Positions 1-64,000 of a stretch of DNA of 64,000 bases are shown here, one piece after another; within the stretch, counting starts at the first letter, position 1; every line of letters starts with the position of its first letter. Under the pieces are notes generated by a model that searched no databases, was not told the DNA's origin, and saw only the letters and a program-made list of their open reading frames with translations. A program made the translations under genes and the position numbers. This DNA is from an uncultured Arcobacteraceae bacterium (GTDB taxonomy: Bacteria > Campylobacterota > Campylobacteria > Campylobacterales > Arcobacteraceae). Where the stretch lies: assembly GCA_964022095.1 (NCBI GenBank), contig CAXHZO010000006.1:39485-103484 (forward strand). Direction: 5' to 3'.

Positions 1-1791
1 ACTACAACGGCAGGTGAATTGTGTTCTTTTGATTTAGAACAAAAAAGAGAATCTTTGTATTTAGATGCAAGTTCTACATGGAATAATATAATTCTTCAAG
101 GTTTTAGTTTTGATATGATAGAAGATATTGAGATACTTTCCATTCCATTATTTAGTGAAAATATAACAGAACAAACAATATCTCACCAAGAGAGAATCAA
201 CAAAATTAAAAATGAAATTGATAGAGTTCAAGTTCCTTTTAACTTTAATCATGAAAATACATTTGCATTAACTATTGTAGATGGTTTATCAAATAGTGAA
301 AGTTTCTTAACAGAAGCTATATATGAAAGTGGTAAATTGCCATGTTTACTTGTTGGTGGAAGTGCTGGAGGTAAATTTGATTTTAAAGATACATATATTT
401 TTAATGATTCTCAAACAGTAAGACATAAAGCTATTATTGCTTTAGTAAAACTAAAATCAAATATCAGATATGGAGTATTTAAATCTCAAAGTGTTGAAAA
501 AACAAATATTTCTTATTTGATTGCTCAATCAAATTTACTAAATAGAAGTGTTCAAAGTGTTTTAGATGAATCTTCAAATAGTATTCAAAACTTTGTTGAT
601 GTTTTATGTAGCCAATTTAGATGTAATCTTGAAGATTTAGCTACAGTTTTAGCTGATTATACTTTTGCGATTGAAGTTGATGGTGAATTATTTATTAGAT
701 CAATTGCAAATATTGATACTGAAAATAAATCAATTTCATTTTTCTGTGATATATCTTTTGGGGATGTTTTACATTTAGTAAAAAATAAAGATTTTGTTGC
801 TCAAACAGATGCAGATTTCAGAAAGTTTAATTCAGGTAAACCAAGCGCTCCAATTGGAGGGATATTAAATGATTGTATTTTAAGAAGATTGTTAAATACA
901 AATAGCTTAAATTCATTAAAAACATTTAGTGATATCCCAGTTGCTGGATTCTCTACTTTTGGAGAGTTATTAGGATTAAATATCAATCAAACTTTAACTG
1001 CACTATTCTTTTATGAAGTTGCAGAAAATGAATCATTCCATGATGAATATGTAGATGGATTTGTACATAAATATTCTAATTTTAGTAAATATTTTACTCA
1101 AAGAGAGATTCATAAATATCAACTAATAGCAAGAGTTAGATCAGCAGTATTAGATTCTTTAAAAGGTGCATTCCCACTAATTAAAGATATGGTAAATATT
1201 TTAAATCATGTTTATCATGATACAACTGAAGGGAATAAAATTATTGTTGATGTAACAACAAAGTTTGAGAAGTTTGTACAAGATATTATGGGAAATGTAG
1301 AAATAAATACTTCTTTAGTTGGAGATATGGAAGACTTAACTAAGAATGCTTCTGAAATTAAAACTGTACTATCATCAATTTCAGGTATTGCAATTCAAAC
1401 TAACTTATTAGCACTAAATGCAGCAATTGAAGCTTCAAGAGCTGGAGAGTTTGGTAATGGATTTAAAGTTGTTGCCGATGAGGTTAAAAAACTTGCTGCA
1501 AAAACTCAAACAAGTTTAACTGAAAGTAATCATTCTGTAGATGTTACTATTAAAAATATTGATACAATTTCTCAAGATATTACTAGTTCAAGTCAAAAAT
1601 TAGAAACAGTTTCAAATGATATGAAAATTATTAATGAATCTATTGAAAAAATCTATAACTCTTCTAAAGAGAGTAATAATTATATTGAAAACAAAAAAGT
1701 TAGTTTTGACCAGTTAATTGAGAGTATTGATCATATTGAAAGAATACATAATCAATTAGAATTATTAAAAGAAAACTTTTCTAGAGATTAA
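1..1791 (+). CDS. FIST-domain methyl-accepting chemotaxis protein (5' partial)
   Basis: Frame is open from base 1 ([13 protein letters not shown] motif). FIST motifs VGGSAG, DCILR and GFSTFGE are present. C-terminal MCP hairpin [37 protein letters not shown]. No TM helix in the visible part. Confidence 0.9.
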
Positions 1792-2600
1792 TTCTCTAGA
1801 AGTTCATTATAAATATCTTTTACTTTTCTTCCTGTCATTTTAGAAAGTAGTTTTGCTTTTACTTTGGGAGCTAAATCTAAAGATTCAATATCTTTTAGAT
1901 TTAGATTTTGGCCTTCTGTTTTTAGTGGTTCTATTACTACAACCCATTCACCTCTTATATTTTCACTCTTAAATTGTTCATAAAGGTTTTTTGAACTATC
2001 TTTAAAAGTTGCTTGGTGAAGTTTTGATATCTCTTTTACTAAAAATATTGTTCTATTTTCATCAGCTTTTGCTAATTCTTCTAAAAGTTTTAGAAGTCTG
2101 TGCGGTGATTCATATAAAATTGCTAATTTATTATCGTTTAAAATCTCTTGTAATTTTGATGTTCTCTCAGCACCTTTGTGAGCTAAAAAACCATAAAATG
2201 AAAAAGTAGTATGGGTAAATCCACTCATTGCATATGCTGTTAAAACGGCATTTGCTCCTGGTATTACATCATAGTTAATTTCGTTTTTTATACAAAAATC
2301 AACAAGTGTTGCGCCTGGATCACTAACACAAGGCATTCCTGCGTCACTTACATAAACAACATTTTTAGAAAAAGTATCTTTGTCTAAAGTTTTTAATATT
2401 TGATTTTCATTGTGTGAATGAAATGATTTGTATTCTTTATTTGAAAAGTCTAGGTTATATCTTTGAGATAGTAAATTTAGAAGTTTTTTTGTGACTCTTG
2501 TATCTTCACAAAATATTAGTTCTGACTCCAGTAGTGCATCTAAACTTCTCTTTGAAGTGTCGTCTAGATTTCCTATTGGAGTTGGAACTAAAGTAAGCAC
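1788..2600 (-). CDS. rsmI: 16S rRNA (cytidine1402-2'-O)-methyltransferase
   Basis: Motifs [40 protein letters not shown]. Confidence 0.96.
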
Positions 2601-2614
2601 TTTTAAGTATTAAC

Positions 2615-2815
2615 TTATTTTTGTGCGTATTTAGCTTTGAATTTCTCAACTCTACCAGCAGCATCAACAATTTTTTGCTCACCAGTAAAGAATGGGTGAC
2701 AAGCATTACAAATGTCAATTCTCATTGTTTCAACATTTGATTTTGTTTCGAACGAGTTACCACAAGCACAAGAAACAGTACAAGCTTTGTAATCTGGGTG
2801 TATATCTTTTTTCAC
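2615..2815 (-). CDS. rpmE: 50S ribosomal protein L31 (zinc-ribbon type)
   Basis: KKDIHPDY...CACG...[10 protein letters not shown]. Start placed at GTG 2815 with AAGGA upstream, not at 2866 as in the ORF track. Confidence 0.97.
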
Positions 2816-2902
2816 GCCATATTCCTTAATATAATTAATGTAAAATAAAAGGTCAAGTCTGTGCATGCCCTTTATTAAACTCTTTTGGAAACGGGATTAT
2901 AT

Positions 2903-3772
2903 CTAAAAAAACTTAAGAATCTCTGAATTTAAGTTTTTTATAATATTTGAAGTTTTATTTTGAAATTGACCTTTATTAAAAGTGTTTTGTCTTTTGGCTA
3001 GTTTTGAAGTATTTAGTGCAATTTTTTCTTCAAGAATCTCTTTTGATATTTTGCCATCTAAGTACTCAAGTGTTTCTACAATACCAATAGAGCTCATGCA
3101 ATTGGGTTTCCTTGTATATTTTGATTCAAGATTTATTACTTCATCAATAATACCTTCTTCAATCATCTGTTTTGTTCTAAGTTTAATTCTTTGTCTTAAC
3201 TCTTCTTTTTCCCATAAAATTTCAAAAATTTTCAAATCTTTTGCAACTGGAATTTTTTGGTTTTCTTCAAAGTATTGACTTGGTGTTTTATTTGTAACTT
3301 TAAATATTTCATAGGCTTTTTGAATTCTATATGTGTCATTTCTTTTTATATTTTCCATATAAGTTTTATCTAAATTATAAAGTAAATCATATGCTTCTTC
3401 TTTTGGAATATCTAAAGGAAATTTCTTTTTTATACCTTGTGATAAGCCATCAGTTAAGGCCTTTAGATAAAAGCTTGTACCACCTACTATAATTAAATTC
3501 TTATTATTATTTTGTGCAAATTGTTTTGCTTGTTTATATAGATTTATAAATTGTGTTACATCAAATTCATTATTTGGATATACAACATCAATCCCAAAAT
3601 GAATAATATCTCCTCTTTCCTCTTTTGTAGGTTTTGCAGATGCTATATCAATCTCTTTGTAAACTGATAAAGAATCAAGGGATAATATAATTGAATTTGT
3701 TTTTTGTGCTATTTCTATAGATAAAGCTGTTTTGCCTGAAGCTGTTGAGCCTATTATTGCGATTTCTTTCAT
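2903..3772 (-). CDS. miaA: tRNA dimethylallyltransferase
   Basis: GSTASGKT P-loop, DSLSVY, SAKP, VGGTSFY, AKRQ. Confidence 0.96.
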   Translation of the reverse strand: MKEIAIIGSTASGKTALSIEIAQKTNSIILSLDSLSVYKEIDIASAKPTKEERGDIIHFGIDVVYPNNEFDVTQFINLYKQAKQFAQNNNKNLIIVGGTSFYLKALTDGLSQGIKKKFPLDIPKEEAYDLLYNLDKTYMENIKRNDTYRIQKAYEIFKVTNKTPSQYFEENQKIPVAKDLKIFEILWEKEELRQRIKLRTKQMIEEGIIDEVINLESKYTRKPNCMSSIGIVETLEYLDGKISKEILEEKIALNTSKLAKRQNTFNKGQFQNKTSNIIKNLNSEILKFF

Positions 3773-3807
3773 AGAGATATTTTATCTAAGAAATAGTGAA
3801 ATAGTTC

Positions 3808-4011
3808 TTATTTTGAAAGGTTTTGTTTTTTACAATCTTCTAGTTCTCTAGTAAGGTTGTTTATCTCTTTTTCTTTTTGAATTAAAGTTTTTAGTAGTTG
3901 AGAAATATCTTGAGTATTAGAATCAATCATATCTGTTTGTGATTTTGAGCTACATCCTGTAAATAAAATGGCCATAAATATTGTAATTGTTGTAATTTTT
4001 AGTATTTTCAT
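3808..4011 (-). CDS. small coiled-coil lipoprotein, unknown function
   Basis: Signal peptide with lipobox FTGC, followed by a heptad-like C-terminus. Confidence 0.7.
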   Translation of the reverse strand: MKILKITTITIFMAILFTGCSSKSQTDMIDSNTQDISQLLKTLIQKEKEINNLTRELEDCKKQNLSK

Positions 4012-4036
4012 TGTCTTTCTAATGTATGAGATAGTT

Positions 4037-4068
4037 AAACAAAGAAGTGATTAAACACTTCTTTGTTT
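4037..4068 (-). terminator. hairpin downstream of the repeat lipoprotein gene
   Basis: Inverted repeat AAACAAAGAAGTG-attaaa-CACTTCTTTGTTT. Confidence 0.6.
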
Positions 4069-4079
4069 TGGAAAAGATA

Positions 4080-5306
4080 TTATAGTCCTAAAGACTTTAA
4101 TGTTTCTAAAGTTAAAGCACCTTGGTTTAACTTTTTGTCTTTTTGGTATGCATTAACTGCAGCTTTTGTTTCAGGTCCATATACACCATCAATTTTTGTA
4201 ATGTTGTATTTTTTAGCTTTTAAAGCTGATTGTAAGTTAGAAATAACATTTGCAGTTGTATTAGTTTCACATAAGATTGGTTGCCATCTTAAGTAAGACT
4301 CAGCAGTTTTAACTTTTGTTGGAACCATAGTATATACAGCTGGAACTTCAGTTTTAACTTCTTTTGCAGGAGTTGCGATTTCTCTTGTTTTTACAATTTT
4401 GCAAACTGCAGGAATTTTAACTTCTTTAGTAGTAGCTGGAGTTGCTACAACTTGTTTAGTTACTGTTTTATATACAGCTGGAGTTACAACTTTTTTAGTT
4501 GTTGGAGGAGTAGCAACTACTCTTCTAGTAACAGTTTTGTAAACAGCTGGAGTTTTAATTTCTTTAGTTGATGCAGGAGTTGCAATAACTTTTTTAGTAA
4601 CAGTTTTGTAAACAGCTGGTACTTCAACTAAACACATGATATCACCTGTAGAGTTGTTAACTTTTTCAATTTCACCTCTACCTTTTTTCCAAGTTGTGTA
4701 TGCATCACTGATTTTGATTTTTTCAGTTACAGTTTTATATGTAGCTGGCATAGTAACTAATTTAGTTTTTTCTGGCTCAACCATAATTTTTTCAGAAACA
4801 GTTTTGTAAGTAGCTGGAACTGGAATTAATTTTGTTGCTTGAGGTTTTACTAAAATCTTTTCAGTAATTGTTTTGTATGTTTCAGGAACTTCAACTAATT
4901 TTGTTGATTCTTCTCTTAAAGTTACTTTCTTTTCAACTAATTTGTAAGTTGCAGGAATGATTTTAATGTCTTGTTTTGACTCTTTAACTAATTTTTTGAT
5001 CATTTTAGTTTCATATTGTTCAGGAACTAAAACTTTCGCATAACACTCACCAGCTTTTGCATTTGGTGGAACTAATGAGTTAGCTACAGCATTACCATCT
5101 TTTGATTCTGCGTTCATTGCATTAATTGAGTTTAATGCTTTTGTTTTGTCTGCCTCTAATTGTGAGATTTGAGCATCTTTAGCCTCTAATGCTTTTTGTA
5201 AATCTGCAACAGAGCTAGATACAACTTCTTCTTTTGAAGAACAACCACTCATACCAATAATTGCAGCAGCCGCAAGAATTGCTGAATTTCTTAAATATTT
5301 AGTCAT
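4080..5306 (-). CDS. lipoprotein with about ten 23-aa PAxYKTV repeats and a C-terminal peptidoglycan-binding domain
   Basis: Lipobox MSGC. Repeats (V/I/T)PAxYKTV with 23-aa spacing. C-terminal LQSAL...IDGVYGPETKAAVNAYQ matches PG_binding_1. Confidence 0.85.
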   Translation of the reverse strand: MTKYLRNSAILAAAAIIGMSGCSSKEEVVSSSVADLQKALEAKDAQISQLEADKTKALNSINAMNAESKDGNAVANSLVPPNAKAGECYAKVLVPEQYETKMIKKLVKESKQDIKIIPATYKLVEKKVTLREESTKLVEVPETYKTITEKILVKPQATKLIPVPATYKTVSEKIMVEPEKTKLVTMPATYKTVTEKIKISDAYTTWKKGRGEIEKVNNSTGDIMCLVEVPAVYKTVTKKVIATPASTKEIKTPAVYKTVTRRVVATPPTTKKVVTPAVYKTVTKQVVATPATTKEVKIPAVCKIVKTREIATPAKEVKTEVPAVYTMVPTKVKTAESYLRWQPILCETNTTANVISNLQSALKAKKYNITKIDGVYGPETKAAVNAYQKDKKLNQGALTLETLKSLGL

Positions 5307-5428
5307 AATGTTTCCTTTAAAATTTATGTTATCGATGCTATAATATCAAAATAATCATAAAGCTCACTTTAAAATAATAAATCTTGTGATATAATTATTC
5401 AAACACAATAAAACTTAAGGAGACAAAT

Positions 5429-5908
5429 TTGAAAAAATTAGTATTATCAACAGTATTAGGATTAACTGCAAGTGTTGCATTAAACGCAGCAGATTGTATT
5501 ATGGTAAAAGAATTAAATGTAGAGTTTAAAAATGCTTCTACTGTATACGCAAACAGTGCAGAATATCAAGAAGTTAAAGATTATGCAAACTTTTTAAAGC
5601 AAACAGGTTTATATGCATTAATTGAAGGGCATACAAGTTCTTTATCAGGTGCAAAATACAATTATGATTTATCTACAAAAAGAGCTGCAAAAGTAAGATC
5701 TACATTAGTTTCTTTAGGTGTTAATCCATCTCAAGTAAAATCAATGGGTTATGGTGAATCAACTCCTTTATATAATAACAACACTGCTGAAGGTGAAGCT
5801 AAAAATAGAAGAGTAAGAGGAGAAGTATTTAATAGTGCTTCTGAATTAAGTACTTACATCTCTTCAGAAAAAAATAGAATCTCTTCAATCAAATTCCAAG
5901 AACAATAA
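5429..5908 (+). CDS. OmpA-like C-terminal (peptidoglycan-binding) domain protein
   Basis: IEGHT...YNYDLSTKRA...GYGESTP...NRRV. Signal peptide, TTG start with AAGGAG. Confidence 0.9.
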   Translation: MKKLVLSTVLGLTASVALNAADCIMVKELNVEFKNASTVYANSAEYQEVKDYANFLKQTGLYALIEGHTSSLSGAKYNYDLSTKRAAKVRSTLVSLGVNPSQVKSMGYGESTPLYNNNTAEGEAKNRRVRGEVFNSASELSTYISSEKNRISSIKFQEQ

Positions 5909-5913
5909 TTAAT

Positions 5914-5945
5914 TAAGTAAAGAGGGAACTCTTTACTTATTTTTT
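5914..5945 (+). terminator. rho-independent terminator
   Basis: TAAGTAAAGAG-ggaa-CTCTTTACTTA followed by a T run. Confidence 0.8.
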
Positions 5946-5960
5946 GATACAATCCAAATT

Positions 5961-6821
5961 ATGGATAAATTGTTAAAAAAATTAAACGACTTTAATGAAC
6001 TAGTAATGTTCAAACACTCTATTTTTTCTCTACCTTTTATATTTATTGCAATGATAGTTGCAGCTGATGGTTGGTTTGGATTTTCTTTACTTATATTAGG
6101 TATTTTAGCTGCATTAACTGCACGAAATTTTGCAATGGGATTTAATAGATATTTAGATAGAGACATTGATGCTTTAAACCCAAGAACTGCTTCTCGACCA
6201 AATGTAGATGGTAGATTAAGTGCAAATCAAATATTGATATTTACTTTAGCTAATGGCTTAGGATTTATTTTTGTTGCATATTTTGTAAATGATTTAGCTT
6301 TATTGCTTTCATTACCTATATTAATAGTTATTGGTTCTTACTCATATTTTAAGAGATTTTCATTTCTCGCTCATTTAATATTAGGTGTTTCTTTAGGACT
6401 TGCTCCAATTGCTGGGGTAGTTGCTGTTAGTGAAACTATAACTTTATGGTCAGTATTATTAAGTATTGGTGTAATGTTTTGGGTTGCTGGATTTGATTTA
6501 TTATATTCACTTCAAGATATAGATGTAGATAAAGAGTTAGGTTTACACTCTATTCCTTCAAAGTTTGGTGCAAAAAATACAATGAATATCTCAAAGGTCT
6601 TTCATGTATTAACAGTACTTTTTTGGTTACTTTTTGTAATTCAATCAAACGGAAGTATATTTTCATATTTAGCAATTATTATTAGTGCTGTGATGTTATC
6701 TTATGAACACTATTTAGTAAATAAAGATTTTAGAAAAATCGACAGAGCATTTTTTACAGTTAATGGATATTTAGGAATAGTATTCTTTTTCTTAATATTA
6801 TTAGATACAATTTTTTACTAA
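5961..6821 (+). CDS. mqnP: UbiA-family prenyltransferase, futalosine-pathway MqnP type
   Basis: FKHSIFSLPF, ARNFAMGFNRYLDRDIDALNPRT, WVAGFDLLYSLQD; multiple TM helices. Confidence 0.85.
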   Translation: MDKLLKKLNDFNELVMFKHSIFSLPFIFIAMIVAADGWFGFSLLILGILAALTARNFAMGFNRYLDRDIDALNPRTASRPNVDGRLSANQILIFTLANGLGFIFVAYFVNDLALLLSLPILIVIGSYSYFKRFSFLAHLILGVSLGLAPIAGVVAVSETITLWSVLLSIGVMFWVAGFDLLYSLQDIDVDKELGLHSIPSKFGAKNTMNISKVFHVLTVLFWLLFVIQSNGSIFSYLAIIISAVMLSYEHYLVNKDFRKIDRAFFTVNGYLGIVFFFLILLDTIFY

Positions 6822-6859
6822 AAGTTTAAGTTAGTATTTGATAATATTCCAACTCTAAC

Positions 6860-6936
6860 GCGTCTATGGCTCAACTGGATAGAGCTCCCGGTTTCGGCCC
6901 GGGTGGTTGTGGGTTCGAATCCTACTAGGCGTGCCA
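6860..6936 (+). tRNA. tRNA-Arg(TCG)
   Basis: Cloverleaf: acceptor GCGTCTA/TAGGCGT, D arm GCTC/GAGC, anticodon stem CCCGG/CCGGG with loop TT-TCG-GC, T arm GTGGG-TTCGAAT-CCTAC, encoded CCA. Confidence 0.97.
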
Positions 6937-7173
6937 CTTATTTATAATCCAATCTTTATTAAACATTTATAAAAAATAGCTTAACTGTAAAATAAATAAT
7001 TCTTATCATTAAATAACACATTAATATTATTATTAGGTAAAAAAACTTATTAATCCCCATTTTAAAGTATATTAAAAAGTATAAAATGATCTGCTAGTTG
7101 CTTTTTTAAGTAAAATAATCAAGTTATTAATTTAAATATAATTATGTATTAAGCTAATATTTATAATATTTTA

Positions 7174-7182
7174 TGCTATAAT
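7174..7182 (+). promoter_or_regulatory. extended -10 promoter for the type IV filament-like cluster
   Basis: TGcTATAAT about 40 bp upstream of ATG 7223, with AAGGA RBS in between. Confidence 0.6.
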
Positions 7183-7222
7183 AAATAAGCAAATAAATTC
7201 AAAATAGAGATAAAGGATGTAA

Positions 7223-7777
7223 ATGCCTTATATAGTGGCTTCAATTATAGCAGCAGTATCTGCTATGATAATACTCTTTACAAGATATGAAGCTGATGAT
7301 AGTGCAATTATGTCTCAAATTGAAAAGATGAAAACAATGCTTTCTATGGTAGATGGTTATGTTAATACATATATCGAATCAGGAGGAGCTTTAGCTGATA
7401 TTAATTTTCAAGTATTAGATGATGCTGGTATTTTGATGAACGTAGGGACTGGACAGAGTAATACAAGATTAAATCCAAGTGATGATTCTGGTACTATTGA
7501 AACAACTATGCGTTTACCAAATGATGATGTAATTTGGCATATAATTCCAAATAAAGCAGATACTAGCTCTTATAAGCTTTTAGTTAACATGAGTGGTGAT
7601 TCTTCTTTGATGAGTAAAGCTATATTCTCTGAAGGATTTGTAGGTAGAGAGTATTGTGAAAAAATGTTATTTGGAGAACTGCAAAGAACTCAAAATCAGT
7701 TTGATGGTACAGATGATTTTGAAGATGATTCAGGCTCAAATGACGATGGAATATTTGTTTGTGTTGTATATAAATAG
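7223..7777 (+). CDS. pilin-like protein, no class III leader
   Basis: N-terminal hydrophobic helix then an amphipathic helix ending in VNTYIES; late Cys pair (YCEK...FVCV); context next to secretin and ATPase. Confidence 0.55.
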   Translation: MPYIVASIIAAVSAMIILFTRYEADDSAIMSQIEKMKTMLSMVDGYVNTYIESGGALADINFQVLDDAGILMNVGTGQSNTRLNPSDDSGTIETTMRLPNDDVIWHIIPNKADTSSYKLLVNMSGDSSLMSKAIFSEGFVGREYCEKMLFGELQRTQNQFDGTDDFEDDSGSNDDGIFVCVVYK

Positions 7778-7788
7778 ATTTTCTTTGT

Positions 7789-7804
7789 TGTGATTTAAAT
7801 CACA
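7789..7804. promoter_or_regulatory. perfect CRP/FNR-family type palindrome
   Basis: TGTGA-TTTAAA-TCACA, a perfect 16-bp palindrome matching the TGTGA-N6-TCACA consensus. Confidence 0.6.
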
Positions 7805-7810
7805 TTTATG

Positions 7811-7826
7811 GGTAGGTAGGTAGGTA
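7811..7826 (+). repeat. (GGTA)4 tandem repeat
   Basis: GGTAGGTAGGTAGGTA in an otherwise AT-rich intergenic region. Confidence 0.85.
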
Positions 7827-7857
7827 TCAAAAAATTTAATATAAAAAGGGTCAAAAA

Positions 7858-8535
7858 ATGCCACAACTGATAGCAATGGTAATAGTAGTAGTTGGAGCTA
7901 TGATATATATGTTCCAAACATTTGGTGGAACTGGTGATAAACTTGAAGGTGTTGCACAAAAATCAAGTATAATTACAGAAATTAATAATATAAAAGATGG
8001 GTTAATATATGCATCAGAAGCAGAACAAATAGCACAAACTGCAAGTGCTGCAACTGATACATTTAACACATTATCTGCTTTAGGTGGTTTAAAGTATTTT
8101 GATGAGCAAATTAATGAGCAAGTTGTAGATAATGCAAATGCTACTGATTATCCTACAACTAATGATGATAATGCTTATTATGGTATTTCTTTCGGTGGCC
8201 AAAATCCTGATAATCAAGGTGGAGTAGTTTTAAAACTAGTTTCAATTCAAAATATGGTTCCTGGAATATTTGTTGATTTATCAAGTGGAAATTTAAAAGA
8301 TAATGCTCCATTTTTAGAAACACAAATAGCAAAAGACTTAGAGGTAATTGCATATATCGATAGAGGAGCACAAGATGAGACTGATGTTGGATCTACAGCT
8401 CAAGATACAACTAGCACAACTGGAATACTTACAAGAATTCCTGCCGATAAAGATGCAGCAACTGATGCACAGAGAACTGACGGTAAATTTATTGTTTACT
8501 TCAAAGATTTTGGGCCAGATAAAATAGTTAAATAA
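7858..8535 (+). CDS. candidate major pilin-like subunit, no class III leader
   Basis: MPQLIAMVIVVVGAMIYMFQTFGG hydrophobic N-terminus, amphipathic helix SIITEINNIKDGL, Gly/Thr/Ala-rich head; bracketed by regulatory elements. Confidence 0.6.
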   Translation: MPQLIAMVIVVVGAMIYMFQTFGGTGDKLEGVAQKSSIITEINNIKDGLIYASEAEQIAQTASAATDTFNTLSALGGLKYFDEQINEQVVDNANATDYPTTNDDNAYYGISFGGQNPDNQGGVVLKLVSIQNMVPGIFVDLSSGNLKDNAPFLETQIAKDLEVIAYIDRGAQDETDVGSTAQDTTSTTGILTRIPADKDAATDAQRTDGKFIVYFKDFGPDKIVK

Positions 8536-8561
8536 TATTTAGGCTTTCGCCTAAATATTAT
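8532..8561 (+). terminator. strong hairpin after the pilin-like gene
   Basis: ATAATATTTAGGC-tttc-GCCTAAATATTAT. Confidence 0.7.
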
Positions 8562-8577
8562 ATTCTTTATTTAAAAC

Positions 8578-8617
8578 AAAAACTAAGTGCTAAATATAGC
8601 ATTTAGTTTTTATTTTT
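8578..8617 (+). terminator. second hairpin with T tail inside the operon
   Basis: AAAAACTAAGTGCTA-aata-TAGCATTTAGTTTTT (one G-U pair), then ATTTTT. Confidence 0.6.
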
Positions 8618-8633
8618 ACGAAAGGTTTTATAA

Positions 8634-9359
8634 ATGTTCGCGGCAAATATATGGCTAACATCGGCACTTATTGTTACAGCTATATTCTCTGCATCAGCGA
8701 TGTATAAATCTTATAGTGACCTAAATGAAGCAAAGCAAATTCAAGAGCACTTTGAAATAATCACTGATATTAAAATACTACTTGCAAAACAATACAATAA
8801 AAATCCAAATGAAATTACAAGAGATGAAATAATAGCTTATCTACCAAAAGGTGGTAACTGGGATAAGGTTTTACTTTTAGATAGAAATAACGATAGTACA
8901 TTAAGTGAAGACGAACTTGTAAATGATGATGGACAAATAGAAATTGATGAAAATGAAAAAGTAAAACTTCTTGCATTAAAAGCTAAAATGAATAATTCTT
9001 TGGCAACTGCAAATATGAGTGCAACAGATGGAAAATATACCTTTGATATAGCACACAATAAAAGTATAAAGCAAAAAGATAAAACCATAGAAGATAGTTT
9101 AAATAAAGCAATCTACTATGCAATACAAGAAGCTATTTATGGCACGCAAACAGATTATACAACCTTATCAGCTGATATGGTAGATGATTTTATTCCTTTA
9201 TCAGATATGTATCATGATTTAAGTGATATAGGTTTAGTAGATGATGATGAAATAACAAAGAAAAAAATATATTTTAAAGCTTTATTAAAACAAAGATTAG
9301 AAAAGAGTCTTAATCCCCAAGAAGCAAAGCTTTATAAACTAATGAAAGATGAATTATGA
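8634..9359 (+). CDS. pilin-like/bitopic protein of the filament cluster
   Basis: Hydrophobic N-terminus, amphipathic helix, then EIIAYLPKG motif reminiscent of pilin heads. Confidence 0.45.
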   Translation: MFAANIWLTSALIVTAIFSASAMYKSYSDLNEAKQIQEHFEIITDIKILLAKQYNKNPNEITRDEIIAYLPKGGNWDKVLLLDRNNDSTLSEDELVNDDGQIEIDENEKVKLLALKAKMNNSLATANMSATDGKYTFDIAHNKSIKQKDKTIEDSLNKAIYYAIQEAIYGTQTDYTTLSADMVDDFIPLSDMYHDLSDIGLVDDDEITKKKIYFKALLKQRLEKSLNPQEAKLYKLMKDEL

Positions 9360-10084
9360 TTAGACTATTTTTAGGTTCTTTACTATTTATTTCAAGTTTA
9401 TTTGCTCTAGATACAACTTTAGATTTAACAAATTTTGAAGATAGACAAGCTGTAATTCAAGAAGTAAAAAAAATAGTTCTAAAAGAGGAGCAAGTTGCAA
9501 AATCATATGAAGAGTATATTTTAGAAAACTATAACACTCCAAGTATGCTAAATCTTTTAGATTCTAATTATTTAGGAACATCTTTTTTAACACAAATTGA
9601 TACAAACTATTTTAATAATATATCTATAAGTTCAACTTCAACACTAAGTTATGCTTTAAAAACACAATTTAAAAGTGATGCATATATAAAAAGTCTGTAT
9701 GAAAGTAATACTTTTAGAAAAAGAACATTTTATTCTAATAATAAAATAAGTTTTATTTTAAAAGATGATTTTGCTAAGCACTTAGTATATTTGATTCTAA
9801 ATCAAACAACTGGCTTTGCAGGTATTGTTGATTGTACAACAATTGGGAGTAAATACTGCAAAAAAGGCGAAGATATTTATATTTATGATGATAAAGATAG
9901 AACAAATAAATTAATGTATTACTACAAAGGCAACTTTAAAACAGGTCCTATCATTATAACTTCAGATAAAACTTTACAAACAACAAATGAAGAGTTCGAT
10001 TTTTTACCAAAAGGTGCAATTCTTTATGATGAACTTGGACTTAAGTATGTAAAAACATCAACTGGAATTGAGGATATACAATGA
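9356..10084 (+). CDS. secreted protein with pilin-head-like domain (paralog 1 of 4)
   Basis: Sec signal ending LFA. Shared motifs KEEQVAKSYEEYILEN...NYLG and LYESNTFRKRT. ATGA overlap with the previous gene. Confidence 0.65.
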   Translation: MIRLFLGSLLFISSLFALDTTLDLTNFEDRQAVIQEVKKIVLKEEQVAKSYEEYILENYNTPSMLNLLDSNYLGTSFLTQIDTNYFNNISISSTSTLSYALKTQFKSDAYIKSLYESNTFRKRTFYSNNKISFILKDDFAKHLVYLILNQTTGFAGIVDCTTIGSKYCKKGEDIYIYDDKDRTNKLMYYYKGNFKTGPIIITSDKTLQTTNEEFDFLPKGAILYDELGLKYVKTSTGIEDIQ

Positions 10085-10806
10085 AAATACTCATAGTACT
10101 TTTTTTATTTTCATCAATACTTTTTGCACAGCAGTCACAAATTATAAGACAGCAAAATGTTTTATTTATTCAAAAAATAATTGAAAGTGAAGAAAAAATA
10201 GCAAGAAATTTTGAGAAGTATCTTCTTGAAAACTTCACTATTCCAACAATGGCAGAATTAAAAGTAAATGAATATTTAGGTGAAAATTTCTCTTTAGATA
10301 ACAGATTTGGAAGCGATCTAGCTTTTAAAAATAGTTTAAATCTTCAATTAACTTATGCAATAACAAGTGAAAAAGATGCAAATGATTATAAAAACCTTTT
10401 ATATAATAGAGATTTATATAGAGAAAATACAGTTGTATATTTAGAAAAAAACAGTTCAAATGAAATTAATTATACAAACTCATACACTGAAATTTTACTT
10501 CAAAGCAATGAAGCTAAAACTATTTTAGAAATTTTAAAAAGTGGAAATTCTATAGAATCAAGTTGCACAGATACGCTAATAAATAAATACTGTAATCAAA
10601 ATCAAAGTGCTATAAGATGGTACAATAGTAGTTCACAATGGATTGAATACAACAAAGAAGGATTTGATAAAGCAAGTGTTACAATCTCTACTACTAGTTT
10701 ATTATTAGATAGTAGATTAAGTGTATTACCAATTGGTACGTATATTTATTTAAATAATGGCTCACAATATGTGAAATTAAAAGATAGTATTTTAAAGGTG
10801 GATTAA
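10081..10806 (+). CDS. secreted protein with pilin-head-like domain (paralog 2 of 4)
   Basis: Sec signal ending LFA. SEEKIARNFEKYLLEN...EYLGENFSLDNRFG and LYNRDLYRENT. Confidence 0.65.
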   Translation: MKILIVLFLFSSILFAQQSQIIRQQNVLFIQKIIESEEKIARNFEKYLLENFTIPTMAELKVNEYLGENFSLDNRFGSDLAFKNSLNLQLTYAITSEKDANDYKNLLYNRDLYRENTVVYLEKNSSNEINYTNSYTEILLQSNEAKTILEILKSGNSIESSCTDTLINKYCNQNQSAIRWYNSSSQWIEYNKEGFDKASVTISTTSLLLDSRLSVLPIGTYIYLNNGSQYVKLKDSILKVD

Positions 10807-13692
10807 ATCAAAAAGTTAATTTTTTTAATATCAGTTTTCTTCTTTAATATTGTTCTAGCAAACTCTCAAAATGTAGCGATGATGAATAGCATAAAAAGTG
10901 TTATTCAAAAAGAAGAGTTTATTGCCATTGCTTTAAATAAGTATATTATTCAAAATCTTGAAATACCAAAAAAAGAAAATATTGTTACAAGTAAATATGA
11001 ATTAGACTGGGATAAGATGTTAGTTGATGAATATTTAGGAACTAACTTTAATAAGTACAATCCTATTTTAAAAAGTGATATATCAATTGAGTTTGATAGT
11101 AATAATAATGCATTTATTAAAGGTGCAGTATCACAAGATAGCCAATATAATGAGAAGTACAACTATTTATATAATTTTTATATAAATAAAATATTTAGAG
11201 TAAATACAATTGCACCGGTTGATAATACTAAAGAAAACTTACTTAAAGGCTCTGAAGTTATCTATTCAGATTTTCAACAAGAGATTATAAACTTACTAAA
11301 TGCAAATAAAACAGTTCTTTATCCAAGTCAAAATTGTACAGCTGGAGAATATTTTTATGAAGTTAATGATAATAAGTTGATTTATAAATATTGTAAATCA
11401 TCATCTAGTAAAATACAAGTATATCAAGAAGCTCCGGTATATGTTGAAGATGAAGCAGATTTAAATTATATAAAAACAAAAATTGGTTCAAAAGGTTATG
11501 TAAAGAAAAATGGATTTTGGTATGAATATTATTATCAAGCTGATACAGCTACTCCATGGTTACCAACAGGAAGTGGAACTGTCTTAACTCAAAACTCAGA
11601 AGACACAACTATTGAAGATAGAGTTTTATCATATATTCCTGATTCAAAAGCAATAACAATAAAAGAAGCAGGTGGCTGCATGCTAGCAAATGGTGATATT
11701 TTTTGTTGGGGAGATAATAGTTATAAAAGAGCAGGTATAGAAAACTATGGACAAATAGATACATCACTAAGTCCTGATTATATAAATACACCTGTAATGT
11801 TAAAAGTTCAGATAAATGATACCCAAAGAGCAAATAAAAAATGGTATAACAATCCATATAGAATCAAATTTGAATCAATGTTTATGAATGGTAAAAATGT
11901 ATGTGGTACCTCTCCTATTTATGATATTATTGGTACAAATGAAAAGTATGGTGGTGATTTATACTGTAATGGTAGTGTAGATGCACTATATTATGAAAAT
12001 AATACGGGTTCAATCCAAACATCAATTTTAAGTAAGAATAGATATTTTGGTTGGGGTAAAGATGACTTTGAAGATAATGATCCAATACAGATAAAAGATG
12101 AAGAAGATGGTGGCCCAGATTCAAATGATAAGTTTATAAGAGATGAAATATATCTAAAAGATGTAGCTATGACTTCAGACACAATTGCTGTTTTATCTGA
12201 TGATGGTAAAATTTATACTTTAGGTAGAAATTATAATGGTACTTTGGGTCTTGGAAGTGATGATAAATTTATAAATAATTATGAACCAAAACAAGTTGAT
12301 GTAAATTCTGACGTATTTTTTGATCAGATTTTTGTACTAAGAGATATTGATACTTTTGGGGCAATTGATAATAATAAAAACTTTTGGATTTGGGGTGAAA
12401 GGGAAGATGGTTACTTAAATAAACCAACAAGATTAAATGATAGTGGTTTGCAATTTGATCCTGATAAAATTTTTGTAAATAGTAAAGAGTTTTTATTGCA
12501 AAGTTTATCTTCAAAAGTTTTTTATAGAACAGATGCTCAAAAAGATATAGTATCAATAAGTTCAAGTAATATTGCACAAACAGCAATTAGTGCCACATTA
12601 ATTGAAGAAAATGGTACTTGGAAATATTTATATGTAGATGAAGATTTAGATTTAAAAGGTTCATCATCACTTTTAGCATGTGGAAGTAACACTGATACTT
12701 CATGCAGCACTATAGAAAGTAGTTTATTTACTTTTGCACTAGATACATTAAATACTGATTCAAATTTTTTAAATGTATCAACATATAAACTTGATGCTAC
12801 AGTAGATGAAAGGTCTGAAGATTTTGAAGGATCAAGTACTAATGACTGGAAGGTAAATACATATAGTGATGATGCTTTTTCTACTTTAATTTCAAATGAT
12901 AATCCAACTTTATATAATCCAACTGAAAGTAGTTCTTCTGATGAAAAAGTAAGAGTTGATCCCACACAAATCTTAGGAAGATTTCAAATTGGAAATCAAT
13001 CAGTTGATAAAGTATATGATTTTGGAATTTCAAATGCAAATAGAAATATTGTTTTTGAATTTGATTTTTATGAAATAGATTCTTGGGATATGGAAAGGTT
13101 TAATGTAATACTAAATGGTGAAGTATATACAGATGATGGATTCATTCATGATGATCACCCTGACTTTGCAGATGGTAATGATACAGGTATTTATACTTTA
13201 AATTTAGGATCAATGTATGGAAGTAGTGAAGCGGCATCTAAAAATAATGATGAAAAATACCACTATAAGATAAAAGCTAAACTTGATAGTTTAGGTAAGC
13301 TAGATGTAAAACTAAGAGTTAGAAACTTGCAAAAAGGTGAATATGGCTATAACAAGTGGGCTTATGGTCAAACTTTAGGTGATGAGTCTTGGGGAATTGA
13401 TAATATTAATATAAAAATTAAAGAGATAAATAAACATTTTACCTGTGCTGTAACTGGATTAAATACAGATTCTCAGATGTATTGTTGGGGTGTTGTGGGA
13501 CGAAGTATACCTATTTTAAGTACTTCATTATATAATATGGGTAAAATAAGTAGTTTAAATAAATTATTTATTTCAACTAAAGAAGATGAAAGTAAACAAA
13601 TGTCTTTTGATCGTTATGATATAAATGGAAGTTTGTTTTTAAAGTTCCCTACATACATAGGTGGATTTGACTATCCGTTTTATTTTAAATAA
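10807..13692 (+). CDS. large secreted adhesin-like protein: pilin-head-like domain, RCC1-like repeats and an inserted beta-sandwich (paralog 3 of 4)
   Basis: Frame is open from ATC 10807 and encodes IKKLIFLISVFFFNIVLA (signal peptide); first ATG is at 10879. RCC1-like motifs GDIFCWGDN, GKIYTLGRNYNGTLG, QMYCWG. Confidence 0.7.
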   Translation: MKKLIFLISVFFFNIVLANSQNVAMMNSIKSVIQKEEFIAIALNKYIIQNLEIPKKENIVTSKYELDWDKMLVDEYLGTNFNKYNPILKSDISIEFDSNNNAFIKGAVSQDSQYNEKYNYLYNFYINKIFRVNTIAPVDNTKENLLKGSEVIYSDFQQEIINLLNANKTVLYPSQNCTAGEYFYEVNDNKLIYKYCKSSSSKIQVYQEAPVYVEDEADLNYIKTKIGSKGYVKKNGFWYEYYYQADTATPWLPTGSGTVLTQNSEDTTIEDRVLSYIPDSKAITIKEAGGCMLANGDIFCWGDNSYKRAGIENYGQIDTSLSPDYINTPVMLKVQINDTQRANKKWYNNPYRIKFESMFMNGKNVCGTSPIYDIIGTNEKYGGDLYCNGSVDALYYENNTGSIQTSILSKNRYFGWGKDDFEDNDPIQIKDEEDGGPDSNDKFIRDEIYLKDVAMTSDTIAVLSDDGKIYTLGRNYNGTLGLGSDDKFINNYEPKQVDVNSDVFFDQIFVLRDIDTFGAIDNNKNFWIWGEREDGYLNKPTRLNDSGLQFDPDKIFVNSKEFLLQSLSSKVFYRTDAQKDIVSISSSNIAQTAISATLIEENGTWKYLYVDEDLDLKGSSSLLACGSNTDTSCSTIESSLFTFALDTLNTDSNFLNVSTYKLDATVDERSEDFEGSSTNDWKVNTYSDDAFSTLISNDNPTLYNPTESSSSDEKVRVDPTQILGRFQIGNQSVDKVYDFGISNANRNIVFEFDFYEIDSWDMERFNVILNGEVYTDDGFIHDDHPDFADGNDTGIYTLNLGSMYGSSEAASKNNDEKYHYKIKAKLDSLGKLDVKLRVRNLQKGEYGYNKWAYGQTLGDESWGIDNINIKIKEINKHFTCAVTGLNTDSQMYCWGVVGRSIPILSTSLYNMGKISSLNKLFISTKEDESKQMSFDRYDINGSLFLKFPTYIGGFDYPFYFK

Positions 13693-13700
13693 GGAAAAAT

Positions 13701-15353
13701 ATGCATAAAGTATTAAACGTCACTCTTGTTATATCTATGGTTATTTCTTTTATAGGATGTAGCCCCAAAAGTTATCATAATGAAATGATTGATAATGCAA
13801 AGAGAAGTTTAGATAAAAAAGATTATGAGAACATTACAGAATCATATACAAAAGGTTTAGTAACTGAAGTTCCAAAACAAAAAGAGTATATATCAATATT
13901 AGAAGATAAATCTTTAGGAGATATTTTAAAAGAAATGGAACTTCTAGATAATAACTTTTATTTTCTAAAAAGTAGTGATATTCTTATTCCCAAAAGTAGA
14001 ATCAAAATTCATAGTATGAATGAATTAAATCAGTATTTAAATGCTGTTTTAGATAAAGAGCTATTTATTAAAAAAAGTGGGTCAATTTATCTTGTAAAGC
14101 TTTTAAATGTAAGTGAAACAAAAAAACTTTCTCTTGATAGAATTCCTTTTAAATTAGATGGTCAAATTTCAGTTGAAGAATTAATTAAATTAATAACTTC
14201 AGAATCTGGATATGAAGTATCAATTGGAAATTATATAAAAGATAGATTTGGTTTTCAAAATAGTATTGTAAATATTAGATCAAACAGTTTAAAAGATGCA
14301 TTGAACTCTTTAGCCTATGCAAAAAATGTTTATGTTGATGTTAATTATGACCAAGAGATGATAAATATTAGTAGATATAAAGATATGGTTGTTGAGTTAA
14401 ATATTCCACTACTAGATATAAAATCAACAAATGAAACATCAAGTCAAGAAACATCAGGTGAGAGTAGTATTAAAAATAGTTCACAAATTGTTTTATATGA
14501 TGAGCTAGATAAAATGTTAAAAAATATTATATCGACAGATATAATTTCTACTTATCATATTGATAAAGCTAGTGGATTAATATTCTTAAAATCAACAAGA
14601 AGTGTTGAAAATGCAGTTAGAACTGTAGTAAAAGCATATGAAGCAAGTTTTGCAAAAGAAGCAACTATAGAGTTTGAAAGAATAGAGCTTGCTTTAAATA
14701 AAAGTAGAAAATATGGAATTGCTTCAATTACTGATAATAGACAAGGAAATACTGATTCTGGAGTATTAAAATCTCTTACAAGTGAAGGGGCAATTAGTTT
14801 TGCAAGTGATAATGCAACTAGACTTCTTCAAGTAGCTGCAACTGCAAATAATGATATCGGTAAGGTTTTAAATTACAGTAAAAATGTTATTGTATTAAAA
14901 AATAATATTCCATCTGTTCAATCAATTAGTCAAAATACTGATTATATAGAAAAAATAGAAACAACAGTGACAGAAGGTGTTAGTACATCAGAAGCTACTG
15001 TTAACACTATAAAAGATGGAACTTCTGTAACTGCTATGGCAAAAATTTCTAGAGATAAGATTTTTTTAAATCTTACTCCAACAATTAAAAGATTAATTAG
15101 TATCTCTGAAGCAAAAGTTGGAGATTCAACAATTCAACTTCCAGAGTATAATGACCAAAGTTATAACATTTCAAGAGAAGTTAAACTTGGTGAAACATCT
15201 ATTGTAGGTTCTATTATTATACATGATGATGCAAAAGAGTATCAAGGTATTTTACCTTTAGAAGGTTTTGCGGTTGGTGGAACAGATTCTAAATCATATG
15301 TAAGAAGAGAGATTATTTATATAGTTACATTAAAGAATATTAAAGGCTTTTAA
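13701..15353 (+). CDS. lipoprotein secretin (BfpB/PilN/MshL-like)
   Basis: Lipobox FIGC. C-terminal secretin-like pattern IFLNLTPTI...IQLPE...EVKLGETSIVGS...RREIIYIVT. Confidence 0.75.
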   Translation: MHKVLNVTLVISMVISFIGCSPKSYHNEMIDNAKRSLDKKDYENITESYTKGLVTEVPKQKEYISILEDKSLGDILKEMELLDNNFYFLKSSDILIPKSRIKIHSMNELNQYLNAVLDKELFIKKSGSIYLVKLLNVSETKKLSLDRIPFKLDGQISVEELIKLITSESGYEVSIGNYIKDRFGFQNSIVNIRSNSLKDALNSLAYAKNVYVDVNYDQEMINISRYKDMVVELNIPLLDIKSTNETSSQETSGESSIKNSSQIVLYDELDKMLKNIISTDIISTYHIDKASGLIFLKSTRSVENAVRTVVKAYEASFAKEATIEFERIELALNKSRKYGIASITDNRQGNTDSGVLKSLTSEGAISFASDNATRLLQVAATANNDIGKVLNYSKNVIVLKNNIPSVQSISQNTDYIEKIETTVTEGVSTSEATVNTIKDGTSVTAMAKISRDKIFLNLTPTIKRLISISEAKVGDSTIQLPEYNDQSYNISREVKLGETSIVGSIIIHDDAKEYQGILPLEGFAVGGTDSKSYVRREIIYIVTLKNIKGF

Positions 15354-15355
15354 TA

Positions 15356-16372
15356 ATGAGTATGTTCTCTGATCCCTATGAGTCTTTTTTATTAGATTAT
15401 TTAATCACAAAATTAGAAAATGGTTCTAATACAAGAAGAGCTTTAATTTTATATGGTGAGCAAATAACAAAAGAAACAAAATTTAAACAAAGACTAAAAG
15501 GTGCAATCAGAGATATGGAGATTGGTAAGCACTCCCTTGAAGCAATCTTACATAAGCATAAATTTTTAAATGCATTTCAATATAGTTTAGTTGTTAATAG
15601 TACTAGTACTATTGATGGACTAAAACTAGTTCAATCTTTTAAAAAAGCTAACTCAAATTTATTAGCAAAAATGATCAATCCAATATTTGTTCCTCTTGGA
15701 ATTATAATTGGTACTTTTTATGGATTAATTTTATATTTAGGGATGTTAGAAAAAGAGGTGATTTCTTTAAAAAAATTAAACCCAGATGTTGAACAGTTTT
15801 TAGGAATACCTGGATACTTTACATATAATGTTGCTTATATTGGCTTAGGTTTATCCATATTTGTTACTGCGTTTATATTTTTTGGATATATATATTGTGA
15901 GAAGTATAGACCAGCATGGCTTTATGGGGTCTTTAAAACACAAGCTTTTTCAGATGGAAGATTTATGTTTAGAATCTTAAATGGTATGTTAAGTGCTGGT
16001 ATTTCATTTCATAAAACATCATTGATATTATCAAAAGATTATTTTAAAGTTGGATTAAGACCTTTTTTCCATGAACTATCAGATATTATTAGTAGAAATA
16101 AAAAGCTATTTCTAGTGTTTGAAAAATATAATTTTCCCACAATTATTACTGCTGATATTAAGCTTTCAGAATTAAGTAAAACTAGTTTTGCTGAAGTAAC
16201 AAAGGCTTTATATGAGACTTGTGATACAATGTATGAAAAAAATATCAATTATATGGTGTTACAGTGGAAGTTTTTCTTTTGGTTAATTGCTATGTTAATA
16301 ACAGTAATTATTGGTTCTGATGTGATTAATCTTGTGATTAGTACATTTACATTTAAAACTTTATATCAGTAG
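15356..16372 (+). CDS. PilC/GspF-like inner membrane platform protein
   Basis: Two cytoplasmic lobes (KLENGSNTRRAL; GMLSAGISFHKT) and three TM segments; lies between secretin and ATPase. Confidence 0.7.
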   Translation: MSMFSDPYESFLLDYLITKLENGSNTRRALILYGEQITKETKFKQRLKGAIRDMEIGKHSLEAILHKHKFLNAFQYSLVVNSTSTIDGLKLVQSFKKANSNLLAKMINPIFVPLGIIIGTFYGLILYLGMLEKEVISLKKLNPDVEQFLGIPGYFTYNVAYIGLGLSIFVTAFIFFGYIYCEKYRPAWLYGVFKTQAFSDGRFMFRILNGMLSAGISFHKTSLILSKDYFKVGLRPFFHELSDIISRNKKLFLVFEKYNFPTIITADIKLSELSKTSFAEVTKALYETCDTMYEKNINYMVLQWKFFFWLIAMLITVIIGSDVINLVISTFTFKTLYQ

Positions 16373-16387
16373 GCAGAAAAAGTATAT

Positions 16388-18076
16388 ATGTTAACAGATT
16401 TTTTTAAAAATAAAACATCTTTAAAATTGTTAAAAAAATTAAAAGGTAATAAAAAAACAATATCTCCTAAAAAAACTTTTAATACAAAAACATTAACACA
16501 AGTTTTTAATGAACAAAAAGAATCACTTCTTAATGTTTTCAAATCAAAAGAAGATGCAGATGCAGATCTTGGGGTATTAATTGAAGATGTAATTAAAAAT
16601 AAATTTGAACTTTCAGGTGGTTATGGAGATTTAATTGCTAATGAAGATAAGTATGAGGATTTTGTTAGAAGTTTAGGTTACGAATACTATGCAACATATA
16701 ATGAACTATCAAAATATTATCAAGATACATCCTTTCAATTAGATGAAAAGAAACTTGAGTTTTGTACAACTATGTATATTATTACTTTAGAAGATAAAAA
16801 AACTAAAAATAAGATCTTAGGTATAAGAGATGTTGTTAACTTAGACTTTGATGTATTAAGTAAGTTTTATTTTACAAAGATTGTTGTTTTAGGTGAGGGC
16901 GTATTATCTTCAGTATTTGGTGAAGATAGAGAGATTATTTTTGGCTCAAATGCTGATACAGATAATGATGATGAAATCAATAAGTATTTTGATAAGATGA
17001 TGGGGCAAGCTATTTTATTAGGAGCTTCAGATATTCACATCCAAAAAACAAATAGATATGCAACATTGTGGTTTAGAATTGATGGTGTAAAAGTTGATAT
17101 GGGTACTATGCCTATTGCAATTGCAAAAACATTAAAAAGAAGACTTGTAACTATGGCAGACCAAGAAGATTCAGATTATGAATCAATTAATGGTGTGATT
17201 AATTATGAGTATGGTAAAAAAACTATTAAGTTCAGACTTGGTTTGATTAACTCAAAACTAAACTTCTCTTTAGTTATGAGGATGATCGGTGGAAAAGGTG
17301 TTGTTTCTCATAAACTAGAGGGATTAAACTATCCAAAAGAGTCAGTTGATATTCTAAAAAACCTTACAAGATATGCCAATGGTATGATTCTTATTACGGG
17401 TCAAGTTGGTTCTGGTAAAACACACTTAATGTACGCACTTTTAAAACAATTAGCACAACAACAACAGTATGTAGTAACAATTGAAGATCCAGTTGAGTAT
17501 GTGGATGATGCCTTCTTCCAAATTGATCTTTCAGAGTTTGCAAGTGCAAGTGATGAGTTTAAGTATGGTTACCCAGAAGCAGTTGTTGATATCTTAAGAC
17601 AAGATTCAAATATCATCCTAATTGGGGAAACAAGAGAACCTCAAACTGCATCACAACTTGTAAATGCATCAAACTTAGGTCAGTTAGTATTTTCTACTAT
17701 GCATACCAACTCAGCTCCTGCAACAGTATCTAGAATGACAAGTTCACTTGGAATAAATGAAGGTGATATTGTCGATAACTTAAGAGGTATTGTATCTCAA
17801 AGACTTGTAAGAAAACTGTGTGGCTACTGTAAAGTAGAAGATGAAGAAGGTGGTTATAAAAAAGTTGGATGTGATGAGTGTAATGATTCAGGATTTAAAG
17901 ATAGGGTTCCTATTGCAGAAGTTGTAAGATTTAAAATTGGTCATGGTGGAGATTTTGAAAACCCTGCTGAGTATATGACAGTTGAGAAAGCATGTATGGC
18001 TCAATATCATGCTGGTCTTATTACAAAAGAAGATGCAATGGCAATTATTAGAGGGGAGGAAGTATGGTACGATTAG
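16388..18076 (+). CDS. PilB/GspE family assembly ATPase
   Basis: GASDIHI, FRIDG, Walker A GQVGSGKT, Asp box TIEDPVEY, Walker B LRQDSNIILIGETR, His box STMHTN, tetracysteine CGYC...CDEC. Confidence 0.95.
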   Translation: MLTDFFKNKTSLKLLKKLKGNKKTISPKKTFNTKTLTQVFNEQKESLLNVFKSKEDADADLGVLIEDVIKNKFELSGGYGDLIANEDKYEDFVRSLGYEYYATYNELSKYYQDTSFQLDEKKLEFCTTMYIITLEDKKTKNKILGIRDVVNLDFDVLSKFYFTKIVVLGEGVLSSVFGEDREIIFGSNADTDNDDEINKYFDKMMGQAILLGASDIHIQKTNRYATLWFRIDGVKVDMGTMPIAIAKTLKRRLVTMADQEDSDYESINGVINYEYGKKTIKFRLGLINSKLNFSLVMRMIGGKGVVSHKLEGLNYPKESVDILKNLTRYANGMILITGQVGSGKTHLMYALLKQLAQQQQYVVTIEDPVEYVDDAFFQIDLSEFASASDEFKYGYPEAVVDILRQDSNIILIGETREPQTASQLVNASNLGQLVFSTMHTNSAPATVSRMTSSLGINEGDIVDNLRGIVSQRLVRKLCGYCKVEDEEGGYKKVGCDECNDSGFKDRVPIAEVVRFKIGHGGDFENPAEYMTVEKACMAQYHAGLITKEDAMAIIRGEEVWYD

Positions 18077-18813
18077 TAATAACTGATTTTGCTACAAAAG
18101 AAGATAATGAATCATTTTATTTAAATGACGAATTTGATTCGCAATCTCAAATCTTTACATACGACTCCTTTAAAAAAAATAGTGTATATCTTTCTAAATA
18201 TGATGTTCACGATGATATATACTCTTTAAATTTGCTATCAAAGAAGCATCTAGATAAAAATCAATTCTTAATTCATATAGCTAATGGCGAGTTTATTATT
18301 TTATTTAATCACAAGACAGTTTATTCTGCAAAAATAAATCAAAACTTTATTACAGATGATATGATTAAATCAATTTTAATTACTAAACATATAGTAATGC
18401 TTTCAAGTGGTGGTTCTATTGATAAGCTATACTATGTAATTAATTCTAGATATAAAAGTGCCATTGAAAATATTTTAAAACAAAACACAAGAAATGAAAA
18501 AGGTCAAATTGTAGCTCAACCCCTTGGTGAAATTAAAGATTTAGTTAAACCTTTAGTTGAATTAGACAGTATGAAAGGCCATGTTTTAAAAAATACCTTT
18601 TCATTAATTTTTGTTGCAGGAATTCTATGGACGATGTTTTATGGATTAGATATTCTTAGTAACAAGTTTTTAGGAAAAGAATCATTAAGCAGTCTTACAC
18701 GAGAGTTAAAAGTTCAAAATAGATTAGTAAAAAGACAAGAAGTTTTATATAACAAAAGTATAAATGAGTATAAAAAACTAACTGAATGTATAACAACAGA
18801 AGGTACAAAATAA
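18064..18813 (+). CDS. bitopic alignment-complex-like protein (GspL/PilM-PilN-like, tentative)
   Basis: Cytoplasmic domain, one TM near residues 178-198, short coiled coil; position after the ATPase. Confidence 0.45.
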   Translation: MVRLVITDFATKEDNESFYLNDEFDSQSQIFTYDSFKKNSVYLSKYDVHDDIYSLNLLSKKHLDKNQFLIHIANGEFIILFNHKTVYSAKINQNFITDDMIKSILITKHIVMLSSGGSIDKLYYVINSRYKSAIENILKQNTRNEKGQIVAQPLGEIKDLVKPLVELDSMKGHVLKNTFSLIFVAGILWTMFYGLDILSNKFLGKESLSSLTRELKVQNRLVKRQEVLYNKSINEYKKLTECITTEGTK

Positions 18814-18814
18814 A

Positions 18815-19309
18815 ATGGTTAGTATCAGTAAAAAAACAGTATCTTTAGTAGTAAAAATAGGTTTTACGGTATTAGTTTTATATACTGTTGGATTTATGTT
18901 TTATAAAATTGGAAGTTACTATAAAACATATTATGAAAAACAAAAACTAATGCAAGAACTGCAAATTAAGAAAAATGAAACAAGTAGTTTAAAAAGACAA
19001 ATAAAAATCAATAAAGCTAGAATAGAAAGTGTTAAAAATAGTTATATATCAAAAGAGGAATTAGGTATAAAAATAAAAGATATTTTTCAAAGAATGTCTG
19101 TATTTGATTATGATTTAAGATATTTAGATGCAAAACAAATGTGTGTAGATAGATATATATTAGTAACTCAATTAACTTACCAAAGTGAAAATGGTAAAAC
19201 TGCAGGTGAAGGTATTTTATCATATATAGGAGAAGTTCAAAAAAGTGATAAAAACGAAAGTTTATATTTTGTAGATTATATAACAAAACCAAAAGGTAAT
19301 AGAAAATGA
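18815..19309 (+). CDS. bitopic coiled-coil protein (PilN/PilO/GspM-like, tentative)
   Basis: N-terminal TM, coiled coil, small alpha/beta C-terminal domain. Confidence 0.45.
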   Translation: MVSISKKTVSLVVKIGFTVLVLYTVGFMFYKIGSYYKTYYEKQKLMQELQIKKNETSSLKRQIKINKARIESVKNSYISKEELGIKIKDIFQRMSVFDYDLRYLDAKQMCVDRYILVTQLTYQSENGKTAGEGILSYIGEVQKSDKNESLYFVDYITKPKGNRK

Positions 19310-21498
19310 GACTAGTTGTTTTATTTATTTTAACTTTTAATATTTTAATTGCCACTGCTTTAGACCCATTAACTCTTGCAAAAGTAAAAAAAGCAGTACA
19401 AAAAGAAGAGTTAGTAGCTAAAGCATACAAAGAGTATTTATATGACAAGGGTGCAATTCCTTCAATAAATACTTTAATTTCCAATAATTATTTACCAAAG
19501 GGATTTAGTAGTATTAATCCTTTTGGTAAGCAAATGATAATTAATGTTAATATAATCGAAAATACAATTCCTGATAGTGTAAAAATAAATGCATATGATT
19601 ATTACTATACAAGTAAGTATAGAACAAATACTGTTGAACCCCTAAATTTAGATAGTGATGAAGTAAAAATCAAATTAAGTAAAAAAGAACAAATTATTTT
19701 TGAAAAAAGAAGTGAAATTGATAATGCTAGTCCCGTAAGTGAATATAAATTAGAAGATGGAGTTCTAAGTTGGTATGATTCAAATGGAAATTATATGTTC
19801 TCTTATGATGGAGATAAACTTATTGTAGATAGTACCGTAACAATTTTAGATGCAGCTTCTAACTTTGCTTCTAACTTTGATACTATGACTTCAGGTTTTA
19901 GGCATGCTGGTCAAACAATACTTCAAGAAAGTAATGGTGTAGTTGAAGATTATATAACTCTTGAGGAAGGTGCAGTTGCTTTAAATGAGTTTACAAAAAG
20001 TTATGGAGCTACTAAAATACAGTTTACAAGACGTGCTGGGGGTATGATTGTAAATGGAGATATTTATACTTGGGGAAATAATGAAAATAGAATTACAAGT
20101 ATAAAAAGTGATGATTTAACAGGAGATAGAAGTGATACAGCTCCTGTTATTAATGCTTTAGTAAGAGTAAAAGCTAATGTACCATCTCGCAGTGTAGATG
20201 GAGTAAATTTAGGAGATGTTACTTCTGTGAAATATTTTTCTTCTCCTATGCGACCAAGGTTTGTTGATTTTCATGCAACTGTTTATTCTAGTGTTTGTGG
20301 AGTTACAAGTAAAGGTGAGCTTTTTTGTGGTGGAACAACAGGAAAAGATCAATCTTTTGGAACAATGTTTACTCACCTAGATAAACAGGGATATAACGAT
20401 GAAATGTTATATCGAAGTACATTTTTTGATGGAGCAGCTGATTCACCAAAAGCTAAAAAAGTATTTTCAAATAACCAGATATGGCATATCTTAAGTGAAG
20501 AGGGAGATATTTATAGATGGGGTTATGATCATTCTGGTTTTGCTGGAACAGGAAACAAAAGATGGAACTATTATAGTAGAAATACTCATCTTGACCCAGA
20601 GATAATACCTGATACAGGTGCTAAATTTGATGATATAACTTATCTTTTAACTATTGGATACAGAAAAATTGGTGCATTATCAACTACTGGTGATATTTAT
20701 ATTTGGGGTGTTGAAACTAAAAACTCTAATAATTATGATTGTACTGAAACTTGGGAATATAAATATTATAATTTATGTGAACCAACTAGAGTAACAACAT
20801 CAAACTCTACAATGACTGAAGATCTTACTTTTAAAAGTATTAAAGGTGGTCTTGAGGCATTTATAGCTCAAGCAACAAATGGAAACTATTATAAAATATA
20901 TCATCCTTTAAGAAAGAAGATTCAAGTTGAGTCTTTAAATGAAAAGATTAAAACCTATTCTGAGTATAATGAAGCAGATGATAGTAGTATTTTATCAATA
21001 GATTTATCAAGTAAATTAAATGGTTCTACTTTAGAAATAAACAAAGGAATTGTTTGGGTAAATGGAAACAATGAATTAAAAGGTGATTATTTTACTGCTG
21101 ATAATAGTATAGATAGTTTATTTAAAGATGCAATATCTAAAATAAAATGGAAAAAAATAAAAGTAATTCAAGATGATAATGGTATGTGTGGAATTGATGT
21201 CAATAATCAAATGTATTGCTGGGGTGTAATGTCATATTATAGAGGAGATACTCCTAGTTCTGATGATATTGATAGAATGGGTAATACTTTTATGATACCT
21301 GTTTTTAATTCTAATTTATATGATTTAAAAAAAGATTTTTTAGTGGTTGAAGGTGGTCTTGATGGAAGTAGAGGTTATCTTACAAATATGACATCAGATG
21401 AATGGAAAACTACAAATAGTGATGGATATAGTGGAGCATTTTTTATGAAATACCCTACATATGTTGGTGGATTTAATTTTGAATTTGAGTTTAAATAA
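19306..21498 (+). CDS. large secreted adhesin-like protein: pilin-head-like domain and RCC1-like repeats (paralog 4 of 4)
   Basis: Signal peptide. KEELVAKAYKEYL...LISNNYLPKGFSSINPFGK. Repeats GDIYTWGNN, GDIYRWGY, GDIYIWGV, QMYCWG. C-terminus shared with the 10807-13692 protein. Confidence 0.7.
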   Translation: MRLVVLFILTFNILIATALDPLTLAKVKKAVQKEELVAKAYKEYLYDKGAIPSINTLISNNYLPKGFSSINPFGKQMIINVNIIENTIPDSVKINAYDYYYTSKYRTNTVEPLNLDSDEVKIKLSKKEQIIFEKRSEIDNASPVSEYKLEDGVLSWYDSNGNYMFSYDGDKLIVDSTVTILDAASNFASNFDTMTSGFRHAGQTILQESNGVVEDYITLEEGAVALNEFTKSYGATKIQFTRRAGGMIVNGDIYTWGNNENRITSIKSDDLTGDRSDTAPVINALVRVKANVPSRSVDGVNLGDVTSVKYFSSPMRPRFVDFHATVYSSVCGVTSKGELFCGGTTGKDQSFGTMFTHLDKQGYNDEMLYRSTFFDGAADSPKAKKVFSNNQIWHILSEEGDIYRWGYDHSGFAGTGNKRWNYYSRNTHLDPEIIPDTGAKFDDITYLLTIGYRKIGALSTTGDIYIWGVETKNSNNYDCTETWEYKYYNLCEPTRVTTSNSTMTEDLTFKSIKGGLEAFIAQATNGNYYKIYHPLRKKIQVESLNEKIKTYSEYNEADDSSILSIDLSSKLNGSTLEINKGIVWVNGNNELKGDYFTADNSIDSLFKDAISKIKWKKIKVIQDDNGMCGIDVNNQMYCWGVMSYYRGDTPSSDDIDRMGNTFMIPVFNSNLYDLKKDFLVVEGGLDGSRGYLTNMTSDEWKTTNSDGYSGAFFMKYPTYVGGFNFEFEFK

Positions 21499-21513
21499 GG
21501 AAAAAGAGGAAAC

Positions 21514-22530
21514 ATGAAAAGAAGTATAGTTTTTATTAGTTTATTAATGATTTTAAATACAGGGATGTATGCAAATGAAATGGAAAATGTTGATAAACTA
21601 GATGTTTTAGATAAGCAATCAAAAGAGTTTTTTAAAGCAATTACAGGTTTAGAAAAAGATTATCTAGAAGAGCAAATAACTAGTATTGAAAGCAAAAAAA
21701 ATCAACCTGTACAAAATAATAATACCACACAAAATAGAGCAATTACTCCTTCTATTCCTGAAGTTACAAAAGAAGAAAAAGAAAAAAATATATTTAAACA
21801 TCAAAATGAAATAGCTAGACTTACAACTGATTTTACAAGAACAAAACAACTAAAAGATATTAGAATAAAAAGTATGTACTCTTTTAATGGAAAAAGTTAT
21901 GTAGTTTTAAAACTTGATAATAAAACAGCAAACACTACAGGTGAATTAAGCTCAAGTATCGAAGGACGATATCTAAGTGGAGATTATATTTTAGGTCATA
22001 AAATTACATCAGTAAATGTTAGAACAAAAAGCATAAAACTATATAAAAAACTTGATAAAGAGTATGGATACAATATATATTTAAGTAATTATGGTATTAG
22101 TGTTAGTGATTTAATTAAGTATGAAATTGATGAAAAAAAACAGAAGAAAAGTAGTAAAACTGTACAAAGAGAAGAGAATAAAGTAAAAAATGCTTTTGCT
22201 AATTTAGCTGAATCAAGTGTTGAGGTAAATACAAATGAAACTTTAAATATACAAAATTTATCAATGCAAAAAGATTTAGTTGATAAGTGTTTATATACAG
22301 TAAAAGTTTCAAATCTAAATGTTAGAAATGCAACACAATTAGATGCTAGAATATTAAGAATATTAAGAATTGATGATCAATTTACAATTGTACAAAAAAG
22401 TGGCCAGTGGGTTGAGCTTGATACAATATATAAGAAAAAATCAGGTGATGTAATGCCAGTAGAAAATAAAAGTAACTGGGTAAATATAACAACTCAAAAC
22501 GTAAAAGCAACTAATGAAAGTTGTATATAG
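21514..22530 (+). CDS. secreted PilP-like protein with C-terminal SH3b domain
   Basis: Signal peptide. Beta domain IKSMYSFNGKSYVVL...LSGDYILGHKITSV resembles PilP/HR domains. LNVRNA...RILRIL...SGQWV is SH3b-like. Confidence 0.55.
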   Translation: MKRSIVFISLLMILNTGMYANEMENVDKLDVLDKQSKEFFKAITGLEKDYLEEQITSIESKKNQPVQNNNTTQNRAITPSIPEVTKEEKEKNIFKHQNEIARLTTDFTRTKQLKDIRIKSMYSFNGKSYVVLKLDNKTANTTGELSSSIEGRYLSGDYILGHKITSVNVRTKSIKLYKKLDKEYGYNIYLSNYGISVSDLIKYEIDEKKQKKSSKTVQREENKVKNAFANLAESSVEVNTNETLNIQNLSMQKDLVDKCLYTVKVSNLNVRNATQLDARILRILRIDDQFTIVQKSGQWVELDTIYKKKSGDVMPVENKSNWVNITTQNVKATNESCI

Positions 22531-22539
22531 GATAATATT

Positions 22540-23610
22540 TTGGAATATATAAATAGTTGTAAAGAGGAAATATCATTACGTTTAAATAAAATAGAACAAG
22601 AAATAGTTCCTTTAATAAATGATTACGAAACATTTTTTAATATTGAAAAAGTTTTCTCAAGTGAAAATGGTGGGAAAACTAGATTAAATAGACAACTATT
22701 TAATGAAAATCATGAGTCTATTGTTGAAAAAATAGTACAAATAAATGATATTTTTGATGATGCATTAGATATTATAAAATCAAATATTCAATCAATATTA
22801 GGTGAATTTAAAGAGTTTAATAAAGTAGATTTAATTAATTTAATATTTGATGACTCAAACTTTTTAGAGATATTAGAATTAGACTTAAATAATCAAGTTG
22901 TAACAAAAGCAAAAAGAAAGCAAGTTGTAAATGAAATAGGAGCTTTATTAGCTTTAAAAAATAGAATTTTTAATTTGAAATATTATTTAAGTATGTTTGA
23001 TACAAGTATTTTTGATAAACTATTAAATAAGTTAGGTGTTGAAGACTTGATAAATAGCTCTGTGATATTTGAAATTATTGATTCATATGGCTTACAGTTT
23101 GATGAATTAACAAAATTTAAAGAAGAGCTAAAAACACTTCAACCAATTGAGGAAAAAGTAATTAGTTTTCAATTTTTAAACTCTATTTTAGAACTACATA
23201 AAAGAAGAAGTGAAAACTTTATTTATGCAAATACTAGATATAAAATTACCATTGATTATAACAATGAATTAGAATTAAGAAAAGCTATTTTAGTAAATAA
23301 AGCTTATTTAGAAAATATCATTTCTTATTTTATTGAACAGTCTTGTATGGATTTAGTAAAACAAGAGTTAAAAAAAGGAAAAATCCAGAAGTTTATTGAT
23401 ATTTCTATTCAAAAGATTAAAGGGAAATATATTTTAACTGTAAAAAACAATGGATTTGAAGTTAAGAATATTTATAATCTTTTTGTTTCTGATGTTGATA
23501 ATAAATATATATTAGAATCTAAAAACTTAGCAGATTCTATGAATGGAAATATTGAAATATATCCAATACCTGGTGAAGGAATGGTTTACTCTTTTATTTT
23601 TAAACCATAA
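22540..23610 (+). CDS. soluble protein with degenerate HATPase_c-like C-terminus
   Basis: LTVKNNG and SMNGNIEIYPIPGEGMVYSF resemble G1 and G3 boxes; N box, F/G2 box and H box are not recognisable. Confidence 0.55.
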   Translation: MEYINSCKEEISLRLNKIEQEIVPLINDYETFFNIEKVFSSENGGKTRLNRQLFNENHESIVEKIVQINDIFDDALDIIKSNIQSILGEFKEFNKVDLINLIFDDSNFLEILELDLNNQVVTKAKRKQVVNEIGALLALKNRIFNLKYYLSMFDTSIFDKLLNKLGVEDLINSSVIFEIIDSYGLQFDELTKFKEELKTLQPIEEKVISFQFLNSILELHKRRSENFIYANTRYKITIDYNNELELRKAILVNKAYLENIISYFIEQSCMDLVKQELKKGKIQKFIDISIQKIKGKYILTVKNNGFEVKNIYNLFVSDVDNKYILESKNLADSMNGNIEIYPIPGEGMVYSFIFKP

Positions 23611-23634
23611 CTAAAAGCAAATGCTTTTAGTTAT
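23607..23634. terminator. hairpin between convergent genes
   Basis: ATAACTAAAAGC-aaat-GCTTTTAGTTAT. Confidence 0.6.
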
Positions 23635-24796
23635 CTGCAAAATTACCAATAATCTCTTTTGCTTTTTGTAGGGCTTTATCGCTACTATCTTTGTCAAATG
23701 TTAGTGCAACAGCCATTCTTCTTCCTACATGGCTTTGAGGCTTACCAAATACTCTAATTAAAGAATCTTTTGTAAATGATGAATCAAATATATCAATTTG
23801 TGGATTAAAGCTATCAGCACTTGCTTTATAAGCTGCACTTGCACCTGCACCATAATCAATATAATCTAATGGAAGACCTAAAACTGCTCTTACATGAAGT
23901 GCAAACTCACTAGCACTTTGAGTAATCATAGTAACCATGCCAGTATCATGCGGTCTTGGAGATACTTCTGAGAAGTATACATCATCACCTTTTACAAATA
24001 GTTCAACTCCAAAAATACCTCTACCACCTAAACCATCAGTAATAGTTTTCGCAACTTCTTGAGATTTGGCTTTTGCAATTTCACTCATATTCATAGGTTG
24101 CCAAGAGAAGATGTAGTCTCCATCTTGTTGTATATGTCCAATTGGTTCACAAAATACTGTCTCTTTTTCATTTCTAGCAGTTAATAGTGTGATTTCATAA
24201 TCAAAAGTGATAAACTCTTCAACAATTAATTCACTAGCATCACCTCTAGCTTCTTTTGCTAACTCCCAAGAGTTTTTTAAATCATCAGCACTTTTTGCAA
24301 TACTTTGTCCATGTCCAGAACTACTCATAACAGGTTTAATAACACAAGGAAAACCAATATTACTTGCTGCACTTTGAAGTGCTTCAAAAGTAGTTACAAA
24401 TTCATATTTACTAGTTGGAAGACCAAGTTCTACAGCTGCAAACTCTCTAATATTTTTTCTATTCATTGTTTTGTTAACAGCATCTGCATTTGGAATTACA
24501 TGAAAACCTTCATCTTCTGCATCAAATAATGCATCAATACTAATTGCTTCAACTTCTGGTAAGATATAAGTAGGTTTTTCTCTTCTAATTACATCTAATA
24601 CTTCATTTTTATCTTTCATATTAATTGTATAAGATTTATTAGCAACCAACTGTGCTGGTGCATTATTATAGCTATCTACAGCAATTGTTTCTATTCCTAA
24701 TCTTTGTGCTTCAATAACAACTTCTTTACCTAATTCACCACTTCCTAGAAGCATAATTTTAATTGAATCAGATTTTAGTGGAGCTGGAAATTTCAT
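23627..24796 (-). CDS. purT: formate-dependent phosphoribosylglycinamide formyltransferase
   Basis: [38 protein letters not shown]. Confidence 0.97.
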
Positions 24797-24808
24797 TTAG
24801 TTCATCCT

Positions 24809-25570
24809 TTATTTTGTATTTAAGTTCGTATAAAAATACGTATCATAGTTTGTAAGATTATTTGTTTTTATTACATTTTTTAGAATATCTAAGTATTCAT
24901 GGGCAATTCCTGAATAGTTTATCATAGTTTGTGATAGAGCAAAACCGTCTAGTTGTTTATTGTTTACCCTAAATTCAAATCTCTTTTTTCTAAAGTTCTT
25001 ATAGGCATTATTTCTATTTAAATTTAACATATAAGCACTAATAGAGTCTTGTAAGGATTTGAAAACTCTAATAAAATGAGTAGCTTCAATTTCTCTTCTT
25101 TTGGGAAGCATTCCTATTCTTGGATTATATGTCCAATGCCCAAATATATTATTAGCTTCTTTTATAAATCTACTCTTTCCCCAACCACTCTCAATTGCTG
25201 CTTGTGCTAAAGCTTGAGAAGGAGGAACAATATCGATTTTTTTTGAATATTCACTATAAGTGTAAATATTTTTTACTCTATATCTTTTTTTTATTTCTAA
25301 AAGTTTTTTAAACTGTATTGATGAAAAATTTAGTGAAAGAATATTTGAATTTAAAATACTTTTTACAAATTTTCTTTCATTTAAAATTTTTATATTTTCT
25401 TGTTCTACCATGTTATATATATAATCAAAGAAATACTTTTTTGATTTATCTGTATCTTTGATTTTGTAATACTCTTTTGGCATTCCCTTAGCAAAAGTAA
25501 TATCAGTAAAAAATAGTAATGAACTTGCTAATAAAATTTTCTTAGAGTATTTAGATATTAAAGTAATCAT
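24809..25570 (-). CDS. Bax-like glucosaminidase (GH73) domain protein
   Basis: LAQAAIESGWGKSRF..EANNIFG, YMLNLN, YS motif; signal peptide. Confidence 0.88.
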   Translation of the reverse strand: MITLISKYSKKILLASSLLFFTDITFAKGMPKEYYKIKDTDKSKKYFFDYIYNMVEQENIKILNERKFVKSILNSNILSLNFSSIQFKKLLEIKKRYRVKNIYTYSEYSKKIDIVPPSQALAQAAIESGWGKSRFIKEANNIFGHWTYNPRIGMLPKRREIEATHFIRVFKSLQDSISAYMLNLNRNNAYKNFRKKRFEFRVNNKQLDGFALSQTMINYSGIAHEYLDILKNVIKTNNLTNYDTYFYTNLNTK

Positions 25571-25572
25571 AA

Positions 25573-26310
25573 TTAAACTTCAGTAACAAATACTTTTTTA
25601 ACTGCACCTTTGAAATAAATAGTGCCATTTTTCTTACTTAAAGTTAGCTCTTCATTGCTTTTAGGATATACAAATGTACTATCTTTTACTAATCCTAAAT
25701 CATGTGCTCTTAAAAAACAAGCAGCCATACCAGTTCCACAAGCTAATGTTTCACCTTCAACACCTCTTTCATAAGTTCTAACATAAATTTTACCATCAAC
25801 AACTTTTGCATAGTTTACATTTGCATTATGTTCATATCTCATTGTTGAACTCATTTTATGATCATAAATATCTAAATCATCAACAATAGTCACTAAATGA
25901 GGAACTCCAGTATCAACTAAAAACCAAGTAAGTCCATATTGCGAAAATGGTTCTTTTACTACAGCAGGAGCTGTTAATTGTGACTCAACAATATTTTCTT
26001 CAACAACTGATTCAATAATCCCTGCACCTGTTAGAAATTTTAGATTTGAAGAGGCTAAACCATTATTATATGCATAATGCGCAACTGCTCTTGAAGCATT
26101 TCCACACATAGCAGCATCACTTCCATCACTATTATAAAATAGCCATTTAAAATCAGCATCTCCACAAGGAACTACAACAACTAAACCATCTGCACCTATT
26201 CCTTCGGTTCTATTGCATAGTTTTATTGCATCTTGTGAAAAATCTTTTTCTAAAAAAGTGTGAAAAATTACAAAGTCATTTCCACTTGCACTATATTTTG
26301 TATATGTCAT
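25573..26310 (-). CDS. dapF: diaminopimelate epimerase
   Basis: GNDF, GIGADG, NSDGS.AAMCGN, ERGVEGETLACGTG. Confidence 0.97.
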   Translation of the reverse strand: MTYTKYSASGNDFVIFHTFLEKDFSQDAIKLCNRTEGIGADGLVVVVPCGDADFKWLFYNSDGSDAAMCGNASRAVAHYAYNNGLASSNLKFLTGAGIIESVVEENIVESQLTAPAVVKEPFSQYGLTWFLVDTGVPHLVTIVDDLDIYDHKMSSTMRYEHNANVNYAKVVDGKIYVRTYERGVEGETLACGTGMAACFLRAHDLGLVKDSTFVYPKSNEELTLSKKNGTIYFKGAVKKVFVTEV

Positions 26311-26900
26311 ATAATCTCTCCAATGATCTTTTCAACTTCATTTTGTAAATGCTTTAAATCTTTTGAATTGTCAATAACCATATCAGCCATCTGTTTTTTC
26401 TTTTCAATGTCCCATTGATTAGAAATCTTCATCAATGCCTCTTCTTTTGATATATTATCTCTTTTCATCAATCTATCAATTTGAATATCCTTTGGAGTAT
26501 AAATCACAAGGGACCTTGGAATTGGATAGTGCATTTTTTCAAAAAACAGAGGGATGTCTACAAAATATGGTTTATTTTGTAATTCAAATACTCTTGATTC
26601 TTTTACAATTTCATCTTTAATTAAAGGGTGTAAAAGTCCTTCTAGTTTTAATTTATTCTCTTCATTTGAGAATATAATTTTTCCTAATTCTTTTCTAATA
26701 ACTTTTCCATTTTTATCTACATATTGGCTGCCAAACATCTCAGCAATTTTTGCAGAGTTTTCATCTAATAATTTATGTGCAATTTTATCTGCATCAATTG
26801 TTAGAAAACCATGTAATTTGAAAAGGTTACAAGTTGTACTTTTCCCTGTGGAAATTCCACCTGTTAAGGCGATAGCGTTTTTAAATAAATCGTTACTCAT
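26307..26900 (-). CDS. coaE: dephospho-CoA kinase
   Basis: LTGGISTGKST, DADKIAH, LLHPLI, DIPLFFE. Confidence 0.96.
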   Translation of the reverse strand: MSNDLFKNAIALTGGISTGKSTTCNLFKLHGFLTIDADKIAHKLLDENSAKIAEMFGSQYVDKNGKVIRKELGKIIFSNEENKLKLEGLLHPLIKDEIVKESRVFELQNKPYFVDIPLFFEKMHYPIPRSLVIYTPKDIQIDRLMKRDNISKEEALMKISNQWDIEKKKQMADMVIDNSKDLKHLQNEVEKIIGEII

Positions 26901-26949
26901 AGTAGATATTCTACTAAAAGTAAGATTTATTTTGAGTTAATGTAAGTTT

Positions 26950-27498
26950 TTATCTTTTTGCAATACCAGTTAAAGCTTTATGCTCTGAAGCTGGAAATAC
27001 AAATGAAGCAGTGTGAATTTCTGAACTATAGTAGTTTAATCCATCAATTAAATCTGCTCTTTGAAGATTTAAATCTGCTGTTGGATGATAGTTTTTAGAT
27101 GCAATGATTGAAGTGTTATGACCAAATTTAAATGGCATAGCAATCCAGAATTTTGTTCCAACTAACTCTAAGTCAGCTTTTAATTTTGCTTCATCTTTTG
27201 AAAATGCAGATGTTGCAAGACAGATAAGTCCATCATCTTTTAAAATTCTTTCAATATTTGCAAGTAGTAATTCATCAACTTGTACATCTGTAAAAATAAT
27301 TACGTCAATATTTTTCTCATTTTTAGATGTTAAAAGTGATGCATCACCAAATTCAAAACTTGAGTTAAGTGAGTGTTTTTGAGTTTGAACTTTAAATTCT
27401 TCATCAACTGTACCTATTACTAGAACGTTTGATGCTTCTTTATGTGTACATAATGGTATATGTACCATCATTTCATTAAATGCGTTTGAATCTCTCAT
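26950..27498 (-). CDS. truncated/degenerate spermidine synthase-like protein
   Basis: EMMVHIPLCTH...VLVIG and YYSSEIHTASFVFP are SpeE-like, but the GGGDG motif and N-terminal domain are absent. Confidence 0.7.
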   Translation of the reverse strand: MRDSNAFNEMMVHIPLCTHKEASNVLVIGTVDEEFKVQTQKHSLNSSFEFGDASLLTSKNEKNIDVIIFTDVQVDELLLANIERILKDDGLICLATSAFSKDEAKLKADLELVGTKFWIAMPFKFGHNTSIIASKNYHPTADLNLQRADLIDGLNYYSSEIHTASFVFPASEHKALTGIAKR

Positions 27499-27596
27499 AA
27501 TATATAATCCTTAATATTTATAAACATTTCGATATAATACCAAAAAAATTTTAAATCAACTTAGATAAAACAACAAACAATGAAAAAAGGTGAATA

Positions 27597-28592
27597 ATGA
27601 GTACAGTAAGTTACAAAGATGCTGGTGTTGATATTGATGCAGGTAATCAGTTTGTAGAAAATATTAAACCACACGTAAAATCAACTTTAATCCCAGGAGT
27701 ACTAGGTGGTATAGGTTCTTTTGCTGGTGCATTTGAATTACCAACTGGATATAAAAACCCAGTATTACTTTCAGGAACAGATGGTGTTGGAACAAAATTA
27801 AAATTAGCAATCGATTCTAAAAAATTTGATACAGTTGGTATTGATTTAGTTGCTATGTGTACAAATGACTTATTATGTAACTTTGGTGAGCCATTATTCT
27901 TCTTAGATTATTACGCAACTGCAAAACTTGAAGTAAATGAAGCAACTGATGTTGTAAAAGGTATTGCGCAAGGTTGTATCCAAAGCGAGTGTGCACTAGT
28001 TGGTGGTGAAACTGCAGAAATGCCAGGAATGTACAAAGAGGGTGATTTTGATTTAGCTGGTTTTTGTGTTGGAATTGCAGAAAAAGATGAATTAAACAGA
28101 ATTGAAAAAGTAAATGCAGGTGATGTGTTAATTGCACTTCCTTCTTCTGGTATCCATTCAAATGGCTTTTCATTAGTTAGAAAGTTACTTTTAGAAAAAT
28201 TAGGAATGAGCTTAGATGATGACTTTAATGGTAAGCCATTAAAAGATGTATTATTAGAGCCAACAAGAATTTATGTAAAAGAATTTAAAGCAAACAAAGA
28301 TAACATCAATGCTTTAGCTCATATTACTGGTGGTGGTATTACTGAAAACTTACCAAGAGTTTTACCTGATAATTTAAAAGCAATTATAAAAAGAGACTCT
28401 GTAAGAGTACTTCCAATTTTTGAATTTATGGGTAACCATGTGGAAACTGAAGAAATGTACAGAACATTCAATATGGGTGTAGGTATGATTTTAGTTGTAA
28501 ATCCAGATAAAGTTGATGCTGTCTTAGCTAATACTGATGGTTATGTTATAGGTGAATTAGCAGATGGAGAAAAAGGTGTAGAGTACATCTAG
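27597..28592 (+). CDS. purM: phosphoribosylformylglycinamidine cyclo-ligase
   Basis: [42 protein letters not shown]. Confidence 0.98.
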
Positions 28593-28615
28593 TTTATTAG
28601 ATTATTACATATTTT

Positions 28616-28648
28616 AAAGGTAAGTTCATTTTGAACTTACCTTTTTTT
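28616..28648 (+). terminator. rho-independent terminator, probably bidirectional
   Basis: AAAGGTAAGTTCA-ttt-TGAACTTACCTTT plus a T run. Confidence 0.85.
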
Positions 28649-29672
28649 ATGCCTTTTTTGAGTAAAAATCTAAAATATCAACTACTTTTGAAGCATATCC
28701 CCATTCATTATCATACCAAACTAAAAGTTTAATCATATTTTTGTTTTTTACATCTGTATATCTATGATCTATAATAGTTGTAAATCTTTGCTTTTTAAAA
28801 TCACTTGATACAAGTGGATCAAAATTATTTAAGAGAATTGTAAACTTTTGATTTTTTTCATACTCTTTTAAAATATTTATAATTTCTTCTTTGGATGTTT
28901 CTTCTTTTGTAAACAAAGTTACGTTTATTGCTCCCACTGTATCTGTTGGAACTCTAAGTGAGCTTGATGAGATAAGCTCTTCATTGAATTTTTCGAAGAC
29001 ATATGAACAAGCTTTAATTGTAGTTGTTTTATTAGGAATTATATTTTGAGTTGAGGATCTACCAAATTCGAAGTTATATTCTACATCTCTAGTTGCACTT
29101 GCCACATAACTTCCATCTAGTACTCTTTGATGATTCAATAGGGGATGGACAGTTACTATGTCTCCACATATAATTTTTTTGTTTTCATCAATTATTTTAA
29201 GTGCAGGAAGAAGGGCTGTCGCATTACATGAACTAGTAGAGATTATTCTATGAATTTCTTTATTTATTTTATCTTCATTTACTCCTAAAATTATATTTAT
29301 ATGAGCATCTTTATTTGGATGTGTTAAAAGTATAGCTTTTATTGGTAGGTGTTTTAATTTTTTTTGATCATGTTTTAATCCACTTGAATCAATTACATAA
29401 TCAATACTTGATAAATCTATATCAAATATTGATTTATGATTTAATATTTTGATTTTACTAGTTGAATTTTCTATATAGTGGTTACTACTAATTGTAAATT
29501 TATCATCTAAACTTCCATATGTTGAATCATAATTGATTGAATAAACAATATTTTCTATATATGGATTAATTTCATTTATAGCAATAATTTCAAAGTTTTT
29601 ATTTGAAATTAATTGCTTTAAAACAGCCTTTCCAATTCTACCTACACCATTGATTAATACTTTTTCTTTCAT
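28647..29672 (-). CDS. divergent GAPDH/erythrose-4-phosphate dehydrogenase family protein
   Basis: INGVGRIG, YDSTYG, catalytic SSC, RVPT, WYDNEWGY. ATG at 29672 preferred (6 nt after TGcTACAAT). Confidence 0.85.
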   Translation of the reverse strand: MKEKVLINGVGRIGKAVLKQLISNKNFEIIAINEINPYIENIVYSINYDSTYGSLDDKFTISSNHYIENSTSKIKILNHKSIFDIDLSSIDYVIDSSGLKHDQKKLKHLPIKAILLTHPNKDAHINIILGVNEDKINKEIHRIISTSSCNATALLPALKIIDENKKIICGDIVTVHPLLNHQRVLDGSYVASATRDVEYNFEFGRSSTQNIIPNKTTTIKACSYVFEKFNEELISSSSLRVPTDTVGAINVTLFTKEETSKEEIINILKEYEKNQKFTILLNNFDPLVSSDFKKQRFTTIIDHRYTDVKNKNMIKLLVWYDNEWGYASKVVDILDFYSKKA

Positions 29673-29708
29673 AATCAAATTGTAGCATAGTTTATTTTAT
29701 ACTAAATG

Positions 29709-30413
29709 CTATACTTTTGGTAGTTCAATAAATAAAAAGTGTGATTTATTATTAGCTTTTATTAAGATTTCTCTTTCATTTATGATTTCAGCTGCATCGT
29801 GACTGTTTAAAGTTGTTTTATTAATATCACTTGAGCCTTCAATTTGCACAAAATATACTTGTTTATTATCATCGATTTGATATGTTACTTCTTTATTATC
29901 ATCTAATTGACTAACAAAAAAATTAACATCTTGGTGAAGTTTAATAGGACTATTTCCATTTTGAGAAGATACAATATTTAGTAATTTGTTCTTTCTTTCT
30001 TCTTCTTTATATTTATGTGAGCCATAAAGTCTAGGTAGACCTTTTTTAGGAGGAACTATCCAAATTTGAAGAAGTGTCAAATCTTCACTTTTGTGCATAT
30101 TATGTTCACTATGATATATACCATCTCCTGCACTTAAGTATTGAACTTCACCTCTTGTTAGAATCTCTTCATTTCCCATTGAATCTTTATGTGTTAACTC
30201 GCCATTTGTAATATAAGTTACAATTTCCATATTTTCATGGGGGTGTGTATCAAATCCACTTTGAGGGTGAATAATATCATCGTTAAGTACTCTTAAAACA
30301 CCAAAATTTACATTCTCAGGGTTATAGTATTGAGCAAAGCTAAAATGAAAACGACTTTCTAGCCATCGAAGATTAGATGTACCCATATTTTCTTTTGAAA
30401 GTTTTTTTATCAT
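29709..30413 (-). CDS. pirin family protein (YhhW-like)
   Basis: FHFSFA, FGVLRVLNDD, HPHENMEI, HSE, QIW. Confidence 0.95.
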   Translation of the reverse strand: MIKKLSKENMGTSNLRWLESRFHFSFAQYYNPENVNFGVLRVLNDDIIHPQSGFDTHPHENMEIVTYITNGELTHKDSMGNEEILTRGEVQYLSAGDGIYHSEHNMHKSEDLTLLQIWIVPPKKGLPRLYGSHKYKEEERKNKLLNIVSSQNGNSPIKLHQDVNFFVSQLDDNKEVTYQIDDNKQVYFVQIEGSSDINKTTLNSHDAAEIINEREILIKANNKSHFLFIELPKV

Positions 30414-30416
30414 AAT

Positions 30417-30920
30417 TCACTCCTTTACAAATAATTGGAGTTGATCTAGAATTTTTACTAAACTACTATCTTCAATAGGTTTTGTGTAGTTTGTAATAAT
30501 ATCTCTAGGCATTACAATTGAGCCTAGTTTTGTTAGTTGGTTCCTAAATGTATTTAAAAAATCAACTCCATTGGCTCCTGAATGTGTTGCTAATTGAATT
30601 GTTTTTAGGGTAAATAAAGACCTAAAATCATCTCCTATTCTTGATATCCAGGCAATCATATTTAATAGTACAGGAGGTGCACTATAGTTGTATTCAGGTG
30701 TAACAAATACATAAGCTTGAGCATCTTGCATCTCTTGAGCTAAATCTAAAGCTTTTTTGGGAATGCCGTTTGTTTGTTCTTTATTAGTATCGTACATTGG
30801 TAAATCTAGTTCAACCAAATTAACAATTTTAGTTTCGTAATTTTTATTGTTTAATTCTTTTTCTACTCTTTTTGCAAGTTTTACATTTTCATGTAAACTA
30901 GCTACAAATATAATAATCAT
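30417..30920 (-). CDS. NADPH-dependent FMN reductase family protein
   Basis: TPEYNYS motif, flavodoxin-like size. Confidence 0.88.
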   Translation of the reverse strand: MIIIFVASLHENVKLAKRVEKELNNKNYETKIVNLVELDLPMYDTNKEQTNGIPKKALDLAQEMQDAQAYVFVTPEYNYSAPPVLLNMIAWISRIGDDFRSLFTLKTIQLATHSGANGVDFLNTFRNQLTKLGSIVMPRDIITNYTKPIEDSSLVKILDQLQLFVKE

Positions 30921-30923
30921 TTT

Positions 30924-31688
30924 TTATCCTTTAAAGATATAACCTTGCATACTTAGAGTTTTGTTTAATATTTCATTATTTACTGTTTTTGCAATTTTGT
31001 CATGACTACTTCCTATTACTATGTATATAGGTAAAAAGTGTTCATGGCTTGGGTGCATATAATTAAATTCTTCAATATTTGAGAAATCTAACATTTGTTT
31101 AAAGTTACCATCTTTTAATCTTTTTGTAATTTCATCTTCAAATTTTTGAACTTTAGGACTTGGTTGCTCTAGGGCATCAAAAGATATAGTATTTAAGTTA
31201 TGTGTTAAAGAGCCACTACCAATAATCAAAGCATCATCTCTAATGCTTTGAAGTTTTTCTCCAAGAGTTAATAGTTGTTCGTTTGTATAATCAATTGGAA
31301 GTGAGAGTTGAATAACTGGAACATCAACTTCTTCATATAACATATGTAAAATAGTCCAAATCCCATGGTCGTACTTTTCTCTGTTTATGTCAATCTCTAC
31401 ATGAAAATCTTTCAGTATTTGTAATAATTCATTTGTATACTCTATGCTACTTGAAATAGGGTACTTAACATTATAAAGTTCTGGTTCAAATCCCATAAAA
31501 TCATATAGAAGTTCATTAGATAAAGGATTAATTATCTTTAATCCTCTTGTGCACCAATGTGCTGAAACCATCACTATGTACTTAGGTTTTTTTAAACTAT
31601 TTCCTAGTTTTCTAAGGTTCGTTTTGGTGTCTACTTTTTTTAAAATTGTATTGGGTGCACCATGTGATAAAAATAGTGATGGATTCAT
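30924..31688 (-). CDS. DODA/YgiD-type class III extradiol dioxygenase
   Basis: LFLSHGAP, SAHW, DHG, GSGSLTHNL, HPSHEHFLP. Confidence 0.93.
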   Translation of the reverse strand: MNPSLFLSHGAPNTILKKVDTKTNLRKLGNSLKKPKYIVMVSAHWCTRGLKIINPLSNELLYDFMGFEPELYNVKYPISSSIEYTNELLQILKDFHVEIDINREKYDHGIWTILHMLYEEVDVPVIQLSLPIDYTNEQLLTLGEKLQSIRDDALIIGSGSLTHNLNTISFDALEQPSPKVQKFEDEITKRLKDGNFKQMLDFSNIEEFNYMHPSHEHFLPIYIVIGSSHDKIAKTVNNEILNKTLSMQGYIFKG

Positions 31689-31692
31689 AATA

Positions 31693-32262
31693 TTATTTCT
31701 TTAAAATACCTTCAAGTTCTACAATTAGTTTTACTTTTTCACCAACTGCAACTCCACCTGCTTCTAAAACAGAGTTATATTTAATTCCATAATCCATTCT
31801 ATTTACAGTTCCACTTAATGCAACACCTGTTCTAGTATTCCCCCATGGATCTTTAATTGTTCCACCAGCAGTTTCTACATCTAAAACTACATCTTTAGTA
31901 ACACCTCTCATAGTTAATTTACCATAAGCTTTATCATCTTCAATTTTATCTACATTAAAAGTGATTTGTGGGAATTCGTCAGCTGCAAAGAAATCTGAAT
32001 CTCTTAAGTGCTTATCTCTTTTTTCATTATCTGTGTCAACAGATTTTACTTCAACTACACCATTTAAAGATGTTAAAGTATTAGTTTTTTCGTCATATTC
32101 AAATGATCCTGTAAAATCATTAAAATTTCCTGTAACATTTGAAATCATCATATGTTTAACTTTAAATCCAACATTTGAATGACTTTTATCTACATTGTAT
32201 GTTCCTGCATATAATGCACTTGCTGCTAATAATGATACTAAACCTAACTTTACTAATTTCAT
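31693..32262 (-). CDS. YceI family lipid/polyisoprenoid-binding protein
   Basis: Signal peptide; HSNVGFKVKH, RDKHLR..DFF, LTMRGVTK. Confidence 0.95.
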   Translation of the reverse strand: MKLVKLGLVSLLAASALYAGTYNVDKSHSNVGFKVKHMMISNVTGNFNDFTGSFEYDEKTNTLTSLNGVVEVKSVDTDNEKRDKHLRDSDFFAADEFPQITFNVDKIEDDKAYGKLTMRGVTKDVVLDVETAGGTIKDPWGNTRTGVALSGTVNRMDYGIKYNSVLEAGGVAVGEKVKLIVELEGILKK

Positions 32263-32273
32263 ATTTTGTCCTT

Positions 32274-32726
32274 CTAATTTGTTTTATATAGTTTATTTAC
32301 TAATTCATATAAAGTATCTAATTCTTCATCACTTAATACTTCACAAGATTTATTTAAATTTTGTGCATGTTGTGGAAATATATCTTCTATAATATCAATA
32401 CCTTTTTGAGTGATTGTTTGAATAGTTGATCGACTATCATTTACATCTTTAATTGAGGTAATATAACCATCTCTTTTTAAATTTTTTACTACAACTGTAA
32501 TATTTCCAGGTGTGCTCATAGTAAGCTTTGTAATTGCGCCTATTTTTAAATCACCTCTGTGATAAAGAACTTCTAACACTTTAAATTGATTAAATGTAAG
32601 GTTATTTTGAGATAAATAGTTTAGCGTCTTAGCAAAAATTTTATTGTGTGCTTTTTCTAATCTAACAACAGTTTTCATAGCTTTATCTATTCTTTTTCCA
32701 TAAGATTTTAAACTTGTTTTTACCAT
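32274..32726 (-). CDS. MarR family transcriptional regulator
   Basis: LTFNQFKVLEVL, GNITVVVKNL, DSRS wing motif. Confidence 0.93.
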   Translation of the reverse strand: MVKTSLKSYGKRIDKAMKTVVRLEKAHNKIFAKTLNYLSQNNLTFNQFKVLEVLYHRGDLKIGAITKLTMSTPGNITVVVKNLKRDGYITSIKDVNDSRSTIQTITQKGIDIIEDIFPQHAQNLNKSCEVLSDEELDTLYELVNKLYKTN

Positions 32727-32746
32727 AAAATATTCCTTGTATTGAA

Positions 32747-32815
32747 ATATTACTACTAATTAGTAATAAATGTCAAATAAAATTTGTTTAAAAATTATAC
32801 TAATTAGTAATAAAT
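32747..32815 (-). promoter_or_regulatory. marR operon promoter with two palindromic operators
   Basis: TACTAATTAGTA at 32754-32765 and 32798-32809. Minus-strand TTGACA (32776-32771), 18 nt spacer, TAATAT (32752-32747). Confidence 0.7.
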
Positions 32816-32980
32816 TGCTTGTAAGCATTATTTCATAGGCTTTTATGAATTTTAAAATTTATGAAAAATAAATTATAAAAATAAATTTTTCTATAGAGAT
32901 TATAGCTTAACCAATTAATAAACTACATTTAGATAAAATATCCCGTTTTGCTATAAAGAAAGAATTGTAAGGATACAAAT

Positions 32981-34090
32981 ATGTTATTAACTCCAGGTCC
33001 TACTCCTGTACCAGAATTTGTTAGAAAAGCAATGGCTGACATAACAATCCACCATAGAACTCCTGAGTTTGAAGCAATATTTGCTGAAACTAGAGAGCTA
33101 TTATTTGATTTATATGGTATGGATGAGGTTGTAATGTTAGCTTCAAGTGGCTCAGGAGCAATGGAAGCATGTGTTACAAATTTAACTAAGAAAAAAGCTT
33201 TAACTGTAAATGCAGGAAAGTTTGGTGAAAGATTTGGAAAAATTTGTAAAGCATTTAATATAGATTATACTGAAATTAAAAATGACTGGAATACTCCAGC
33301 GTCTGTTGAACAAGTACTTGATGTAATAAAAAATGATTCAGATATAGATTCAATTTACATTCAAATTTGTGAAAGTGCTGGTGGATTAAGACATCCAGTT
33401 GAGCAAATTGCAGCAGCAGTTAAAAAATTAAATAAAGATATTACAGTAATTGCTGATGGAATTACTGCAATTGCAGTTGAAAAAATTGATACAACAAATT
33501 TAGATGCAGTAATTACAGGAAGTCAAAAAGCACTTATGTTACCACCAGGTTTAGCAATGGTTGGTTTCTCAAATGCAGCAGTAGAAAAAATTGAAAATAA
33601 TCAAAAAGGTTTTTATTTTAATTTAGCAACTGAAATTAAAAAACAAAGAACTAATACAACTGCATGGACAGCAGCTACAACTTTAATTATTGGATTAAAA
33701 GAGATTTTATCTTACATCAAAAATGAAGTAGGTTTTGAAAACTTATATGAAAAAACAGCTATCAGAGCTAAAGCTACAAGAGAAGCTTTAACAGCTATTG
33801 GATTTGATGTTTTCCCTCAAACTCCTGCAAATTCAATGACTACTATTTACACTGAAGATTCAAATGAAATTAGAAAAATATTAAAAACAAAATATAATGT
33901 AAATATAGCTGGTGGACAAGATCACCTAAAAGGTAAAATTTTTAGAATTAATCATATGGGATTAGTTGAAGATTATGAAGCTTCATGGGTTGTAAATGCC
34001 GTAGAATTAGCACTAGATGAAATTGGTGTAAGAACATTTGATGGAACAGCAAATAAAGTATTTGCATCAAATATGTTTAAAGGAAACTAG
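32981..34090 (+). CDS. class V PLP aminotransferase (alanine-glyoxylate/serine-pyruvate family)
   Basis: LLTPGPTP, HHRTPEF, GSQKALMLPPG, GGQDHL...FRINHMG. Confidence 0.93.
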   Translation: MLLTPGPTPVPEFVRKAMADITIHHRTPEFEAIFAETRELLFDLYGMDEVVMLASSGSGAMEACVTNLTKKKALTVNAGKFGERFGKICKAFNIDYTEIKNDWNTPASVEQVLDVIKNDSDIDSIYIQICESAGGLRHPVEQIAAAVKKLNKDITVIADGITAIAVEKIDTTNLDAVITGSQKALMLPPGLAMVGFSNAAVEKIENNQKGFYFNLATEIKKQRTNTTAWTAATTLIIGLKEILSYIKNEVGFENLYEKTAIRAKATREALTAIGFDVFPQTPANSMTTIYTEDSNEIRKILKTKYNVNIAGGQDHLKGKIFRINHMGLVEDYEASWVVNAVELALDEIGVRTFDGTANKVFASNMFKGN

Positions 34091-34095
34091 AGATA

Positions 34096-34947
34096 ATGAT
34101 TTTTGAACACGAAATCCCAAAAGGAAGTCGATTATATTTTGGAGCGTCTGCTAAAGCAAAAAGAGTTTTAGAAAACAAAGTTTGTGATATATTAGATAAT
34201 GCAGATTTCGAAGAAGTATTAACTCCAAACTTTTCATATTCTCAACATCAAGCTATTGGAAATGATAGAAAACTTATTAAATTTTCAGATGAAAATAATG
34301 AACAAGTTTCTCTAAGAGCAGATTCAACACTTGATGTTGTAAGAATTATTACAAAAAGACTTGGAAGAACAACTGCTCATAAAAAGTGGTTTTATATCCA
34401 ACCAATTTTTACATATCCTTCAAAAGAGGAGTACCAAATTGGTTGTGAGTGGATTGACCATGATGATATTTCTGATATCATGAATTTAACAGCAGATATA
34501 CTAAAAGCTTTAGAGATTGAGCCAATTTTACAAATATCAAATATCAATATCCCAAAATTAGTTTCTAGTGAACTAAATATTGATATTGAACTATTAAAAA
34601 ATGGTGAAATAGCATCACTATTTGAATTAAATTGTGATTGGTTAAACAAACTTATAAAAGTAAAAGATATTGATAGTTTAAAAGAAGCTATTAATGTAGT
34701 ACCACAAAGTATAAAAAATGAATTAGAAAAACTTTTAGCTAGATCACAAAAAGTTGATTATACTAATATCATTATTGCACCATTGTATTATGGTTCATTA
34801 AAATACTACAATGGTATTTATTATAGAGTTATTCATAATAACTCAACATTATGTAAAGGTGGAATGTACTCAAGTGAGGGTATTAGTTCACTAGGTTTTG
34901 CACTTTACACAGATAACTTATTAAAAATATTAGAGGAAAGCAAATGA
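34096..34947 (+). CDS. hisZ: ATP phosphoribosyltransferase regulatory subunit
   Basis: HisRS-like LRADSTL, YQIGCE, YYNG motifs; short; directly upstream of purA. Confidence 0.85.
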
Positions 34948-36197
34948 GCGCAGACGTTATAGTTGGAATTCAATGGGGAGATGAAGGAAAAGGTAAGATA
35001 GTTGATATGCTTGCCCAAGAGTATGATATGGTATGTAGAAGCCAAGGTGGACATAATGCTGGACATACAATTTGGGTTGATGGTGTTAAATATGCATTAC
35101 ACTTAGTTCCTTCAGGAGTTTTAAATCCAAAAGCAATCAATGTAATTGGAAATGGAGTTGTTTTATCTCCTGAATCTATTATAAAAGAGATGAGCCAATT
35201 TGAAAACTTAGTGGGTAGATTATATATCTCTGATAAAGCTCATTTAAACTTACCATACCATGCACAAATAGATCAAGCTAAAGAGAGATTAAAAGGTGAT
35301 AAGGCAATTGGTACTACAGGAAAAGGAATAGGACCTGCTTATTCTGATAAAATTAATAGAGTTGGATATAGAGTAGGTGAGTTATTAGATCCTTCTAAAT
35401 TAACATCTTCTATAATTGAGTACTTTGAGCAAAATAGAGCTATTTTTGATGTATTACAAATAGCTACGCCAAATGAGAAAGAATTATTTGAAGAGTTAAA
35501 TGGGTACAAAGAAGCATTAGAGCCATTTATTACAAATACTACAAATATGGTTTGGAAGGCACTTGATGATAAAAAGAGAGTTTTATTAGAAGGTGCTCAA
35601 GGAACTATGCTTGATATTGACCATGGTACTTATCCATATGTAACTTCATCTTCAACTGTTAGTGCAGGTGCTTGTACAGGTCTTGGATTAAATCCAAAAG
35701 ATATTGGTATTGTAACAGGTATTACTAAAGCATACTGTACTAGAGTAGGAAATGGTCCTTTCCCAACTGAAGATTTTGGAAAAGATGGCGATACTATGGC
35801 AGATGTTGGGAAAGAATTTGGAACAACAACTGGTAGAAAAAGAAGATGTGGTTGGTTTGATGCAGTTGCTGTTAAGCATGCAGGAAGATTAAATGGATGT
35901 GACCAATTAGCATTAATGAAACTTGATGTTTTAGATGGATTCGATAAAATAAAAGTTTGTGTTGCTTATGAATTAGAAAATGGTGATAAAATTGATTATG
36001 TACCATCTAGTTTAGAAAATTTAAAAGCAGTTTATGAAGAAATTGATGGTTGGGATAGTGTAGTTGGAATTAGAAACTATGAAGATCTTCCAGTAAATGC
36101 AAAAAAATATATAGAAAAAATAGAAGAGGTTACATCTGTAAAAGTTGGAATTGTTTCAACTTCTCCAGAAAGAGATGACACAATTATAAGGGGTTAG
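34944..36197 (+). CDS. purA: adenylosuccinate synthetase
   Basis: [37 protein letters not shown]. Confidence 0.98.
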
Positions 36198-36200
36198 TAA

Positions 36201-36752
36201 ATGAGATTAAAATTACACCATACACCATATATCTCAAGGAGAATTACAAGAGATCTTGTTAATTGTGACTTTGTAGAGATGAGAAAAGAGAAAAATTCAA
36301 TTGAAGCGGAAATTGAAAAAATCTTAGATGATGATATTGAAAAAGAGTTTACACTTGATGAAAAAGTGGATGAAATCTTAGACGAACAAGAAGAAGAGAT
36401 CGAGTTCTTAAATGCAGATAGAAGACAACTTTTTTGGATGACAAAAAAGAGGTTAGCAAATGATTTTGGTATTATTTTAAATAATGAAGATAGATTTTCT
36501 GATATTGCTCACAAAATAATGGATTATTTATGGGAAGAGGATTTCATTCATTATACTTGTTCTGATAACAAGATAAAAAATGTAATTTTCGCTTCTATTG
36601 ATGAGTTCATGAAAGGCTTTGAAAAAGCTGATTCAGAAGTATTAGAAAAGTTAAAAAATTATAAAAGAAAGTTAATACCAGGAACTGAGGACTATGATTT
36701 AGTTTATCATAGATTATATGAAGAGGAATTAATTAAAAGAGGGTTAATTTAA
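36201..36752 (+). CDS. DUF507 family protein
   Basis: C-terminal YKRKLIPGT.DYD...YEEEL motif; position between purA and carA. Confidence 0.8.
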   Translation: MRLKLHHTPYISRRITRDLVNCDFVEMRKEKNSIEAEIEKILDDDIEKEFTLDEKVDEILDEQEEEIEFLNADRRQLFWMTKKRLANDFGIILNNEDRFSDIAHKIMDYLWEEDFIHYTCSDNKIKNVIFASIDEFMKGFEKADSEVLEKLKNYKRKLIPGTEDYDLVYHRLYEEELIKRGLI

Positions 36753-36753
36753 T

Positions 36754-37878
36754 ATGCAAAAAGTATGGATATATTTAGAAAATGGAACATTTTTAGAGGC
36801 TAAATCTTTTGGTGCAACTGGAACATCAGTTGGAGAAATCGTATTTAATACTTCTTTAACTGGATATCAAGAGATTATTTCTGATCCATCATATGCCGGT
36901 CAATTTGTTACATTTACAATGCCAGAAATTGGTAATGTTGGAGTAAACGAAGATGATATGGAAAGTAGAAACTGTCACTGTAAAGGTGTATTAGTAAGAA
37001 ATTATCACTCTGAGTATTCAAACTACAGAGCACAAGGTGATTTAGATACTTTATTAAAAGAGCATGGAGTTTTAGGTATAACTCAAATCGATACAAGATA
37101 TTTAACAAAAATGATTAGAGATGAAGGTGCAATGATGATGATTGCATCAACTGAAATTAATGATAAAGATGAATTAGCAAAACAATTAGCTGCAAGTCCT
37201 AGAATTGAAGATATAAACTATATTGAGCAAGTATCTACAAAAGAGACTTATGTTCATAAATCTGGTGCTTGGAATCATGAAAATAAAGCTTATAATAAAG
37301 CTGTAATGAGTGATAAAAAAATTGTAGTAGTTGATTTTGGTGTTAAAAGAAACATCTTAAATGAACTAGTTGAATCTGGACTTGAAGTAGAAGTTGTTCC
37401 TTCAACATTTAAAGCACAAGATTTAATTGCAAGATTTGAAGCTAAAGAAATTGGTGGAATATTTTTATCAAATGGACCAGGTGATCCATTAACTTTAACT
37501 GAAGAGAAAAAAGAAGTTCAAAAACTAATTACTGCAAATATCCCAATGTTTGCTATTTGTTTAGGACATCAAATGTTATCTATTGCACATGGTTTTGATA
37601 CATTTAAGTTACCATTTGGACAACATGGAGGTAACCATCCTGTTGCAAATCCTGAGAGTATGATTGTAGAGATTACTGCACAAAATCATAACTATAATGT
37701 TCCTGATAGTATAATTGAAATTGCAGAAATTACTCATAAAAACTTATTTGATAATACTATTGAAGGTGTTAAATATAAAAATAAAGAGATTTTCTCAGTA
37801 CAACATCACCCAGAAGCAAGTCCTGGACCACATGAATCTAAATATATATTCGACGAGTTCGCAAAAATAGTGAAGTAA
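36754..37878 (+). CDS. carA: carbamoyl-phosphate synthase small subunit
   Basis: GEIVFNT, DPSYAGQ, LSNGPGDP, ICLGHQ, QHHPEASPGP. Confidence 0.98.
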   Translation: MQKVWIYLENGTFLEAKSFGATGTSVGEIVFNTSLTGYQEIISDPSYAGQFVTFTMPEIGNVGVNEDDMESRNCHCKGVLVRNYHSEYSNYRAQGDLDTLLKEHGVLGITQIDTRYLTKMIRDEGAMMMIASTEINDKDELAKQLAASPRIEDINYIEQVSTKETYVHKSGAWNHENKAYNKAVMSDKKIVVVDFGVKRNILNELVESGLEVEVVPSTFKAQDLIARFEAKEIGGIFLSNGPGDPLTLTEEKKEVQKLITANIPMFAICLGHQMLSIAHGFDTFKLPFGQHGGNHPVANPESMIVEITAQNHNYNVPDSIIEIAEITHKNLFDNTIEGVKYKNKEIFSVQHHPEASPGPHESKYIFDEFAKIVK

Positions 37879-37891
37879 TTCACTATTTTTT
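37863..37891. terminator. hairpin between convergent carA and pgpA
   Basis: AAAAATAGTGAA-gtaa-TTCACTATTTTT. Confidence 0.65.
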
Positions 37892-37910
37892 AGATTGAAA
37901 ATAATAGACT

Positions 37911-38384
37911 TTATAAGAAGTTTGCAATAAGTTGATAAGTTCCAGCTGCTGCAACACCACCTGCGATACCTGCAACTATATCATCACCCATAACTCCCCA
38001 TCCTCCATTAACTTTTTCATCTATTTTACCGATAATTGAAGGTTTCCAAATATCAAAAAGTCTAAAGTAAATAAAAGCAAGTGCTGACATTACAACAAAA
38101 TTTTCACTAGTTATTCCACAAATTGATAGGGCAATCCACATACCAGCAAGTTCATCAATAACTATCTCTTTACTGTCATGCTCTCCAACTTCTTTTTCAT
38201 AAATATTAATTTGTTTTACGGCAATTACAGTAATTAGTAGTGCTAGTAAAAACAGAGTTGAAGGATGTAAAAATTGAATTAAAATCATTCCTAAAAGAAG
38301 AGATACAAAAGAACCCACAGTTCCAGGAGCCTTAGGACTTAATCCACTAAATCCAACTGTTAAAAAAAATTTTCTAAAATTCAT
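37911..38384 (-). CDS. pgpA: phosphatidylglycerophosphatase A
   Basis: APGTVGS, EIVIDE, FRLFDIWKP, GVMGDD. Confidence 0.95.
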   Translation of the reverse strand: MNFRKFFLTVGFSGLSPKAPGTVGSFVSLLLGMILIQFLHPSTLFLLALLITVIAVKQINIYEKEVGEHDSKEIVIDELAGMWIALSICGITSENFVVMSALAFIYFRLFDIWKPSIIGKIDEKVNGGWGVMGDDIVAGIAGGVAAAGTYQLIANFL

Positions 38385-39278
38385 TTATGCCTTCTTTTTT
38401 TCTATTCCAAGTTTTTTTCTCTTTTCCCAAAGAGATTTTCTTGAAATTCCTAATTTTTTAGATAACTCAGTATCTGGATATTTAGTTTGGTAAGAAAGAA
38501 CCATAAGTTTTACATAATCATTAATTGTCATAATATTAGAATTACTCATTAGTTGATTCTCATCGTTAAATTCAACTTTTCTATATGGAAATTCCTCTTC
38601 TGATTCTAAAGTAGAAACAACTACATTTTTGTGATCGATTAGTTTAATTAAGTTCTCTTTTGCATTTTTCTTTAATGTATGATAATCAGTTAAATAAATA
38701 ATTGTTTTAGTGTTTACTAAATTTAAAGTCTTTTGCCAGTTTGGATTTGAAAGTGAAATAAATTTTATAGGCATATCTAATCTTTTTGCAAGATCAAATA
38801 CAAGCTTATCTGCACATTTTTGTGAATTTGATTCAATTAGTGTTGGAAAAGATGGAGGTAAAATAGTATCAGTTGTATCTATGTCATTCATAATAAAATC
38901 AATATACTCTCTTAATGTATTTAACTCTCTTCTCATACTTCTACACTCTTTGTAGTGATAGATTTTTCTAACTAATTCATCCATAATAAATGGCTTCATA
39001 ATATAATCTTTTGCACCCTCATTAATAGGATTAGTTACAGTTTCATCAGATATGTAAGATACTAAAAGTAAAATAATTGAAGTTGGACTATACCTTCTGA
39101 TTATATTGTTTACTAATGCTGAAGGTAAAGAAGTAGAAAGTAAAATAATATCATAATCTTTAGTTAGATTATCAATATTAGGTGATTCAATATAATCACA
39201 ACTATGTCCATCATCAAGTAGTCTAGATACTACTTTTTGCGCTAGGTAAATTTCGTTTTCAATAATTAATATATTCAT
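38385..39278 (-). CDS. atypical response regulator with Fis-type HTH
   Basis: Receiver fold (LIIENE, GAKDYIMKPF) with Ser at the phospho-Asp position (ILLST); C-terminal LSKKLGISRKSLW. Confidence 0.8.
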   Translation of the reverse strand: MNILIIENEIYLAQKVVSRLLDDGHSCDYIESPNIDNLTKDYDIILLSTSLPSALVNNIIRRYSPTSIILLLVSYISDETVTNPINEGAKDYIMKPFIMDELVRKIYHYKECRSMRRELNTLREYIDFIMNDIDTTDTILPPSFPTLIESNSQKCADKLVFDLAKRLDMPIKFISLSNPNWQKTLNLVNTKTIIYLTDYHTLKKNAKENLIKLIDHKNVVVSTLESEEEFPYRKVEFNDENQLMSNSNIMTINDYVKLMVLSYQTKYPDTELSKKLGISRKSLWEKRKKLGIEKKKA

Positions 39279-40402
39279 TTATTTTTCCAATTATAATATT
39301 TCAATGTTGCTATACTTTGAACTGCAACACCTTCTGATCTTCCTATAAACCCCATTTTTTCACCAGTTGTAGCTTTTATGTTTATAAACTGTTTTTTTAT
39401 TCCTAGTAAGGAACTAAGTTGAGACTTGATTTCATTTTTATGAGGATTGATTTTTGGTTTTTGTGCAAGAATCGTAAGGTCAATATTTACTATTTCATAA
39501 CCAACACTATATACAAATGCAAGAATTTCTTTTAGTAAGTATTTCGAATCAGCACCTTTATACTTTTCATCAGTATCTGGGAAAAACTCTCCAATATCTC
39601 CAGCTCCACAAGCTCCTAAAATGGCATCAATTACCGAATGAATTAATACATCTCCATCGCTGTGAGCTTTAAATCCATATTCACATGGAATTTCAACTCC
39701 ACCAAGATACATTTTTTTGCTATCTTCAAACTGGTGAATGTCAATACCAGTTCCTGTAAAGAAGTTATTGCAAGGAGCTTTAAGGCATGGCATGTCATTT
39801 AACTCATCACCAAAAGTTAATTTCTTGCTTTCAAGGCTACCTTGAATGTATTTAATAGTTCCACCATTTGCTTTAATTGCAGAGCTATCATCTGTATATT
39901 CAATATCTGTATTAATAGCTTTCTTTAGTGTTTCAGTGCATGATAGTTGAGGAGTTTGAATTAGTTTTACATCATCTCTATTAATAGTATCTTCTTGGTA
40001 AGTTACAGTATCAGATACTCTTAAAGTTGGAACTATACAAGAAGCTTCATCTTTATCCATGATTAGATTATTTATAACTTCTTTAGGGATACAAGCTCTA
40101 GCTACATCTGTAATCATTACTTTTTGTGATTCTACATAAGCTAATGCATTTTTGATAGATTCTTGTCTAGAGTTGCCACCTTTTACAAAAGTAACATCAT
40201 CAGTGAAGTTTTTCATGTAGTTTAGTTCATCTTTGTGAGAAACAACTATAACATTGTCAAAATTAGCATATGAAGATAGTCTATTTGTAACATTTAGCCA
40301 TAAAGGCTCATCTTCAATTCTTAACCATTGTTTCTTTGTTTTATGCTCAAAGCGCGATGAATTACCAGCGCAAAGCACTACAAGTGTAACATTTAACAAC
40401 AA
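39275..40402 (-). CDS. ispDF: bifunctional IspD/IspF
   Basis: AGNSSRF...KQW, GGNSRQES, IQTPQ; GIDIH, AHSDGDV, GDIG, KATT. Confidence 0.96.
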   Translation of the reverse strand: MLLNVTLVVLCAGNSSRFEHKTKKQWLRIEDEPLWLNVTNRLSSYANFDNVIVVSHKDELNYMKNFTDDVTFVKGGNSRQESIKNALAYVESQKVMITDVARACIPKEVINNLIMDKDEASCIVPTLRVSDTVTYQEDTINRDDVKLIQTPQLSCTETLKKAINTDIEYTDDSSAIKANGGTIKYIQGSLESKKLTFGDELNDMPCLKAPCNNFFTGTGIDIHQFEDSKKMYLGGVEIPCEYGFKAHSDGDVLIHSVIDAILGACGAGDIGEFFPDTDEKYKGADSKYLLKEILAFVYSVGYEIVNIDLTILAQKPKINPHKNEIKSQLSSLLGIKKQFINIKATTGEKMGFIGRSEGVAVQSIATLKYYNWKNK

Positions 40403-40458
40403 AACTCCTCTTGTGTAAAAAAGTTACATATTATATAGTAGCTACACTTATTATAAAG

Positions 40459-41283
40459 TTAAGAGTTTTGCGAAATCACTTCTTTAATTACATCAATTGA
40501 GTTTAGTAGATGTTCAATATCAAATCCATAAAGTGATGCTTTATTTACTGCTATTTCAATATTTTTTTCATCTAAAGGTTTTCTAATATCACATAAAATT
40601 TTTACTACTTCTAATATTTGAGCATGTTTTTTAAATGATTCTGGACATACATCTATATCATCAACAAAAGCTATTGGGAATATAATTTTATGGCTAAATG
40701 ACCAGTTTTTAAATATATTAGCTGTTATTCTAGAACAAGTAAAACCTGTAAATTTTTCTTCTACTAAAGCTGGGTCATTAGTTTCATTTAAGTCTTGTAA
40801 AAACTCTTCGGTTTGTTTATTTTCTTGTATAACATCAGAAATAACATATTTCCCAATTTGTTGTAAAAATGCTGGAAGTAGAAGTTCGTTTTTTAAGTCA
40901 AAATCAATACTTGAAATCCAAGTATTAACAATATTTGTAGCTAAAGAACTTGCAAAAATAAACTCATCATTAGTAACTGCATATGCTAAAAGATTTGAGT
41001 CAATTGAATTTTGAATTGCAGAACCAATAGCAATAGAAATTGTAAAGTTAATTCCTAATAAGTTTATTGCTCTACTTAGTGTTTCAACTTCACTTCTAAA
41101 CCCAAACATGCTTGAGTTTGCAACCCTTAAAATCGTAGTAACCATTAGAGGGTCTTTGTTTATAATTTTGATTAATTCATCAATTTCATAACTCTCTAAT
41201 TGTCTAAACTTCTCAAGCTCCATGATACTACTTGGTAGTGGAGGTAAAGAATTGATTTTATCTACTAATATTTTTTTCATCAT
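40459..41283 (-). CDS. HDOD domain protein
   Basis: LPPLP, DPLMVTTILRVANS, RAINLLG; the HD pair is replaced by QQ (LQQIGK). Confidence 0.92.
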   Translation of the reverse strand: MMKKILVDKINSLPPLPSSIMELEKFRQLESYEIDELIKIINKDPLMVTTILRVANSSMFGFRSEVETLSRAINLLGINFTISIAIGSAIQNSIDSNLLAYAVTNDEFIFASSLATNIVNTWISSIDFDLKNELLLPAFLQQIGKYVISDVIQENKQTEEFLQDLNETNDPALVEEKFTGFTCSRITANIFKNWSFSHKIIFPIAFVDDIDVCPESFKKHAQILEVVKILCDIRKPLDEKNIEIAVNKASLYGFDIEHLLNSIDVIKEVISQNS

Positions 41284-41293
41284 TTCCCTATAA

Positions 41294-43747
41294 TCATTTG
41301 TTTATTTCGTTCATTATAACTTCATCCATACTTTTAGCAGAAGAAAACAAAATTCTATCTTTTCTATCTTCAGTATAAGACAAATAAGAATCGATTTTTA
41401 TATAATCATTCTTGTATTTTACAACAAGATTTTTTATCTCATTAATAAGCTCTTTATGAGTACTTCTATTATTCAAAAGAATACCAATTTTAGAGCCTTC
41501 AAGTTTGTATGTACCAATTTGATCTTTTGATATAGTTTTTATTTCATTGGCAATTAATTGAAATATCTCTTCATTTTTATCAAAGCCATATTCTCTATTT
41601 ATTTTGTCAATAGATTTTATAAAGATTTCAATAAATCCAAGTTTAGTATCTTTGTGATTTCTTATTGTCTCTTTTAGTTTATCAATATTATAAAGTCCTG
41701 TTGCTTTATCAACTAATTGTTTGCTGTTTTGATTTAATGTATTTAAAATATTATTGATATTAGTAATTAAAAATGTTTTACTAGTATTTAGCACTTCTTT
41801 AAATCGTTCTTCTACTATTAATGGAAAGTTAAAATGTAAAGCATAGTTATTATCTAATTCAATAATATATTGTTTAAATCCTATATCTTTGAACTCTTTT
41901 TTTTCATTTTGATTCCCTACAATAGAAACTTGTGCTAATCCATAAAAAAGCTTATTTTCAAGTGTGTATGTTATATGGTTATAAATATCATTAAATTCAC
42001 TTAAGGGATTATTTAAAATTTCATTTGAAAGCATAGAAAAATCATTACTTAACTCAAGTTTTATTTCTAAATATTTATTTTTTTTGTATGTATTTAAAAG
42101 CTTTTCACTAAATTGTATGATTTCATCTTCTGCATATAATTCAGTATTTAATTTTAAATCTTTTTTATAGTAATTCCCTAAATTGAGTAAAAACTCTTTG
42201 TTTGCTTTTTTATGATGTGATGTTAAAAAAGAGTTACTATTTGTATATATATAACTAAAATAATACTCTTTTGCAGTATTCATAGTTTTATCTTCTCTTG
42301 AATAATAAATTGCTAAATCTAAGTATATATGAGTGTACAATTCAATAAGATGTGAGGCTGTTTTATTTTCATCAACATATTTTTTTATTAGTTCAAATAA
42401 CTCTAATGCTTCATAGTTTATATTATTATTTGAATAATAAGTAATAATTAAATCTAAGATTTTTAGTTTAAAATATTCATGGTAGTCATTTGTAATCTTT
42501 TTTGATTTAGCTAAAGTTTGCCCAATATTTAGATATTTGAAATTTTCAATTGAGTTTGCATATTTTAATATTAGATAAATAGTTTTTAAATTTATGTTTT
42601 TAAACTTTTTATCTGAAAATATAAAATCACTTAAAATAGTTTTGTGATTTATTGTTTTTGTAAAATCTTTATTTATTTGATATTCATAAATTAGTGAATC
42701 TAATAAAGTGTTTCTAAAATTATCAATAGATTCAAGTTCATAATTCTCTTCAAACTCATAATAAAAGTGATCGCTATAGGTTTTTAAAACTTTTTTAAAT
42801 GAATCAAGTTTTTTATAGGCATTTAAATTAATATTTAAAGTATCAAGGTCTTTTAATAAGTCTAGAATTAAAACAGAAGCGTTACTTTTAAAAATCAAAA
42901 ACTCTTGATTTTCATCTTTATAATTATTCTCCCCTCCAAAGTTTGAGTTCTTTGAAAGGTAGTACCCATCTTCTAATCTTTCAATTTGATAATATAGTTT
43001 ACTAAAAACCTCTTCAAGATTATCATTGGAAATCTCGATCTTTTTACTATCTATAAAATAGTAAAGATGAGTACCTTGAATATGATTTAGAATCATTAAG
43101 TAAGTCTGTTCTAGTTGAATATTGTATTTAAGTATATTGATACTTTCTCTCATGAGTTCTAAAAATATATTTATTGAATCTCTTCTTTTGTGATTTGTAG
43201 AGTTTATTAAACACAATTGGGTTAAAGATTCTAATAATAGTACATAAGATTGAAATTTAATCTCAAAAAGTTCATTGTCTTTTTCATTGAATAGTTTGAT
43301 TAAGTCATTTTCAATATTTCTTAATAAACTCGATAAATCTTTATAGTTATAGTCATTATATGAGTTAAATAAATTATATGGAGTTGATATAGAAAAGATT
43401 TTAAACATTAAAGATATATCTTTAAAAAAATATGTTGAGTCATTGTTTGTTAGACTCTCTAATTTTTTTACTAAATACAAATTAACATATTTTATAAAAG
43501 AGTGATTTTCTTCAAATAGTTGCACTAAATCTTTTTGTATAGCTAACTCTTTTTTTGATAAATCAGCAATATGGTTGATTATAAGAAGCGTATTTTTTTC
43601 TAAAGAATTAATTAGTTCATTTTCATCTTTAGATATTCTATACTTTTTTAGGATTAAATCTATCTTCTCAATATCTCTTATTTCTTGAATTTCTTCTTCA
43701 TCATACAAAGAATACATAGATGAAACAGTTTCTAACTCTTTTTTCAT
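41294..43747 (-). CDS. large helical protein with degenerate C-terminal GGDEF-like domain
   Basis: DKATGLYN, KINREYG, and YKLEGSKI in place of RxGGDEF. Confidence 0.7.
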   Translation of the reverse strand: MKKELETVSSMYSLYDEEEIQEIRDIEKIDLILKKYRISKDENELINSLEKNTLLIINHIADLSKKELAIQKDLVQLFEENHSFIKYVNLYLVKKLESLTNNDSTYFFKDISLMFKIFSISTPYNLFNSYNDYNYKDLSSLLRNIENDLIKLFNEKDNELFEIKFQSYVLLLESLTQLCLINSTNHKRRDSINIFLELMRESINILKYNIQLEQTYLMILNHIQGTHLYYFIDSKKIEISNDNLEEVFSKLYYQIERLEDGYYLSKNSNFGGENNYKDENQEFLIFKSNASVLILDLLKDLDTLNINLNAYKKLDSFKKVLKTYSDHFYYEFEENYELESIDNFRNTLLDSLIYEYQINKDFTKTINHKTILSDFIFSDKKFKNINLKTIYLILKYANSIENFKYLNIGQTLAKSKKITNDYHEYFKLKILDLIITYYSNNNINYEALELFELIKKYVDENKTASHLIELYTHIYLDLAIYYSREDKTMNTAKEYYFSYIYTNSNSFLTSHHKKANKEFLLNLGNYYKKDLKLNTELYAEDEIIQFSEKLLNTYKKNKYLEIKLELSNDFSMLSNEILNNPLSEFNDIYNHITYTLENKLFYGLAQVSIVGNQNEKKEFKDIGFKQYIIELDNNYALHFNFPLIVEERFKEVLNTSKTFLITNINNILNTLNQNSKQLVDKATGLYNIDKLKETIRNHKDTKLGFIEIFIKSIDKINREYGFDKNEEIFQLIANEIKTISKDQIGTYKLEGSKIGILLNNRSTHKELINEIKNLVVKYKNDYIKIDSYLSYTEDRKDRILFSSAKSMDEVIMNEINK

Positions 43748-43912
43748 GGCTTAACCTGTCTTGTAGTTGTATAAATTATATAGAAAAGAAACTTATACAA
43801 ATAATAATTTGAAAAAATTAGCATACTTAAGCTTCTCTAAATATATTTAGCTATAATCGAAATTACAGTTAAAATATATTATGAAATATTAAAAAGATTA
43901 TAGGAATTTATT

Positions 43913-45265
43913 ATGAGAAATTGGTTAGAAAATCATAAAGACGACGCAGTTAGAACACAAATGTATTATGCAAAGCAAGGTATTATTACTCCGGATATGG
44001 AGTATGTTGCAAAAGTAGAAAAGTTAGATCCTCAATTAGTTAGATCTGAGATTGAAAGAGGAAGATTAATTATTCCTGCAAATGTAAATCACAAACACTT
44101 AAATCCAATGGCTATTGGTATTGCTTCATCTTGTAAAATTAATGCAAATATTGGTTCTTCAGCATTAGCTTCTGATGTTTCAAAAGAAGTTGAAAAAGTT
44201 GACGTATGTTTAAAATATGGTGCAGACACTATCATGGACTTAAGTACTGGTGGTGATCTGGATATGATTAGAAGTGCTGTAATTGAGCACTCTACAGTTC
44301 CAATTGGTACAGTTCCAATTTATCAAATTTTACATGATGTAAATGATAAAATTGAAGACTTAACAATTGAAAAAATGTTAGAAGTAATTGAAAGACAAGC
44401 ACAACAAGGTGTTTCTTACTTTACTATTCACGCTGGATTCTTATTAGAATTTATGCCTCACGTTGCAAAAAGAAAAATGGGAATCGTTTCAAGAGGTGGT
44501 TCACTTATGGCTGCATGGATGATGCATTACCATAAAGAAAATCCTTTCTATGAAGCATTTGATGATATTTTAGCAATTTGTAAAAAATATGATGTTTCTT
44601 TATCTTTAGGAGATTCATTAAGACCAGGTTGTTTAGCTGATGCATCTGATGAAGCACAGTTAAGAGAGTTAAAAGTTCTTGGAGAACTTACTTTAAGAGC
44701 TTGGGAACAAGATGTTCAAGTTATGATTGAAGGACCAGGTCATGTTCCATTAAATCAAATTGAAAGAAATATGAAGTTAGAAAAAGAGTATTGTCATGAA
44801 GCACCATTCTATATCTTAGGACCATTAACTACTGATATTGCTGCTGGTTATGATCATATTTCATCTGCAATTGGTGCAGCTGTTGGTGGATGGCATGGTG
44901 CATCTATGTTATGTTATGTAACACCAAAAGAGCACTTAGGTTTACCTAATGCAGAAGATGTTAGAAATGGTATTATTGCATATAAAATTGCAGCACACTC
45001 TGCTGATATTGCAAGAGGTAGAAAAGGTGCAAGAGATATTGATGATGAAATGTCTGATGCTAGATATGCATTTGATTGGAATAAACAGTTTGAACTATGT
45101 TTAGATACTGAGCGAGCAAAAGAGTATCATGATGAAACACTTCCTCAAGATGTATTCAAAGAAGCAGAATTTTGTTCAATGTGTGGACCAAAATTCTGTT
45201 CATATAAAATTACACAAAAGATTGTAAAAGAACATGGACAAGAAATGGTAGATATCGCAGGTTAA
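43913..45265 (+). CDS. thiC: phosphomethylpyrimidine synthase
   Basis: [33 protein letters not shown]. Confidence 0.98.
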
Positions 45266-45331
45266 TTAAGACAGTAATTATCCTAATTAAATTATAATAC
45301 CGAAAATGAATATATTTTAAAGGAATTTTAT

Positions 45332-46513
45332 ATGAATATTGAAGATATAAAAAAACAACTTGAAAATATCAAATACCCAGGCTTTGCAAAATCGATTGTG
45401 GAGTTTGGATTTGTAAAAGATATCCAAGTTAATGAAAATAATGCTTCTATTACACTTGATATTACATCAAGTGCAGCAGAAGTTGAAGAACAATTAAGAA
45501 AAGAAATTACTGAAGCTATGAGTTCAATTGGAGTTAATGTAACATTATCTTTTAATAAGCCTCAAGCTCCAAAACAACAAAGTAATTCTACGAGTGGTCA
45601 AAACATGGCTCCTCAAATTAAAAAAGTTGTTATGGTTAGTTCTGGTAAAGGTGGAGTTGGTAAATCAACTACAACAGTTAACTTAGCAATTGCAACTGCA
45701 ATGCAAGGTAAAAGAGTTGGTATTTTAGATGCTGATGTTTATGGTCCAAATATTCCTAGAATGATGGGACTAAATGGTCAAGAACCTGAAATTGTTGGAA
45801 ATAAAGCTAAGCCATTAAACGCATACGGTGTTGATGTAATGTCAATGGGTGTTTTAATGGAAGAAGGGCAAGCTCTTATTTGGAGAGGTGCTATGATTAT
45901 GAAGGCAATCCAACAATTACTAAGAGATATTTTATGGGAAGAGTTAGATGTACTTTTCATTGATATGCCTCCAGGAACTGGTGATGCTCAATTAACATTA
46001 GCTCAAAGTGTTCCAGTAGCAGCTGGTATTAATGTAACTACTCCTCAACATGTAGCACTTGATGATTCAAGAAGAAGTTTAGATATGTTTACAAAACTTC
46101 ATATTCCAATTGCTGGTATTGTTGAAAATATGAGTGGATTTATTTGTCCATCATGTGAAACAGAATCAGATATCTTTGGTATGGGTACATGTGAAGAGTT
46201 AGCAACTCAATACAATACTCAAGTATTAGGTAACTTACCAATTGAACCTGCTATTAGAGAAGGTGGAGATGCTGGTAAACCAGTAACTTATTTCAATCCA
46301 GAATCAGTATCTGCAAAAAGATATATGATGGCTGCAGAGAAATTAATTACATTTATTGATAATCAAGAAGAAGTATCAAATGATGCAATTCAACCAACTA
46401 TGCCTGCAGGTGTTAGTGCTTGTTCTACTGAAGGACAAAAAATTAAAGCTGAACAAGAAGCTGCTAAACAACAAAGTGGCGGTGGATGTGGTACAGGATG
46501 TGGTTGTCACTAA
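45332..46513 (+). CDS. mrp: Mrp/ApbC (NBP35 family) Fe-S carrier ATPase
   Basis: GKGGVGKST, DADVYGP, DMPPGTGD, ENMS..ICPSC. Confidence 0.95.
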   Translation: MNIEDIKKQLENIKYPGFAKSIVEFGFVKDIQVNENNASITLDITSSAAEVEEQLRKEITEAMSSIGVNVTLSFNKPQAPKQQSNSTSGQNMAPQIKKVVMVSSGKGGVGKSTTTVNLAIATAMQGKRVGILDADVYGPNIPRMMGLNGQEPEIVGNKAKPLNAYGVDVMSMGVLMEEGQALIWRGAMIMKAIQQLLRDILWEELDVLFIDMPPGTGDAQLTLAQSVPVAAGINVTTPQHVALDDSRRSLDMFTKLHIPIAGIVENMSGFICPSCETESDIFGMGTCEELATQYNTQVLGNLPIEPAIREGGDAGKPVTYFNPESVSAKRYMMAAEKLITFIDNQEEVSNDAIQPTMPAGVSACSTEGQKIKAEQEAAKQQSGGGCGTGCGCH

Positions 46514-46516
46514 TTT

Positions 46517-46553
46517 ATATAAACTAGGAAATCTTCCCTAGTTTATATTTTTT
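46517..46553 (+). terminator. rho-independent terminator
   Basis: ATATAAACTAGG...CCTAGTTTATAT plus a T run. Confidence 0.75.
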
Positions 46554-46568
46554 AAGTAGTTAATTTAA

Positions 46569-47249
46569 CTACTTATTTCTTGAGTTTTTCTCTTCTATTC
46601 CAGACATATTAAATCTTCTAGCAAGTTCTTGTTTTACTCTATCAGGACTTATGTTTTTAGAAGCAAGTGCTACTAAAACGTGATATGTTATATCAGCTGC
46701 TTCATAAATGATCTCTTCAGTATCATCATCTTTAATTGCAAATGTGAATTCACCTGATTCTTCAACTATTTTTTTAAGCATTGAGTTTTGCTCACCTTTT
46801 AATAGTTTTGCTGTATATGATTTATTTGGATCATCATTCTTTCGCTCTTGAATTACATGGTATAAAGTGTCTATTACTCCATAAGCTGCTGTTGTATCAA
46901 TTTCAACTTTTTCTACTTCTTCATTTGTATCAAGTTTTGTAAAGAAACAAGACTTTCTTCCTGTATGACAAGCAACACCTTCTTGGTTTACTTTTAATAA
47001 TAGTGTATCATTATCACAATCAACTAAAATATCAACTATCTCTTGAGTGTGATTTGAACTTTCACCTTTTTTCCAAATTCTTTGTTTTGTTCTACTAAAA
47101 TAGTGAGCAAAACCAGTATTAAAAGTAAGCTCTAAAGCTTCCTTATTCATATAAGCAAGCATTAAAACTTCATTTGTTGTAGCGTCTTGAGTAACTACTG
47201 GAAGTAGGCCATCAATTTTTTCCCAATCAATTTTTTCTAGTTGTTTCAT
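46569..47249 (-). CDS. hisIE: bifunctional PR-AMP cyclohydrolase / PR-ATP pyrophosphatase
   Basis: VLMLAYMN, WKKGESS, DCDND, ACHTG..SCF, KKIVEE, EAAD. Confidence 0.97.
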   Translation of the reverse strand: MKQLEKIDWEKIDGLLPVVTQDATTNEVLMLAYMNKEALELTFNTGFAHYFSRTKQRIWKKGESSNHTQEIVDILVDCDNDTLLLKVNQEGVACHTGRKSCFFTKLDTNEEVEKVEIDTTAAYGVIDTLYHVIQERKNDDPNKSYTAKLLKGEQNSMLKKIVEESGEFTFAIKDDDTEEIIYEAADITYHVLVALASKNISPDRVKQELARRFNMSGIEEKNSRNK

Positions 47250-47257
47250 ATTTTCCC

Positions 47258-47524
47258 TTAGAAATTTGTTCCCATATCAAGTTTTAGTTTATCAATGGTT
47301 TTTGATTCTTTATTAACATCTACATTAACATCTATGTCAACATCTGATTTCTTTTTTTCTTTTTGTATTTCTTTATAACTTTTAGTCTCTTGTTTATACT
47401 TCATATTTTCATCATACTCATATGAAGGTTCAAGTTCTAATTTTAATTCAGGCTCTTTTTTTAGGGTATCTGATAGTAATAAAGATGTAAATATTAATGT
47501 AGATATTATAATTAGTTTTTTCAT
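47258..47524 (-). CDS. small secreted hypothetical protein
   Basis: Signal peptide; ends in two beta-like strands and a terminal Phe. Confidence 0.65.
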   Translation of the reverse strand: MKKLIIISTLIFTSLLLSDTLKKEPELKLELEPSYEYDENMKYKQETKSYKEIQKEKKKSDVDIDVNVDVNKESKTIDKLKLDMGTNF

Positions 47525-47532
47525 AAGTAATA

Positions 47533-47554
47533 AAGAGTAGAAAATTCTACTCTT
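47533..47554 (-). terminator. hairpin after the SPFH gene
   Basis: AAGAGTAGA-aaat-TCTACTCTT. Confidence 0.55.
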
Positions 47555-47557
47555 ATA

Positions 47558-48643
47558 TTATTGGCTAATAGCCGCGTCTCTTGTTTTATCTTTAGTATCA
47601 ACCCAGATATTTGGAGTTGAACCACCAGGAGTTAAGAAAATTTTAGCATCTTTGTTTTCTCTAAGTGCGTCGTTGAATTTTCCTTGTACATCAATTTGTT
47701 GCATATGTAATAACTTATCAGTTAAAGATTGTGCAATAGCTTTATTTGCTGCTGCTTGAGCTTTAGCTTCAATAGTAACTGCATCTGCTCTACCTTGTGC
47801 TTCAATTCTATTTTTGTCAGCCTCACCTTGTGCAAGTGCAGCTTTTTTCTCAGCTTCTTGTTTTGCTCTTAAAACTTCGTATCTAACTCTTTCAGATTCT
47901 TGGTTTGCTATTTGAACTCTTTCAATTTGCTCTTTGATTTTTGTAGGTAATACAATTTCTCTTAATTGAACTGATTCAACAGAAACAGGTCTTCCTTCTA
48001 AAGCTTCAATTTGACTTCTGATACCATCTTCGATCATAGTTGCAATTTCATTTCTTTTTGTAGGTAACTCTTCTGCGTTAAATCCACCAACTACATTTCT
48101 TACAATATTTCTTACAACTGGGTTAACAATTTTTTCTTCCCATGCTGGTCCCCATGTTGCAATAGTTGTTGGTGCACCTGCTGCTGTAAGTCTATATTGA
48201 ACAGTAAGTTCAATAGAAACAGGTAATCCTCTAGCATCAAGAATATTAATTGCTGGATTACTTCTAATACTTTGATCGAATCCTCCACTTGTTTCAACAG
48301 AAGCATAGTTCATAAGTCTTACTTTTGTATCTACTACAATAACTTTTTGAAATACTGGCATATAAAAACTAATACCAGGATTTAAAGGAATATCGCTATA
48401 TTTACCAGTAGTTGATTTAATACCAACTTGTCCTGATTCAATAATTACAAATGGTTTAAAGATAAATAATGCAGCTATTAAAATAATAATTACATATAAA
48501 AATCCTGCTTTTTTACCAAAGTTTTTGAAAAATTCAGGCGGCTCAAAAGGTGGTTGGTAGTTTCCACCACCACCATTGTTATTATTAGAACCACCACCGT
48601 TGCTCTGTTGTCTTTTTTTAAAATAGTCGTTATCTATTGGCAT
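47558..48643 (-). CDS. SPFH/prohibitin family membrane protein
   Basis: Gly/Asn-rich N-terminus, TM helix, band-7 domain, AQGEA coiled-coil repeats. Confidence 0.92.
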   Translation of the reverse strand: MPIDNDYFKKRQQSNGGGSNNNNGGGGNYQPPFEPPEFFKNFGKKAGFLYVIIILIAALFIFKPFVIIESGQVGIKSTTGKYSDIPLNPGISFYMPVFQKVIVVDTKVRLMNYASVETSGGFDQSIRSNPAINILDARGLPVSIELTVQYRLTAAGAPTTIATWGPAWEEKIVNPVVRNIVRNVVGGFNAEELPTKRNEIATMIEDGIRSQIEALEGRPVSVESVQLREIVLPTKIKEQIERVQIANQESERVRYEVLRAKQEAEKKAALAQGEADKNRIEAQGRADAVTIEAKAQAAANKAIAQSLTDKLLHMQQIDVQGKFNDALRENKDAKIFLTPGGSTPNIWVDTKDKTRDAAISQ

Positions 48644-48689
48644 ATTTTTCCTTGTAAAAAGTATTAAATTTAGTTTATAATATTATATA

Positions 48690-49610
48690 TTAGTTAACGT
48701 AAGTTAAATGCTTTAAATATTTTTCGTTTTTACCTTGAACTACATCAAAGTAAGCTGTTTGTAACTTTTCAGTTATAGGGCCTCTTGAACCACATCCAAT
48801 TACTCTTGCATCAACATCTCTAATTGGAGTAAGTTCAGCAGCAGTTCCTGTAAAGAATGCTTCATCTGCGATATAAATCTCTTCTCTTGAAATTCTTCTT
48901 CTAATTACTTCAATCCCAAAGTCATTTGCTAAATCAATAACAGTTGCTTGAGTAATTGATTCAAGTGAATTATCATTTGGAGGAGTAATTATTTTCCCAT
49001 CTCTAACAATAAAGAAGCAAGCACCACTAGCTTCAGCGATATAGCCTTGGTCATCTCTTAATAATGCTTCATCATAACCAGCTTCAACTGCTTCAAATTT
49101 TGCCATTTGAGAGTTTAAGTAATTAGCTACTGCTTTTGCTTTACCCATTCCTGAAGTATTAGGAGTTCTTGTCATTGAAGAGATTTTAACTCTTACACCT
49201 TTTTTAAGACCTTCTTCACCTAAGTAAGCTCCCCATTCCCATGCTGCAACAGAGCATTTTACAGGAGCATCTTTATGATACAGTCCCATAACTCCGTAAC
49301 CTAAGTATACTAATGGTCTAATATAAGCACCTTCAAATAGTTCATTTTTTTGTAATAATTCAATTTGTGCTTGGTTTAATTCATCTTCTGTAAATGGAAC
49401 AGTGATTAACGTCATTTTTGCTGATCTTATTAATCTTTGTGTATGTTCATGTAATTTAAAAATTGCACATCTTCCATCAACAGTTTTATATGCTTTTGTC
49501 CCTTCAATAGCACCATTACCATAGTGTAGTGTATGACTTAAAACATGTACATTAGCGTCATGCCAATTTACAAATTCTCCATCCATCCATATGTATTTTG
49601 CTTCAGTCAT
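48690..49610 (-). CDS. ilvE: branched-chain amino acid aminotransferase
   Basis: LHYG...EG, YIRP, KAVANY, EAFFTGTAAE. Confidence 0.96.
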   Translation of the reverse strand: MTEAKYIWMDGEFVNWHDANVHVLSHTLHYGNGAIEGTKAYKTVDGRCAIFKLHEHTQRLIRSAKMTLITVPFTEDELNQAQIELLQKNELFEGAYIRPLVYLGYGVMGLYHKDAPVKCSVAAWEWGAYLGEEGLKKGVRVKISSMTRTPNTSGMGKAKAVANYLNSQMAKFEAVEAGYDEALLRDDQGYIAEASGACFFIVRDGKIITPPNDNSLESITQATVIDLANDFGIEVIRRRISREEIYIADEAFFTGTAAELTPIRDVDARVIGCGSRGPITEKLQTAYFDVVQGKNEKYLKHLTYVN

Positions 49611-49748
49611 TTTATAAAATCCTGTTTTTTAAATTTTAGGTAATATTTTATCTAACAAATGTTTAAAAAACACACTAAAACTTTATATTGATGAATAAAC
49701 TTGTTAGTTTGATTATGATATATTTACAAAATTTTTTAGGGATGTTCA

Positions 49749-50447
49749 ATGAGAAATAATATTTTAATTCTACTTTTATTAACACTTTTTTTTGCTGGTT
49801 GTAGTGTTCAAACCAAAAACTTAACAACAAAGCAATTTAATGATGTAAAAAAAGCACATGAAAAAAAATTTTATGAACAAACAAGGCCTGAAATATCAAA
49901 TGAATTAAAAATATTTATAAAGAAAGTAGTTAGATCTTTAGTAAAAAAAGATTTACAAACTATAAATAAAGAGCTAATAAATCCAAAAGTAGGATTTTAT
50001 AACTTAACTAAAGTAGAAGGAATCCCTAGCTTCTCACATCAAGATGTAATTTATAATGTAATAGAGAGTCATACAGAAGAGTTAAGTCAACTAATGAGCT
50101 ATATTTCTAAAAATGCAGTTAATTATGTGATTATTGAACAAAATTTAAAGTTCAATTGTAGTCCAAATAATGATGCTTTTTATGGTTGGAATGGTGAAGG
50201 TTTATATTTAAGTGATAAAAGTGATGGCTATTTATCAAAAATGTTAGAAGAAAGTACTATAACAAAAGATAATAAGTATAAAGAAGATATTAAAATTGCT
50301 AATTTTATTGAGACACAAAGTTATAAAGTAATTTTAACTCCTGATATTGTTTTTTATGTAAATAATATAGATGGGAAGTGGTACATTACACTATTTGACA
50401 GAATAACAACTGATTGTAGTAGCCCCGATATAAAATTAGATAATTAA
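49749..50447 (+). CDS. hypothetical lipoprotein
   Basis: Lipobox FAGC; two further Cys. Confidence 0.75.
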   Translation: MRNNILILLLLTLFFAGCSVQTKNLTTKQFNDVKKAHEKKFYEQTRPEISNELKIFIKKVVRSLVKKDLQTINKELINPKVGFYNLTKVEGIPSFSHQDVIYNVIESHTEELSQLMSYISKNAVNYVIIEQNLKFNCSPNNDAFYGWNGEGLYLSDKSDGYLSKMLEESTITKDNKYKEDIKIANFIETQSYKVILTPDIVFYVNNIDGKWYITLFDRITTDCSSPDIKLDN

Positions 50448-50469
50448 TTATTAACTAAAAACCCATTAG

Positions 50470-50506
50470 TGCAACTAAGTTGCAAGTAAGAATAAACTGA
50501 TAAAAT
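50470..50506 (+). promoter_or_regulatory. 7-1-7 palindrome plus extended -10 upstream of ribA
   Basis: TGCAACT-A-AGTTGCA at 50470-50484; TGaTAAAAT at 50498-50506. Confidence 0.55.
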
Positions 50507-50534
50507 TCTTTTAAAAAAGAGAGTTAAACTTAAG

Positions 50535-51101
50535 ATGTCTATTGAAATATCAAACATAGCCAACCTTCCAACACAATATGGTAATTTTAAAATACAATCT
50601 TTTAAAGATAATGGCTTAGAACATTTTGTAATATTTACACCGACACTTCCATCCATTCCACTTGTAAGAATACATTCAGAGTGCTTAACAGGAGATGTAT
50701 TTAAAAGTAAAAAATGTGATTGTGGAGAACAACTTGATTTTGCAATGAAAAAGATTAGCAAAGAAGGTGGTATGGTAATATATCTAAGACAAGAGGGGAG
50801 AGGAATAGGTCTTTTTAATAAAGTCAATGCTTACTCTTTACAAGATATAGGCTATGACACAATTGAAGCAAATGAAAAGCTTGGTTTTAAAGCAGACCTA
50901 AGAGAGTTTGCAATAGTGGATAAAATATTAAATCAGTATGAAATAAAAAAAATAAAACTAATGACAAATAATCCCAAAAAAATAGCTTCCTTAAAAGAAA
51001 TAGAAGTTGTACAAAGAGTGCCAGTTTTAGTGAATAGTTGTGAATACAATTATGAATATCTAAATGTAAAAAAAGAGAAAATGGATCATTTATTAGTTTA
51101 G
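50535..51101 (+). CDS. ribA: GTP cyclohydrolase II
   Basis: [11 protein letters not shown]...[16 protein letters not shown]. Confidence 0.96.
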
Positions 51102-51167
51102 AACCTTTTCCTTATTGTGGTTTAATAAATAAATAAGTATAAATAGAAAAAATTATTAGGATATAGC

Positions 51168-51767
51168 ATGAGCCAACAAGAGTTCTGGAATAGTAAGTTT
51201 TCAAGAGATGGTTACTTATATGGTACAAATCCAAATGAATTCTTAGCTTCAAATACAAACAAGTTAAAAAAAGATAGTCGTATTCTTTGTTTAGGTGAGG
51301 GTGAAGGAAGAAATGCAATATTCTTTGCAAAAAATAACTTTAATGTAACAGCAATGGATGCTTCAGATATTGGGCTTTCTAAACTTCATTTTAGAAGTAT
51401 TGAAGAGAATGTAAAGATTGAGACTATTTGTATAGATTTAAATGAGTGGGAAGTTTTAGAAAAGTATGATGCTATAGTAGCTTCATATTTACATATGTAT
51501 AAAACTGATAGAGAAAAACTATTTAAAAAGATAGAAGATTCATTACAAAAAGATGGTTATTTTATAGGGGAGTTTTTTTCAACAAAACAGTTAAACTATA
51601 ATAGCGGTGGACCAAAAGATGTTGAATTACTTTATACAATAGAAGATTTTGTGACATGTTTTAATTCATGCAATAAAGATATAAAAGAAGAAGTTGTAGT
51701 TTTAAATGAAGGGAAAGGTCACCAAGGTGAGGCTTGTGTTATTAGAGTTGTTATTCAAAAAAGATAG
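51168..51767 (+). CDS. class I SAM-dependent methyltransferase
   Basis: YLYGTNPNEFL, LGEGEGRNA, SGGP, EGKGH. Confidence 0.9.
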   Translation: MSQQEFWNSKFSRDGYLYGTNPNEFLASNTNKLKKDSRILCLGEGEGRNAIFFAKNNFNVTAMDASDIGLSKLHFRSIEENVKIETICIDLNEWEVLEKYDAIVASYLHMYKTDREKLFKKIEDSLQKDGYFIGEFFSTKQLNYNSGGPKDVELLYTIEDFVTCFNSCNKDIKEEVVVLNEGKGHQGEACVIRVVIQKR

Positions 51768-51855
51768 TTTAACAGCTTTTTAACTACTATTTAAATATAC
51801 TATTTACTTAATAATTAATATCAAAAAGAATTTATAAATAAAATTAGAGAAAATA

Positions 51856-54800
51856 ATGCAAAAAACAATTAATGATTTAATAGAAAAAAAAGTTTTAATA
51901 ATCGATGGAGCTATGGGAACACAGCTTCAATTAGCAGATATAAAACAAAGTGAGTGGGAGTTTGAAGGTCAAGACTTAGATGGTTGTAATGAACTTTTAA
52001 ATTTAACTGCACCACATATTTTAGAATCAATTCATGATGCTTATGCAGCTAGTGGAGCTGATTTAATAAGTACAAATACTTTTGGTTCAATGCCATGGGT
52101 TTTAGATGAGTACCAAATACCTCAAATGTCTTATGAACTTTCACGCCTTGGTGCAGAGCTTGTAAAAAAATCTTGTGATAAATACAGCACTCCTGAGAAA
52201 CCAAGATTTTGTTTAGGCTCAATTGGTCCTGGTACAAAACTTCCAAGTCTTGCTCATATCACTTATGATGAGATGTATGATGGTTATAAGATCATGGCAC
52301 AAGGACTTGCTGATGGTGGATGTGATATTTTCTTACTTGAAACTTGTCAAGATCCATTACAAATTAAAGCAGCCCTTCATGCCTTAAATGATGCAGCACC
52401 TCAGATTCCAATTATGGTTTCAGTAACTATTGAAATGTCTGGTACTATGTTAATTGGAACAGATGCGATGACTATCGCAGCTATTTTAAAACCATTTAAT
52501 ATCTTATCATTAGGATTTAACTGTGGTACTGGACCTAAGCAAGTTCATAAGCATGTTAAAACATTAAGCGAAGTTACAAGGTTTCCAATTTCCGTTCATG
52601 CAAATGCGGGACTTCCTCAAAATAGAGGTGGACAAACTTATTACCCAATGGGTCCAGATGAATTTAAAGATTTACAAAAAGAGTTTTTAGAAATAAATGG
52701 TGTTAGCTTTTTAGGTGGTTGTTGTGGTACAACTCCTGAACATATTGAAGCTTTAGTAAAAGAAGTAGAAGGAATAACTCCTAAAAAACCTAATGGGTTT
52801 TTAAAAGCTTCACTTGCAAGTTTATTTAATACTGTTCCACTAAAGCAAGAGCCAGCTCCTTTATTAATTGGTGAGAGAAGTAATGCTACTGGTTCAAAGG
52901 CATTTAGAGAGTTATTAAAAGCAAATGATTATGAAGGAACACTAACTGTTGGGCAACAACAAGTAAGAGCTGGAGCTCATGTTATTGATGTATCTGTTGG
53001 ATTTGCTGGACGGGATGAAAGAGCTGATATGGATGAGGTTGTAAAACTTTATTCTCAGAAAATTTCACTGCCACTTATGCCAGATTCTACACAAACACCT
53101 GCACTTGAAGCTGCCTTAAAACAAATTGGTGGAAGATGTATTATCAACTCGGTTAACCTTGAAGATGGTGAAGAAAAGTTTGATACAGTTTGTAAATTAG
53201 CCAAAAAATTCGGTGCTGCACTTGTGTGTTTAGTTATTGATGAAATTGGTATGGCTAAAACATGTGAGCGAAAACTAGAAGTTGCAGAGAGAATCTATGA
53301 TTTATGTGTAAATAGACATGGGTTTGACCCAGCTGATTTAGTATTTGATATGCTTACATTTACTATTGGTTCAGGTGATGATGAGTATAGAACAGCTGGT
53401 GTTGAAACACTAGAAGCTATTAAAGAATTCCAAATTAGACATCCAGAAGTTGGTACTACTTTAGGGTTATCAAATATCTCTTTTGGACTTGATCAAAAAG
53501 CAAGAGTTTATTTAAACTCTATTTATTTAGATCTTTGTGTAAAAGCTGGACTAACATCTGCTATTGTAAATGTTAAGCATATTTTACCACTGAATAAAAT
53601 CAGTGAAGAAGACAAAAAAGCTTGTGAAGATTTAATTTTCAATAATCAAGAAAATGGTGATCCTCTATTTAAGTTCATTGAACACTTCTCAAATGTTGCA
53701 GACCATGAAGAACAAAGTGATGAAGAATACAATGCCTTAACACCAATTGAAAAAGTAAAACAACTATTACTTGATGGTGATAAAGAAAGAATGCTTCCTC
53801 TTGTTGAAGAGTTAAGACATGAAGTTAGTCCTGAAATTATTGTAAATGAATGGCTAATTGATGGTATGAAAATTATTGGAGAGTTATTTGGTAGTGGTCA
53901 AATGCAGTTACCATTTGTACTTCAAAGTGCTGAAACTATGAAAGCAACTGTTGATGCTCTTAATCCGTATTTACCAAAAAAAGAAAAAGAAACTGATACA
54001 ACTTTAGTACTTGGAACTGTAAAAGGTGATGTACATGATGTTGGTAAAAACCTAGTTGATATTATTCTTTCAAATAATGGGTTTAAAGTTGAAAATATCG
54101 GTATTAAAGCTGATTTATCATCATTTATTGAAAAATTTGAAGAGAGTAAAGCAAGTGCAATAGGTATGAGTGGTTTACTTGTAAAGTCAACTGCTGTTAT
54201 GAAAGAAAATCTTGAAGAATTAACAAAACAAGGTATTAAAGTTCCTATTTTACTTGGTGGAGCTGCACTTACTAAAAGTTTTGTTGATGATTATTGTAGA
54301 ACTATTTATGAAGGTCCGATTTTTTATTGTAGAGATGCTTTTGATGGTGTTGTTGCAATGCAAAGAATTGAAGATGGAGATGAGAATAATACAGCTTTAG
54401 CCGCTGATTTAAAGCCAGTTATTGATACTAGTGCAAAAGTAGAAAAAGAAGTAGTAGAAATCCCTCCTTATGAAGAAATACCAATGCCTGAAGAGACAAA
54501 ATTTACTTTCCCACCAATTTGGGATAGAGTAAGTTTAACTGGTAGAAAAATTGATAAAGAGTTAGTATTCAAATGGATTAACCATAGAGTATTATTTAGA
54601 CAAAGATGGGGATATAAAAGAGGAAAACAAGCAAGTACTGATTTCTTAGAGTATGAAAAAAATGTTGTTGAGCCTATGTATGAAGAGTTAAAAGCTGAAT
54701 TAGTTGATAAAGATATCTTTGATCCAATCGCTATTTATGAGTACTACCCTTGTATGTCTTATGATAATAAGCTTTATATCTTTGATAAAAAGTATCTTTT

Positions 54801-55335
54801 TAATTCACAAAAAGAAGCAATTGAAAATAAACCAAGTTTAGATGAAGCAATCAAAGTATTTGAGTTCCCAAGACAACAAAGAAAACCATTTAGATGTATT
54901 GCTGATTATTTTGCAAGTGATAGATTAGATGTAGTTGGATTTACACTTGCAAGTGCAGGGCTTAAAATATCTGATTATGAAAGAGAGTTTTATGATTCTG
55001 GTGAGTTTAATAAATACTACCAAATTCATGGACTTGGAGTTGAATTAGCAGAAGCCTTAGCAGAGGTTTTACATAAGCAAATGAGACTTGATTTAGATAT
55101 TGTTCCAAAAGAAGGTCATACATTAAATGATGTTCAAATGAAACAATACGTAGGTTGTAGATACTCTCCAGGATATGCAGCTTGTCCTGATTTAGCGATG
55201 AATAGAGATATCTTTGATTTATTAGAGCCTGAGAAGTTTGGAATTGAATTAAGTGAAACATTCCAAATGCATCCAGAGCAAACAACGTGTGCAATCGTAG
55301 TGCCACATCATGAAGCTAAATATTATAATGTATAA
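51856..55335 (+). CDS. metH: cobalamin-dependent methionine synthase
   Basis: DGAMGT, GGCCGT, IGERSN, GDVHDVGKNLV, SGLL, RYSPGYAACP. Confidence 0.98.
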   Translation: MQKTINDLIEKKVLIIDGAMGTQLQLADIKQSEWEFEGQDLDGCNELLNLTAPHILESIHDAYAASGADLISTNTFGSMPWVLDEYQIPQMSYELSRLGAELVKKSCDKYSTPEKPRFCLGSIGPGTKLPSLAHITYDEMYDGYKIMAQGLADGGCDIFLLETCQDPLQIKAALHALNDAAPQIPIMVSVTIEMSGTMLIGTDAMTIAAILKPFNILSLGFNCGTGPKQVHKHVKTLSEVTRFPISVHANAGLPQNRGGQTYYPMGPDEFKDLQKEFLEINGVSFLGGCCGTTPEHIEALVKEVEGITPKKPNGFLKASLASLFNTVPLKQEPAPLLIGERSNATGSKAFRELLKANDYEGTLTVGQQQVRAGAHVIDVSVGFAGRDERADMDEVVKLYSQKISLPLMPDSTQTPALEAALKQIGGRCIINSVNLEDGEEKFDTVCKLAKKFGAALVCLVIDEIGMAKTCERKLEVAERIYDLCVNRHGFDPADLVFDMLTFTIGSGDDEYRTAGVETLEAIKEFQIRHPEVGTTLGLSNISFGLDQKARVYLNSIYLDLCVKAGLTSAIVNVKHILPLNKISEEDKKACEDLIFNNQENGDPLFKFIEHFSNVADHEEQSDEEYNALTPIEKVKQLLLDGDKERMLPLVEELRHEVSPEIIVNEWLIDGMKIIGELFGSGQMQLPFVLQSAETMKATVDALNPYLPKKEKETDTTLVLGTVKGDVHDVGKNLVDIILSNNGFKVENIGIKADLSSFIEKFEESKASAIGMSGLLVKSTAVMKENLEELTKQGIKVPILLGGAALTKSFVDDYCRTIYEGPIFYCRDAFDGVVAMQRIEDGDENNTALAADLKPVIDTSAKVEKEVVEIPPYEEIPMPEETKFTFPPIWDRVSLTGRKIDKELVFKWINHRVLFRQRWGYKRGKQASTDFLEYEKNVVEPMYEELKAELVDKDIFDPIAIYEYYPCMSYDNKLYIFDKKYLFNSQKEAIENKPSLDEAIKVFEFPRQQRKPFRCIADYFASDRLDVVGFTLASAGLKISDYEREFYDSGEFNKYYQIHGLGVELAEALAEVLHKQMRLDLDIVPKEGHTLNDVQMKQYVGCRYSPGYAACPDLAMNRDIFDLLEPEKFGIELSETFQMHPEQTTCAIVVPHHEAKYYNV

Positions 55336-55421
55336 AAAAAGAAATTAATATATAAGTATAATAATTAACACAAAATTATAAAAAAGTAAGATAGAATTGT
55401 AGTTATTAATAAATAGGAAAA

Positions 55422-55919
55422 TTGATGCCTAAAGAGAAAACATTAAAGAAAAAAATTTTAGATTATATTTACAATACTTCAAAGCAACCAATACTTTTAA
55501 AAGATTTATTGGTTGCAAATAGACAATATAATGAAGGTATGCATGTAGAACCTGCAAAGCTTGGATTTAGGATTAAACTTGCAAAAGCTTATTTAGTTTA
55601 TATTTTGTTAGTAGCAGCTGTATTAGTTCCAATATCTTTATTAACTCATAAACCACTTGCGAATATTGATCCACATATTTCTATACTTGGAGCTATGGTC
55701 ATAACAGCTGTTATATTCATAGGATTTAATTTTTTTAGGTCATTTATGAGAGATGCTATTACAAAAGAGTTAATCAAAAAATCTTGGATTTTACATTTTC
55801 CCTATTTTTCATATGAAGAGTATTCTGAAAAAATAGATGAAATTTTTGGAAATGCCATGAAAGATGAGATTTCTAAAAGAGATTTAGAAAGATATATTTT
55901 AGATAATCTTTCTAAATAG
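55422..55919 (+). CDS. hypothetical two-TM membrane protein
   Basis: Two hydrophobic helices; AGGA RBS. The start may be the ATG at 55425. Confidence 0.7.
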   Translation: MMPKEKTLKKKILDYIYNTSKQPILLKDLLVANRQYNEGMHVEPAKLGFRIKLAKAYLVYILLVAAVLVPISLLTHKPLANIDPHISILGAMVITAVIFIGFNFFRSFMRDAITKELIKKSWILHFPYFSYEEYSEKIDEIFGNAMKDEISKRDLERYILDNLSK

Positions 55920-55926
55920 AAACTTG

Positions 55927-56163
55927 TTATTGGCAAGTTTCTTGACACTGATTTAGTGTTTCAAAGGGAACATTTTCACCGCAACCACCCCAAATAAAAC
56001 TTTTACAAATACCGCTTTTATAATCAAAGTAGTATTTATTGAACATTGCTTTACATTTTCCTGTTTTTGGAAGAGAGTAACATTTTGAGTCAAGTTTTTT
56101 ATTTGTAGTTGCACAAGCAGAAAATAAAAACACAGCACTGATAATTAGTAAAAAGTTTCGCAT
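55927..56163 (-). CDS. BPTI/Kunitz-domain lipoprotein
   Basis: Lipobox FSAC. Six Cys with Kunitz spacing: C.SLPKTGKCKA...YYFD...C..FIWGGC...F....C...C. Confidence 0.9.
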   Translation of the reverse strand: MRNFLLIISAVFLFSACATTNKKLDSKCYSLPKTGKCKAMFNKYYFDYKSGICKSFIWGGCGENVPFETLNQCQETCQ

Positions 56164-56257
56164 AGAGTATCCTTAGTAATATATTTTATACTTATGCTTT
56201 TTTAAAATAGATTAATTATTATAGATTTTATATACAAAATTAAAAGGTTTAATAAAA

Positions 56258-56947
56258 TTGAAATATGAAAAAGAGATGAAAATAGCTTTTAAAGTCTCAA
56301 TACCAGTAATGATGGGATATGCTGTTTTAGGATTTGCATTTGGGTTATTACTTGTTTCTTTTGGCTATGCTTGGTATTTTGCACCTTTAATGAGTCTTTT
56401 TATTTATGCAGGAGCTTTACAGTTTGTTGCTATAAATTTTTTTAATGTAAAAGCAGGTTTGATTGATATTGCTATTGCATCTTGGTTTGTAAATTTAAGA
56501 CAATCTTTTTATGGCTTATCTTTATTAAAAAGGTTTAAAAAAACTGGTAAATTAAAGCCATATTTGATTTTTGGTCTTACAGATGAAACTTATGCTCTTC
56601 TAACAACACTAAAAGATGACGAGCAGTTAAAGAAACCTTGGTATTACTTCTTTTTAACAGCTTTTAACCAAAGTTATTGGTTTATAGGTTCAACACTTGG
56701 TGCCATAATTGGATCTAACATCAAGTTTGATACAGCAGGCTTAGAGTTTTCATTAACTGCATTATTTGTTGTTCTTTGTATAGAGCAATATAAGAATTTA
56801 AAAAATCCAATACCATTTTTGATTGGAAGTATTGTTTCAGTTATAGCTTTAGTTTTAGTACCATCTGATAAGATGCTGGTAACTTCTATTTTACTTTCGT
56901 TATTACTATTATTTACCTTTAAAAAAAGGCTTGAAACTGATGAATAA
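56258..56947 (+). CDS. azlC: AzlC family branched-chain amino acid exporter
   Basis: YAGALQF, VNLR, FGLTDETYA, LEFSLTALF. Confidence 0.93.
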   Translation: MKYEKEMKIAFKVSIPVMMGYAVLGFAFGLLLVSFGYAWYFAPLMSLFIYAGALQFVAINFFNVKAGLIDIAIASWFVNLRQSFYGLSLLKRFKKTGKLKPYLIFGLTDETYALLTTLKDDEQLKKPWYYFFLTAFNQSYWFIGSTLGAIIGSNIKFDTAGLEFSLTALFVVLCIEQYKNLKNPIPFLIGSIVSVIALVLVPSDKMLVTSILLSLLLLFTFKKRLETDE

Positions 56948-57260
56948 TATTGAAATATTACTTGCCATTGCAGTTATGAGTGCAGTAAATCTTTTTACTA
57001 GAGTTTTTCCTTTTATGTTTTTTAAAAATAAAGAATTACCTAAGTCCTTGGTATTTATAGAGAAATTCTTTCCTCCTACGATTATGACAATACTTATTTT
57101 TTATACTTTAAAAGATATTGATTTTAGTTTGTATCCTCATGGAATAAAAGAACTTGCGGGAATTTTATTTACTATTGCTTTACACTTAAGTGTGAAAAAC
57201 TATTTAGTTTCAATATTCTTTGGAACAATTTTTTATATGGTATTAGTTCAATATATTTAA
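56940..57260 (+). CDS. azlD: AzlD family small subunit
   Basis: TRVFPF, PPTIM; ATG 56940 overlaps the end of azlC. Confidence 0.9.
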   Translation: MNNIEILLAIAVMSAVNLFTRVFPFMFFKNKELPKSLVFIEKFFPPTIMTILIFYTLKDIDFSLYPHGIKELAGILFTIALHLSVKNYLVSIFFGTIFYMVLVQYI

Positions 57261-58012
57261 AGTTTTTGGTCGTAAATAGCTTTTAAAGTAGTATTTCTAG
57301 TCTTTTTTAAATCCATATCAATATATTTACCAATAGTATTTTGCTTTTGTTTGAAACTTAGAGTGATTTTTCTTTTTGCAGGTCTGTATTCATATATGAA
57401 GAAACCAGCTTCATTCATAGATAATCTTACGGGTGAAGCAATAGAATAAGTACTCATAATACAATCATCCCTTGCAATATAATATAAGTCATCAAAATAC
57501 TCTTTTGTCCATAATTCCATATTTACTTCACTTGAAAATGCATCTTGATAAATTATGTCAAAAAAGTTTTTAGGCAGTGATTTTAAATAGTTTCTTGCAT
57601 CACCAATAAATATTTCTATTCTAATATTTCCATCTTCATATTTATTTGTTGTTGCTAGTGAATTAATAATCTCTTTTAGTTCACTAAACTCATCTGGGTA
57701 TTTGAAATCTTTTAGTGAAGCAATAAGTTCTCCATCAAGTTCTGGAGAATAAATATTTATTATTTTATGTATATTATTTTGTCTTAAATACCAAATAGTC
57801 GTTAAAGTATTGTATCCAATCCCAAAACACATATCTAAGATATTCAACTCTTCTTTGCTTTTATGATAGTTTATCGTTGGAATGATGTGCTTATTTAAAG
57901 ACTCATTTATAGCACCATCATCAAGATTGTGAAAGTGCTGATTGTATTTTTGTGAAAAAAGTGTATTTGAGCCATCGATTGTAGGTACTACACTGTTTAT
58001 ATTATCTTGCAT
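57257..58012 (-). CDS. mnmD: tRNA mnm5s2U34 methyltransferase (stand-alone MnmC N-terminal domain, MnmD)
   Basis: T.DGS.TLFS..Y.QHFH, GA..ES, CFGIGYN, GDA, DAFS...LWT. Confidence 0.85.
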   Translation of the reverse strand: MQDNINSVVPTIDGSNTLFSQKYNQHFHNLDDGAINESLNKHIIPTINYHKSKEELNILDMCFGIGYNTLTTIWYLRQNNIHKIINIYSPELDGELIASLKDFKYPDEFSELKEIINSLATTNKYEDGNIRIEIFIGDARNYLKSLPKNFFDIIYQDAFSSEVNMELWTKEYFDDLYYIARDDCIMSTYSIASPVRLSMNEAGFFIYEYRPAKRKITLSFKQKQNTIGKYIDMDLKKTRNTTLKAIYDQKL

Positions 58013-58222
58013 TAAAGTCCATTCATTTTGTTTGATTGAATTATATCATATTAGAAAAAAGCACATAGGTACTCAAATATATATTTTTTTATTATTTATT
58101 TGTAATCATTTAATAAGTTTAAGAGTTACTTAATGATTGTTTAATTAGAATCCAATATCAAAATAATTAAATATATTATATATAAAGAAACATAATATAT
58201 TTGATAAAAATAAAGGAAACAA

Positions 58223-58945
58223 GTGAAAAAAAGAATTTTAGGCACTTTAGTATTAACAGCTGCGATATTCACAGGATGTGGTGGAGGAGGTGGAGGTTCT
58301 TCTTCAACTACTTATGATATGTATAGTTATTTAGTTAATCCAGAAATATTAACAAATGATAAAGTAGTATCAATAAGTCACCACTATGTAGAATATTTAG
58401 ATGGTGTAGAAAGTTTTTCTACTGATGATCATACATTGCATCAAAAATACGATGATGATAGTATTGAAGAGTATCTCTCTTCTCCATCATTTATATCGAA
58501 TACTACAGAGTATAATAATAACATAGGCTCAATGACTCCTGATTATCAACTTGATATAAGTGATACAAAGATTATTGAAACATATTTAGCTGGAAGTATA
58601 GATTATGAACTTAAAAGAGTATTATCAATTGGAGATATGATCTATTCTGAACTTACTTATACAGGAAGTACATATACTTGTAATTTAAGTAAACATTATG
58701 AATCTATTAATATAAAAGATAGAATTGAGAGTTTTTATAATACTACTAGTTACTCTTCAATCGATAAAACATACAATGATGTAATAGAGATGATCTGCAC
58801 TGATAGTTTTACAAATGAAGAAAATTATACTTACTATGCTAAAAATAAAGGATTGATTCTTGAAATGTATGATATAAATCTAACTTCAGGTGTAAAAGAG
58901 CATACTATGACATATATGACAAAAAATTTAGTTATAGATAAATAA
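58223..58945 (+). CDS. hypothetical lipoprotein with Gly/Ser tether
   Basis: Lipobox FTGC followed by GGGGGGSSS; C-terminal YYAKNKGLI motif. Confidence 0.75.
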   Translation: MKKRILGTLVLTAAIFTGCGGGGGGSSSTTYDMYSYLVNPEILTNDKVVSISHHYVEYLDGVESFSTDDHTLHQKYDDDSIEEYLSSPSFISNTTEYNNNIGSMTPDYQLDISDTKIIETYLAGSIDYELKRVLSIGDMIYSELTYTGSTYTCNLSKHYESINIKDRIESFYNTTSYSSIDKTYNDVIEMICTDSFTNEENYTYYAKNKGLILEMYDINLTSGVKEHTMTYMTKNLVIDK

Positions 58946-58951
58946 TGGGTT

Positions 58952-59392
58952 TTACAACCCATTATCCCAATGGTGCATTTTTTTTGCTGTTAGTAAATTA
59001 AAACCATCAAATAACTCAATATTATTTGGTGCTTGAAACCCTGTTTGCTCAAGTAAGTCTAGAAGTTCATATTTATTATCATTTGATTTTTTTTCTAAAA
59101 TTATGATATTTCCAGAGTTTTCAATAGATTTATAAACAAGTTTTAATATAGCTTCTTTATTTGGACAGTAGTTTAAAATATCACCTAAAACTACATATTC
59201 ATACTCTCTTGCTGTTCTAAGTCTAGCGCTTGATTCATCAGTAAAAGGAATATATTTTATATTTCCTTCATTTTTATCTTTTATTTCTTCAAGTGAGTCT
59301 GTTACTAAATCTAGATTATTGTTAATATGTAAAATTGCAATATTTGGATAAGGAGCAAAAAGCTCCTTGAATAGCTCTAGTTCTTTGGACAA
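58952..59392 (-). CDS. hypothetical protein, degenerate methyltransferase-like fold
   Basis: YEYVVL...IENSGNIIILE...LLEQTGF resembles the C-terminal half of class I MTases; directly follows luxS. Confidence 0.55.
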   Translation of the reverse strand: MSKELELFKELFAPYPNIAILHINNNLDLVTDSLEEIKDKNEGNIKYIPFTDESSARLRTAREYEYVVLGDILNYCPNKEAILKLVYKSIENSGNIIILEKKSNDNKYELLDLLEQTGFQAPNNIELFDGFNLLTAKKMHHWDNGL

Positions 59393-59393
59393 A

Positions 59394-59909
59394 CTAGTTC
59401 CCTAAAGATTTTAGTTTTTCTTCACTTAAAAATAACTCTTCATTTGACATAACACCAATATCAGAGTTTAAAATATCTTGAGCGATTTCTTTTGCTTCAG
59501 GAAGTGAGTGCATAGCGCAAGTTCCACATTGATAAATGTTTAATTCTGGAATGTCTTCTTGTTTTTCTACATTTAAAACATCTTCCATTGCTGCTCTCCA
59601 AGCAATCCCTACTTGCTCTTCACTTGGACTACCAAGTAAACTCATATAAAAACCAGTTCTACATCCCATAGGTGAAACATCGATGATTTCAACTTTATCA
59701 GAGTTTAAATGATTTCTAATAAACCCAGCAAAAAGATGCTCTAATGTATGAATACCTTTTTCACTTAACATTTTTTCATTTGGTACACAAAATCTTAAAT
59801 CAAAAACTGTAATAATATCCCCCGATGGTGATTTCATAGTTTTTGCAACTCTAACAGCAGGTGCTGGCATAATAGTATGATCTACTCTAAAACTGTCTAA
59901 TAATGGCAT
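59394..59909 (-). CDS. luxS: S-ribosylhomocysteine lyase
   Basis: [28 protein letters not shown]. Confidence 0.98.
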
Positions 59910-60010
59910 AATAATTCCTTTTTAATTGTTTATAAAATTTATTCAAATCTTTGTTTTTTAATAAGTGATGATTGTATCAAATTTTTGATGAATAGGTGGT
60001 AAGAAAGTTT

Positions 60011-60703
60011 TTAAGAAAACTCAGGATGAATATTTTTCAACTCTAGCTTATACCCAATTCCTGAATAGTTTTTTATCATACTTTTAAAGGTCTTTTTTCT
60101 TAAGTCCCTTATTAGAGATTTTAGTGCAGCATTTGTACACTCATTATTCCAAATATGATATTCTATTTCTTCGTATGTGATTACTCTTCCTTGGTTTTGG
60201 ATGAGTAGGTTTATAAGTAAACTCTCTTTTTTATTTAAAACAAATGATTCATTATTTTTAATAATACTCTGAGTTTGGAAGTTGAAAAAAACACCATCAG
60301 TTAGTTTAAAATTACTGTATATCCTTCTTTCAATGATTTCCATACATTTATTTAAAGCTTCTATCAAAATCTCATCACTAAAAGGTTTTATGATATATTT
60401 TGTGATGTAAAGTTCAAGTAGCTGCGTTAGGTATTGATTATCTTTGTTATTTGATAAAACTATAAAGGCAGTTTTTATATCATCACTTCTTAATTCTACT
60501 AAAAAATCAATGATTTCTTTATTTTTAAAATCACTATCAATAATAATTAAACAAGGGGATTGTTTGATGTACTGTTGTTTTGATTCAAGTATTGTTGAAG
60601 TACAAGTTACTTTATTCACAGTGTTGCAAAGAAGAGAGAAAAGTTTCTCTTCTTTTTCTTGATTATCCATGATATAAAGTACAGATAAATCACTTAATTC
60701 CAT
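60011..60703 (-). CDS. OmpR-family response regulator (divergent receiver)
   Basis: Receiver (LIIID, YIIKPF) plus winged helix (LKSLIRDLRKK...GIGYK). Confidence 0.85.
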   Translation of the reverse strand: MELSDLSVLYIMDNQEKEEKLFSLLCNTVNKVTCTSTILESKQQYIKQSPCLIIIDSDFKNKEIIDFLVELRSDDIKTAFIVLSNNKDNQYLTQLLELYITKYIIKPFSDEILIEALNKCMEIIERRIYSNFKLTDGVFFNFQTQSIIKNNESFVLNKKESLLINLLIQNQGRVITYEEIEYHIWNNECTNAALKSLIRDLRKKTFKSMIKNYSGIGYKLELKNIHPEFS

Positions 60704-60711
60704 TTAATGCC

Positions 60712-61272
60712 TTATAATAATTCTAAAATCTCATCAGTTGTTTCAACTTTTGCATAAGCAAATTGAAGTGCTGCCATTAATACAGCATGAGCTATTGGTG
60801 CTTCAACTTTAACACCGTTAAACTCTACATCACTTGTTGTGCAAGCATCATGGGCTACAAAACAGTTATATCCAAAATCACTGGCTGCTCTTGTAACTGC
60901 ATCAATACACATGTATGACATTGCTCCTACGATTATTACATTTTCAATATTAGAGTTATCTAATATCTCTTTTAGATTTGTATCTTTAAAGGCATTTACA
61001 TTATGTTTTAAAACTTGTGATTCGTTTTCTTTTGGTGTTAAAGTTTTGTGAATTTCTGCACCTTTTGTATTAGGAGCAAAGAAAGGCGGGTTTTCCATGT
61101 CAAATTCATGTCTTACATGAACTATTTTCATCTCTTTTTCTCTAAATTTATTTAATATTTTCAACGCATTCTGTGCTACTTTATCTGTCTCATGTAGTTG
61201 CCATTTTGCACCTTCAAAGCTTCCAAAGTAATCATTTTGTAAATCAATTAAAACTAATGCTGTATTTTCCAT
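60712..61272 (-). CDS. isochorismatase-family cysteine hydrolase
   Basis: LIDLQNDYF, K..VNAF, GAMSYMC, HDAC. Confidence 0.92.
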   Translation of the reverse strand: MENTALVLIDLQNDYFGSFEGAKWQLHETDKVAQNALKILNKFREKEMKIVHVRHEFDMENPPFFAPNTKGAEIHKTLTPKENESQVLKHNVNAFKDTNLKEILDNSNIENVIIVGAMSYMCIDAVTRAASDFGYNCFVAHDACTTSDVEFNGVKVEAPIAHAVLMAALQFAYAKVETTDEILELL

Positions 61273-61343
61273 TATTTTCTCCTTTTTTGTTTATATCAAA
61301 GTATATAAATATATAGAAGGAAAAAAGAAGGATTAGAAAAAAA

Positions 61344-61733
61344 CTAACTTATAGTTTCATAATCTTTGATTAAAGACTCTAAATATTTTGTAGCTTTTTT
61401 CTTTTGCAAGTATGCATATCCTGCTACAAATATAACTCCAATACCATATGTTAATAAAATTGCTAAGATGACAAGAATTGTTAAAATAAGAGTATCGTGA
61501 AGTTCTGCATTTATGATTAGCTCATTTTCCCCTTGCGTTTTTTGAACAGTCACGTTTGTATTGTATTTTAATAAAGTATCTAAATGAGCTTTTGAAACTT
61601 CTAATGAACTAGTTTGAAGTGTTGTTTCATACTCTTTTTCTTTTAAGATTCTATTTTTTAGAAACTCTAAAAACTCTTCTTTTGTGGTTTTGATTTTGAT
61701 TTTTTGTTTTAAACTAGCATCAAATATACCCAT
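61344..61733 (-). CDS. hypothetical membrane protein
   Basis: 129 aa ORF with a C-terminal hydrophobic hairpin and AAGG RBS. Confidence 0.65.
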   Translation of the reverse strand: MGIFDASLKQKIKIKTTKEEFLEFLKNRILKEKEYETTLQTSSLEVSKAHLDTLLKYNTNVTVQKTQGENELIINAELHDTLILTILVILAILLTYGIGVIFVAGYAYLQKKKATKYLESLIKDYETIS

Positions 61734-61821
61734 ATTTAGCCTTTATTTTTTGATTTAGTATATCAAAATAAAGAGCTGCAATGGGGATATTTATTGTATA
61801 TAAATTATACTACTGTATCTT

Positions 61822-62358
61822 TTATAAACCAAAAGTCACTAGAAGTTCTGAGTTTTCTATTTTAATATCTTTTACAAAAGAACCTTTGAAAGAGTTTTTA
61901 TCAATTTCATAAATCGGCATTTGCTCAAAGATTGTATCAACTACTGGTTTCATATTTGATAGAAGGGTATTTGCAAATCGTTTATTTAGATTTAAATCTG
62001 TGAACTCTAAATCTTCGATATTAATATCTCTTAAAAATATTGCAGATTTCTCTTTGTTAAAATAAGGTTCTCCTGATATCTCAAATGTACCTTTTGAAGT
62101 AGGTATAAAAATAGCTGATAGATTTAAATCCATTTTTGCATTTAATTTATTTGATCCATTTTTAATATAGATTTTTGGTTGTTTTATATCTATGTTTGCA
62201 AAAACAAAATTCTCTTTTATTGGAAACTTATCTGATTTTTTATTGAGTTGACTTTCGTTTAGTTTTAAAGTTAATCCATTTGAATCTATATTTCTAACAC
62301 ATCCACTTGATAAAAGTAAAAGTAGAAATAAAACTAATGTAGAGATTATTTTTGACAT
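61822..62358 (-). CDS. lipoprotein, DUF1439/YceB-like
   Basis: Lipobox SSGC; KFPI...SGEPYF...IFL...PIYE pattern. Confidence 0.7.
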   Translation of the reverse strand: MSKIISTLVLFLLLLLSSGCVRNIDSNGLTLKLNESQLNKKSDKFPIKENFVFANIDIKQPKIYIKNGSNKLNAKMDLNLSAIFIPTSKGTFEISGEPYFNKEKSAIFLRDINIEDLEFTDLNLNKRFANTLLSNMKPVVDTIFEQMPIYEIDKNSFKGSFVKDIKIENSELLVTFGL

Positions 62359-62394
62359 ATAAAAACCTTCTTGATTATTTATTATAATAATAGC

Positions 62395-63429
62395 TTAAAG
62401 TTTCTTAGCAAATATTGGAGCAAGGTTCATCACTATAAAAAGTCTTACTATATGATGTAGGGTTATATATGGAACATTTGCTACAACGAGAATAGCTATT
62501 AGATTTATTTCAGCTTGTCCACCTGGAGAAAAAGCAAGTAAAGTTGAGATAATAGGAAAACCAAATAAGTTATATGCAATGATTATAAAAATTGCAGATA
62601 TGATAACTAGAATCATAAAGTGCCCTAAAGTACTAATTAAAACTTTTTTAATAGTTCTAAAATCAACCCCTTTAAAAGTAAATCCAATGATAGTTCCAAA
62701 TACAACTTGCACAAATTTTAGTAATTCATCAGGAACTGTTGTAGTGATAATTCCACTTGCGTGTAAAGCAATACTTATAATCATAGAACCAATTAAATAC
62801 GCAGCTGAAAGCTTTACTTTTTTTGCAAGTATTCCACCTATGAAACCTAAAGTAATTAAAATTGAAAGTTCAAATAAATCTATATTTTTAATAGGAGTAG
62901 TTATTAATTTATTTCCACTAATATCCACATGAAAAATATACTGAATAATAAAAGGAAGAGTAATAACTATAAAAAATAGTCTAGAAGATTGAACTAATGT
63001 GATTTTAGAGATATTTGCTTTTATCTCTTCTCCTATTATTACCATTTCTATTACACCACCAGGCATAGAGCTTAGATATGCTGTTTTTTTATCAAATCCT
63101 TGATATTTGTAGTAGTAATACATTCCTGCGATTATAGTTATTATAGTATAAGGAATAACAAGTAATAAACTATAAAAATAGATATCTAAATACTCTAAAA
63201 TCTCAGGAGTAAAAGCACTACCAATTGTAAGTCCAATTAATACTCTAGCAGGTGAAGAAAAAGTTTTTGGGCTTTTTATTGGTAAATTTTCAAACCGCAT
63301 TGCAATACTACTTGCAAATATAGATCCTAAAAGCCAAGGAAGAGGAAGATTTAAAAATATAAAAAGAACGGAACCACAAGCACCAATAAAAAGTGCAAGT
63401 AACATATTTGAAAAGTTTTTATAATTCAT
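62395..63429 (-). CDS. AbrB family (putative ammonia monooxygenase-like) membrane protein
   Basis: PLPWLLG and duplicated halves with MPGG and SPGG motifs; polytopic. Confidence 0.88.
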   Translation of the reverse strand: MNYKNFSNMLLALFIGACGSVLFIFLNLPLPWLLGSIFASSIAMRFENLPIKSPKTFSSPARVLIGLTIGSAFTPEILEYLDIYFYSLLLVIPYTIITIIAGMYYYYKYQGFDKKTAYLSSMPGGVIEMVIIGEEIKANISKITLVQSSRLFFIVITLPFIIQYIFHVDISGNKLITTPIKNIDLFELSILITLGFIGGILAKKVKLSAAYLIGSMIISIALHASGIITTTVPDELLKFVQVVFGTIIGFTFKGVDFRTIKKVLISTLGHFMILVIISAIFIIIAYNLFGFPIISTLLAFSPGGQAEINLIAILVVANVPYITLHHIVRLFIVMNLAPIFAKKL

Positions 63430-63493
63430 TTATTCATTTTATCTAAAAAGTTAATATATAATGGCATAGGCACTAATAATTTTCAGTTAAAAT

Positions 63494-63637
63494 AAAAAAA
63501 GAATCCCCCATCTTGAATTTAGGAAGCAAAAAATTCAAAATAGAGGTTTCTTAGAATAATTGTTAGTATATTTTATTTGCGGGATTACTTAAATTTAAAG
63601 AAAGTCAAAGCACAGGAGAGTTCTAAAATTTAAGTAT
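63494..63637 (-). ncRNA. candidate small regulatory RNA with two C/U-rich loops
   Basis: Minus-strand TATAAT at 63648-63643, 5' hairpin 63636-63586, 3' hairpin 63552-63499 with three G-U pairs, then a U run. Confidence 0.7.
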
Positions 63638-63657
63638 AAAAAATTATACTGAAAAAG

Positions 63658-63674
63658 AGTGTAAGAAAAGTGTA
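63658..63674 (-). promoter_or_regulatory. tandem 6-bp direct repeat with 11-bp period upstream of the sRNA -10 box
   Basis: AGTGTA at 63658-63663 and 63669-63674. Confidence 0.4.
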
Positions 63675-63712
63675 TGCTTATTGATTTTGGTAATTAATTT
63701 TAAAATTTGTAA

Positions 63713-63750
63713 ATTGCTACTTTAGAAGGAGCCCTTCTAAAGTTAGCAAT
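63713..63750 (-). terminator. hairpin downstream of porB
   Basis: ATTGCTA-CTTTAGAAGG-agc-CCTTCTAAAG-t-TAGCAAT. Confidence 0.7.
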
Positions 63751-63757
63751 AAAGAAA

Positions 63758-64000
63758 TTACATTCTAATCTCTTCTCTTTTTTGCAAGAATGCCCATCTT
63801 TCATCGATTCTTTTTTGCCACTCTTCAATTAAGTATTCATTCTCTTTTTTGAATAAGTGCTTAAATCTTGGTTGCGCACCTAAATAGTCTCTTACAGGAA
63901 TTATATTTTTTGGTCTATATGTAATATTTAATTCTCTTCCATCAATGATTTCATATAATGGGAAAACAAGTGAATCAACTGCTAAATCAGAAACTTCAAT
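63758..64000 (-). CDS. porB: pyruvate:ferredoxin/flavodoxin oxidoreductase beta subunit, C-terminal end (partial; missing from the ORF track)
   Basis: Manual translation IEVSDLAVDSLVFPLYEIIDGRELNITYRPKNIIPVRDYLGAQPRFKHLFKKENE...REEIRM* resembles the epsilonproteobacterial PorB C-terminus. Confidence 0.88.
   Translation of the reverse strand: MEVSDLAVDSLVFPLYEIIDGRELNITYRPKNIIPVRDYLGAQPRFKHLFKKENEYLIEEWQKRIDERWAFLQKREEIRM

What the first reader, a model, noticed from the sequence alone, without database searches (positions are those of the whole stretch)
7223..9359. Three pilin-like proteins that start directly with the hydrophobic helix (no leader, no Gly-1, no Glu5)
Seen: MPYIVASIIAAVSAMIILF, MPQLIAMVIVVVGAMIYMF and MFAANIWLTSALIVTAIF begin at well-placed AAGG/AAGGG RBSs with no charged N-terminal leader. 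Each continues into a long amphipathic helix and a globular domain. Established: type IV pilins normally need a class III signal peptide removed by prepilin peptidase and usually carry Glu5. Inference: these may be subunits synthesised in mature form that polymerise without a prepilin peptidase, which would explain its absence from the cluster.
Basis: partly seen in the sequence, partly recalled or inferred. Interest (0 to 1): 0.8.

Follow-up and report, generated by a model that had tools for sequence, protein, structure and literature searches.

The report
Leaderless pilin-like subunits in Arcobacter relatives
Some bacteria of the Arcobacter family carry a pilus-building gene cluster whose pilin-like subunits begin directly with the hydrophobic helix, so they appear to skip the leader-cutting step that all known type IV pilins need.

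Summary
The three ORFs (7223-7777 P1, 7858-8535 P2, 8634-9359 P3) start at Shine-Dalgarno-preceded ATGs with an in-frame stop 0-6 codons upstream. The same leaderless starts recur in relatives: P2 in 30 of 30 loci from 28 genomes.

P1 and P2 are paralogues (hhalign 95.6%). Their AlphaFold models have a ~50-residue N-terminal helix plus an alpha/beta head. Their best structural matches are type IVb pilins (CofA Z 7.4/7.7, TcpA Z 6.8/7.3). Foldseek and all sequence searches found no pilin family.

P2 looks like the major subunit: 22 of its first 28 residues are invariant, against 28 of the other 197. P3's fold could not be tested.

The genes head a conserved cluster with a GspE/PilB-type ATPase, a divergent platform protein and an MshL-like secretin. 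No canonical prepilin lies in the cluster. P2 and the platform gene co-occur in 27 of 151 family genomes.

An A24 prepilin peptidase is encoded elsewhere, in 149 of 151 family genomes, so its absence from the cluster explains little. The missing cleavage site is the real argument.

Best reading (about 0.55): a divergent type IVb-like filament machine using pilins born "mature". Polymerisation is not shown. New variant of a known kind.

The parts
6860..6936 (+). tRNA-Arg (TCG) at the upstream border of the cluster. A long AT-rich spacer follows.
   Evidence: ARAGORN. ubiA and the cluster are also neighbours in L032 and L038.
7223..7777 (+). P1, 184 aa. Leaderless pilin-like protein and paralogue of P2. 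Two invariant Cys (C145, C180). Candidate minor or initiating subunit.
   Evidence: 222 homologues. Alignments A1/A2. AF2 pLDDT 78.8, helix 2-52. VIA-wide: CofA Z 7.4, TcpA Z 6.8, and 23 of 50 rows are pilins. hhalign to P2 95.6%.
7858..8535 (+). P2, 225 aa. Leaderless pilin-like protein and candidate major subunit. 22 of the first 28 residues are invariant; Gly at 13, 23, 24 and 26.
   Evidence: 481 homologues. A4 with 112 sequences. AF2 pLDDT 91.5. VIA-wide: CofA Z 7.7 with 158 aligned (model 3-218 on chain 1-208), TcpA Z 7.3; top 10 of 10 rows are pilins. Tandem paralogues in G019.
8532..8611 (+). Two terminator-like hairpins with T-runs directly after P2.
   Evidence: A strong hairpin also lies in the P2-P3 spacer of 6 of 7 relatives folded (z -3.2 to -5.4; L034 weak, z -1.7); window z -6.5.
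8634..9359 (+). P3, 241 aa. Leaderless hydrophobic N-terminus. Fold not established. Absent from the minimal form of the cluster.
   Evidence: No relation to P1, P2, P4 or P5 by hhalign. No Pfam family in 14 orthologues. Atlas model poor.
9356..10084 (+). P4, 242 aa. Sec-type signal peptide. Paralogue of P5.
   Evidence: hhalign P4-P5 99.9%. No Pfam family.
10081..10806 (+). P5, 241 aa. Sec-type signal peptide.
   Evidence: Atlas feature search gives only a lead to Shufflon_N/N_methyl clusters (0.83, 0.81).
10807..13692 (+). P6, an RCC1-repeat protein. It is 937 aa from the ATG at 10879. An in-frame signal-peptide-like stretch starts at ATC 10807, right after the P5 stop.
   Evidence: Pfam RCC1 7.6e-08.. 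N-terminal region related to P12 and P5.
13701..15353 (+). Secretin-like protein, 550 aa, with a lipobox-like FIGC near the N-terminus.
   Evidence: NCBIfam MshL 1.1e-12, 47.6 bits, far under the cut-off of 250. No Pfam or PDB sequence hit.
15356..16372 (+). Divergent GspF/PilC-type platform protein, 338 aa.
   Evidence: Pfam T2SSF E 0.001, under cut-off. PilC N-domain E 0.29. Found in 27 of 151 family genomes, the same set as P2 minus one incomplete genome.
16388..18076 (+). GspE/PilB-type assembly ATPase, 562 aa.
   Evidence: Pfam T2SSE 3.1e-64. NCBIfam TfpB/PilB/GspE about 1e-56 to 1e-58, all under their cut-offs. PDB GspE 1.2e-42, PilB 6.9e-40.
18064..18813 (+). g249: a membrane segment near residue 180 after a cytoplasmic-looking part. 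Possible GspL/PilM-N-like partner (inferred).
   Evidence: Syntenic in 9 of 10 long loci. No family or PDB hit.
18815..19309 (+). g164: N-terminal membrane helix then a coiled-coil-like stretch. Possible GspM/PilO-like partner (inferred).
   Evidence: No family or PDB hit.
19306..21498 (+). P12, 730 aa RCC1-like protein with a Sec-type signal peptide. Shares N- and C-terminal regions with P6.
   Evidence: Pfam PF25390 2e-11, under cut-off..
21514..22530 (+). g338: secreted-looking protein. Part of both the full and the minimal cluster.
   Evidence: Only a weak SH3_3 hit.
22540..23610 (+). g356: last syntenic gene of the full cluster. Function unknown.
   Evidence: No Pfam family.

Best explanation
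P1 and P2, and perhaps P3, are the filament subunits of a divergent, type IVb-like member of the type IV filament superfamily that is confined to part of the Arcobacter family. They are translated without any leader.

Proposed mechanism:
- Once inserted in the inner membrane (N-terminus at the cytoplasmic face, head in the periplasm), they are already in the state that ordinary pilins reach only after prepilin-peptidase cleavage.
- The cluster's PilB/GspE-type ATPase, its small platform protein and two bitopic partners would lift them out of the membrane. Their invariant N-terminal helices would stack into a fibre that leaves through the secretin.
- P2 would be the major subunit and P1 a minor or initiating one.
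- The Sec-exported P4, P5, P6 and P12 (two with RCC1 propellers) would be carried or secreted by the fibre.

Shown: the leaderless starts and their conservation, the pilin-like predicted fold of P1 and P2, and genetic linkage and co-occurrence with the machine.

Inferred: membrane topology, polymerisation, peptidase independence, and the roles of the individual genes.
For: 1. No leader is possible. Stops lie 0-6 codons upstream in the window. P2 starts at the same ATG in 30 of 30 loci from 28 genomes, and P1 in 27 of 30. All 34 of 34 profile hits that reach position 1 start at residue 1.

2. Fold. P2 model pLDDT 91.5 and pTM 0.84; P1 78.8 and 0.68. In the Foldseek-independent search of 48,161 chains:
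- P2: the top 10 of 10 rows, and 28 of 50 rows, are type IV pilins or pseudopilins. CofA Z 7.7, rmsd 4.5, 158 aligned, model 3-218 on chain 1-208; TcpA Z 7.3, 155 aligned.
- P1: 10 of the top 12 rows and 23 of 50.

3. P1 and P2 are paralogues (hhalign 95.6%, E 1.3e-8, 134 columns).

4. P2's conservation pattern fits a filament core, not a signal peptide: 22 of its first 28 residues are invariant in 112 sequences, against 28 of the other 197. The hydrophobic tract 2-22 is 21 residues long, the length the review gives for pilins.

5. Linkage.
- The full cluster is syntenic in 7 long loci.
- A minimal form in 2 loci keeps only P1, P2, secretin, platform, ATPase, g249, g164 and g338.
- In a rearranged form (G014) the ATPase and platform lie 2-5 kb from P1-P2.
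- P2 is in 28 and the platform in 27 of the same 151 genomes. The one discordant genome is 85% complete in 380 contigs.

6. No N_methyl-type prepilin lies in the cluster. The 7 in the genome are on other contigs and start with a short leader of the form MKK(A/G/S)F..E.

7. Terminator-like hairpins follow P2 in the window and in 6 of 7 relatives. Some genomes carry tandem P2 copies.

8. Contigs from RNA libraries cover parts of P1 and the P1-P2 junction at 95-99% likeness. This shows presence only.
Against: - Structural scores are middling. The tool's own note says a best Z of 7-8 is typical for models without a clear Foldseek match.
- Foldseek found no pilin at E <= 0.001 for either model.
- No sequence method links P1-P3 to pilins: Pfam and NCBIfam, PDB profiles, and hhalign against this genome's own prepilins (probability 1.7% or less).
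- Glu5 is absent. In bacterial pilins, Glu5 mutants do not form homopolymers (review passages).
- P3's fold is untested.
- Canonical prepilins and an A24 peptidase exist in the genome, so the machine could in principle use them.
- No filament, protein N-terminus or phenotype has been observed.
Confidence: 0.55

Rival explanations
1. Same leaderless pilin-like subunits, but they form only a short periplasmic pseudopilus. The cluster is then a type II secretion-like machine, and its cargo is the Sec-exported P4, P5, P6 and P12 (RCC1 proteins).
For: Four cluster proteins have Sec-type signal peptides and share an N-terminal domain. The ATPase scores as well against GspE as against PilB. Recalled: type IVb systems also secrete Sec-exported proteins.
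Against: The minimal form of the cluster lacks P3-P6 and P12 yet keeps P1, P2 and the machine. The best structural matches are type IVb pilins of long pili rather than GspG. P2's variable head and its tandem copies fit an exposed fibre.
Confidence: 0.2
2. P1-P3 are non-polymerising bitopic inner-membrane parts of the machine that merely have a pilin-like shape. Any fibre is built from canonical prepilins encoded elsewhere and cut by the A24 peptidase.
For: No Glu5. Canonical prepilins (7 N_methyl matches) and a bifunctional A24 peptidase are present in the genome. The structural Z scores are only middling.
Against: A24 is in 149 of 151 family genomes and so tracks something other than this cluster, which is in 27-28 of 151. 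No prepilin gene lies in or beside the cluster in 10 long loci. g249 and g164 already have the topology of the usual bitopic partners. The near-invariance of P2's membrane helix exceeds what an anchor needs.
Confidence: 0.15
3. The hydrophobic N-terminus is an unusual Sec signal peptide without a charged n-region. It is cut by signal peptidase I (in P2, for instance, after the small residues near 24-26), which releases soluble periplasmic or secreted proteins.
For: P2 has Gly-Thr-Gly at 24-26, right after the hydrophobic tract. Neighbouring genes use Sec signals.
Against: 22 of the first 28 residues are invariant, whereas signal peptides drift. The tract is 19-21 residues long and has no basic n-region. 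P1 has no small-residue site after its tract. The models run the helix on through to residue about 52.
Confidence: 0.07
4. The starts are mis-set and a class III leader is encoded upstream.
For: None was found. One P3 orthologue (L011) has an in-frame ATG 13 codons upstream.
Against: In-frame stops lie 0-6 codons upstream in the window and 1-18 codons upstream of P2 in 30 of 30 loci, with no Met between. An SD is placed for the conserved start. The L011 extension is hydrophobic, unconserved and lacks an SD.
Confidence: 0.02

Closest known systems
Type IVb pilins and their machines (CofA/CFA-III, TcpA/TCP; PDB 9iuf, 8uhf)
   Same: Best structural matches of both models over nearly their full length. 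Subunits of about 180-225 aa. P1 has a Cys pair near the C-terminus. The platform protein is small. The secretin has a lipobox-like signal. Sec-exported proteins are encoded in the cluster. That the last four are type IVb traits is recalled, not tested.
   Different: Type IVb prepilins carry leaders ending in Gly and have Glu5, and their clusters usually encode a peptidase. Here there is no leader, no Gly-1, no Glu5 and no detectable sequence similarity.
Type II secretion pseudopilins (GspG-K)
   Same: Pilin-like subunits with a GspE-type ATPase, GspF-type platform and secretin. Sec-exported neighbours could be cargo.
   Different: Pseudopilins have class III signal peptides. They rank lower than type IVb pilins in the structural lists (Z 3.5-4.4).
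Archaeal type IV pilins and archaellins
   Same: Glu5 is often absent and the N-terminus is not methylated (review passages). This shows that a type IV filament can be built without the Glu5 contact.
   Different: They still have a leader cut by a dedicated peptidase, and they belong to another domain of life.
Campylobacter-type Cts competence system of the same family
   Same: A second type IV filament-like system in the same genomes, with a GspE-like ATPase and secretin (PMC8308473 passages). ATPase paralogues at 31-35% identity.
   Different: Cts uses canonical short-leader pseudopilins and is near-universal in the family, like A24. The cluster studied here is patchy, in 27-28 of 151 genomes.

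Membership tests
Type IV pilins (proteins with a class III signal peptide; Pfam N_methyl PF07963) | Hydrophilic leader of 6-26 aa ending in Gly, cut by prepilin peptidase (definition: PMC4471445 passages) | tested here: not met
   Stops lie 0-6 codons upstream in the window. There is no leader in 30 of 30 P2 loci, nor in 34 of 34 profile hits.
Type IV pilins (proteins with a class III signal peptide; Pfam N_methyl PF07963) | Tract of about 21 mainly hydrophobic residues at the mature N-terminus | tested here: met
   P2 residues 2-22, P1 2-20 and P3 2-22, read.
Type IV pilins (proteins with a class III signal peptide; Pfam N_methyl PF07963) | Glu at position 5 of the mature protein | tested here: not met
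   There is no acidic residue in the first 22 residues of P1, P2 or P3. P2 has an invariant Gln3 and Ala6.
Type IV pilins (proteins with a class III signal peptide; Pfam N_methyl PF07963) | Match to the family's sequence models | tested here: not met
   No Pfam or NCBIfam hit. The genome-wide N_methyl scan hits only other contigs. hhalign to the genome's own prepilins gives probability 1.7% or less.
Type IV pilins (proteins with a class III signal peptide; Pfam N_methyl PF07963) | Lollipop fold: an N-terminal helix of about 50 residues packed on a beta-sheet head | tested here: met
   Met for P1 and P2 only, on predicted models: (Z 6.8-7.7 to CofA and TcpA). Foldseek was negative. P3 was not modelled.
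Type IV pilins (proteins with a class III signal peptide; Pfam N_methyl PF07963) | Assembly into a helical filament | not testable with these tools
   Needs microscopy or biochemistry.
Type IV filament machinery | GspE/PilB-family assembly ATPase | tested here: met
   Pfam T2SSE 3.1e-64. PDB GspE 1.2e-42.
Type IV filament machinery | GspF/PilC-family platform protein | tested here: inconclusive
   T2SSF E 0.001, 19.4 bits, under the cut-off of 25.2. PilC N-domain E 0.29. Three hydrophobic segments read.
Type IV filament machinery | Secretin | tested here: inconclusive
   MshL model 1.1e-12 but 47.6 bits against a cut-off of 250. No Pfam Secretin hit and no PDB hit.
Type IV filament machinery | Dedicated prepilin peptidase | tested here: not met
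   None is in the cluster. The genome's single A24 gene lies between uppS-like and lptF/G-like genes on another contig.

The most novel reading that the evidence does not exclude
A natural type IV filament whose pilins are born mature: no leader, no prepilin peptidase step and no Glu5.

P2's second residue is always Pro. Methionine aminopeptidase removes Met before small residues (recalled rule). The mature protein would then start with proline, a secondary amine like the N-methylated first residue of classical pilins.

If true, the leader-and-cleavage step, taken as the hallmark of the whole superfamily, is a dispensable control device rather than a mechanical need.
Probability: 0.4. Interest if true: 0.85.

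Novelty: new variant of a known kind. Interest (0 to 1): 0.75.

Why it matters
Type IV filaments (pili, type II secretion, competence pili, archaella) are defined by subunits with a class III signal peptide and by the peptidase that cuts it.

A conserved system that builds on pilin-shaped subunits lacking that signal would make several questions testable:
- What the leader, the N-terminal methyl group and Glu5 are actually for.
- How a subunit without a cytoplasmic leader is oriented in the membrane and kept from assembling too early.

It would also show that motif-based genome screens (N_methyl, PilD) miss whole systems. All the proteins involved are currently 'hypothetical' in the sources. 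The cluster sits in a family that includes animal- and human-associated species and marine ones, so an unrecognised adhesion or secretion organelle there is of practical interest.

Tried and rejected
- **Foldseek against the PDB**, both models: no match at E <= 0.001. The only pilin entry near the top was an MBP-PilA1 fusion, at rank 2 with E 1.2, for P2.
- **PDB sequence and profile searches** with A2 and A3: only chance-level rows, E 0.95 and 1.8.
- **Complex prediction**, four copies of P2 with alignment A4: score 0.00, verdict 'no answer'. This is evidence neither way.
- **ESM Atlas.** For P3 its own model is poor (pLDDT 0.46) and there were no usable hits. For P5 there were only sub-threshold leads to Shufflon_N/N_methyl clusters.
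- **hhalign** of the P1, P2, P3 and P4 profiles against six canonical prepilins of the same genome: probabilities 0.4-1.7%. P3 against P1, P2, P4 and P5: 0.5% or less.
- **Pfam** on 14 P3, 7 P4 and 7 P5 orthologues: none of the 28 had a pilin-related family. One sub-threshold DUF7716 hit was the only match.
- **PDB sequence searches** for the secretin, g249 and g164: nothing meaningful.
- **A24 distribution** as a test of peptidase independence: uninformative, because 149 of 151 genomes have it.
- **Sequencing runs.** All four runs are kept as contigs and hold only small shares of the stretch, so they cannot give expression level or ends. The variable middle of P2 (about 7972-8457) had no cover at 90% likeness, which proves nothing.
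- **Literature.** Four full-text searches found no description of leaderless pilins or of this cluster: Arcobacter + 'type IV pil'; 'prepilin peptidase' + leaderless + pilin; 'type IV filament' + Campylobacterota; pilin + 'class III signal peptide' + lack + Arcobacter. I saw listings and abstract starts only. For PMC8308473 and PMC4471445 I also read passages.
Full report
**What is there.**
The window is AT-rich (GC 0.26-0.30 around the site). Downstream of a ubiA-family gene and a tRNA-Arg (6860-6936), fourteen same-strand genes run from 7223 to 23610.

The first three are the reported ORFs: P1 (7223-7777, 184 aa), P2 (7858-8535, 225 aa) and P3 (8634-9359, 241 aa). Each ATG is preceded by an AAGG-type Shine-Dalgarno 6-8 nt upstream. 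Each also has an in-frame stop either directly in front (P1 and P3) or six codons up (P2).

**The leaderless starts are conserved.**
- P1 has 222 and P2 has 481 homologues in the 5.8-billion-protein collection. Those with names are 'hypothetical' proteins labelled Arcobacter or Aliarcobacter.
- In alignments of 92 (P1) and 112 (P2) sequences the proteins start at the same Met.
- At the DNA level, I examined 30 loci from 28 genomes of the family.
  - P2 starts at an ATG aligned to residue 1 in 30 of 30, with an in-frame stop 1-18 codons upstream and no Met in between.
  - P1 gives the same picture in 27 of 30 (3 with TTG; no hit in 2; one locus cut at its edge).
  - P3 does so in 25 of 30.
- Of 22 aligned P3 orthologues, 16 start with Met at the conserved place. 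Six have no ATG there. I checked one of them (L011): a TTG sits 6 nt after GGGAG.
- A profile of P2 run over 1.84 billion representatives finds only 41 proteins at E <= 0.001. All 34 that reach profile position 1 start there with their own residue 1. No canonical pilin is hit.

**Fold.**
- The AlphaFold models are good for P2 (pLDDT 91.5, pTM 0.84; helices 2-22 and 25-54, then a mixed alpha/beta head). They are fair for P1 (78.8, 0.68; one helix 2-52).
- Foldseek finds nothing at E <= 0.001.
- The aligner that compares the model with all 48,161 representative chains puts type IVb pilins on top for both.
  - P2: CofA Z 7.7 (158 residues aligned, model 3-218 on chain 1-208) and TcpA Z 7.3. The first ten rows are all pilins or pseudopilins, and 28 of 50 rows in all.
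  - P1: CofA Z 7.4 and TcpA Z 6.8. Ten of the first twelve rows and 23 of 50 rows are pilins.
- The tool warns that Z of 7-8 is common for models without a Foldseek match. The argument therefore rests on the enrichment and on full-length alignment from residue 2-3 onto mature residue 1, not on the score alone.
- P1 and P2 are paralogues (hhalign 95.6%, E 1.3e-8, 134 columns).
- P3 is related to none of the others, has no family and could not be modelled. Its pilin-likeness remains a reading of its first 80 or so residues.

**Signs that the N-terminal helix is more than an anchor.**
- In P2, 22 of the first 28 residues are invariant across 112 sequences that are about 50% identical overall. Only 28 of the remaining 197 residues are invariant.
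- The hydrophobic tract (2-22) has the 21-residue length given for pilins in the review I read in passages (PMC4471445). It contains Gly13 and ends in Gly23-Gly24.
- The head is variable, and one genome carries tandem P2 copies.
- P1 keeps two invariant cysteines, C145 and C180.
- P2 is followed by two terminator-like hairpins. A strong hairpin sits in the same spacer in 6 of 7 relatives folded.

**Context.**
- Behind P1-P3 lie P4 and P5, paralogues with Sec-type signals (hhalign 99.9%).
- Next come P6, an RCC1-repeat protein, and a secretin-like protein (MshL model 1.1e-12, far under cut-off).
- Then a 338-aa platform-like protein (T2SSF E 0.001; PilC E 0.29) and a solid GspE/PilB-type ATPase (T2SSE 3.1e-64; GspE 1.2e-42).
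- Last come two bitopic proteins without any family, a second RCC1-like protein (P12) and two unknowns.
- The whole order is kept in 7 long loci from 6 genera.
- Two genomes have a minimal form with only P1, P2, secretin, platform, ATPase, g249, g164 and g338.
- A divergent genome (G014) has P1-P2, a leaderless third gene and two RCC1 proteins on one side, with the ATPase and platform 2-5 kb away on the other.
- Within one sample of 151 family genomes, P2 is found in 28 and the platform gene in 27. The sets are identical except for one genome that is 85% complete in 380 contigs.
- In a phylum-wide sample, P2's profile hits 6 of 23 genomes of this family. In the other 13 families it gives only one marginal hit, E 9.9e-4 inside a 678-aa frame, among 377 genomes.

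**The peptidase.**
- The genome has one bifunctional A24 gene (A24_N_bact 1.7e-33 plus Peptidase_A24). It sits between an undecaprenyl-diphosphate-synthase-like gene and an LptF/G-like gene on another contig.
- A24 is found in 149 of 151 family genomes, so it is unrelated to the patchy cluster.
- It has ordinary substrates: 7 N_methyl matches on four other contigs. Those I read start with a short leader, then Phe and a Glu at mature position 5.
- The family's Cts-type competence genes (PMC8308473, passages) are the likely users.
- Absence of a peptidase gene from the cluster therefore proves little. What matters is that P1-P3 offer nothing to cut.

**How it most likely works.**
- The subunits probably insert with the head outside. 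The residues after the tract are net acidic and P1 has a conserved Cys pair; both points are inference.
- They would then be membrane-embedded 'mature' pilins from the start, and the ATPase and platform would polymerise them through the secretin.
- Without Glu5, the usual charge pairing with the N-terminal amine cannot occur. Archaeal pilins show that this is not universal.
- P2's invariant Pro2 would become the N-terminus if the initiator Met is removed. The aminopeptidase rule behind this is recalled, so the point is speculative.
- The Sec-exported P4, P5, P6 and P12 may be tip-bound or secreted passengers.

**Rivals.**
I keep three rivals: a short secretion pseudopilus, non-polymerising machine parts, and a cleaved atypical Sec signal. 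A mis-set start is effectively excluded.

**What is missing.**
- Nothing here shows a fibre.
- The multimer job gave no verdict.
- RNA-library contigs show only that close relatives' P1 and the P1-P2 junction are present in such libraries.
- The literature searches found no earlier description. They cover open-access full text only, and I read listings, not the papers.

**Verdict.**
It is a new variant of a known kind of machine, and of high interest to the field.

Noticed in passing
window 10804-10881: P6's canonical ATG (10879) lies 24 codons inside an open, signal-peptide-like stretch. That stretch begins with ATC at 10807, right after the P5 stop. The orthologue in L035 has an ATG-Met at that place. 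P6 here may start at a non-canonical codon or be coupled to P5.
   Followed up: partly
window 7188 (run X4): A contig of a run of unknown kind ends at 7188, 35 nt before the P1 ATG, with 11 loose letters (GAGTACATGGG). From memory these resemble the end of a template-switch oligo used for cDNA. If so, it is a hint of an mRNA 5' end there. One contig from a relative 97-98% alike; weak.
   Followed up: no
L037 (G064) 8587-10919: The platform gene of this genome is split: residues 1-72 and 61-338 lie about 1.3 kb apart. This looks like an insertion in the gene, so the system may be inactive in that genome.
   Followed up: no
window 13600-13692 and 21400-21498: P6 and P12 end in a shared, conserved C-terminal stretch of about 80-110 residues (29-32% identical in cross-matches), with similar aromatic-rich last residues. 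It could be a sorting or docking signal.
   Followed up: no
L027/L030 (G019 contig C235): Two tandem P2 paralogues follow P1, and a third lies on another contig. This is variation of the kind often seen for exposed major subunits.
   Followed up: partly
window 6860-7222: The cluster begins after ubiA and a tRNA-Arg, and it is patchy in the family (27-28 of 151 genomes, 10 of 22 genera). This suggests gain or loss as an island. No integrase was seen in the cluster.
   Followed up: no
L040 (9260-9775, minus strand) and L041 (10400-10921): The genomes with the minimal cluster carry an extra, divergent P1 paralogue just beyond g338.
   Followed up: no
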